Origin: Oikopleura dioica
Taxonomy: Eukaryota > Animalia > Chordata
NCBI GenBank assembly: GCA_907165135.1
Contig: OU015566.1
Coordinates: 682,001 to 746,000 of the forward strand
DNA length: 64,000 nt
Direction: 5' to 3'
The translations under genes were made by a program, and so were the position numbers. This document shows positions 1 to 64,000 of this stretch, piece after piece. The notes beneath the pieces are model-generated. The model had not been told where the DNA came from. It saw nothing but the letters and a program-made list of their open reading frames with translations, and did no database searches. Within the stretch, counting starts at the first letter, position 1. Every line of letters begins with the position of its first letter.

Positions 1-1261
1 CCACGGGCTTCGACGCATGAATGGTCCAAACCAAAAAGAAGAGGAGATATGAACTCTCAAAGGAAGGGTTGATTTTTGTCTTGAAATGAACGTCCTAAAT
101 TCTCTTGAACATAAAATTCAAGAGAGAGGCGATTTTCTGGCAGTTAGATTTTCTGGCAGTTAGACTTTCTGGCAAAGGCGATTTTCTGGCACTGCCAGAA
201 AATCTAATATGACAGAAAATCAAATTTCCAGAAAATCGCCTCTTTTAATTTTGAATATACAGTTAATGATCCCTGAAGGTAAAAAACGGAGAGAAGAAAA
301 GCTCGGAATTCATCTTCTGATTCTTCTGAGGATGATTTCAAAAAACTAGTGCAGTTTTCTTAAGCTCGTCAAGACGAGTCGAATGATGGGTCTAACTCCT
401 GATAACTCGTAGGATTGACCGGTTTACCGGCTGGTTACCGGAAAATACGTTGTCACCGGCCGTTTTTGTTCTAGAAGTGATAGACTAATGTTTGACACCG
501 GAAATTGTTTCTTATAGTCAGTTCCCCTGCAGGGTAAAAGATGAAGTTTTAATCAATTCTCTGAAGAGAGTTATCACTAAAATACTATTTTTGGCGAAAA
601 TGGTACTAGAAATTAGGAACGTGCAGCAACAACAAAATTTAAGTAAAAAGTACTGTTCTTAGTGATAACTCTCTTCAGAGTATTCATACAACCTTCATTT
701 TTTACCCTGCAGGGGAAATGACTATAAGAAACAATTTCCGGTGTCAAACATTAGTCTATCACTTCTAGAACAAAAACGGCCGGTGACAACGTATTTTCCG
801 GTAACCAGCCGGTAAACCGGTCAATCCTACGAGTTATCAGGAGTTAGACCCATCATTCGACTCGTCTTGACGAGCTTAAGAAAACTGCACTAGTTTTTTG
901 AAATCATCCTCAGAAGAATCAGAAGATGAATTCCGAGCTTTTCTTTTCTCCGTTTTTTACCTTCAGGGATCATTAACTGGATATTCAAAATTCAAAGAGG
1001 CGATTTTCTGGAAATTAGATTTTCTGTCATATTAGATTTTCTGGCAGTGCCAGAAAATCGCCTTTGCCAGAAAGTCTAACTGCCAGAAAATCTAACTGCC
1101 AGAAAATCGCCTCTCTCAAAATTCAACACTCAAAAAGCCCTGGCTCCTTCTCTGGTGGCCCTCCTCCGCCAACCTCTCCACCAAGCGAAGGCTCCTCCAC
1201 CGCCAGGTTCGGCTTTGGCTACAACCGCCCGGATTCCAGAATGAAAACCTCCGACGTCTAA
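1..1261 (+). CDS. 3' end of an unidentified host gene; last exon about 1138-1261, with the foldback element in the preceding intron
   Basis: Pro/Ser-rich frame PGSFSGGPPPPTSPPSEG...KTSDV-stop follows an AG at 1136-1137 and is followed by AATAAA; the upstream part is not resolvable. Confidence 0.35.
122..1117. mobile_element. Non-autonomous foldback / Mutator-like (MULE) element
   Basis: Near-perfect inverted arms of about 460 bp (GAGAGAGGCG...CGCCTCTCTC) around a short spacer, internal GATTTTCTGGCA subrepeats, and a 9-bp direct repeat AAAATTCAA at 113-121 and 1118-1126 (MULE-type TSD length). Confidence 0.85.
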
Positions 1262-1393
1262 AATAAACCAAATTCAACAATTTTTTTGTCCTTTCTCATT
1301 CATTTGCTCAATAAAAATATTCTTCTCTACAGATGTTTTTTCTTATTTGTTTCCTCGTAATAAAGGGATAACACAATAACGCGGCATCTGAAA

Positions 1394-2629
1394 ATGATTA
1401 GTAGGACAACGAAATTTTACGAGCTTTTTGTGACGTTAAGTGTCCTTGTGGGCTCTGGCAAGCCCAGATTATCTTTTTTTCTGGCACGAAAACAAAGGAA
1501 AAAATACACGAAACAGAAACAAAATCAGATTTTTTTTCAAAGAAAAAAATTTTCAAATGTTGGTTTCTCTTATTTTTGGATTTTGCGCAGGAGAGATTTT
1601 GTATATCAAGAATTATGGCGAAAAGATTGATTTGAGGCGATTTGCGAGCTGTCATATTTATGATATGGAGCTGACGAAAACGATTACTGTCAAGTTGTCA
1701 GAAGATGAAGACGTAGAGTTTTTGGATATAAACGATGTTCAAGTTGGAATTGGTCACGTGCCTCTACCAATCCAGGTAAAATTTGGGGTTTTCGGCACGA
1801 GTCGACAAAAATTTCGAGAAATTTTGCGTTGGCGGCAATTCGGCCACTGATTGGCCGGCTAGCAAAATCAAGGCTTCTTATTGGTTGAAAATATCCACGC
1901 AAAATTTGTCGAAATTTTTTGTCGATTCGTGCCGCCTTCCCAAAATTTTGGGTTTCTTGATGCATGAATAAGGGTTTCGAGCCGATAAAAGTAAGAAAAA
2001 TTTTAAGAAACCGGTCGGCTACGGAAAACATCTAATCCAATGGATCACCGGCGAAAATACTTCAAAGAAAATTTCCTCCGAACTCGAAAAGCAGCTCATT
2101 TGCACAAAAGAAGAAGACGACTGCTTCATCCGGGTGAATTTCAGCGGCAAAAATGTGCTCAAAATTCGAGGAATTTCACAAAGCTTCTGTCAAAACGCAT
2201 TTATTACGACTTCAAAGCGACCAGCTCATGATCTTTTAAAAAGTCATCAGCCGGATTTCAGAGTTGAGAATCATCAGCAAGAAAAGGAGTTTTTCTCGAT
2301 GGTATGCCCTTAATTTTGTTGTAAAGGAGGGATAACATGTGTTTTTCCAGGGACTGATTATTGGAATTTCTTCGTCAGTGGCAGTTTTCTTTATTTTGGG
2401 ACTCCTGGTCGTCATTTTCATTCGACGACGTCAAAAAAATCTTGAAAAGGAGGAAGAATCGGCATGGAACGCTCAATCGTCTGGCGAATCAAGAAGAGTG
2501 GAGCATATTTACGAAGAAATAGACGATTCCCTCATCGGGCAAAATCCTTCTTATCATGTTTACGACACGCTAGAATATGCAACGACAGGGAGAGCACAGA
2601 CAAATGGATATGACCACCTTCAACTGTAA
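1394..2629 (+). CDS. Host multi-exon single-pass membrane protein with tyrosine-motif cytoplasmic tail
   Basis: Last exon encodes TM GLIIGISSSVAVFFILGLLVVIFI, then RRRQK and a tail with YEEI, YDTL, YDHL; upstream exons inferred from GT/AG sites; the 5' structure is uncertain. Confidence 0.5.
1779..1965. repeat. Dispersed MITE-like repeat with paired CCAAT/ATTGG cores
   Basis: Imperfect inverted arms (GTCGACAAAAATTTCGA / TCGAAATTTTTTGTCGA); similar segments recur near 26700, 33930, 46200, 47350-47470, 48260-48600 and 49720-49870. Confidence 0.45.
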
Positions 2630-2673
2630 AAAAATGCAAAAAACTGTAAATAAATTCAAAGGAAACAGACCTT

Positions 2674-3116
2674 AGTAGTATGTACATAAGCTTTTTTCAA
2701 TGATGGAGATAATGTAAACAAAGAAAGGTAAATAATTATAAATATTTATGAAATATATAAACAAGTTAAAATATTTATTTTAAACGCAAACATATGATAA
2801 ATATTAGTAAACTAAATATAAAATATAAACATGAGTCATCCAAACAAAGGACGGTCAAAAATAACAAAAAATTTCTAGAAGGTTATTTGAATAACCAAGT
2901 TATTCAAATAACTTGTTATTGAAATAACTTGTTATTCAAATAACTTTTTATTACGATAACCGTTATTCAAATAACCTTCTAGAAACTTTTATGTTATTTT
3001 TTACAAAAACTGTCCCTTGGATAAGACTTTTCAAATATAAACATGAGTAGGGTTTGTATCGGGAAGGCGGCGCGCGGCGTGGCACTTTTCACCCAAAATG
3101 ACGGAAATCTATTTCG
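2674..3116 (+). repeat. Left terminal inverted repeat of the Polinton
   Basis: Reverse complement of 24668-25110; the outer part appears identical by eye, the inner 100-150 bp has scattered mismatches. Confidence 0.95.
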
Positions 3117-3974
3117 TTCTTTCAGATAAAATTTCAATGAAAAATACTTTCCGGATACTAAAATGATGAAACTTCTTCATAATTTGCTCTTCAAAATTAA
3201 TTGTACCGCCAAAAAAATTTTCAGGCGTAACAAAAACTCAAATTTTCCGAAACCTACAGAATACTGAGTGAAGGTCGTGGCGCGGTAGTGCATAAGAGGG
3301 TGAGCGCGGGCGAGAAATCAGTTTCTCTTACTTTTGAAGCTAGCACCGAGCTTAAAAAGCTCTAATTTTTGATATTTTCAGAAACAGACCTGTTAACAAT
3401 ATCTGTGAAAGTTTAAAAGCGTAACGAAAACTAGAACCTTCCGAAATCGAACGTTGATTGACTGAAAAAGATGGCGCGGCGGGGAATTACGCATTGAGCG
3501 CGCCCGGAACTAGTGCTCCTTCCATGGGCTCAGAGTCTATTGACATTGCGCTCCACGGAAGGTTCGAACCTTTCGGACTCAGTGGGTTATCTCAAAGAAT
3601 GTGGCTCCCTCTTTTGGTTCATTTTCGAATCAAGTTCGCTCGAGCGGCAAGAATCTTCACACTCGACATAAAATGAAACAAGAAGATGAATAGCATGAAC
3701 AGTACTTATACTTCTAAGAAAAAGTAAAATGAAACTCTAAAACACTTATTCCTTTGTAAGCTACTCTCAATATTTCTATTTCTGTAAAATGAAGCTTGAT
3801 TTTTATTTATTGTTATCGTCATTGGATATCCTTAATAAATTATCTTAAATATAAAAAAAATCGTTTTTCTATTCAAGAAAAAAGTGTTCATATGAAGTAA
3901 AAAAGAAAAATTATCAGGATCGCAGAAGTCCAGCTAAGAAATATGAGCAACAATATCGAGTTCCTTGCTGCTAC

Positions 3975-4380
3975 AGAGTGTTATTGGAATCAGGGATTCG
4001 GAACGGAGTATTGTTGGGCATAGACCAGCTTTTGAAAGTATTACTTGGCTCAGGCCGATTCCAAAGGTATTTTTGGGATCAGGCCGATTCTGAAAGGTAT
4101 TTTTGGGATCGGGGCGATTTCTGAGGTATTTTTGGGATCGGGGCGATTCCTGAGGTATTTTGGGATCGGGGCGATTTCTGAGGTATTTTTGGGATCGGGG
4201 CGATTTCTGTGGTATTTTTGGGATCGGGGGCGATTTCTGAGGTATTTTTGGGATCGGGGCGATTTCTGAGGTATTTTTGGGATCGGGGCGATTCCTGAGG
4301 TATTTTTGGGATCGGGGCGATTCCTGAGGTATTTTTGGGATCGGGGCGATTTCTGAAAGGTATTTTTGGGCTGAGGCGAT
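3975..4380 (+). repeat. Tandem array of about 29-bp units (GAGGTATTTTTGGGATCGGGGCGATTTCT), about 11 good copies plus degenerate upstream copies
   Basis: Directly visible periodicity; same core as 17951-18112 (inverted) and 11150-11420 (degenerate). Confidence 0.9.
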
Positions 4381-4698
4381 ATTTTTACAAGTGGTCTTTT
4401 TGTTTTAGACCAGATCTTACGCAGTTCAAAAGAGGAAACGTCCTTTGACACTATTTATAAATACATCAAAGAAAAATATGCATGAGTTGAGTCAATATAG
4501 GTCCAGAGTCAATAAAATATTGTGAATTTGTTCAAACGCTGGAAAATAAACTGACATTTTGAACAAATGATCGCTTGAATTTTCAAAGCAACCGGTAATT
4601 GGCGTTGATAAACAAGTGTGCCAAAAAATCTACGTCGGCGCTGAAGATCAGTCCGTATAAATATCGTGCAAAATTTGGCCTATCTGTCAAATTTTAAA

Positions 4699-6589
4699 AT
4701 GGCTAAGTGCTTGAAAATTCTCAAGAAAATACAAAAAGCAGATATTAATTACCGCAATGAAACAGACCGACTTGCTAGCGAGTTTGAGGACGAACTCGCA
4801 AATGTCGAGGACAAAGAACCAGTCCTTCGTGATTTACGTAAGTAGAGAAAAATACGATTCTTATTACCTTATCATATTTTCAGGGGGGACACTTGATATG
4901 ACTGATAAAAGCTCCCAGTGCAACCTCAGGCTCGAACACATTCTCGAAGAATATAGCAGTGAGATCGATTGTGACGTTTCAAGTGCTTATGAGTCTTCCT
5001 CTGAAGAGGACTCGTGTGATGAAGAATGGGTTCCTACCACACCTCCCCACACCCGAGGTAATTCCCTTCCAAAAGCTCCCCGGAAGGAAAAACTCTCATA
5101 TGTGAGGTCGAATCTTCGCGGTATATCATGGTGTTTACGAAAGAGTTTTAAAACTTTCTAGGCGCGAGACGGCGTTTGGTCTTTGACTCCGAGGAGGAAA
5201 CCAAGTCTTCAGAGGAAGCGCGTCAGGATAAACTCAAGCAGAAAAAAGCCCATTCCTCAAAGAGACTGCGAGAGGAAGAAGCCGCGGAACAACCTTCAAA
5301 ACGAGTCCGCCGAGAAGCTGTCCAACCAAGAAACGTTTTCGATGACATCGAGGATGAGCAAACTCGTGATAGTTTCGGTTATACACGACACGAAGAAAAG
5401 CAAGAGAATACCGCTGACGACTTAGAAGAAAACAATCAACAGGAAGATGAGTCCGAAAATGAGCCTGATGCTTTAGAGAGTGACGATTATTCAAACGTTG
5501 AGGACTACGAGTCGGAAGAAGAAGTCTTTCAGCCTGCTCATGATGTCAATAACAAAGACCATCACTCAGGACAAGAAGGTGAGTTGAGCTCTCAACTGAT
5601 CGAAGACACCCCTGGACCAAGCTCTCGACTGATCGAAGACACACCTGGACCAAGCTCTCGACTGATCGGGGACGCTCCATCACCAAGCTCTCAACTGATC
5701 GAAGACACACCTGGATCAAGCTCACGACTGATCGGAGACGCTCCTACACCAAGCTCTCAACTGATCGAGGACACTCCTGGACCAAGCTCTCAACTGATCC
5801 AGGGCAGTCCTGAATCAAGCTGTCGACGTCAAGATGATCAGCAGAAGTCTGAAAAATGGCAACTCTGGAGTCCATCCCAATGGGAAATCATCGGTAAATC
5901 ACCTCCACCTGACTACGATCCTAACCAGCGCTTCGGGAGAAGCGTTATCCGCTTCGCCGCACCTGCTGAAAACAAAAACGATCAAGGTTAGAGACATTTT
6001 TCTACCAGATTGTTTATCATGATTCAGTTATTGACTTAACAGGCTCTCCTGATCGGGAAATCAACGTCGATGGTCATATGAAAGACGGGTCAGAAGGTAT
6101 CTATTATTAAAAAAAAGATATATAAATATATTTTCATAGTTATCGATCTCACTGATACCTTTGACGACGAGGACAGTGTTGACGATGACATGATCAATGG
6201 GTTGGTTGCCGAAGCAGAGGAGAGAGAAAGACAGCAACTTCAATCAGAACTGGAAAATCCTTCACGCGGAGGTACTCCAGACCAGGGGTGGATATTTTCA
6301 TTTCAACTCCTCATTTCAACCCAAATTTGACCATCCTGATTGGTCGAGAACGGGAATTTCGGGGTTTGAAATGAGGTTTGAAATCAAAATATCCACCCCT
6401 GCTCACGACACGATTATAGAGCATTGTCTCAGCCCATACCTCTTAGGCGAAACACTTGACGACTGTTTCAGATTTGGGATTCTCACAAAAGATGCAATAG
6501 AATTTATCGAAGAGACCATCTATGAACAAGAAGACTACCCTGATCCTTCTCCCACAATTTCGCCCATAAAAACTTACACTCAACTTTAA
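4699..6589 (+). CDS. Polinton accessory gene: spliced, acidic, disordered, probably nuclear protein with 7 x 11-aa repeats
   Basis: ATG at 4699; GT-AG introns 4838-4883, 5121-5161, 5987-6042 and 6097-6139 join frames; repeats SSQLIEDTPGP at about 5587-5817; NLS-like KRLR/KRVRR; VIDLT motif. The junction to the last ORF (6197-6589) is unresolved. Confidence 0.6.
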
Positions 6590-6809
6590 TTTCTACCTTC
6601 CTTTATGCGTTCCTTGGTGTTTCCTTTATCTTGTGTTTGTCTTTATTTACTCATGTTTACCGAAAAAAAAAAAAATTATAAATAAAAATGGTGTCTAAAA
6701 AACTTTGACTTTGTCATTTTGTTGCCAAGTTTGAAAAAAGCACTGATAATAAGCACTGAAAAGTCCATAAATATGCAACGATAAGGTCCACAATTATTCT
6801 TAAAAAAAA

Positions 6810-7079
6810 ATGAATCGCTCACTTCCACTTTCGGAAGAGTTTCCTTTTTTCGATGTCATCTGCGAGCTCAAAGATCAACTTCTTTCAATCCAGCATCGTT
6901 TTTTTACTGGGGTTTCCGGCGTTGCCTTCATTGGCCTTATCATCACAGTTGGCTTCTACACAAAATTGTGTATGATCATCTGTGAGAAAAAGAAGAATGT
7001 TTCCCGAAAAAATCCTGACCGACGCGAGAATATCACGATTTCAGAACCTTTTGATGCCGTCCATAATACTCTTGTTTAA
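6810..7079 (+). CDS. Polinton accessory small single-pass membrane protein (89 aa)
   Basis: ATG ORF; hydrophobic FFTGVSGVAFIGLIITVGFYTKLCMIIC followed by KKKNVSRK; ends ...NTLV; AATAAA immediately downstream. Confidence 0.7.
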   Translation: MNRSLPLSEEFPFFDVICELKDQLLSIQHRFFTGVSGVAFIGLIITVGFYTKLCMIICEKKKNVSRKNPDRRENITISEPFDAVHNTLV

Positions 7080-7453
7080 ATAAAAGAAACAAGTAGATAT
7101 GTGACCGAGTTTCTTTTTTATTTCAATTAAATTATTGAGGAACTGTTCATTTGAATTATAATGGCAGGTTATAATAGAGGGAAGAACTTTTTCAATAAGT
7201 GGCGCAGGTATCTTTAAGAACTCAGAAGAAAATGAACTGGTGTGATAAGCGGTTTCGAAGGTTATTAACGAGCGGATTTATCAATTATCAATAGCGTCAG
7301 GAACAAACTGGAGAAGATTTTCAATGAAATGGTGATTGTCGGAATCAACGAGGAGAGGAGACTTGTTTTTATGCTTCGGATGATAATAATTGTTGCTTGA
7401 GCTGGAACCGTAAAAAGAGCTTATTTCTGGTCGGAAAAGAGACGTAAATTTAC

Positions 7454-7888
7454 CTAGTTTGTGTCCATATCGTCAGATTTAGCAGAGCCGGAAGTTTCCA
7501 TTTCCTCAGTCTGATCCTCCGTGGTAGTATCCATTTTAGACGCGATCTTTTCTTATAGAGAGATAAGTTATTTTTCTTTCACGATTGAAAAATACCTGTT
7601 ACGATTTTTTGCAACTCTGCAAGTTGACCGTTAGTGATCTTGATGATGAAAGTCGAAGCTGCTTGCTTCGCATCTATTATGTTTCAGAAATGAAAAGATG
7701 AAAATAAGAGTACCTAATTCAGATTGAATTTTGATGAGGGCAGCAAGATCTCCTTCTTCGATTTTGCTCATGAGATCTTTCTCTTCATCCGTATCTAGTA
7801 TCTTTGTTTGATCTTGCAGGTTTATCATCTTGGTTCTCGTGGGAATAGGTGGTTTCTCACGCTTATCAAAAATGTGTAAAGAATGCAA
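7454..7888 (-). CDS. Polinton accessory gene, partial spliced model; 5' end unresolved
   Basis: Frame ...KILDTDEEKDLMSKIEEGDLAALIKIQSEL continues across two short GT-AG introns into DAKQAASTFIIKIT... and EKIASKMDTTTEDQ...DTN-stop; no clear start codon found. Confidence 0.35.
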
Positions 7889-8701
7889 GTTTTTGGCGCC
7901 TGGCCGAGTGGAGAATCTGTAGCAGCGCGCGCTTTACTGTTACTCGCAGTCTTAAACGCGTGGGGATGAATCGGCGAATCGGTGGCGAGAACCGCAGGGC
8001 GCGCGAGTTTTGAGCACGCTCCTTCACCCCTCGAATGCGTAGGCAATAAAATCAAACCAACTGATGCAGGTTCATCACCAGATCATAACTTGAAGTTGCC
8101 ATAAAGCGCAAACAACATCAAGAGAGAATCAACCTTTTTATTTTCTTTATTTAAAACTGATTGACTTAAAATGACTTAATATTTTAATCTAAAGAGAGAT
8201 TCTTATAGAGACGACAAAATGTTCCACGCGAAATTCGTCCACATGCGACTAATCCGAAACAAGGTATGAAAAAAAAAGATGAACAGATAAAAAAAATTCT
8301 AATATAGCGTAACAAAGGCTTTGGACGATAGAGTGCATTTCAAGAAACAAGAAAGGTTTAATTTTGCGTTTATTTTTTATTTACAAACAATAAGACAAGG
8401 CGATATGAAATAAGAGTTAAATTAACTTTCAAAGACTTCTTCCACTTGCCAAAATTATAACAACCGATATGAATTGACCGGCAAATTGACGCTCAAAGAC
8501 TGTTTTCGACTTTTTATCTGACCTGCTTTACAAATTTTTTTCTTTCGCTGAAGATAATTGAACTGGGGTGTAGATTTTGATGTAAACTTGGTTTCAGGCA
8601 GTTATTCTTTCAAGTAAACTAAATTCATCTCAAAATCTACACCCTATTTTTAATAAAATCAGCTGAAAATTACGTTAAAATAAAGTCGAAAAGAGTTAAG
8701 A

Positions 8702-9304
8702 ATGTTTTTTTTCCCAACAATCCACCCTCCTTTGACGTTCCCCGGTCACACAACGGACACAACATCTACAACCTCTCTTGGATCAACGTCGACCACTCAC
8801 ACATTTTCGACCGTTACCAATGGTACCTCAACGAATACAATCGAGCCCGACGAAATTTTCAATGGAAAAATCATCGCTGTCGGAATAGCGGGTAAATTTA
8901 GTTACATAGGAAGATCATTCTCATTTTCATTCTAGCCCCAGTTTCGGTTATAATAGTGATCATGCTCGCAATCCTCATTTACAAAAGACGAGTTCGAATA
9001 ACCTCCTTCTGGGTTGACTTACGGAGAGTGCTTGTTTTGCATTGCTGTGATAATGAAGGTAGTTAGATCAGCCTATCTTATTACTAAAAAAGTCTTCTTA
9101 GAAGAACGCGACCTCGAATTGCAAAACAGACGCGCAGACGAAGAACGAATGATTCTGAATGAAAGACGGCAAAAGAAAGACGGACGGAAACCGACTGTGG
9201 ATAGCAACACGCAGACAGAACAGCAAGAAGATGACAAAGAGGACAAGAAGGACGAATGGAGGTGCCCTCAAGTATCCTGGCAAGAATGGATCGACAGTTG
9301 GTGA
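8702..9304 (+). CDS. Polinton accessory single-pass membrane protein A with Thr/Ser-rich ectodomain and no signal peptide
   Basis: Introns 8892-8935 and 9059-9101 give MFFFPTIHPP...TTDTTSTTS...NGTS...IIAVGIAAPVSVIIVIMLAILIY-KRRVR...LHCCDNEEERDLE...WQEWIDSW; the TM helix spans the first splice junction. Confidence 0.8.
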
Positions 9305-9409
9305 TTGAAAAAGGACTGTGAAAAGAATGTTTTTTGAATGATTAAATTAGAAAGAAAGTGAATAAATAACATCTTTTTGCATAAAAGACTGAATCGGTAA
9401 TCTGGGCTA

Positions 9410-9698
9410 ATGGACAATTACGAAGGCGACGACGTTCACGATTCGGACCTTGAGCAGCAAGTCAACAAGCAAAGAGGTAAAAAGAAAACAGAAAACTCTT
9501 TCATTTTTAACTTAATTAAAAAAAGGTCTCACTTTCATCGAATCCTCGATCCTTGTCTTTCTCGCGATTCAATGCGTTGGTCTTCTCGCTACATTCATCA
9601 TCTACCTTGCTGGACTGGCTTTCGCGATTTTCCCCTTCATCAACCTTGTCTGGTTCTTGTTCCGTCGACCCAGAACCCCGACAATGTTTAGGCTGTGA
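9410..9698 (+). CDS. Polinton accessory hydrophobic hairpin (2-TM) protein B, about 79 aa
   Basis: Intron 9477-9525 gives MDNYEGDDVHDSDLEQQVNKQRGLTFIESSILVFLAIQCVGLLATFIIYLAGLAFAIFPFINLVWFLFRRPRTPTMFRL. Confidence 0.7.
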
Positions 9699-9810
9699 AA
9701 GAAACTCAGATCGCTAGAGATTGCATAAAATTCTTTCATAAATAAGACTGAAAATCGTGACGCGATGGACGACTCGTCGGAGTTTGACCAAGATTATCGA
9801 TGGGACTACT

Positions 9811-10248
9811 ATGATGAACGAACCGTCTCCGAGCTATGCCGTCTTCGTAAGAATTAATGAAAAACAGAATTTTACATAAATAGTCGGTAACGAGTCGGCA
9901 AATATCACCTCTACACGGACACCACCGACTGCTACGTCATCCATTATCAATGGAACTTCAAACGTCAACCAACTTGGTAAAAGTAGATAGACAAAAAGAT
10001 TCTTACCTTGAATAGACGAAAACAACACGCCAAAAACCTTCTCCATGGTTGAAATGATCGTCATCACCCTCCTCGCCTTCAACACTATTCTCCTTCTCAC
10101 CTTGATCCTCATCCTCTGCCAGAAGAAGAAGAAGAAGACACCTAAGCCAACAAGAAACGGTAATCTCTATCATTCCTTTTCGCCTTCATAAAATATATTC
10201 TTAGTTCACTACACGCCGATCTCAGCACCACTTCCACTCGACATTTAA
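9811..10248 (+). CDS. Polinton accessory single-pass membrane protein C
   Basis: Introns 9847-9883, 9977-10015 and 10160-10204 give MMNEPSPSYAVFSVTSRQ...NGTS...MVEMIVITLLAFNTILLLTLILIL-C-QKKKKK...HYTPISAPLPLDI. Confidence 0.7.
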
Positions 10249-10334
10249 ACCTGCCACTTAAAGGAGAAAAGCTGTCTTTGAATACTGATATGAAACTAAA
10301 ACTAGAATATTGTAGACAGTTTTTCCATTCAGAA

Positions 10335-10883
10335 ATGTTCTTTCCATTCTTCAAAGGATTCAGTGGGCCAAATCGAAACAATGGCCGAAACGGAGAGGGA
10401 TTCCCGGATCAAGGCAGACAGCAAGACGATCAGAGCAGAAATCATTCGAACCCAGAGGGTGAATGTACAAATCCAGACGATGACTTCGAATTCGATGTCG
10501 ACATACAAAAAGGACGTGTGCGCACGAATGATCGCGTCATCGCTATTCTCATCCTATTACTTTTCTTCTATATCGTCTACGAAAGTAAGAAATCAAATCT
10601 TTCAAAGGAGTTCTAAAGTTTTCAATAGACGGAAGAAATAGACAGAGACAACGTGAGCCCCGAAGAATTCGAATGATTCGGAATCCGGATCGAATCGAAG
10701 AGTTGGAGAGTGAGGACGAAATGGATATCACTCAGCGCCCGGCAATTGAGGATCATCAAGCTGAAGGTAAAATAAGCTTTCTTCCAAACAGAAAATAAAC
10801 GCAAATTAGAGGCCAACAGACCACAACGCCGACGGACACGCACTCAACCCTTACAAATCTGTCACAGACAGAAACGCTATTAG
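10335..10883 (+). CDS. Polinton accessory single-pass membrane protein D; 3' end uncertain
   Basis: MFFPFFKGFSGP...RVIAILILLLFFYIVYE, a GT-AG intron, then NGRNRQRQREPRRIR...; a second short intron follows; the terminal exon frame is ambiguous. Confidence 0.6.
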
Positions 10884-11149
10884 GTAAGAAAACAAATTCG
10901 CAGGCAAAAACCTAATCATTTATTTAGATTCATCCAGAGCAAGACGCAGCTTCTTCAAACCGCCAAGAAAAACATTCGTGATAACAAGCTTCCTGTAGAA
11001 AAATGTGCCTTAAAAACAAAAATAAAAGACAAAATAGCTCTCAAAGATAAAAGGTTCTCATCTTTATTGCAAATAAAATGACAGGAAAAATATATTTTAT
11101 AGTTTACGGATTGACTCAAGCAAATAAAGGGCCTTGTTCGATGAAGAGC

Positions 11150-11420
11150 AGTCTTCAGGAATTGACTGGACTCAGGACAGTTTCCGACGGTATTACTGAA
11201 CTGAGACCAGCTTTTGGAGGTATAACTAGGCTCGACCAGTATCCAGAGGTATTACTCGGCTCAGACCAGTTTCCAGAGGTTTTACTTGGAACAGGCGAGT
11301 TTCCAGAGTTATAACTGAGCTAAGGTCAGTTTTTGGAGGTATTTCTAGGCTCGGACCAGTTTTTCGAGGTTTTCATAGGATCAGGCCAGTTTCCGGAGGT
11401 ATTACTGAGTTTAGGACAGT
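11150..11420 (+). repeat. Degenerate 30-bp tandem array (GAGGTATTACTCGGCTCAGACCAGTTTCCA-like)
   Basis: GAGGT...G(A/G)CCAGTTT recurs every 30 bp; resembles the unit at 3975-4380; all minus-strand frames checked contain stops. Confidence 0.7.
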
Positions 11421-11734
11421 TTTTGAGTTTTCAACAGAGGTTTTCTTGCTCTCGGACCTTGGTCTTTTTCGAATTTCACAAAAGGTCTTTTGGAATTTCC
11501 AGAAAAGGCTTTTGCGAGTTCAAGAATATCAGTAATCTCAGTAAATTAAGTTTGCGAATATTTTAATTGAATACTACGACTCAAAAGGGCCTTATACTTG
11601 AGAGACTAAATTGTAAAGCTGAGATAAAGAAACACAAGATTTTGTTTAGATCTAATGAATTTATTTGTCGAAATTTGCACAAGAAATTGGATGAAAAAAG
11701 AACAAAGAAACTAAGGAGACGACAATGACGATGA

Positions 11735-12336
11735 TTACAGGCGTCGTTCAGCTCGGATGATTTGGCGGATATTTCGGTATTCGAAATCAGTCCGGCATAT
11801 AGGGCATCTGTTGTTCCTTTCTTCCTCAGGTTCCGCTTTGAGCGTTCTTAGACAATCAGCGCACGTGTAGTGAAGGCAGGGTGTAGGATCCTAAAATTTG
11901 TTATCAAAATATCAGTCTTGCTAACTACCATTTGTTTGTTTTCTTCCCAGCATATCACGCATTTTTTCTTTTCATCCTCCGAGATTTCTCGTGATGCAAG
12001 CTTGATTTGGCGAGATCTTATTATAATTGTACCAATGCAGGCACCCGGAGAAAAAGTTCGACAAAGTAATCTCGGGAGAAGCGGTGATCGAGCAACAAAA
12101 CGCTCCTCGGCGAATTCATCTGCGTTATCCATAAATTCTTTCCATTCAGATTTTGTATAAGGATAGTACCATCTCCCGAAACAGTCTTTACATTGTCCAC
12201 CAGGCACTGAATTTGTTTCAAGCTGAGCACGAGTGACTTCTCTGAATGTCGGAGATAGACTTGTCTTCTTACGACATATGCGACAGTAAATTATCGCATC
12301 TTCGTCTGTTATTTTGACAAGCTTAACAGCGAGCAT
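11735..12336 (-). CDS. Polinton-encoded RING-HC (C3HC4) E3 ubiquitin ligase-like protein with an N-terminal CxxC...CxxC zinc motif
   Basis: Removing intron 11891-11928 (or 11891-11925) gives CVICWEENKQMDPTPCLHYTCADCLRTLKAEPEEERNNRCPICR; the N-terminus has CRIC...CKDC. Confidence 0.85.
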
Positions 12337-12480
12337 TTTTCAGTTTGAACAGAAATATTTTCGATAATTTATACTTCCTATTTTAGCGCCATCAATGAGC
12401 GTTGATGAGCATGCAAATCGGATAAAATCAGTCTGCTGGAAAAGTCTGAGATAAAATGAACCGGAAAGGGTAAGGAGCTT

Positions 12481-15400
12481 ATGAAACGCTTTAATTTCTT
12501 TTTTCCGGGAATTAATCCTTGGATAGCTTTAGGAGAGATACAAAAACACAAAGAGAAATTCAAGAAATTTTTCAAAGATGGTAAGCTTTCTGACAGAAAA
12601 TTTCTAGCACACTGTCAGTCATTGACAATTTGTAATTCTTCTAAAACAAATGAAGAAATTATTGCGTTTTATCAACTTGAAATTGTGCGGGTAAGATCAA
12701 TGTCGAAACAGTCAATCAAGATCAAATTTGCTGACGATAATTTGATAACTAAAACAAGCATCTTTGTGGAAGAGAAGGAAGATTGTTTTTATTACTACAC
12801 GTTTGAAACTGTTTTGGAAAAATTAGTGAGAGCAAAAAAATGCTCATCGAAATTAGATTTTGCTTTCAAGATTGACGGGTTTGATATTTTTGATGGACCA
12901 AAAGATGTATTTGCAAGAAATCTTTCAAAAATTTCTGCTGAAATGAAGAGAGAAATCAATTTCTACGAGTATCTTTATATTGACACTTTTCATAAATTCA
13001 ATATTTTACAGTCTTTTAACCCAAAAAACTCTCTCCAAGAAAAGCCGTTGAATTTTCTTGTCAAAAAGCAAGATCTTGTCTCATCAAGCGAGCCTCTTCA
13101 GCTTAGATTTTTGTATAACATGGATGTTTTCTCCAATGTTTATAAATGCGAAAACCCTTCTTGTGGATACGAAAATGTTAAGAAATCAAATTTCGAGGCA
13201 CATGTTAAAGCTTGTCAACACAAAAAAGAAACGATACCACTCCAATGTCCATATGGCGATACAATTTATCCGATCGAAATAGCAATACGAGCTGGTTACC
13301 TTTCAGAAAGGATGAGAGGCTTTAGAAAGACTCGTTTCGGTAGACCTTGAATAACAAACTCTCCAAATTAAAAAATTTTAGTCACTTTCGACATCGAGAC
13401 AATGGAATGTCCAGTCAATACAACAAACAAAGTGACGACGATTCACGCTGAACTTCGCTTGCTTTCGATTGCTATCGGAAGTAACTTTGGCTACGAGAAA
13501 TTTTTCATTCGTAGATGTGACTCAAACGAAGGAGCGCAGCAACTCGTTGAAAAATTTCTTGACGAGCTTGAACTTCTTGCTTCAAATGAAAGAAATTATC
13601 TTCCAAGTGAGATTTTAGAAGCCATTCAAAAACTTGATGGAATTGACATAAAATTGGAGCCTGTTTCGATCAGGAAAAGAATAAGGTTTATAAAAAGAGA
13701 GCTCGAAAATTATTCAAAGATGAATGTCTTTGGATTCAATAGTTCTGGTTTTGATTTAAAAGTTTTAGCTCCATATATAATTCCTTTTCTTAAGACAAAG
13801 TATAAAGCGAAATTGGTTTGTATAAAAAAGGGAACCCAATATTTCACTATTTCCACCCCTTTTTATCAGTTTAAAGATGCTCGGCTATTTAGTTCTCCAA
13901 CAAACTTAGCTGGGTACTTAAAACAAGGTGGTATCACTGAGGTAAAGTCAATTTGGCCGTATGAAAAATATCACAGCGTGTTGGAAATTGTCAATGACAG
14001 GACATTTCCACCAATTGAGGACTTTTTCTCGAGCCTAAAGAATAAGGGAATCGATGAGGAAGAGTATGAAAAGTGCAAAAAGGAGTTTTATCAAAATCAA
14101 GCGATCAATCCGAATTATTCAATGGGACATTGGCTCCGCCATTATAACATCATGGATGTCACCCCATTTGCCAAGGCCATCGACAACCAGTTTCGTGTCT
14201 TCTTTGATGTTTTCAAGATCGATCCCTCATTCTGCATGAGTTTACCGAAATTCGCAATGGCTTGTGTTTTCCAGCGCTACTCCAAAGCTTCGCCCCTGAC
14301 ATGTAAGCAATTTTCTTATGGATATATATTCTTATTATTTATATCTAGACTCGTTTCACAGAAACTTCAAAAAAGAGCACCAACTTTTGCGTGAAAATAT
14401 TATCGGTGGGCTGGTTAACGTTTTTTCTCGCTACACTGAGCTCCGCCCGGATGTTGATGCCCCTAAAAATGCCAAATTTGCCCCGAACGGAGATCCCTTC
14501 ACGCGTATCGTCTTTTTGGATTTTAATGCCTTGTATTTGTTTGCTCAAAAGATGAGCTTACCGACAACGCCAGGTAAATTCAAAATGCAAAAATAAAGGT
14601 GAAATCGAAGAATGTTTAGGCATTACTTGGGAGAAGTTTGACAACGCCGTTTTCCGCAAAAGGATCATGTCTACGGGAAACAGTTTCGCAGCCCTGCAGT
14701 GGCTAACATTCATTGACGAATTTAGCCCCTTGCTTGTTCAATCAAATGGTGAAAGAGTTCCTTTGGAACATCAATATTTTAGGGGTGAACATCAAGTAGA
14801 GAACTTCAAAATCGACGGATATGCTAATGTCGATGGTCAACATCATTTTTTTGAATTTCTTGGATGTTATTACCATACTCACTGTGTTGACTGCAATCCA
14901 GGAGGAGCTGACAAGGAATGGGAGAAAAAGTTTCGTCGATTGAATGAACTAGGTCAGGTTCATGTAATGCGCGAGTGTGAATGGAATCAAAGAAGAAATG
15001 AAGCTCATTTGACAAAAATTTCCAGATATTGGGGTCATATTTTCAAATCGAAAGAAACAGAAAAAAGTCTGATAGAGGGTATAAAAAATGATCAAATTTA
15101 TGGATTCATAGTTGCTGATGTAACTTGTCCCAAAGAAGTATACGAGAAAATATCGTATCTCAATTTTCCACCAATTATAAAGAGAATGAAAATTACAGAT
15201 CAGCTTCTTAGTCCATACATGAAAAGCCAATTTAGTAAGCTTGGTAAAAATTGTGATCAGGAAACAGTTATTCAGACATACAATGGTAAGAAAATATTTC
15301 TTCTCACAACTCTGGCTAAATTCTATCTTGATATTGGTTTAGAGATAACAAATATAAGATCATTTACACAGTATAGAGCGTCAAAATCTTTAAGCGAATA

Positions 15401-16395
15401 TGCTGATTCTATAACAAATGGCCGAGTCAGCGCTCTAGACGAGAATCCTCCTAATAAAGCCCTTGCTTTGGCTTTTAAAACGATCGGTAACTGTGGAGGA
15501 TTCGGTAAAGCCATCGAAGTTGTTGATCGACCAAGTCTCAAATTTGATGATGAAAAACAACTAGCTAGATCAATAATTAAACCAACATTCAAATCAACAC
15601 AGCCTCTCTATCAAGAAAACGGAGAATACTCAATTTCAGAGGTTACTTTCGAAAAAAAGCGAATCAAAGACGACAAACCGACTGTTCTTGGAGTTGCTAT
15701 CCTTCAAAATTCAAAGCTTCACTTTCTGTCCTTCGTCTACAAATTTCTTCACAAGTATTTGAAGCCAGGATCATACAAGCTGAATTATTGTGATACAGAC
15801 AGTCTCGCAATATGTAAGTTATTATTAAATATTGCTTGTCTTATAAATATATCTAGCTTTTACCAGGAGTGAAGAATGTATCGACACGAATCGTTCAAAA
15901 ATGATGACTTCATTCTTACCTTGTGTTCACCAAGAGTTGAAATACGAGTTTCTCCAAGAATGTGGCAAATGGCTTGTTCTTGAAAACACCAACCTAAACG
16001 AGAAAACTCCTGGTCTCTTAAAATGTAAGAACCATTTTCTTAAAAGTAGAATTCAAATCTTTCTAGCTGAATGGGAGACAGATTCGGGAGCACTTGTTTG
16101 CCTCGGAAACAAAATGTATTTCGGCTATGATCCGAAAAATGACAAGGTTAAGCGATCAACAAAAGGAGTTCCGCATAACCAAGAGTTAAAACTGCAAGAA
16201 TTCCTTGATTGCTTGTATGGAAACATAGAAACAAATAATCGATTCACTTTGCGAACTCTACGCCCTACTACCAACAATGTTGTTAAACGAGTTTCAACTG
16301 AAAAAGTTCTACTTTCAAATTTATTTGTAAAAATGCGCGTCATGGATGATGGCATTACCTGCGAGCCACTGACCCTCGACGGCAAGCCGCTTTAA
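12481..16395 (+). CDS. polB: Protein-primed family B DNA polymerase (pPolB), 6 exons, about 1231 aa
   Basis: GT-AG introns 13340-13381, 14303-14348, 14574-14619, 15814-15856 and 16025-16066 give one 3696-nt frame with ExoI VTFDIET, ExoII FGFNSSGFD, motif A DFNALY, motif B KTIGNCGGFGK, motif C YCDTDS and an inserted DGY...FEFLGCYYH nuclease-like domain. Confidence 0.95.
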
Positions 16396-16508
16396 CTGTT
16401 TATTTCATCCATCTCCGAAAAAAAACAAGCTTCTTTATTTTTCACTGTTTTTTCCGCTAGAATAAATTTGTAAAGTCCATATAAACGTGATCAAAATTTC
16501 TCGTCGCT

Positions 16509-17054
16509 ATGCCATTCTATCAAAGTGAAAGAGTAGACCTAGAAGCAATTCGCAAAGAGTATGGTGGTACATACATTCCACTCTCTAAGGAGGAGCTTGA
16601 ATACTTTGAGAAAACGGAGAAGATGGGACAACTTCAGAATCGTGTTATCATTGCTCCTCCGAAACCAGGTCGGATCGTAGAACATGCTCACGTTAGACTA
16701 TTGATTAACAAGAACTTCGACTTGTTTAACGTTGTGGATGATCTATTCGAATTCATCTCACCGCCTTTTCGTTTTGGAATCGATTTTGCGTTTTTGCTGG
16801 AAAACCCCGTCACAGAAGATCCTGACTCACGTTTTCGATTTGTTTGGCCTCAAATCTCGACCTCTCTTCCAATAGAACCTAACCTTATCAAAAACAAGTC
16901 ATCGAAAAAAGAATTCTTGCAGAACATTCCAGATTGGACTGACATCCCTCGCCTCGTCGACATTACCCATCAAAATCAGAGCATGTTTCGAAAAAGCGGA
17001 TACAACATCACAAAACTCTTGACCTGTAGTCTTTACATAACAAAGATGAAATAA
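16509..17054 (+). CDS. Polinton ORF, 181 aa; candidate stand-alone terminal (priming) protein
   Basis: Clean ATG ORF downstream of pPolB; PFRFGIDFAFLLENP...RFRFVW...P.LIKN...FRKSGYNITKL resembles, from my recollection of the family, the N-terminal segment usually fused to Polinton pPolB. The product call is inference. Confidence 0.55.
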   Translation: MPFYQSERVDLEAIRKEYGGTYIPLSKEELEYFEKTEKMGQLQNRVIIAPPKPGRIVEHAHVRLLINKNFDLFNVVDDLFEFISPPFRFGIDFAFLLENPVTEDPDSRFRFVWPQISTSLPIEPNLIKNKSSKKEFLQNIPDWTDIPRLVDITHQNQSMFRKSGYNITKLLTCSLYITKMK

Positions 17055-17159
17055 ATGCATTTTAGTCTCAAAATAATTCAGAACACTTTCAAAGTTTGCA
17101 TGGCTGAGACTAATCGGAAGGGTCTAGATTCAGTTTGCCCGTTTATAGACTGTCGAGGA

Positions 17160-17900
17160 GAGACCTGTCAAGGGGTCTGAGGTCTGTCAGGGTGGACTAA
17201 GGCCAGTCAAGGGGTCAGAGGCCTGTCAAGGGGTCAGAGGCCTGTCAAGGGGTCAGAGACCTGTCAACGGGTCAGAGACCTATCAAGGGGTCTGAGGCCT
17301 GTCAGGGTGGACTAAGGCCAGTCAAGGGGTCAGAGGCCTGTCAACGGGTCAGAGGCCTGTCAAGGGGTCAGAGACCTGCCAACGGGTCAGAGGCCTGTCA
17401 AGGGGTCAGAGACCTGTCAACGGGTCAGAGACCTATCAAGGGGTCTGAGACCTATCAAGGGGTCTGAGGCCTGTCAGGGTGGACTAAGGCCTGTCAAGAG
17501 GCCAGAGGCCTGTCAACGGGTCAGAGGCCTGTCAAGGGGTCAGAGACCTGTCAACGGGTCAGAGACCTATCAAGGGGTCTGAGACCTATCAAGGGGTCTG
17601 AGACCTGTCAGGGTGGACTAAGGCCAGTCAAGGGGTCAGAGGCCTGTCAAGGGGTCAGAGGCCTGTCAAGGGGTCAGAGACCTGTCAACGGGTCAGAGAC
17701 CTATCAAGGGGTCTGAGGCCTGTCAGGGTGGACTAAGGCCAGTCAAGGGGTCAGAGGCCTGTCAACGGGTCTGAGGCCTGTCAGGGTGGACTAAGGCCAG
17801 TCAAGGGGTCAGAGGCCTGTCAAGGGGTCAGAGGCCTGTCAAGGGGTCAGAGACCTGTCAACGGGTCAGAGACCTGTCAATGGGTCAGAGCCCCGTCAGT
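17160..17900 (+). repeat. 19-bp minisatellite (GGCCTGTCAAGGGGTCAGA variants), about 38-39 units with higher-order blocks
   Basis: Period 19 is visible directly; variant units recur in blocks; no unique spacers. Confidence 0.95.
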
Positions 17901-17950
17901 CTGAGGTGAGTCTTTTTTGATTTTCTCATCGCCTAAGTCCAGTTATATCT

Positions 17951-18112
17951 CTCAGAGCTCCCCCGATCCCAAAAATACCTCTCTGAGCTCCCCGATCCCA
18001 AAAATACCTCTCTGAGCTCCCCGATCCCAAAAATACCTCTCTGAGCTCCCCGATCCCAAAAATACCTCTCAGAGCTCCCCCGATCCCAAAAATACCTCTC
18101 AGAACTGCTTTG
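17951..18112 (-). repeat. Five 29-30-bp tandem units containing CCCCGATCCCAAAAATACCTC
   Basis: The 21-bp core is the exact reverse complement of the core of the 3975-4380 array. Confidence 0.9.
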
Positions 18113-18292
18113 ATCCCATGAATGCCTGTGGAAACTAGAACTTACTCTATCGACAATGAATACAAATTAAAAAAGACTTGGAATTTTGTCACCAAAGTTT
18201 ATTTTCACCGAAAATTTTTATTTACAGGAGAGTTTCACCAGAATTTTTTTTATCAATTTTTTTTTAGTAAAAGGAAGGAGAAATGTTATATC

Positions 18293-18691
18293 TCAGAGTT
18301 CATTATCTTCTTTCTGAATCCAGCGAAAAACGTCTTTTGTCTTGCAGACAGGACAGTCATCGGAGAGGTCTTGTCGCTCGTATTTAAGAGTGAAATCTTT
18401 GAAATCAACGAAGTAAGATGAAACAATATTATTCTGCTCATCGTCGACCTTTTTAGGCGCCGTTCCAAGGATCTGTACAGGTATCCAGTTTTCTTTGCCA
18501 CTTTTTCTGTTTTTGTTCATTATCGCTATTTTCTCAAAAGCAAGAACATTATTTGTCACATTGACAGACGTGTAGTGGAGACGAACTTTTTGGCTTGAAT
18601 TTTCATCATCACCGCAGATACCGACAATATTGAGTAAGACACCACTTCTGTAAGAAGTGCAGCTAAAACTCTCAACTTTCTGCAAAAACAT
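18293..18691 (-). CDS. Polinton hypothetical protein (132 aa)
   Basis: ATG ORF co-oriented with the structural module; contains CPVC; no family recognised. Confidence 0.55.
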   Translation of the reverse strand: MFLQKVESFSCTSYRSGVLLNIVGICGDDENSSQKVRLHYTSVNVTNNVLAFEKIAIMNKNRKSGKENWIPVQILGTAPKKVDDEQNNIVSSYFVDFKDFTLKYERQDLSDDCPVCKTKDVFRWIQKEDNEL

Positions 18692-18956
18692 ATTTTTCTT
18701 ATTGTGAAGAGACTTGAAATTTTAGCCATGAGGTTCAAAAGCACTGGTTACTCCGTGCACATTTTGCTATCCTGGATATGTTTAGGAAAATAGCTCAAGC
18801 GGAACTTCGACATGCGAAAAAACAAATAAAGAAAGACAAACAAATTCATCACCCAATTTTATTATCACCAATTTTATGTACAGGAAGAATACACCGCAGT
18901 TTCTTTTTTTTTTGACATTTTTTGTTTTTCTTAAAAAAAATGAAAAATGATTTTGT

Positions 18957-19202
18957 TCAGTTCTTCAAACGTTTCGCTACATATCCATCAAGCATTGCAC
19001 AGATAAGACATTCTGGATGTCTATGATCCTCGTAATTCTTGTGACCTTTCATAATCGCAGCTTCTTCAGCAGTAACTTCTATAGTTTCTGTAGTCGAGTT
19101 AGCATACCCGCAAAAAAACTTTTTGATTTTATTCAAGAAGGACATTTTTCGAATGACGGGTGAATAAAACTTCGACATGAGGTTCGAAAAAGCTGATGGC
19201 AT
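18957..19202 (-). CDS. Polinton small hypothetical protein (start at 19202 or 19145)
   Basis: ATG ORF with an H..H..C..C motif (HRHPECLIC); no family recognised. Confidence 0.5.
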   Translation of the reverse strand: MPSAFSNLMSKFYSPVIRKMSFLNKIKKFFCGYANSTTETIEVTAEEAAIMKGHKNYEDHRHPECLICAMLDGYVAKRLKN

Positions 19203-19382
19203 ACGAGAGCATATTTTTTACTGAACCAGAAATTTTGATTATTGCCTGCTTGTAAATAGAAACTTGCTTCAAAGAAAGACCAAAGAGATAATCACCAAAC
19301 AAATTTATTACTCGAGTAAATAAAAAAATGAAAAGAAAAGGAAAGAAATTTTCAAGAGAGGGATCAAAAGAAGCAGAATTAA

Positions 19383-19775
19383 TTAGATTTTCTGGTCGAC
19401 TGGACGATTGAATCGGAAAGTGTAGGAAGGCTTGACATTGTGTTCTTTTTCCCAGTCGGATTGTTTGGCATCAGAAGTGGTGTAGAGATCTGCAGGACGT
19501 TGTGATTCTGTGTGCATTTGGAGAGCTTGGAAGACATTCGAGACTTCATCACCAGTCTTTGCAAACAGTCGTAAGTTGATCTCTTTGGTCGGTCGTGAAT
19601 AATCAAGGTCAGTTTCAAAACCAGGAATGTAAGTTCCCTTGACCCTGAAAAAGCCGCCCCCATTGTAGGAGCGAAAAGTGAAAGTTTTGATCGTGACAAA
19701 CATTTTGATAATGAGATGAGCGGGCAAAAGAAGACCAGAAGTTCTAAAGCGCTGGTTAATCAGTGCTCTATTCAT
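19383..19775 (-). CDS. Polinton hypothetical protein (130 aa) coupled to the MCP stop
   Basis: Its ATG overlaps the MCP TGA (ATGA at 19772-19775). Confidence 0.6.
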   Translation of the reverse strand: MNRALINQRFRTSGLLLPAHLIIKMFVTIKTFTFRSYNGGGFFRVKGTYIPGFETDLDYSRPTKEINLRLFAKTGDEVSNVFQALQMHTESQRPADLYTTSDAKQSDWEKEHNVKPSYTFRFNRPVDQKI

Positions 19776-21106
19776 AACCAGTGATTAATTATATGTTTAC
19801 TTACAAAGAAGGGTTTTTCAACTTGTTTATGTTCGTCAATCGTGAGCTTGGTCGAGACGATAGACCAAATAACGATTGAGTAATCATCTTCAAGTGGTGT
19901 GCTAAAATCGAAAGAGAAAGATAGCCAGCCTTGTGAGATTTCTTCTCCTTCAAACTCATGAGCAAAAATGTTGTTCACTTTGTAGTTTTCCATTGATACA
20001 ACATATGACAAATCAGCTTGACTAACTCGCCCAAGCGTGTCCAGATATTTCCAGTAGGGAAGAATCGGATATTGATTTGTGATTTTCTAAAGATAAGGAT
20101 AAAAAAAAAATAAGAAATTGAAAAGATAAACCTGAGGATATCCATTTAAAGATTGACCATTCAACATGACATTCACTTGAACAAGATTGTTGAAAAAGCT
20201 GAAATTCGAAGAATCAATTTTAGAAGATCCATGAAGAGCTTCTGTTTGAATCAGTCCAAAGAACAGATATGCAGGGGTATTTCCCCCAGTCACATTAAGA
20301 AGTTGCACATTTTTTCTTCCTTTTGGCAAACTCATTGTTGTTATCAAAGTATCATTGAATTTATATGTGATTGGCTTTGATTTGATTCTCCCAAAGTAGT
20401 TTCTCAGGCTCGGCGATGACACGTATTCAGCAATAGCGTAGGCATCAGTAATTTTAAGGACTTCTCCTGCTGGAAGCATATCAGTTTCATTCTCTCCGAT
20501 AAACATTGTCGAAAACTCATGTTTAAGACGATAAAGTGTAATTGAAAGATCTGTGTTTTGAGGAAGAGGTTTGTTCTCCATGAAAAAACCATGAGTCGGA
20601 AGGAAGATAAGTTCATAAATATAATTTCCGTTAGATGTTTCGTAACATTGTGGGCGTCGTCCATTTATAATCATTTTCTTTGAGTCACTATCAACAAGAT
20701 TCTCATAGTTGTATTCATCGTAGTACCCCTCAATCTGGAATGCGGAATTAACATAAAGTGGGTCGAAATTGACACGTTTGGTCAAGTAGTCTGCCAACAA
20801 GTAGTGAGAACTAAAGAAAAAATAATTATCAGAACAAAAATTAAGTCCTTACTTTGAATTTGAGTTATCGATAATCTGAGAATTCACCGCAACTTCAGTC
20901 TTTCCGAACTGTTTGCTAGCAAAGCCATTTGAAGGAATATAATTCTTGTCAAGCTCGATTGTGAAATGAATCGCAATTTTATTTTTCACAAGGAAAAGAT
21001 TCGGATCGGCGTCAAACTTAAAGCTAAGCCTTCCGGTCAAGCTGTCCTCTTCTCTTGGATAATGCCGTTTAACAACTTTTTGGTCGTAGTACTCAACTTC
21101 TGTCAT
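19772..21106 (-). CDS. Major capsid protein (double jelly-roll, Polinton PY-type), 3 exons, about 415 aa
   Basis: Introns 20811-20852 and 20087-20131 give a 1248-nt frame; GGNTPAYLFFGLIQTEALHGS...VQVNVMLNGQSLNGYP matches the Polinton MCP pattern; it lies next to the protease. Confidence 0.85.
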
Positions 21107-21158
21107 GATTTCAGTCTAAAAAGAGCAAAAAGTTAGACAATTATATCACCAATTTTAG

Positions 21159-21578
21159 TCACCAGAGTTGAGAAAGTTTGAAAAGAAGTAATTGATCGTT
21201 AACAGTAAAGGAATGAGTAAAGAGAGAAGAAAGTTTCTGTCGTGAATAAAGAGAACGGAAAATAACGAAGAAGCAAACATAAAAACCACAATAAAATGAC
21301 GAGTCTGACTGGGTTCTTTTATAAAAAAAGGTTTCTTTATCACCAAAAAAGTCAAAAAGCTGCGTAGGATATTTTTTAAGGCCTAAACTATCAAATATTT
21401 CAATTTTACTCTTTATAATTCGTAATGAGATCCAGTGAGAGCCTTTTGAAATTTCAGGCGATAAGTTGACAACAATAAAAGAAGGAAAATTTTCAATTTT
21501 GGGTAAAGTATCAATGGAGTAAACACCTTGAAAATGTTCAACTCGTTCTAAACGTTTCGCAATTAGGTATGAGTTCAT
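21159..21578 (-). CDS. Adenain-like cysteine protease (139 aa)
   Basis: GSHW, IFDSLG, Q.....YCG: His/Asp/Cys triad plus oxyanion Gln; ATG at 21578 overlaps the upstream stop. Confidence 0.93.
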   Translation of the reverse strand: MNSYLIAKRLERVEHFQGVYSIDTLPKIENFPSFIVVNLSPEISKGSHWISLRIIKSKIEIFDSLGLKKYPTQLFDFFGDKETFFYKRTQSDSSFYCGFYVCFFVIFRSLYSRQKLSSLFTHSFTVNDQLLLFKLSQLW

Positions 21579-21790
21579 GCTTTTTTCTTTTTCGATGATT
21601 TCTTTGATTTTTTCAAATCTTTTGTTGTTTGATTTCGTTTTTTCTTTGTTTTGGTATTTGGATGTTTTCGACCTGGTGTTAGCTTGAGTTTTGTTGGACC
21701 GTTTTTTGACTTTCGTTTGCCCGCGCCGGATTGAGATTTTGGAAACCATTTTTTTGGACGATTTTCAAGCGAGGCAATGATTGTTTTCAT
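21575..21790 (-). CDS. Small Lys-rich putative virion core (DNA-condensing) protein, 71 aa
   Basis: Very basic; has SQSGAG, resembling a protease maturation site; ATGA-coupled at both ends. Confidence 0.65.
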   Translation of the reverse strand: MKTIIASLENRPKKWFPKSQSGAGKRKSKNGPTKLKLTPGRKHPNTKTKKKRNQTTKDLKKSKKSSKKKKA

Positions 21791-22173
21791 TCTCTTGTTG
21801 TGATAAGTATCTGGAGTGAAAAGTGTTGAATGATGTGTTGACTGCCTAAGTCGATTGAAAATCGTGTATCCCGCCAGTTATATATGTTTAAAGGGAAGGT
21901 AACGGAGCGTTGGTCGGAGAAATGGCACCACCTGTCGTTTGGACGGATTTGACCCATCATCAGCGTATTCGGTTCTCCATAGCAAGAAGCAATTGAGTTA
22001 CACGTTATGAAAGCAATGTCCATGTCACGCGGAGTCGTCATCAGATTACAGACAGCGCTTATAATTTGAACATTGTACTCTTGATTTTTTTCAAAGAAAA
22101 TTTCAGGAACTTTCAGCTCCTTGGTCATTGTCTCGAAAAGATTCAAGATCATCTGCAACGAAGTTAAGCTCAA
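21787..22173 (-). CDS. Probable minor capsid (penton-like single jelly-roll) protein, short (128 aa)
   Basis: Beta-rich pattern FITCNSI...VTFPLNI...RFSIDL...FSLQILIT and position between integrase and core/protease; the assignment is inference. Confidence 0.45.
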   Translation of the reverse strand: MSLTSLQMILNLFETMTKELKVPEIFFEKNQEYNVQIISAVCNLMTTPRDMDIAFITCNSIASCYGEPNTLMMGQIRPNDRWCHFSDQRSVTFPLNIYNWRDTRFSIDLGSQHIIQHFSLQILITTRE

Positions 22174-23320
22174 AGTAGTACTTTATTCCAGGTTGTCTAT
22201 TTCCTTCTTCGTCTGCAATTTTATACCAAACTACTCCGGCTCGTTGTCTGATATCGATTATGACGTAAATTTTGTCTGTCCAGTTTTGTGTATATCCTTT
22301 TTCGAAGATACCCTTCTCTATTTTTACTCGGACAACGTTCCCAATTTTGAGTCTTGGTTTGACTTTCAAATCGAAATCCGGGAAGAGATGAGCGAAGACC
22401 TGTGCTCTATTTTCATGTGAGACTTGGCTTGGTGCCATTCCAATGGCTCGATGAGGAGTGGAATTGTAGCCTTTGACTATTTCTGGAAGAACATCGATCC
22501 AATTTTTAGTTTTGTTTGATTTCATAAACAGCTCCACTCGTTTTTTGATGGTTTGATTGACTCGTTCTGCCATACTCGCTTTCAATTTTGTTTTGATACT
22601 ATAGTGATGCATTCCATAGCGATCAAGAATTTTTTTTACATTGACATTGTAGAATTCCAAGCCTTCGTCTGTGATAAGAGAATTAGGCCATTCGAGAAAA
22701 TCTTGAAATATATCATTGAGAGCGTTAGCAACATCGATTCCTCCTTTTGTTTTTACAGGTCGTGTCCATATAAAGCGAGAGAAGCAATCGATTATAAGTA
22801 GAACATAAGCATACTGACGATTTGAAAATTTGAATTTCTTGTATTCAATCAAGTCACCCATAAAAATTTTGAATGGCGAGTCGACTATGATTTTTCTTCT
22901 GGGAAATCGTTTTTTAGTTATTCGACGGTGAGTACTATGAGTTTTATTCTGCCTGAGAAACTCCGCTACTTTCGCTGAGAACGCTGGAGCGCTTGCAACG
23001 TTTTCGTACAGGGCTTGAATCTGATCCGTCACTGTCTTCTTCTGTTTTTTCAGAGTCGCTTGTTGATTCACTTGATTCTTTACCTGAGCTTGAGCTTGCT
23101 GAGGATGTTTCACTTTCGGAGGAAGTTGATGGTCGTCTTCGCTTGGATTTCTTTGTCTTTTTCTTTGATTTCTTCTCGGGGACAGATCTCTTTCGTCGTT
23201 TTCTGGTTCTTTTCCTCTCAACCTCCGACTCTGACGAGTCATCTGTAAAGCTGTCACATCTTGTTTTTGCTTTAACCCTTGATGTTTCGATTGTTTTGCA
23301 CGATGAGTATTTTTCGTCAT
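22103..23320 (-). CDS. int: Retroviral-type (rve) DDE integrase of the Polinton
   Basis: MGDL...IDCFSRF, ITDEGLEF, AERVNQTIK, YNSTPHRAIGMAP, FEKGYTQNWT; catalytic D-D-E intact; no chromodomain seen. Confidence 0.95.
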   Translation of the reverse strand: MTKNTHRAKQSKHQGLKQKQDVTALQMTRQSRRLRGKEPENDERDLSPRRNQRKRQRNPSEDDHQLPPKVKHPQQAQAQVKNQVNQQATLKKQKKTVTDQIQALYENVASAPAFSAKVAEFLRQNKTHSTHRRITKKRFPRRKIIVDSPFKIFMGDLIEYKKFKFSNRQYAYVLLIIDCFSRFIWTRPVKTKGGIDVANALNDIFQDFLEWPNSLITDEGLEFYNVNVKKILDRYGMHHYSIKTKLKASMAERVNQTIKKRVELFMKSNKTKNWIDVLPEIVKGYNSTPHRAIGMAPSQVSHENRAQVFAHLFPDFDLKVKPRLKIGNVVRVKIEKGIFEKGYTQNWTDKIYVIIDIRQRAGVVWYKIADEEGNRQPGIKYYFELNFVADDLESFRDNDQGAESS

Positions 23321-24071
23321 CTTTCTTCGCTGTTGCTTCGAAAGTATTTTCTCTTTCGATAATGTTGAAGTTTTGCTTGAAATCGTTGAAGGGTACGATG
23401 CAAGCCTTCATACCGGTGACTGAGTAGACAACAGGATATTTTGAGAATATATCCGTGTACAGCCGGTAGCTTGAGGCATGACCTCGAGGCGATTGATCAA
23501 GAAACATGTAAGGATATGATTTGTTCTTGATATCTTCGGACGCTCTCTTGAACGCTTTTTGCAGCCCAGCTGTATTGCAAACTCTCTTATTGATTGTTCC
23601 GTCAAGACAGTTTCGGCAGAGAAACGTTGCGTTACAGTTCAGACGAATGTTACGACCAAATTTTCCAGCAGCATAATTATTTTGAGTCATAATCATAACG
23701 TTCAGGCTTCGCTTGCCGCTTGTGACTCGAAAAAGATGATCTATAGCTTGACTTTGAATCGCTTCTTCATAAAGATCATCAAGAACAATCGTTGTATGGG
23801 GCATCATCTCATCAATATCATCCTGTGATGGGATACCGACGCGATAGCTAACAGGAATTCCAAGATCATCCCACTGAACGGGTTTTTCTTCAAGGAAACA
23901 GGGATAAAAATACAGGACCCGCTTTGTTTTCTTCTGAAACAGATGCCTGTTCAGAAGAACTTGCTTTGCAATATAAGTTTTTCCAGCACCAGATGATCCA
24001 CTTAGCAATATACGAAAAGGGTATGCAAACTCTTTTTGAGGAAGAATTTCTCCGCTTATCATCGTTGACAT
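22944..24071 (-). CDS. FtsK/HerA-family (A32-like) genome-packaging ATPase with a Lys/Ser-rich C-terminal tail
   Basis: Walker A GSSGAGKT, Walker B IVLDD, MTQN and RNIRLN motifs. Confidence 0.93.
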   Translation of the reverse strand: MSTMISGEILPQKEFAYPFRILLSGSSGAGKTYIAKQVLLNRHLFQKKTKRVLYFYPCFLEEKPVQWDDLGIPVSYRVGIPSQDDIDEMMPHTTIVLDDLYEEAIQSQAIDHLFRVTSGKRSLNVMIMTQNNYAAGKFGRNIRLNCNATFLCRNCLDGTINKRVCNTAGLQKAFKRASEDIKNKSYPYMFLDQSPRGHASSYRLYTDIFSKYPVVYSVTGMKACIVPFNDFKQNFNIIERENTFEATAKKDDEKYSSCKTIETSRVKAKTRCDSFTDDSSESEVERKRTRKRRKRSVPEKKSKKKTKKSKRRRPSTSSESETSSASSSSGKESSESTSDSEKTEEDSDGSDSSPVRKRCKRSSVLSESSGVSQAE

Positions 24072-24667
24072 TTTCTCTTAATTACGCGATCATATCTTTC
24101 ACCGCTCCTTTTATTTACAACAATAAACACTGGATCAATAACTTGGCAATGATTTTGTTTTAAAATATTCAAACTTCAAAATGGTTGTAGTAGAGCCAAA
24201 AATAAATTTTTCTTTCTTTAAACAATTATGATTATAAAAATAACACTGGTCGTAAACATTGACGCAAGCGAAATTATTGAAAAAAATATTTTAGTTGAAA
24301 ATAAATAATTCAAAACAGACATCAAAAAGAAGCAACGAATCTTATTCAGCTCTGTGACTTGTTCACCATTATTTTTTCTGAAAAAAAAAAATTATTATAC
24401 AAGACTCAATCAACGGGACATTTGAAAGCATTCTAGTTTTTCCCCGGTTTTCAAACTTAAGCAGACTCTAGAAAGTTGTTCTTTCACATATCTCAAAATC
24501 AGAGATTCAGAAGGTCGGTTAGAAACACAAAAAACAGGTTTTCGTTTAATTTTCGAGAAAACTACGCTTTTTTGATGAAAAGTTAAGTTTTTAAGGTCAA
24601 TTTATAAACAAGCCTCATATTTTTTCATATACTCATAGTTTTTCCACAGGAAGTCTTTCAAGTTACG

Positions 24668-25110
24668 CGAAATAGATTTCCGTCATTTTGAGCGAAAAGC
24701 GCGACGCCGCGCGCCTCCTTCCCGATACGAACCCTACGCATGCTTATATTTGAAAAGTCTCATCATAGGGTCAGTTTTTGTAAAAAATAACATAAAAGTT
24801 TCTAGAAGGCTATTTGAATAACGGTTATCGTAATAAAAAGTTATTTTAATAACAAGTTATTTCAATAACAAGTTATTTGAATAACTTGGTTATTGAAATA
24901 ACCTTCTAGAAATATTTTGTTATTTTTGACCGTCCTTTGTTTGGATGACTCATGTTTATATTTTATATTTAGTTTACTAATATTTATCATATGTTTGCGT
25001 TTAAAATAAATATTTTAACTTGTTTATATATTTCATAAATATTTATAATTATTTACCTTTCTTTGTTTACATTATCTCCATCATTGAAAAAAGCTTATGT
25101 ACATACTACT
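24668..25110 (-). repeat. Right terminal inverted repeat of the Polinton
   Basis: Reverse complement of 2674-3116; ends ACTACT followed by the TSD GACCTT. Confidence 0.95.
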
Positions 25111-25604
25111 GACCTTTTTGCGAACTTGAAAAAAAGGAGGATGCAGAAAATACCTTGCAAAAAAAAGTTGGCAGAGGACTAAGCGTGGCGCCCCGCGGCC
25201 CCTTCTAACCCGGTGATTGATTCCGTAACATTTTCGATTGCACCGCGCTATTGGTGCTCTCTTTTTATCAGCACCCCTCCGCCACACTCCTTCGTGAAGA
25301 ATGAGAGAATTGATAAAATGAATTTTCTTTTTTGAATAATGAGTATGAGAGAATTGGAGTTTTTCGAGAAAGATATGAGAAGAAAAAATGCAATGAGTGA
25401 ATTTTATCATGCGAAAACTTTCTGAATTGTCGTCTGTTTCTGTGATAATTTATGTTTTATAAAATGCTGACAAAAACAAAATCGATTATTATTACCGTAT
25501 TATTGGAGCAACAACTTAAAAACTAAGACGACTGCGTAAAAAATTTTGTCGAAATTGAATAAAATTAAAATCGAAATTGATCAAAATTATTTTTTTTAAG
25601 AAAC

Positions 25605-27668
25605 ATGCCAGTTATAAACAACAGTCAACGAGACAAGCGTGCCTCTTCCTACCGCCGAGCGTTCGGTGGTCAAACCTCCTTCTCTGCCGGAAAAGGCGGT
25701 AAGTTTAAGAAAAACAACTAACCCGGGTGAAGAAGGGTGCTTTGGATATTTACATCTGGTTTTAGGTTTAGCTAAGTCGAATTATTATGACCGTGCTCGG
25801 AGCATGACAGACTTGAGCGGCATTGGGGCAGCAGTGAAAGGAATCAAAATTTTCTAGTTTCGAGTCGAAAAATAAAAACATGCAGCAGATAGATATAACA
25901 ACGGTGGCTTAGATTGTTAGTCGAAATCATGAGTTATCATGATAGATAAGATGGTGTCTTCGAAAAGCAAAAGAGTAGAAACGTAGTGAAACTTAGTATT
26001 AACAACAAATTTAAATTCCTGTACAGGAGGTGATATTGCAACGATGTCACATGACGATATCCAGCTCATGTACGCTGCCGGTCGACAAATCAACGAAAAA
26101 GAAACAATGGGCAATTTGAACAACCGATTCGCCAACTACATCGAAAAAGTCCGCTACCTCGAGGAACAGAACAAAATTCTAGAGCTCAAGATCAAGCAGG
26201 CCTCGAAGCGACAGTCGGAAATCGAGAAAAACGAAGAAAAGGGCGATGAAATCAAAAGCTTCAGAATCAACATCGATGATATCACGATGATCAAAGTCAG
26301 ATTGCAAGTCGAAAGAGACAATTTGAAGGGAGACGCGGTCGAATTGACCCGAAAACTCGAAGACGAAAACGCTCTGCGAAACGACCTGGACGACGAGCTC
26401 CAGCGACTCAGAAAAGACGTCGACGATGCAACTATGGTCAGAGTCGATCTTGAGCGAAAAATCGAAACTCTTCGCGAAGAACTCGAATACAACAGAAAAG
26501 TGCACTCGGAAGAGATTGAAGACTTGAAGGAGCAGATTGCTTCGCAAGGAATCAACGTCGAAGTCGACGGAATCACGCCGGATATGAACGAAATTCTCAG
26601 AGATATTCGAAACGAATACGAGCAGATTGCGATCAAAAACAGGGACGAGGAACGGTTCTCAGATTTTTTTCTTTTTTTTTTTTGACTTGACCGAAAAATG
26701 GAAGTGCATTTTTCGACTACCAATAAGATTGCTATATTCGGCTCACCGGCCAATCAAAACCCTCATTTTTCCATCGTCAAAAGTAGCTAGAAAATTGAGA
26801 ACCATAAGAAAGGCAGAAGAATGGTACAAGAAAAAGTGCGAAGAACTCGAAGAAAAATCACGAAATACTCAAACCGAGCTCGAAAAAGTCAACATGGAAA
26901 TCAACGAGTACAGAAAACAAGTCACCCAGCTCGAGATGGAGCTTGAATCGCTCAGAGGAACTAACGATTATCTCGAGCGAAATCTTGCCGGTTCTCTTAC
27001 TCCCTTTGCTTCCAATTACAATGAGTTTTAGATACGGAGAAGCGATCAGAAATCGAAATCAACAGCTACCAGCAGCGGGTTAATCGTCTTCAAGCCGAGT
27101 TGGATCGATCTACGGCCGATATGAAGAAGCATTTGGCGGAGTACAAGAACTTGATGAATGTCAAACAATCTCTTGAAAAGGTATGAAACTAAAATTTGCC
27201 ACAAATCTAGAATTTTCTTTCAAGGAAATCGATACGTACAGAAATCTCCTGGAAGGCGAAGAAGGTAGATTATCTACTCTTGGTTCTGGAACTGTAAGTA
27301 TTCTTAAATTACTGTAAGCCGTTTCTTTACTGTATTCTTTCAGGACGATAACGAGTCTGATTCAAGTGAGTCTCAAAAAGTCGAAGGAAAATGGTTAAAA
27401 TTGTCGATTTTATAAAATCAACCAATATCAGTTTCTTTTTTCGATATTGAGTTGGGTATAAAATTTTTAAAAATTTTAACCGGTGATTGAGTGAAAAAAC
27501 ACAGAGTGGTAATTAAAACTAAAGACGCGGGAAAAGCGGAAGCTAAAGAAGAATCTTCTTCAAGGTAGGGCTTACTGTATAAACCAGGGGTAACTGTTTA
27601 TTGTTAGCGAGGAAGAGACCTCTAGCGACGATGATGACAGCTCTTCCGACGATGATTCATCAGAATAA
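25605..27668 (+). CDS. Cytoplasmic intermediate filament protein, type III-like (vimentin/desmin-like head)
   Basis: Head motif SSYRRAFGG; coil 1A LNNRFANYIEKVRYLEEQN; end of rod EIDTYRNLLEGEE; acidic tail; multi-exon. Confidence 0.92.
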
Positions 27669-28173
27669 ATCGCCAATGCTGGTTTTAAAACAATTTCTTC
27701 GTGCAAAACTGAATGTAACTAACTCTTTCTTTACCTGTACTGATTGCTTCTTCTCATTCACGCTTTCCTAACACCATTAATGTTTCTCATCATTTCCACA
27801 TTCTAACAAGAGAGTACAACTCAAACAGCATTCTAGTACAAGAAATAAAATACTTTGCAGTCATTGTGTTTCAAAATAAATTGATTTTGCTAAATTCAAA
27901 ATTTTTCTTAAAAATTTTTAAAAAGAAAAATTAAAAAAAAATTTAAAAAATTTTCAGAAAGAATTTTTTTCCGATTTTCCAGGTTTCCCATGAGTGTCTT
28001 TTGCCCGATTGTTTGTGAGTCTATTCGAAATTGCTGGAATGCGTTCTGAGAGGCAGGTATCGAGAGGCAAGGGCGACATGAGAACGGAGCGAGCGATAGG
28101 CGATAAGAAGGAGAATCGTCGTCAATAGCAGCGAAACCTTCCCAAGCGCGATCAGTCTATTCAAAATCGAAAG

Positions 28174-28500
28174 ATGGCAAAGACCAAAAGTTCAACTGCG
28201 TCAAAGCGCTGTAGAGAGAGAATTTCCAACTTGTTCGACGATCTCAATACCATCATTCAGGTAAGAAATGACACAGCTGTCCAAAATAACGATGATTTCA
28301 TAGGCAATGACGGGCATGAAAGAATCAAATCGATTCCGGTAAGAAATCTTCATTTTTTTCACTTTTATTTTCGAATTGAAGAATTATCGAGCGAACTCTT
28401 GGTCTTCTAAGAAAAGAGCCGATTAGACATCTATCTCAGAAATGACTCTCAAAAAATGCTTTTCAATTTTTCACAATATTTTTTTTGAGAGCATGAGTAG
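28174..28500 (+). CDS. Small divergent bHLH-like protein 1; 3' end uncertain
   Basis: Introns 28261-28303 and 28339-28381 give KRCRERISNLFDDLNTIIQAMTGMKESNRFRIIERTLGLLR. Confidence 0.55.
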
Positions 28501-28506
28501 TCGTCT

Positions 28507-28974
28507 ATGTCTTCAAAGGAAAAACTCTCAAATAAGGATGCTTGTGCTTGCTACAGGTAAAAAAAGCTCTGAACTTATGACTTCTATCTCATTTTTTATA
28601 GACTGCGAATGAATGGACTTTTCAATGAGCTTCGAAATGAGCTGAAAAAGGAAAATTTCGTGAAGGTCGATAGGTAAGAGTAAAAATCTTGGAAGTCAAT
28701 GGCTTGAAGAAGTCAAGAATTTGAGTTTTTTTTGAGTCAAACGTCCGATTTCAGGTACAAAATGAGCACAAAAGCGGGACTTTTGCTTGCAACGATTGAT
28801 GCACTAAAAAAACTGGTCCTTCAAACGCATATTTTCCGCTATAACTTGAACTTTCTTTTGACCAGAAAAACAGGTCTTGATCCAGCGACAATCAGAGCAA
28901 TCAGTAGCTACGTTTATCTATGCGCTCTCCCAGACAGCAACCCGCACTCTCGAAAACAATGCTTGATATGGTAG
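28507..28974 (+). CDS. Small divergent bHLH-like protein 2
   Basis: Introns 28557-28601 and 28674-28754 give DACACYRLRMNGLFNELRNELKKENFVKVDRYKMSTKAGLLLATIDALKKL (helix-loop-helix spacing). Confidence 0.65.
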
Positions 28975-29099
28975 ATTATGAAAATTGAATTTTGAAATTT
29001 GTTCTTATCTTTATTGCAATAAATGAAATCTAAAATCGAATAGATAAATAGTTGTTGTTGATGAATTATTCTAAAAAGGACCTTCTCTTCTACTGGAAT

Positions 29100-30185
29100 C
29101 TAATTGGCAATAAGTCTTCCTGGGTACTCTGATGTTCGCGGTTGGCCATGAATTGAGCCCTAAAAATGAGTGGATAGTGACCAACCAAAGCCTTGATTTC
29201 CAAACCGACGGAGGAGGCCACGCTTGTAGACGAGGTACCCAATCACGCCAATTGAAATAAGCAGCTTTTCATGGAATTTTTATTTGACCCTTTTTTCTAA
29301 TCTGCTGATTTTCTTGGTGATTTGTTCTTATGAAAATCCCGTTCCAGAAAAATGATGAATCCAAAGACTCTCCTGTGTCCGCCCAAGTTCGCGACATCGA
29401 CTCCATCAACATCGATCAAATAAGCTCTAAAAACAATTTTCTCCTTGAAACAAAAAGCTAACTACCCATGAGGCCAATACGGCGAATCGAGTAAAACTTC
29501 TGTACCATTTTTCTCGGCATGAAGAATAATCAGCTCATCAATTTTTTCAGCAGCCTATTTGATTTTTCCCCTTTTTTGTAAAGAAGTTTTTCAAACCTTT
29601 TTGCTATTCCCAAAAACATGAAGCGGGATCTTAATTTCGCGATCTTCTTTTGAATGAATCGTTAGATACTTTCACATGTTTTCGAGAATTCCATTTTCTA
29701 GAGAAACTTACAATGAGATCTTTCGAAAAATTTCCTGACTCTCTGTTACACAAACTGGTCCAGCCACAACGGATAATTCTTGCGCCAGAAGCTTCCTGAT
29801 CGCCTTTTTTCAGTTTCGAAATTGTGAAATTTTCAGAATCTTTTTTTCTTTCGGAACTTTCCTCGTCAGGAATCTCACTTGTTTTGACCCGCTCGCCATG
29901 GTGCCTTGGCGGTAAATGTAGGCCGACACTGATTTCGATTCTCTGTTCCCACTGTTTTTCGCAAGCAGTATACGTCGGATGCTCTGTCTTATCCACAACC
30001 ACGTGGGTTGTTGTATTATGGGGACTATGAGTACTGTGGATCTTGGAATGATGCGTTGAATGAGCAGTTGCTGGGGTTGGACTAACTGTAGTGTGACTTT
30101 TGAGGGTGGAACTTAATGTTGGAGTTGTCGTTGTTGTTTCTTGAGCGAAAATCTCTAGAACAAGTAGAAAACTTGAAATTCTCAT
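29100..30185 (-). CDS. Secreted or membrane protein with a Thr/His-rich mucin-like N-terminus; exon structure partial
   Basis: Signal-like start, TTTTTPTLSST...; downstream hydrophobic LLISIGVIGYLVYKR segment; junctions not fully resolved. Confidence 0.45.
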
Positions 30186-30444
30186 TTTGAAATTGAAAAT
30201 TTCTCTGCGGAAAAAGTTTGAAAGACTCAGATGTCAGAAGCGGAGAAAAGCGGGAACAGTGATTTGTATTGTTTACTTAGGCGAGAAACACGGAGATGCG
30301 AAGAAAAGGGTTCGGATAGAGAACTCGTTGAGTAAGGTTTCGATTACTCATCTGCTGGCAATAAATAAGAAAAAGATTTTTAAAAGAAATCTGACGATTC
30401 AATACAAAATATTTATTAAAAAGAACAGAATTATGATTTTGCAT

Positions 30445-31266
30445 TCAGTAAGGTGGATAATAGTCGTACGAGTCCGAATCTAGAGAGCCCCATCGATAGG
30501 GTACTAGTTTCGCGACTTCAATTGGGCATTGTCCGATCGGTTTTACCAGTCCATTGCTGCAGCATTCCTTCGTCCGTTCATTATAGATACTTGCGGGGCC
30601 AGCTCGGGAATTGCAGCACTAGAAATATTTTTTTTTAATTGGAGAAACAGCAAAATTTACAACCTTGGGTATCATCTGACCACGTTTTTTTCCGAAAGCA
30701 CAATCTGTTTTTGGATCCCATCCAGAAGTTGAGGAAGAAATATTGAAAAAATCATTGAACTGATGAAGACTATCGGCATGCTTTGCGGCAAACATCGCAT
30801 CGCACTCGCAAACTGCTCGAACGCAAGTTCCAGGTCGATCGCGACACTTTTTTCTGTCAATATTCACATTGTAGTTTTTGATATCATCGATGCAGGATTC
30901 ACCGTGAATTTCTCGAGCACACTTGAGGCAGTCTCTGTACAACTTACAGGCGTTGTCAAGATCATCAACAGGAGTTCCCTTTCCACGCTTGACGATCACA
31001 CCGTCATCTAAAGGATAGAAGAGTGTTTGTTTATATTTTAAGTTTTCTCGTTTACCCGATCCTTGAATAAAGCAATTGCAACCATAGTTCCAGTATTTTT
31101 CTGGCGTAAAACTCGGATTGTAAAATTGCATCCATCCAACGAGACCTATATTCTCTATTCTATCCTGCCCGAGAAGTTTTCGATAAGGGTCATGTTTCTT
31201 CTTGTTTTTCACAGGTCTTTGGATTCCAGCACTGAGGGAAATCAATGTAGCCGACAGAACTTTCAT
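30445..31266 (-). CDS. Secreted PLA2-fold protein, catalytically degenerate
   Basis: YGCNC...GKGTPVDDLDNACKLYRDC...CVRAVCECD; the His-Asp dyad position reads Tyr-Arg; Cys-rich terminal exon CCNSRAGPASIYNERTKECC. Confidence 0.8.
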
Positions 31267-32046
31267 TTCCAAAAAAGGTTATGATTAAAAGCGTGTTAAC
31301 TATTCTAGGTCAAATTTTATTTTCAAAGAAAACTGATTGATTTTTTGACGGATCTTCATTTATAAAATAAAAACATAAACAGCGGAATGGAGGGCGCACA
31401 AGAGTTCAGCTCCTCCACCGTAATTTACGGATCAAGATTATCCTTTCGAATTTTCAAACACAATTTCGAGGGTGAAGAATTTTTTATCATAGAATGGATT
31501 CTCAGGGGTCAAAATTTTGAATTTTCGAAAATCTTTTTTTCGAAAAATCTTGACGAGGGGAGGGGGCCATAAATTCTCAAAAAAAACGGTTCGGTGACTA
31601 CCAGTACAAATTTCGGTACTATCAGCACCAATTTGAAAACTTCGAGTGAAAACGCAAGATTTAAGACGGGATAATAAAAATGTATCTTTCCCAAATCACT
31701 AATTTGTCGGAACTAGAGTGGTACTGGCAGTACCAACTGGTACCGGGAGTCTTCCGTTTTCCTCAGATACAACAGAGCGTCATTCTGGATTTTGATAAGC
31801 TTCAGCAGGTTGCCCCTTTGGTAGAGGCCATCTGGTATGGTTATTTAATCTTGATCTTTAAATTATAGTTTTCGACTGAACATTTCAATACGACACTTGA
31901 AATTGTTAGAACGATGGCTCCAATACGATTCCCGTAATCTTGCGTAAGCGAGCAATTTTATTTTTAGAGCATCGATTTACGAGCGGGATCTTCTGAACGA
32001 GTCAATAATTACTGAAACAGCATCCCCGTAAATCTCTCGCGCCGTA

Positions 32047-32870
32047 AAATAAATATGGCATCATTTGTACAGAATGAATAGGGTAAGTCACTAATTATTA
32101 AGCTTCTCTTCTAGCTTAGTAAGGTGGGAGTAAAATACAGCTTTAGAATCTCTAGAAGCTGGGGATCATTTTGACTATTGATAGTGGGGGGTGATCGCGT
32201 ATTCTGAGGGCATTAAGGTTCCTCTGAAGTCCTAAAATCAGGCCAATTTCAGAAATGCGAATTGCCAGATCTTAGGACTTCAGAGCCTCTGAATCAGAGG
32301 TATCTAAATGCCCTTAGGGCACGAGATCACCCCCCCCCCACTATCAATAGTCAAAATGATCCCCAGCTTCAGGAGATTCTAAGACTGTATTATACTCCCA
32401 CCTTACTTAGCTAGAAAAAAAAGTTTAATTATTAGTGATTTACCCTAAGAATGAATTAAAGGTCCAGAACTTGAGTTCGGCGGTCGGGTTTTCATATAAT
32501 TCAACTGAGGTCGGCATTTGACTGGTGCTTTCGATGACTAAGTCAAACTTATCTCTTGGCCCGAAGGAATTATGAGCGTCGATTTCAATCTGTCCGGTTA
32601 TTGAAAAGGACAGAATAGAACAGTTTTTTTGGAGGTCATTTACTTTCGGAGCAAATATTCTTGAGCAAGTCAAACTCATTTGAACTTATTTCCGCCAGCG
32701 CATTAATTTTCTTTTCAGTCTTATCGCGTGCTTAGTATAATATTGAAAAGTCGTAAATTTGAATGGATAAGATCAGCAGAGTGATGAATTTTTCATATCG
32801 CTTTACGAACAAATGACCCCTCTTTCTCGATGTCGTTGATCAATGATCGTGGCTTAGGGATTAATATCCC
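32047..32870 (-). pseudogene. Diverged duplicate of the 3' intron and terminal exon of the GPCR gene at about 45030-45490
   Basis: Collinear similarity (e.g. CAGAACTTGAGTTCGGCGGTCGGGTTT, CAACTGAGGTCGGCATTTGACTGGTG); interrupted by a MITE; in-frame stop. Confidence 0.6.
32079..32447. mobile_element. hAT-like MITE (369 bp)
   Basis: TAGGGTAA...TTACCCTA termini, long imperfect inverted arms, 8-bp TSD AGAATGAA (32071-32078 and 32448-32455); absent from the paralogous 45-kb copy. Confidence 0.85.
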
Positions 32871-33024
32871 GGGATTTCGCATTTTCTCATCTTCATTTTT
32901 ATTGAGTTTCGAATTTAATCGTCACAATAGGAGACAATAATCGGATAAAATGCAAGTTATGAATCCTTAATAAAGATATTCTAGATAAAGTGTTGCAAAG
33001 TCGATGGACTTCTCATTCGATAAA

Positions 33025-36000
33025 ATGCGAATATCAATCTTAAACTTATTTTTTTATTGTGATTCTTTCAAAGTCTCCTATAAAATTCCAGTCGAACAAT
33101 ATCCTGAGCCCCATTCAATCGGTACAAATTTAGAAGAAATCAGTGAAGAGACATACCCTCTGCCAGTCAAAAGAGCCCTGTCTGCTAAGCAATCAGCTGA
33201 ACAAGATGTGCGCAGGGAAATCTTCGCTGGATATAATCGTTACAGTGCTCCACCACAAGAGCCAGTAGAGGTTGAGGTCTCGGTTGAGCTTGAATTTTTA
33301 GCAAAAATTGATTTTCGAAACAGTGCGATGAAATCGCTGATGCTGCTCCATACAAGTTGGCTTGGTAAGTGATATATCGTATTTGCTTTATTATAAAGTT
33401 TATGAAATATCCGTATTTTCGAGTTCCTTGATTGAAAGGTTTACAAGAATTCCATGAAACCAAATTGATGATTAGGGTAAGGGTGTCAAGGTCGATTTTA
33501 GGCTAGCTTATTAACCGGTCTAAGATTCTTTCTACTCACATTATTAGGGGGGTATTTTTCCGGAACGCCGAAGTTTTATTATAAAAATCTTTATGAAAGA
33601 ATTGTTCTATAGGAGACAAGCTTAAGAATCGCTTAAATTGGTTAAGGGGGTGTTGGTCGAGAACTATAAAATGATTTTTAATTTTCAACCATAACTTACA
33701 GTTATTCAATAAAAAACAATTCTTCAACAGATTCTCAATTCTTAAGAGGTAGATATCAAGAATCGGGATTTTCTGGCACGAACTAAAATAGGGAAGTTAT
33801 AAGCTAGGAAGTGACAGCGTAGGAGCGAACAAGAAAGTATCATACACGAAAGGATCAAATAAGAAAGTATCATACATGAAAGTATCAAATTAAATAGGAT
33901 CATGCATTAAAGGATCGAATTTTTTTGGAACCAATAAGATTGCCGTATAAGGCCTACCGGCCTATAAGAAACCCATCCTCAATCATTTTCAAATGTATGC
34001 CCGATCCAATCTTCCACGATACTGGCTTGGATCTTCCATTATAATTTGATCCTTTCGTGTATGATACTTTCTTGTTCGCTCCTACGCTGTCACTTCCTAG
34101 CTTATTACTTCCTTATTTTGGTTCGGCCCGATTTTCTGGCAGACTTTTCTCCCAATCCTAACATAGTGACCGATGATTTTTTTTTGTTTTAATAAAGAGT
34201 TGAGGCCCTTATCTCGTGCCTATGGGAGGCCGATTTTTTAATTTCCAGAAAAAAATCGTAAAAAATGGCGTTGAAAACTCGGAAATCGCTAAAAATGACC
34301 ATTTTCTTGGCAGACTTTCCTCGAAACCCTTATATAGGGCGGAATTTATTTTCTTCTGAGAAGTAAGATAAGACCCTTGTCTAGATCCTATGGAGGCCAG
34401 AATTTAAAATTTCAAAAATTTTTTTAACAAAAAAATCGATTTCCTGTTTTTCACGATTTTCAACGAAAATATATAATTTTGAATTTTTATTCAGTAGTAT
34501 TAAAATCATTCTATAAATGTTCCCAGGGGTTTCTGTTAATGTTTTTTGGACGAAAACTAAGTAATAACTTATCTAATTACTAATAATTGGTCGATCTATC
34601 ATAAAATGTGCAAATTTTCGAGATTTTAGAGGCGATTTTGTGAAAAATCACGTGGTCCAATCGAAAAATTTTTGCTTACAAGTTTTCTCCTTGACCTCGG
34701 AACTATACGTAGAAAAAGTTTGAGGCGAAAAAATGGAAAATTTTTTTTGATATCTACCTCCTTAAGGAGGTAGTACCCGGTTTTAAGAAAATCGGAATTT
34801 TCTTAACATATTTGGAAAGCCCGATAAACTTAAAACCTTGTGCTGATCATTTTATCTAAATATACGAGGATAGCCCCAAAAACCGCCGGTTGAAAAGTTA
34901 ATTTGAGATGAAAAATCTCAAAAACTGTTGATTTTTGTCTTTTTTATCCAAAGTTATAGCTTTATTTCGAGATGACCTCGAGATTATGTGAATAGTTTTT
35001 CAAAAGTCTTTAATAAAGATTTTTAAAGATCAATCTTCTCTAAAAATAGATTGTCAGTGTTGACCTCTCATAATGATTTGATCCGTAATTTATTTGGGGT
35101 ACGCGTTTCGGCGACTATTGTGCCTTCATCAGCCCCTAGTACAGATATAAATTTCACAGCTCAGAAAAAAGAAAGAATACTCTCACCTAGAGTTGGACAA
35201 TTTCGAATGAGATTGAAAGTTGAAAACAAAAGATGAAAACTCGCTTTCGCGGCAGATGTAATGGAGCGCCAGAGAAAGCGAGTTTCACTTTCGAGCGGTT
35301 TTCACTGGTGCGAGGTGCGACAGTATTGGCCGCAGAATGCGTGCTATTCTCAAGAAAGTAACTCCAAAATTCTTTCTAAGACTCTGTTGGAAAACAGTGA
35401 GAATAGAACAATGTCTGCATCCAACCTGGAAGCGTCCGGTCCCGATTGAGCAAAAGAGTGGGGTCGTTTACCACTATAAATGCCCTTGTGGCAAAAATGA
35501 TTATCAGGGTGAAACAAAGAGGCAGCTTGGAACAAGAATTCAGGAGCATTTTGAGCCCAGATATCGTAGCCCTATGTTCTTCCATACTTTGAGGTGTCCA
35601 AAATTCAGGGAACTTTTTGACACATATTTAAATGAGCCAGACACTCCTAAATACAAACGACTTCTAGAGCTAGAATCAAAACCAATTTCTGCTTCAAACA
35701 CAAACTCGTTTCTGTTATCTCCAATCAACCGTACTACAAAGACCGTTTTCTTTGTGAAGCGTTTGCAATGAAATTAAGGGGGTGGTGGTCGAGAAATTTT
35801 TTTTCGGCTTTTAAAAATTTTGATATTATTTTTAGATTCCTTGATAAAAAAGGAACATATTTGGTCTCTAGCTTTTTTTGATTGGACCAACTTTATTTAA
35901 GAAAATTCTCGATTTTATGCTATGAAATCGCCATTTTCGGGAATTTTGAAACGCTTTTTTCGTACGAAGACTAATTTTAAATTGATTTTTTATTGCGAAG

Positions 36001-39000
36001 TAATGGTTTTTGATCATATTTTTATTATAAAAATCTAAAAAATTATAAATGATAAGGGGATAGAGTTTTTTAGGTCAAGAGATGGGTCGACTTTGAAGAA
36101 ATTTTTCATCATTTTTTCCGAAAAAATATTTTTTTCAAATATAGCCGCCCACATTAATTGGACCCTTTTTAACTTATTTTTAATTATAGAAAAAAAAATT
36201 TTTTTGAAAAAATTTGAGTTTTTTAGGTAGAAAAAAGTCTTAGTCTCGACCACCACCCCCTTAAAAGATCCAAGCTTAAGGAGGGGGTCGACGAGAAAAT
36301 TTTTCTCGCTTTTTCAAAATTTTGGTTATATTTTTGGATTCCTTAATAAAAAAGGAGCATTTTTGGTCTCCAGCTTTTTATGCATTGGTTAACTTTTTTT
36401 AACAAAATTTACGATTTTGTGTCTGGAATTCGAGATTTTACAAAATTTAAAAGTTGATTATTTCACCCAAAAACAATCTTAATCCGATTTTTTTTTACTA
36501 GATACTGTTTATGAATGGTTTTATTATTATTTTCAGTATAAAATTCCGAGTCTCGGCGCTTTTGGTGAAATTCTCCGTGAAAAATCGCATATTTTTAGTC
36601 AAAAGAAAAATTTTTTTTAATAAAAGCAGCCCGTTATATATTGTCGCCGCTGTATTTTTAAGGGTTTCAACTTACTATTTATTTAATTTGACAAAGAAAA
36701 AAAAATCCCGTTTTCGAGATTTTTTGGTTACGAGTAACCCCCACTTTGACCCAATTTATTGAAAAATTTTCCAAAAATTTTTTTCTAGTTTTCGCCGCTG
36801 TTTTTTTCAAACACTTTTCTTTCTACCTGAAAAGTCAGAATTTGCCTATCTAAGCAGGTTTTTCCGGATTTTTGGTTACAGAAATCCCGATTCTCGTCGA
36901 CCTCCCCCTTAAATAAGCAGATCAAGTTCGCTGAAGTTAAATTTCTGTAATGGAGCATTTGAAACTCGTTTTCTCTGGCGCTCCATTACATCTGCCGCGA
37001 AAGCGAGTTTTCATCTTTTGTTTTCAACTTTCAATCTCATTCGAAATTGTCCAACTCTAGGTGAGAGTATTCTTTCTTTTTTCTGAGCTGTGAAATTTAT
37101 ATCTGTACTAGGGGCTGATGAAGGCACAATAGTCGCCGAAACGCGTAACCCAAATAAATTACGGATCAAATTCTCTAAAAATCTCATTTTTCATGATTTT
37201 AAGACCCCAGCCTGGGGACCCCAGGTTTAATCGATGGTTTTACAGAATGATTTTTTGAATTTTTTTTTCGCTCAATTCAAACTTAGAAGAAGGAACAGTT
37301 AGTTTCCAAATTTCCGGAGTCCGAATTTCCGGACATTTTTCAGATTTTAAGGCATGTAAGTGGGACAATTCAAAATCGACCATTGTCCAAATTTCCGGAC
37401 TTTTTTCAGATTTTATTGATAAGCCATCATTTTCTCTAAATAAAAAATCACTCTACGGTTAAATTAACTTCTTTTTGGGCGCAAGCTGAGCTTGTTCGCG
37501 AGGTTGAAGAAAGGGAGTAAAACTTAGGGTCGTTTAGTGGTTTTTCTTTCATAATCTCTTTGTATTGAGCCCGTACCAACGTTTTTTAACGCCGGAACGC
37601 ATATCGACCCGTTTTTGGGTAATGCGCTCTTTAGACCCTTATAACTCAACTTTTCCTTTGTATAAGAAAAAATGAACCCCTGTTTATGGAGCTACATTTC
37701 GATGAGGAAGTCAATTCTAGTTTCAGAAAAAAATAATTTCAAAAATTATAGATTTTAGCTATTGAATGAAATTTGATAGTCCCATGAAATTAGTGTATTT
37801 TAACGATAATTTATTCAACGGCATTTTTTTCGCGTTCGGAAGAAGGCATATTACTCAAAGCATATTTTATCATATCCATATCCAATCAGTTCTATATTGT
37901 AGTTTAGAGCCTAGTGATCAATTTTCTATAAAATTTAATCTCTTATACAGTGTGCATATGGCGTAAAAGGTGCTTACCCAAAAATGGGTCAATATGCGTT
38001 CCGGGAGAAAAAATTTTTATGCGATCCTGATTTTTGTTATGTGAGCAAAGATGGCTAAAACGAACCAATTTGTGAAATTTTGAAAATTTTCTCAAAAGCG
38101 GTGGCATTTTTCACCGGATTTATCTTTCACTCTGTAGTTGAAAATCCAAAAAGTGTTTTTAAAAATTAATTGTAAATTTTTATAGGTGAGTGTTCAAGCT
38201 TTCCAACGATATTTATTGTAACTTTTTTCCTTGCCGGAAACGCAAGTTTGAGCTAAAAGTCTTGAGCGCTCTTTATCACACTCCGAATTTTGCGCGCCGC
38301 GCGGGGCTGAATAATGCATTGTGGTCCCCTCACCCGACCCCGTGTTTTGAGCGCTTAGTCGCGCGCCCGTGTATTGAGAAGTTAAGAATACTTGGTGGGA
38401 CATACAATTTTTTCCTGTGACTCAAATTTCCGGACATTTTTTTCGAAACCAGGGGACAAAATTAGTCAGGAAATTAGGAAACCAACTGTATGATTTTTCG
38501 AAAAATAGAATTGGATTGAATTTTTGAAACAACCTCTTGATTTTAGGCGCGTTTCAAAATCGGGCCGACACTGACTCAGGGTTCGAAATTTGCTTTTCAC
38601 TCAGAGTGAACAGAGATATTTATCAATGAGAATTCTTCCTTCAGATTATATATGAGTCATAAAATATGATTAAATCGTGCATTCTTTAAAAAATTTCAGA
38701 CTCTCGTTTTGTTTGGAACCCGGAGGATCATAATAATATTACAAGTGTATCAATTTCCAGAAAATACATTTATGATATTATTCCAGAAATCATCAATATA
38801 ATTGGAGGTTACAGGGGTTATATTCATGCGTCATCTGTGGACTTCAGGTTTGCAATAACGATGGAGAGAGTAATTTATTATCAGGGGCATTATTAAAACT
38901 GTGACACGAATTGATGTCATTACTCGATGCAGCATGAATCCTTATCTTTACCCTTTTGACTTACAACAATGCTATATTGATCTTGCATTCCCTGATTTGC

Positions 39001-42000
39001 CAACGGAAAAAAGTCAAGGCTCAAAAAGTTTATATCGCCTAAAAGTCGACAATATACATTAATTACTTGTTTTGAGCTTTCTGACAGAATCCTTAAAATA
39101 GATAAGTGGAAAGAAGCGAACAATATAACAAACATTCCTGATGATAAGATTGAGTACAAAGGGAAGTTATTATTTTGCCGTTATATTAAATTAATTCCCT
39201 GTACTAAAGAAAAAAGATAAAACTTTATTTTATCTTAATCAAGTCGCAGATCGTGTCTGTATTAGCCCAGATAAGCTGTTTTTCAATCAAAATTTACCTA
39301 GGTTTTCCCCGCAAAACCAAAAGCTGGGCTAACCCTTATCAATTATAATGTTTATCACATTTTCTTGTAGCTCTTGAGATGCTTATTCGGAATCACGAAT
39401 AAATATTTTCTTGGCAATGGAAATTTATATGAGATAGCTATATATGTCGAAAGTACACCGGAAGTCCGGTTAAGGGACCACCCGCACCGAGCTTTCATAA
39501 GCGCAGAAGTATCCCTTATCTTCCTCAATTTTTTATAAATTTATCAGATCAAGTGTAGTTTTTCCTCCTCTTTCATCTCCAAATCCCTTTTTTTATATCA
39601 TGATTTTTGAATTCAGGAGAAAGAAAAAGTGAGGCTCAACTTCAAAAGGCATCAGCTCCTTAACTACTTCTTAGTTGAAGTTATAAATACCCTCATCGAA
39701 AAGCGCATTAAATTTTGACCAGGTCTACGTTCGCGTGGTCTTCGAATTTCGCTTATATCCGGTCAAAATCAGGGGATTAGTACAGTCACTCAATATTGCA
39801 AATTCCCGGCCGCGCGAAGGGTGTTCTTTGATAAATCCCCGATTACGATCGTATACAAACAAAATTTGAAGACCACGCGAACGTAGACCTAGTCAAAATT
39901 GAATGCGATTTTCGATGATGGTATTTATAACTTAAACTGACAAGTAGTTTAGGAGCTAATGCCTTTGAAGTTGAGCTTCACTTTTTCTCTCCCCGAATTC
40001 AAAAATCATGATATAAAAAATCGAATAGGAGATGAAAGAGGAGGAAAACTACACTTGATCTGATAAATTTATAAAACTTCTGCGCTTTTGAAAAGCGGCG
40101 CGAGCTCGGTGCGGGTGGTTCGTTAAGGATATAGCCTATGAAATTGAACTTTCATAGCGCCTAAATGCGACGTCGGATCAATTTTTTCAAAAGCAATCCT
40201 ACCTGAAAATGTACGCAGAACTCGATTCTGGTACTTTTTTAAAAACTTTTATTTGAATGTTTCTCTGTAGAGCGTTTTGAAATCTTACGATCGCGATTTC
40301 TCGAAATTTTTCGCTAAAACAAAACCTATCACTGCAATATTAAAATGCTAAACTAGAATATTGTGGCTGAAAAATTATCAAATTCGGCTAAATTTTCATT
40401 CTAGTGCTTTCCTCTTTCTTGCTACTGTTTTTCTTCCATGCGCGCTTTTTTGGGTCCAACCAATCAGAGCGCTCGTTCAAACGCGCGCACTCTCTCGGGA
40501 AAGAGGAGTCGAGAGATTGAGCACCCAACGCAGCGCCTTTTACACTATTCATGCGCGCTGATTGGTTGGACCTAAAAAAGCGAGCATGAAAGAAAAACAG
40601 GAGCAAGAAAGAGGAAAACACTTGAATAAAAATTTGGCCAAGTTTGATAATTTTTCAGCCACAATATTCTAGTTTAGCATTTTGCTAATGCAGTCATTGG
40701 TTTAGTTTAAGCGACTTAATGTAAAAATTTCGAGAAATCGCGATCGTAAGATTTCAAAACGCTCTACAGAGAAAATTCAGATGAAAATTTTTAAAAAAGT
40801 ACCAGAATCGAGTTCTGCGTACATTTCTTGATAGGATTGCCTTTCATAGGCTATATCCTTAATCGAGATTATTTGCAAGCTGGCTCGCGCCCCTCTTCGC
40901 GGCGCTGTCAAAAATCTCATGCTTTCGGGAAATTAATCAAAGTTGGCATGTCTGTCAAGCAAAGCCTTTCAAATTTACTCTCACTTTTAGAATTTTTCTA
41001 TGACCACTTCAAAAAAGTTGCAGCGCCGAGAGAAAGTGCTGTTATAAAAATCTGCCCAGCTCAAACGGCTCTTCGCACGAAGAAAAAAATAGCCTTTTAG
41101 AAAAACTAGTGTTTTTCTTACTAAAGTTACATCTGCGCATATCAAAATTTTGATCAGGCTTGGTTTGCTAAGCAAATATGTCAGAATTTCCTGTCGCGCT
41201 GGGCCATCTCAAGCTGATTTACCGCCTTTTCGCGCGAGCGCAGCGGGATTTTTACCCTTAATCTGATAATTAGGACTTATCAGTTCTAAATTCCAAAAAT
41301 GCGCCTTTGATAAAAAGACTACGACCTTTCCAGTGAGACTACTTATGTCTTTCTCCTATGAGCCATTTGAGCTAGGCAGATTTTCGTAACCGCACTTCCT
41401 CTCAGCGCCGCATTTTTTTGGAGTGGTCAAAGAAAAATTCTGAAAGTGAGAATATATTCGAAAGGCTTTGCTTGATAAATTTGCCACTTTTCATATATTT
41501 CCCAAAAGCAAGAGATTTTTGACAGCGCGGTGAAAAGGGGCGCGAGCCAGCAATTGTTTACGCGGAAAGCCTAAATATACGGAATATAATATACCCTTTG
41601 GGGGTGAAAGAGTCAAGATAGACGTCTTTTGTCCTTTTACGAAGGACAAGAATCCATTTCCGAGGTTCAAAAAATTTTATTTAGGAATTTTTTTTCTTAG
41701 AGCTTTGCGGAAATGGCTGTATTTCATGGGTAAATCCCAGCTTGTGGAGATGAAGCTTTTTGGGAAGTGAAGCCTACTCAATGGTTCGCCATTCAAATTT
41801 ACTTGAAAAAATGAAATTTTTTGTCGGGATTTTTTGTCGATTGAAAGACACCTCCCAATAAAACGGCTTTTCGATATTCCCTCGCAAAGATACCAATATT
41901 TCCACATTGTTTGCTATGTTTTATGGTGAAAGTGATGAATGGAACCTTGTCGGAGTCAAATTCGGAAGCTCTTTCGTCGAAAATAATCAGGGGGCGAATT

Positions 42001-44097
42001 TTTCTTTGGTTCGAGTTGATTTTGCCCTGAATCGGAAAACAGCGAAATATGGTTTGACGTTGCTTTTCCCTATTATCTGCCTAAATGTTTTGGTTTGTGT
42101 GGGGATGTGGATGCCTGTGTCAGGTGGAGAGAGTATTGGATTTCAGATTACAGTGCTCCTCTCAATGATTGTTTACCTGGATGTTCTCTCTAGAACAGAG
42201 TTGCAAATTTGCTGTGCTGAGTGAGCTGAGCTAGCTAAGTCAGGTAAGAGTGTCGCCCAGCTCAGCTCAGCTTAAGTATTTTCAAAAATGATCTGGTCTG
42301 CTCAGCTCAGCTCGAACAATAATCACTCATTTCAGCTCAGCTCAATCATTTTTGGACATGATCTTTTCTGCTCAGCTCAATCAGCTTAGTTTTGCTCCTA
42401 AAAGGGTCTGCTCAGCTTAACTACCTCAAGAAAATGTCTGCTCAGCTCAGCTCAGCTCGACGACTTCTACAGTGATGTGTGGAATCGCTGCACCCTTAGC
42501 GAGTGCTGCGTTGCTGCACCCCTGACTCGCATTTTTTCTATTGTTTTCTTCTAGAAGTAGCAAAAGTGAGTGCTGCGTTTCTGCACCTTTAACCCGGAGT
42601 CTAGGGGTGCAGCAACTCCACACACCACTGTAAGAAAGGGAAACGCTCGGTTCGTGTACCAATAGGTATTCGAATACCAAATCTCCTCAAAAATTCAAAA
42701 TTTGCTGCACCCAAAGAGTGCCTATGTGCTTCGCGCCTGTTAAAATTTTGTTAAACGAATCGAGCGTCCCCGCTAAGCAGAGTCTGAGTGACTAGACAAA
42801 CAGGGCCGCCCACGCAATTTCCGCTCGTTCGGACAAATTTTGCATTGTAAAATGTCCAAACGACTTGAGACTAAGTCAGTCAGGAATGATAATCGCGGTA
42901 GTAGGGTAGTAACGTAGTAATGTAGTAAATTACTACATTTTACTACATCATGTGGTAGTAATGGTAGTATGTAGTAGCATTCTCAGAAGTATGTAGTAAT
43001 GTAGTAATACTACATTACTACATGCAGTTCTAGAGATAAATTTATTTTTGGGAAATATGCCATTTTTCGCATTATTCTATCCAAGAGAGACGTCTAATTT
43101 TTTCTCACGTTATCTATGTTTCTTTTCATTTTTTAAAAGTGTTAATTAATATACAACTAATCTAATTTGACTTCAAAAATTTTCAATTTAAGTTATTTTG
43201 TTGGTAGTAAATGGTAGCAAACTCGTTACTACATACTACTTACTACAATTTTTTGTAGTAATGGTAGTATGTAGTAGCCGTTTTTGGAAACCGAGGTAGT
43301 AATGAAGTAATGTAGTAGGGGTATTATTGAGCGCTGTATTCTGGTGGTAGTAATGGTAGTATGTAGTAGCAACATGTTACTACATTTCTTACTCTGCCGC
43401 TAAGAAAGCCTCGCTCAACTCAGCTCAGCTCAGCAAAAAAAAGCAAAATTTGCAACTCTGCTCAAGAAAGGGACAAGATATAAATGAGATAAAGATATAA
43501 ATATAAAAGATATAAAAATAAAGGTATAAGCTTTTTGGCAAAAGCTATCAAAAATATACCCTTAAAAAGATCGATGCCCGTCTTTGACAATCTTGAAGTC
43601 GCTCCTCGAATTCTTTATTTATTTCTTATCAGTGTCATTGGAAGCGTATGCGCACATTTAATCATAAGTGAGTCCCTTCTCATGATTCTATGCAATAAAT
43701 TCATTAAGCACGAACATTGTGGTATTACGACGGAAGAAACGAAATCGTCAAAAGCTTTTGTACTCGTCGGAGTAGATTTGCTTACAACCTGGCCAGATTT
43801 TTCCAAATTTTCAAAACTGACAATTATGAAATCCCAAAGCTTATTCGTTTGAAGGCAGATCCAGTTAAAAATCAAGATATCAAAGGTTTTTGAAAATCAA
43901 TGCTCAGTTAAATACGATTATGAGATTATAAGATGAAAAAGAAACACTACAATGCTGCGTGGCAATTCTACGGCAAGATGATCGCGAATTTGTGGGGAGT
44001 TATTTTGACTGTTGGCATTTTGACATCCACGATTTGGATTTTGATCGATATTCGGCTGGAGAGTGACCGTGTCACCGAGGAGATAATGAATGAATGA
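33025..44097 (+). CDS. Cys-loop ligand-gated ion channel subunit (nAChR non-alpha / 5-HT3-like), with large transposon-filled introns
   Basis: Exons give YNRYSAPPQEPVEVEVSVEL...W-LDSRFVWNPED; Cys-loop CSMNPYLYPFDLQQC (38928-38972); M1-M2 YGLTLLFP...GGESIGFQITVLLSM; M3 APRILYLFLISVIG; M4 WQFYGKMIANLWGVIL. Confidence 0.9.
33746..34761. mobile_element. TTAA-flanked non-autonomous DNA transposon (Kolobok-like, GG/GA termini)
   Basis: TIR GAGGTAGATATCAA / TTGATATCTACCTCC; TTAA on both sides. Confidence 0.7.
35096..35136 (-). ncRNA. Minimal hammerhead ribozyme (Penelope pLTR type)
   Basis: Minus strand reads GGGG-CUGAUGA-A-GGC...GCC-GAAA-CGCG-UA-CCCC: intact core, 4-bp stem I, palindromic stem III. 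Confidence 0.85.
35778..36260. mobile_element. TTAA-flanked MITE (Kolobok-like)
   Basis: TIR GGGGGTGGTGGTCGAGA / TCTCGACCACCACCCCC with TTAA on both sides. Confidence 0.8.
36280..36908. mobile_element. TTAA-flanked MITE (Kolobok-like)
   Basis: TIR GGAGGGGGTCGACGAGA / TCTCGTCGACCTCCCCC with TTAA on both sides. Confidence 0.7.
37111..37151 (+). ncRNA. Minimal hammerhead ribozyme, second copy
   Basis: GGGGCTGATGAAGGCACAATAGTCGCCGAAACGCGTAACCC; one stem I mismatch relative to the other copy. Confidence 0.8.
39474..40122. mobile_element. TTAA-flanked element with long internal inverted arms
   Basis: TIR (G/C)G(G/A)ACCACCCGCACCGAGCT; its right TTAA is shared with the next element. Confidence 0.65.
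40127..40858. mobile_element. TTAA-flanked foldback MITE
   Basis: GGATATAGCCTATGAAA...TTTCATAGGCTATATCC; near-palindromic over most of its length; TTAA on both sides. Confidence 0.8.
42196..43460. mobile_element. hAT-like non-autonomous element with (GCTCA)n subterminal repeats and nested repeats
   Basis: CAGAGTTGCAAATTT / AAATTTGCAACTCTG termini; 8-bp flanks CTCTAGAA / CTCAAGAA; nested GCTGCACCC and GTAGTAAT repeat blocks. Confidence 0.75.
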
Positions 44098-44136
44098 AAA
44101 TTTCACCTTGTCGGCAACTACAATTTTAATTTTAGC

Positions 44137-44866
44137 CAGAGTTGCAAATTTACTGAGCTGAGCTGAGTGAGCTGAGCTAGCTGAGTGACTGCTCAGCTCA
44201 GCTCAGGGATTTTTGAAAGTGATATGATCTGCACAGCTCAGCTCAGACAATCTTCACTTTGCTTAGCTCAGCTCAGCTTTATTATTTTTAACACAATTAA
44301 ACAACTCAAGGACCCCCCCGTCAACAATTTTCCTCAAAAAATCGAAAATTTCAAAAAAGCCATATTTCGGCTTCTGAGTGTGCCTGGAAGTTTCATACAT
44401 CATAAAACCTGTTCGGAGCTCTTCTTGACCAATAAAATTCAAAAATTTTTAGCAAAATTGGGACTTTTCAGTCATTTTTCGCCAAAAAGTCCAATTTTCA
44501 AACGCGATTTTGAGGGTGTTAGAGTCGAGATAGACCCCCAAAAAATGAAGCCTCAAAATCGTTTTTTGACCCGTAGAATTCATTTCCGGGGTCAAAATTT
44601 TAAAATTCCGAAAATCAATTTTTCGAAAACTGTTGACGGGGGGGTCCTTAAACCACAATAAATATAGCTCAGCTAAGCTGAGCTCGGTCAGCTCAGCTCC
44701 AGTTAGGGTTTGCTCAGCTCAGCTTAGCTCAACTACAAAAAAAACTTCTCGGCTCAGCTCCGCTCAATGATCTCTGAAAAAGACCAGCTCAGCTCAGCTC
44801 ACCTCAAAGAAATTATTACTAAGGCGGACTCGTCTCAGCAAAAATAAAGCGAAATTTGTAACTCTG
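44137..44866. mobile_element. Second copy of the hAT-like (GCTCA)n family, with a nested MITE at about 44308-44650
   Basis: Same termini; 8-bp flanks ATTTTAGC / ATTTTAGA. Confidence 0.75.
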
Positions 44867-45045
44867 ATTTTAGATGAAATTTGAATGTGATCCTTGTTAA
44901 ATTGCATGATTTGAATAAAAATAAATAATCAAACATTGACTCCTTGAAATTGAAATTATAATCAATAAGATGATTTTCCGTGTTTAATCAAATGAATATT
45001 CAGAATGAAGAATTTTGTTCTTTGTGCTGAGAAATAAATATGGCA

Positions 45046-56981: not shown

Positions 56982-59843
56982 ATGAGATTGTTGCTGCAGC
57001 TCGCGCTGGCGCTCAGCGTCGCTGACGCGAAGATTCACAGACGAAAGAGGGTTAACAGCAATCCGAGAAGCAGTGTTGGAGGATGGTCCTATGAGTTGCA
57101 GGAATGGTTGAAATTTTTCATTTTGACTTTTTCCGAAATTAAAAGTTTTTTTTCTCAGAAATTGATAAATAGAAATAGAAATTTCGACCTCTGAAAGGCC
57201 GACGAAGCCGATGTCCGCGGCCCTCGACCAAACCCAGTTTCCTACAACTGCGATGCCAACACCGCCCTTGGAGTTCCAGTCAATTCCTGGTGCAAGTGCA
57301 ACGAAGTCAGCTGCCTGCCCCTCCAGACCTGCGTCGTCGTCATCGTCCAACTCGGCTGCGACATCCGAAACGAAATCGGTGCCATCGCCAAGACCATCCG
57401 AACCGTCGTCGATGAAGTCCACGATGCGGGCGTCATTCCTGGAACCCTCAAGCTCGGTTTGATCCGATACGGTGTCAAGCGCAACATCAAGATCGACCTC
57501 ACCCTCATCGATGGAATCAACTACTTCGAAGATGTCATCTCCGACGTTGTCCTCCGATCCGTCGACGACATCCAGCCAATGAACAACGCCCATTTCATCC
57601 CTGCTTTCTACAAGGCCTTCGACATGTTCGAGGAGTACCGTCAATTCGCGCAAAACCAGCACGATGACCAGTTCGCCCAGTGCGAGGAGAAACTCGTCTA
57701 CTACATCACCAACGGTCATTTGCAGTGCGAGGATTGCATTTGCATCTCCGAGTTCGAAACACCCCTTTCCGATCGAAGCGAAGTCAGCAAGTTCAACGAT
57801 TATATCGACCCCAAAAAAGTGGAAATTCTGAAGAAATGGCGAGGAACTGCCGGCGGCGATTTCTTGGAAAATATTTGCTCTGACTATTTGACTGAGCAGA
57901 GAAACAAGTGCTGCTTGGACTTGTCTTCTCCTTCGTAAGTTAGCTTTCTTTCTGGCAGTTTTGACCTCCATTTCTAGATGCGTACACACCGTACAATGCT
58001 CCCAAAGACAAATCGTCAGCTGCTCAGATGCAAAAACTCTCGAGGAGTTCATTCGCCGAGATGTCCTCCAGCCCCTTCCATGCCACAGTATGACTCCGAC
58101 TGTTTGCGTCATGCGAAACAAGGTCATCTCCATGTTCAAATTGATGGAAATCCAGTGCAAAAACCAAGATGTCAAGCTTCTCGTCCAGAGCCCCAACCAA
58201 GTTCCCTGCTCGTATTCGAAGCATCCCTTTGAAAATCGACGAATTCTCACTGACAACAGGTAAAACACTGCTCTAGAAATTTTTTTAACTTTTTTTTCTA
58301 GATTTGAGGATTGCTACAATCCAACTGTCGTCGATGTCTTGAAGAACTGGCAACGAGGAATCACTTTCGAGAAATGCCGAGATATTCAAGCTGTAAGCAC
58401 TTTTTCTCATTATAATTTCAAACAACGATTCAGCTCATGATCGAAAACGGAATGGAAGTCCGAGACGCCTCCCTCTTCACCCGATTCCAGGGACGACAAC
58501 CAAAGTGCTCCGCCTACGATCAAGCCTCCAACCGAGATTCTTCCGTCAAAAACCAGGCTGTCACTGACTCCATCGCCGACTGTCTTGTCCATTACTCTAG
58601 GTAAAGAAGATTTCTGAATTGCTTACTCAACCCTTTTTATAGCAACAACAAGATCGAAAACTGCGGAAGCCGACGATGCGATTGCGACATCTGGCTCAAA
58701 GTCGCCGCCTGCGACTTCCAAGACCCCAACATTTGCACCAAGCGACCTGAGTGCTGCTCGAAATCTGGCTGCTGCGGACCCCGAGGTCTCCCTGGCCCCC
58801 GTGGTCTTCCTGGTCCAAATGGTCCGCGAGGAGCAGCTGGCTCTCCTGGTGGAATTGGTGCTCAAGGCGAATGCGGTCCTGCCGGTCCCAAGGGTCAGCC
58901 CGGACCAGTCGGTCTTCCAGGCGCGAATGGTCCTCAAGGACAAGCTGGTAAGAGAATCCCTTGTGTTCTTTTACTAAAAAAATGACCAAAGGTGCTCCTG
59001 GCAAAAATGGCCTCCCTGGACGACCCGGAAGCCCTGGCGCCCCCGGAAATCCCGGAAAACAAGGTGACCGTGGACAAGCTGGCGCTTCTGGCGAGCCTGG
59101 TGATGCTGGCCTTCCCGGAATCGGCGGACAACGAGGACCACCCGGTCCACGTGGACCTCCAGGACCACGAGGTGCTCAAGGACCTTCTGGTGGACCCGGA
59201 CGAGGAATCGAAACTGAGGAATACTACCGAGCGTACGTCAGGAAGCTCCGAGAGACTGTCATGACAAAGCTCCGCTCTTGCCAGCAAAATGGATATGCTT
59301 GCAACGATCCTTTGGTCAAGAAGCTCGAGGGAATTCTTCAAGGCGCTATCAATGAAGTCTGCAAGTGCAACTGCCAGTTGGACTCAAGGTTAAAAAAAGT
59401 ATTGAAAAAATGACCTCCATTCCAATTCTAGCTCCGGTTTCTGCCCCAGCCTACCCGACCGAGGATACGCTCCAGTTCGAAATCCCATCAACGATCAATG
59501 CCCAAGCTACGGCACGAACTATCCGGCACCAACTTTCGCGCCTACTTACCGACCACCAGTAGTCCCCAGCTGGGCACCTCAGCCAACCTGGAAGTCAGTT
59601 GTCAGCGCAGTTCCCTTCTACGAGCCATCTGATTCCGATGATAGCGTTATCAGCTTCAACCAGAGTGGAGAGCCAGAACCGGACAGCTCTATCTCAGGTG
59701 AAAATTATTTCTAGAGAGAAACTTTAACAATTCTTTCAGACTCTGACTACGACTATGCAAGCAGTTCGGATGACGATCTCTTCGGCGAGGAAAAATGGGC
59801 TCAATTCGACCGAATGCGTCGAAGAAAACGAGTTCATCAATAA
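56982..59843 (+). CDS. Secreted VWA-like domain plus short collagen (Gly-X-Y) protein
   Basis: Signal [16 protein letters not shown] then RRKR; VWA-like LKLGLIRYG...LVYYITNG; Pro/Thr linker; Gly-X-Y runs at about 58770-59200; C-terminal tail. Confidence 0.8.
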
Positions 59844-60156
59844 CAATGCTGAAAAATCCTGACTATATTACTAGTTCAAATTTCAAATAAACAATTATTC
59901 GGCCTAAGATTTTTTATCAAAATTGAAAAGCGAGATAAAATTTTTTTGAACTTTTATTTCATAAATAAAAAAATTGTACAGTTTTTAAAATAATAAATAT
60001 TAACAGTGATAAAACCGTCCAAAATAGCCCATTTTGAACAAGGTGAAAAGCGATTCACATAATTTTTGTACTTTTTCGCATCAGAAAGGGGATAGATTCT
60101 AGAAGTTCGCTTCAGGCAGGAATTGACAGTTAATAAGGGGCAGTTTACAGTTAGAT

Positions 60157-61910
<1,754 letters not shown>

Positions 61911-64000
61911 TTGAAGTCTAAAAATCGTAATTAGAAAAAATTTTTTGAGAAAAGGGGTTGAAAAACTAAGGGTTGCCCTAAGGGTATCTTTGGTGGTGCT
62001 TGGCGCGAGGCCAAGGTTGGCGCAGGGCCGACCTTGGCCAGGTACCAAGGGCAATTCCACGAATTTACCCCGGCGTTTTTCGCGAATTGGCACATTTTGT
62101 ACCACTCGGTTCAGAGGGGTTAAAAATTTTTATTTGATGCTTACCGAGCAGCTTCGTACTGTCGAAGATATTCTTTATGGTCGTCGTTGCACATTGTGTT
62201 TTTTAAGGGTCTCTCTTCGTATTCTGCTGTTTTTTCAGAATTAAGGGTGTCGTCTTCGTTAAATCTCTGTTTTTTTTGAAAAATTGGTTCTTTTGAAATT
62301 GGTAGTGTTATGTAAGACTATTTGCAAAGTGTGTTCACTGGTTCTTGCAAAGTGAGGATCTGACTGTCGCAGGGCTCGTCACAAGAAGAACATTCGGTTG
62401 GGGAGGGCGCGCGCGCTAAGGTGAGGGCGCCGCTCCATGCTCGCGCAACGCGCGCTTTCGCGGAAGCCTCCCCGAAATGAACATGTCGCTGCCAGCACAT
62501 TGAGCTCGTTCTGATAAGCTCACGTTATGCAATCGCCTGACGCACTAGAAAATGAGTTCAACACTTGTTATCGAAGTGATATTACGATTAAGGGCTTCCG
62601 TAAGGGGCTTTTTAGACGTAAAAAAGCTCAACTCTCCCTACTTTTAGCTCTTTTTTTCAAAAGAAATAGACAAAAATCATTTTTTTTTAAATTCAAGATT
62701 TTCCTGCATAAAACCGCTGCTTTTTTTGAATAAAAGATAAAAAAGGATTTAATTTTTTGAAAATTAAAAAAAAAATTTTCAAAACCCAACTTTTTAAGTT
62801 TTTTTTAATAATTTCTTCTTTTTGGCAGATTTTTTTTGAGATAACATGGTGACACCCTTATTTGCACCCTTAATTTTGAGAAAAAGAGAAATTTTGTCTT
62901 GCTGTTTTTCTTTTTGTTCCGCGATGCGTTAGTTTCACTCAATGGAACCTTGATTTTTCGGCGAAAGGCGTTTCTGGTGTTTGATTTTGGAAGCTCAATT
63001 CTGAAAAATTTGCGCTTGACGATGCGCGCTAGGGCCGCCGCTTTAGAGGTCAGCGCGCGCTCGGCCGAGACCGAGTCCTCTGATTTACAGCAGCCCGGTT
63101 CCATGAAGAAACAACTCTTCTGTAAACCCCAGACTAAACAATGAGCTCGATTTGGGGGGCAATAATTTAAGGGTTTTTGACACTGCTCAAAATCGAGGGA
63201 ATTTTCTTTTTATCTGATTCATAAAAGATGCTCAATATTGACCGTAATTTTTCGATCAATTATCATGGAGATACCCTTATTCTATCGAAAAATTATTTTA
63301 TGAAATTTTTGGCAAGAATTTATCTGTTTCGTGTACAGAAAAAATAAGGGTATATCCAAGCTAGAAGCTTCAGAAAAATCGTTCTGAAATCTGAATTTAA
63401 TGCTGGTCACCCCCTTAATATTAGGAAAATACTTAACATTTTGAGAAAATTTGAAAAATAAAGGTGGTTAAAAATTTAGGGTGTCACTTTGTTAACCCTT
63501 AAAAAATCCGAAAAAATAGGGAGAAATCAAATTTCTTGTTCCAAAATGAGCTTTATCGGCGAAAAAAATTATTGCCAATGCGATAAGGGGCGCTCATAAT
63601 ATCGGTGTTCTATTTGTCGACTCTAAACGGAGCCTGTTTAGGCAACGCAATGTTCCACGAAGTCGGCGCTGACACGGTGAGCGGCAACGTGAGGCCGCGC
63701 AACTCGGCCCCGGTCTCGTCGGTCTGGTGCAGTGTGGTGCTCAACTTAGACGCGCAAAACACACGTTAATTACCACACTGCACCACCACCATTGCCAGGA
63801 CACTTCCTGGAGCTAAATCCTCGACACCAGAGCACCTTGCAATAATTCGCGCAAAATGGAACTACCAAAGACGCTTTTCATCGAATTAACAACATAAACA
63901 ACTCGCTGGAAGAAATTTAATCAAATTTCATCTTTAGGCTCATGAAATCTTTTTTCGGGATGTTAGGCGAACCGATATAAATTCTGCATGAAAAATCAAA

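What the first reader, a model, noticed from the sequence alone, without database searches (positions are those of the whole stretch)
6810..10883. Cassette of small spliced membrane proteins in the viral left arm (FAST-fusogen-like or adenovirus E3-like)
Seen after splicing: at least four signal-peptide-less single-pass proteins (6810, 8702, 9811, 10335) plus a hairpin protein (9410), clustered and co-oriented. Shared design: short N-terminal ectodomain (two start MFF(F)P, two carry NGT sequons and Thr/Ser-rich stalks), one TM, an immediate polybasic stretch (KRRVR, KKKKK, KKKNVSRK, RNRQRQR) and juxtamembrane Cys in three. Established: this layout typifies reovirus FAST cell-cell fusogens, and adenovirus E3 is a cluster of small immunomodulatory membrane proteins. 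Inference: a non-enveloped endogenous virus carrying an uncharacterised membrane-remodelling or host-evasion module that is invisible without splicing.
Basis: partly seen in the sequence, partly recalled or inferred. Interest (0 to 1): 0.85.

Follow-up and report, generated by a model that had tools for sequence, protein, structure and literature searches.

The report
Small membrane genes in tunicate Maverick
A virus-like transposon (Maverick/Polinton) in the genome of the tunicate Oikopleura dioica carries near one end a row of short, intron-containing genes that probably encode tiny single-pass membrane proteins with no known relatives; they look a little like viral cell-fusion or immune-evasion proteins, but no relationship or function is shown.

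Summary
They lie in the accessory arm of a 22.4-kb Maverick/Polinton (443-nt terminal inverted repeats, 6-bp target duplication, retroviral-type integrase, adenain-like protease) in Oikopleura dioica. The pattern of a membrane segment followed by a basic cluster is strongly concentrated on the + strand here: 5 of 10 hits in the window against 0.18 expected. The predicted frames carry the local codon-usage signal in 8 of 13 pieces. Splices for 9410 and 9811 are unverified. No relatives were found outside these near-identical copies. No Pfam, PDB or viral-fold match appeared, so none to FAST or adenovirus E3 families. FAST-defining ectodomain and amphipathic endodomain features are absent. Best reading (about 0.5): lineage-specific accessory genes for small N-out/C-in membrane (glyco)proteins, comparable to E3 in genome organisation only, function unknown. 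Main rival (about 0.3): non-functional or decaying frames. I left out fetching DNA of other copies and searching with joined exons.

The parts
2668..2673 (.). Target-site duplication, left copy (6 bp, same six bases as 25111-25116)
   Evidence: Read
2674..3116 (+). Left terminal inverted repeat of the Maverick/Polinton element
   Evidence: 443 nt, 96% complementary to 24668-25110
4056..4370 (.). Array of 29-nt tandem repeats. The same family occurs inverted at 17945-18100, and a related core occurs at 11171-11425
4757..5991 (+). Two ORFs (134 aa and an acidic 271-aa ORF with 33-nt repeats). No family; part of the accessory arm
6197..6695 (+). 130-aa ORF followed by a T-rich tract and a poly-A run. 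The tract reads as a hydrophobic segment plus KKKK in two frames and is probably low complexity
   Evidence: structure model poor (pLDDT 42)
6810..7079 (+). Protein A: unspliced 89-aa ORF with one membrane segment and a basic cluster. AATAAA overlaps its stop codon
   Evidence: no homologue and no family
8702..9304 (+). Protein B: three exons (8702-8891, 8936-9057, 9101-9304) with introns of 44 and 43 nt. It is 171 aa: Thr/Ser-rich N-terminal part, membrane segment, KRRVR, charged helical tail
   Evidence: Public models P0153 (chr1.g92, exon bodies identical to the window) and P0152 (PAR.g9455, 168/171). AF2 model:
9410..9698 (+). Acidic start, then two adjacent hydrophobic segments. Splice not verified
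9811..10191 (+). Four sequons, membrane segment, Cys, five Lys. Splices not verified; it may be joined to E
10335..10798 (+). Protein E: exons 10335-10584 and 10628-10798 with a 43-nt intron. Acidic N-terminal part, short membrane segment, Arg-rich run. AATAAA overlaps the stop codon
   Evidence: Public model P0001 (PAR.g9453) is identical over both exons; the model then runs on into polymerase pieces and is probably chimeric:
11738..12336 (-). RING-finger gene whose RING domain is divided by a 38-nt GT..AG stretch. This is a second kind of intron-bearing gene in the same arm
   Evidence: (two halves of zf-C3HC4_3)
12481..16395 (+). Protein-primed-type DNA polymerase B candidate, 1276 aa summed over its open pieces. 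Its frame is interrupted four times: one gap with two in-frame stops and three changes of frame
   Evidence: The assignment rests on motifs read by eye; no tool confirmed it
21159..21749 (-). Adenain-like cysteine protease, open, with the invariant His, Glu, Gln and Cys columns present
   Evidence: (adenovirus proteinase 7e-7)
22103..23320 (-). Retroviral-type integrase, open
   Evidence: rve, 1e-9; foamy-virus integrase core
22944..24071 (-). P-loop ATPase candidate with an acidic/basic tail. It overlaps the start of the integrase ORF
   Evidence: only weak P-loop matches
24668..25110 (-). Right terminal inverted repeat
25111..25116 (.). Target-site duplication, right copy

Best explanation
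Region 6810-10883 is part of the accessory (non-core) arm of a Maverick/Polinton integrated in Oikopleura dioica.

Shown:
- The element is bounded by 443-nt inverted repeats and a 6-bp duplication, and carries an integrase and an adenain-like protease.
- The arm between the left repeat and the polymerase holds co-oriented short frames, each with one membrane-type segment followed by a basic cluster.
- Two of them (B and E) match public spliced gene models with 43-44-nt introns.
- B exists in two genomic copies.
- The frames carry a coding-type codon signal.

Inferred:
- They are transcribed in about three units, ending at the AATAAA signals at 7079, 9361 and 10794, so C, D and E may share one 3' end.
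- The products insert into the endoplasmic reticulum membrane as signal-anchor proteins, N-terminus outside and C-terminus in the cytosol (positive-inside rule). B and D would be glycosylated on their Thr/Ser-rich, sequon-bearing N-terminal parts.
- Through their basic and charged tails they would change trafficking, the cell surface or membrane integrity while the element is expressed.
- This makes the arm an accessory module comparable in genome organisation to adenovirus E3. It is not homologous to E3 and is not a FAST-type fusogen.
For: - Element identity.
- Species and public gene models. The annotation was made with AUGUSTUS using RNA-seq hints, and the median intron is 49 bp (PMC8008620).
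- Motif clustering.
- Codon-frame test.
- AATAAA overlaps the stop codons of A and E, as it does at the ATPase and another core-side ORF. The background is 27 of 767 open segments.
- A neighbouring RING gene is also divided by a 38-nt GT..AG stretch, so spliced genes do occur in this arm.
- Nematode Mavericks are reported to carry intron-bearing cargo next to a terminal repeat (bioRxiv 10.1101/2022.07.12.499685).
- Adintoviruses are reported to encode membrane-active accessory proteins (PMC8502044).
Against: - I have not seen any transcript or peptide. A gene model may be ab initio.
- There are no homologues beyond two near-identical copies, so purifying selection is not shown. The three differences in B could be neutral.
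- The polymerase frame of this copy is interrupted four times, so the copy may be decaying.
- ORF-length and splice-compatibility statistics are weak.
- D's membrane segment and Lys run sit in a pyrimidine-rich tract followed by a purine-rich triplet run.
- The E model in the public set is evidently chimeric.
Confidence: 0.5

Rival explanations
1. The frames are not functional genes. They are chance or decaying open frames in the variable arm of an ageing element, and the public models are gene-predictor output.
For: - There are no relatives outside near-identical copies.
- None of ten ORFs is in the protein collection as an exact product.
- The statistics on ORF length are weak.
- The polymerase frame is interrupted four times.
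- The terminal repeats are only 96% alike.
- The E model is chimeric.
- T-rich plus A-rich DNA imitates the motif at 6544-6695.
Against: - The motif clusters on one strand.
- The codon-frame signal equals that of known coding sequence and is absent from the opposite strand.
- Intron lengths of 37-49 nt match the species (PMC8008620).
- AATAAA lies at the stop codons.
- B was modelled identically in two copies.
Confidence: 0.3
2. They are passenger (cargo) genes picked up from the host or another organism, as described for nematode Mavericks. They would be real membrane proteins with no role in the element's own cycle.
For: - Introns are present, which core Maverick genes are reported to lack (10.1101/2022.07.12.499685).
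- An intron-bearing RING gene lies next door.
- The position is between a terminal repeat and the core genes.
Against: The annotated O. dioica proteome is in the searched collection, yet the only hits for B and E are the element's own copies. No donor gene is visible.
Confidence: 0.1
3. One or more of the proteins are FAST-like cell-cell fusogens, by convergence.
For: They are small, have no signal peptide, have one membrane segment and a juxtamembrane basic cluster, and B and E have aromatic, proline-containing N-terminal tips. FAST layout is taken from PMC7830690.
Against: - No family or fold match.
- No start suited to myristoylation.
- Ectodomains are 33-66 residues and are Thr/Ser-rich with sequons, or acidic.
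- No amphipathic helix follows the basic cluster (largest helical moment 0.46 or less next to the membrane).
Confidence: 0.04
4. They are small structural membrane proteins of a lipid layer inside the particle, as in membrane-containing relatives of the double-jelly-roll capsid lineage. The basic tails would face the DNA.
For: Co-oriented clusters of very small single-pass proteins with basic tails are typical of such viruses (my own knowledge, not tested here).
Against: Sequons and Thr/Ser-rich parts, introns and long charged tails are unusual for such proteins. No capsid gene of this element was confirmed by a tool.
Confidence: 0.06

Closest known systems
Accessory or cargo region of Maverick/Polinton elements (nematode Mavericks, Widen et al., bioRxiv 10.1101/2022.07.12.499685; adintovirus accessory genes, PMC8502044)
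   Same: Both are a variable block between a terminal repeat and the core genes. Both hold intron-bearing, lineage-specific genes, and membrane-active accessory proteins are known in the group.
   Different: The block here lies on the polymerase side, not the integrase side. Its content is a row of orphan single-pass proteins plus a RING gene, not proteases, kinases, PLA2-type or gasdermin-type proteins. No donor gene is visible.
Adenovirus E3 region (small membrane proteins, including the type III glycoprotein known as adenovirus death protein). Recalled from my own knowledge; no sequence was fetched or written.
   Same: Both are a co-oriented cluster of small, dispensable-looking membrane proteins in a virus lineage that shares the adenain protease. 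B and D have an N-terminal glycosylation-type part, a signal-anchor and a basic tail.
   Different: There was no Pfam Adeno_E3 hit. Most E3 proteins have signal peptides. The genome position differs. The host lacks the vertebrate immune receptors that E3 proteins are known to target (my own knowledge).
Reovirus and rotavirus FAST proteins (p10, p14, p15 and relatives), layout as reviewed in PMC7830690
   Same: Similar size, one membrane segment, no signal peptide, basic cluster on the cytosolic side, disordered tail.
   Different: No lipid-active short ectodomain, no start suited to myristoylation, no amphipathic helix after the basic cluster, no sequence or fold match. The carrier is a DNA element and not a dsRNA virus.
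Small mucin-like single-pass cell proteins (weak sub-threshold Pfam match to TMEM154)
   Same: Thr/Ser-rich stalk, membrane segment, basic stop-transfer (B: 18.7 bits; D exon 3: 17.1 bits).
   Different: The scores are below the 30.3-bit cut-off and cover compositionally biased parts only, so this is not evidence of kinship.

Membership tests
Maverick/Polinton element | Long terminal inverted repeats | tested here: met
   443 nt, 96%
Maverick/Polinton element | 6-bp target-site duplication | tested here: met
   Identical six bases at 2668-2673 and 25111-25116
Maverick/Polinton element | Retroviral-type (rve) integrase | tested here: met
   Pfam rve 1e-9; PDB integrase cores
Maverick/Polinton element | Adenain-like cysteine protease | tested here: met
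   Profile of relatives hits adenovirus proteinase at 7e-7. Peptidase_C5 is found in 26 of 38 relatives. The catalytic columns are present.
Maverick/Polinton element | Protein-primed family B DNA polymerase | tested here: inconclusive
   Recognised only by motifs read by eye in the ORF pieces. No hit in Pfam, PDB or PHROGs. The frame is interrupted four times.
Maverick/Polinton element | Packaging ATPase and double-jelly-roll capsid proteins | tested here: inconclusive
   Only weak P-loop matches for the ATPase. No match for the capsid candidates.
Reovirus FAST proteins | Small bitopic protein, N-terminus out, no cleaved signal peptide | tested here: inconclusive
   Consistent by hydrophobicity and charge distribution for A, B and D. 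No topology predictor was at hand.
Reovirus FAST proteins | Very short ectodomain with a lipid-active peptide, often N-myristoylated (PMC7830690) | tested here: not met
   Ectodomains are 33-66 residues, Thr/Ser-rich with sequons or acidic. No start residue suits myristoylation.
Reovirus FAST proteins | Juxtamembrane polybasic motif | tested here: met
Reovirus FAST proteins | Amphipathic helix or hydrophobic patch in the endodomain | tested here: not met
   No strongly amphipathic window follows the basic cluster
Reovirus FAST proteins | Sequence or fold kinship | tested here: not met
   Pfam none; viral fold library shows nothing below E = 1 (low-confidence model)
Reovirus FAST proteins | Cell-cell fusion activity | not testable with these tools
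   No activity data
Adenovirus E3 membrane proteins | Match to an Adeno_E3 family model | tested here: not met
   No hit at E up to 5-10
Adenovirus E3 membrane proteins | Cluster of small membrane proteins expressed from shared transcription units by alternative splicing | tested here: inconclusive
   The cluster is co-oriented, and only two + strand AATAAA signals lie between 8702 and 10799. No transcript data.
Maverick cargo as described in nematodes | Intron-bearing genes next to a terminal repeat | tested here: met
   Public spliced models for B and E; divided RING domain
Maverick cargo as described in nematodes | Origin from host genes or transfer between species | tested here: not met
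   No homologue outside the element's own copies

The most novel reading that the evidence does not exclude
A DNA virus-like transposon of a chordate relative has evolved its own FAST-like small fusogens (B and/or E, with aromatic N-terminal tips). These would let a particle-forming or even particle-less element pass between neighbouring cells, such as soma and germ line, by cell-cell fusion.
Probability: 0.04. Interest if true: 0.85.

Novelty: new variant of a known kind. Interest (0 to 1): 0.4.

Why it matters
Mavericks/Polintons are thought to be viruses that also live as transposons, but what they do to host cells is almost unknown. If these genes are expressed, the element would carry its own set of host-membrane proteins, as adenoviruses do with E3. 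That would give concrete candidates for how such elements leave cells, exclude rivals or reach the germ line in an animal with a very compact genome. It would also show that part of the element's coding capacity is visible only when the host's very short introns are taken into account. If the genes are not expressed, the case shows how easily compositional patterns and gene predictors produce 'membrane proteins' in transposon DNA.

Tried and rejected
- ORF-length shuffles and a splice-compatibility score for all GTAAR sites did not separate the region from background, so I use them only as negative results.
- A first codon-frame test was biased by stop codons. I replaced it.
- Pairwise comparison of the exon pieces showed no paralogy beyond membrane-segment composition.
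- The idea that the GC-rich stretch near 7950-8040 repeats the inner part of the terminal repeat was not borne out.
- Rfam found nothing in the element.
- An exact look-up of ten ORFs found none in the collection.
- PHROGs, Pfam and PDB gave nothing for the polymerase, ATPase or capsid candidates.
- The AF2 model of the 6197 ORF was too poor to search with.
- The AF2 model of B is one long helix with disordered ends, so the fold search has little power.
- The extra 'membrane plus KKKK' signal at 6544-6695 is a T-rich tract followed by a poly-A run that reads the same way in two frames. I take it for low complexity.
Full report
**What the window is.** A search with the longest frame of the region returned a public protein of Oikopleura dioica, assembly OKI2018_I69. 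A second search returned two more from the same assembly. The model chr1.g92 (P0153) is identical to the window over all three exon bodies. Its twin on the PAR chromosome (P0152) differs at 3 of 171 residues. The window is therefore most likely chr1 of that assembly, and it is not human.

**The element.** Positions 2674-25110 are a 22,437-bp element.
- It has 443-nt terminal inverted repeats that are 96% alike.
- It is flanked by an identical 6-bp duplication.
- It encodes a retroviral-type integrase (Pfam rve 1e-9; PDB integrase cores).
- It encodes an adenain-like protease. That protease has 2055 homologues in the representative library, the nearest at 57% identity. A profile of these hits adenovirus proteinase at 7e-7, and Peptidase_C5 is found in 26 of 38 relatives. 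The invariant His, Glu, Gln and Cys columns are kept.
- A P-loop ATPase candidate has only weak matches.
- A polymerase candidate I recognised only by motifs. No tool confirmed it. Its frame is interrupted four times, by one gap with two in-frame stops and three changes of frame. I did not decide whether any interruption is a short intron, and I bridged none.
- No tool confirmed a capsid gene.

This is a Maverick/Polinton. That class is already listed among O. dioica transposons (PMC5240408).

**The observation.** All five lack a signal-peptide-like start.

| Protein | Position | Features |
|---|---|---|
| A | 6810-7079 | Complete unspliced 89-aa ORF |
| B | 8702-9304 | Thr/Ser-rich start with one NGT sequon, a membrane segment, KRRVR and a charged tail |
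| C | 9410-9698 | About 45 hydrophobic residues after an acidic start |
| D | 9811-10191 | Four sequons, a membrane segment, one Cys and five Lys |
| E | 10335-10798 | Acidic start, short membrane segment and, after a 43-nt intron, an Arg-rich run |

One detail is weaker than stated. Juxtamembrane Cys are present in A and D, but B's Cys pair is about 20 residues away from the membrane.

**Is it more than chance?**
- ORF length is only modestly unusual, and equally so on the other strand.
- Hydrophobic 19-residue windows are common in this AT-rich DNA: 38 on + and 51 on - in 64 kb.
- Frame compatibility across GT..AG stretches does not discriminate.
- The combined motif (hydrophobic window followed closely by at least four K/R) occurs only ten times in both strands of the window. 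Five of these, at four loci, lie on the + strand of 6500-10900, where 0.18 are expected. The motif was defined after seeing the data.
- With a codon-usage model trained on the window's long ORFs and with stop codons ignored, the predicted frame scores best of six in 8 of 13 exon pieces. That rate equals the rate for known coding chunks (60-67%). Open segments on the opposite strand of the same region are at chance level, 5 of 29 (Fisher p 0.007 and binomial 3e-4).
- AATAAA overlaps the stop codons of A and E, as it does at two core-side ORFs. Only 27 of 767 open segments in the window show this.
- Between 8702 and 10799 the + strand has just two AATAAA signals, one after B and one at the end of E. 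C, D and E may therefore share a 3' end.

**Splicing.**
- The public annotation was made with AUGUSTUS using RNA-seq hints. The species has a median intron of 49 bp (PMC8008620).
It then jumps 2.6 kb into polymerase pieces, which I take for a prediction artefact.
- The gene numbers on PAR (g9453 for E, g9455 for B) leave one model between them. That model would cover C and/or D; I infer this from the numbering only.
- The stretches proposed for C and D are 37-49 nt with GTAA donors, but nothing verifies them.
- By eye, the last donor of D could also join in frame to an AG two bases before E's start, so D and E may be one gene.
- A RING-finger gene on the other strand (12336 to 11738) has its RING domain divided by a 38-nt GT..AG stretch. 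Pfam matches the two halves separately. This arm therefore does hold spliced genes.
For B and E the public proteins served in its place.

**Relatives.**
- A has no homologue in 5.8 billion clusters within the length range searched.
- E has only its own model.
- B has only the two copies.
- None of ten ORFs is present as an exact product.
- The protease shows that relatives of the element are in the collection. The nearest are only 40-57% identical and sit on short metagenomic or run-assembly contigs. The blank for fast-evolving small proteins therefore has limited weight.
- The pieces are not detectably related to each other.
- The three differences in B between copies cannot be set against silent changes without the DNA of the second copy.

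**Test against the named families.**
- No exon piece and neither public protein matches any Pfam family above threshold, and none matches a FAST or Adeno_E3 family at E up to 5-10. The only weak hits are compositional (TMEM154, below cut-off).
- PDB sequences give nothing meaningful.
- The AF2 model of B is disordered over residues 1-48, with one helix at 49-130. The viral fold library gives nothing below E = 1.
- Against the FAST layout reviewed in PMC7830690, size, single span and basic cluster fit. The short lipid-active ectodomain, the myristoylation-type start and the amphipathic helix after the basic cluster are absent.
- I had in mind reovirus p10, p14 and p15 and the adenovirus E3 proteins, including the death protein. 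None came back as a hit, none was fetched, and no letters of them are written.

**Interpretation.**
- The best reading is a lineage-specific accessory module of the Maverick: small signal-anchor membrane proteins, two of them probably glycosylated, made from about three transcription units.
- They would act on host membranes or trafficking while the element is expressed.
- The likeness to E3 is one of genome organisation only.
- O. dioica lacks the vertebrate receptors that E3 proteins are known to target (my own knowledge), so a different role is more plausible. Candidates are exit from the cell, exclusion of rivals, surface masking, or a place in a particle membrane.
- I put 0.5 on 'real accessory membrane proteins', 0.3 on non-functional frames, 0.1 on passenger cargo, 0.06 on particle-membrane proteins and 0.04 on FAST-like fusogens.

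- I did not use look-ups, patterns or accessions to fetch the DNA of the second copy, of related metagenomic contigs or of any animal virus.

**Verdict.** This is a real and non-random feature, partly confirmed as spliced genes, in a known kind of element. The content is new, the function is unknown, and the FAST/E3 label is not earned. Interest is 0.4.

Noticed in passing
window 11738-12336 (- strand): A RING-finger gene whose RING domain is divided by a 38-nt GT..AG stretch. AATAAA lies about 75 nt after its stop. It may be a ubiquitin-ligase-type accessory gene of the element.
   Followed up: partly
window 4056-4370, 11171-11425, 17945-18100, 17159-17898: Three arrays of 29-30-nt tandem repeats share a core, one of them inverted, and they sit between gene blocks. 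There is also a 19-nt unit repeated about 38 times. They may be regulatory or binding-site arrays of the element.
   Followed up: partly
window 7077-7084, 10794-10799, 17050-17055, 22943-22948: Stop codons are overlapped by AATAAA at two small ORFs and two core-side ORFs (background 27 of 767 open segments). This suggests very short 3' ends, as in the compact host genome.
   Followed up: yes
window 10159-10337: The last donor of protein D is in phase with an AG two bases before the start of protein E, so D and E could be one two-span protein.
   Followed up: no
window 2339-2629: A host ORF with a membrane segment and basic stop-transfer ends 39 nt before the target duplication, so the element sits just 3' of a host membrane-protein exon. 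It also shows that the motif occurs in ordinary host genes.
   Followed up: no
window 6197-6695: A 130-aa ORF with no family and a poor structure model is followed by a T-rich tract and a poly-A run that read as 'membrane segment plus KKKK' in two frames. This is probably a compositional mimic of the motif.
   Followed up: partly
window 7100-8600: A gap in the + strand cassette has only short frames, a 100-aa open segment on the - strand (7933-7634) and a GC-rich stretch near 7850-8050. Its nature is unknown.
   Followed up: partly
window 30619-31272 (- strand) and 26044-26685: A phospholipase A2-like ORF (Pfam 1e-8) and an intermediate-filament exon lie outside the element. PLA2-type genes are also known in adintoviruses, so the PLA2 ORF may deserve a look.
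   Followed up: no
window 122-1117; 35076-37171; 39645-41551: There is a 459-nt, 98% foldback pair, a 212-nt, 99% inverted-repeat pair 1.7 kb apart (possibly a small DNA transposon), and a cluster of palindromes.
   Followed up: no
proteins P0003/P0154 and P0004 (relatives of the protease): The nearest protease relatives (40-57% identity) come from metagenomes and sequencing-run assemblies, on contigs of 1.2-13 kb. Related elements or free viruses may therefore be present in environmental samples. The contigs were not fetched.
   Followed up: no
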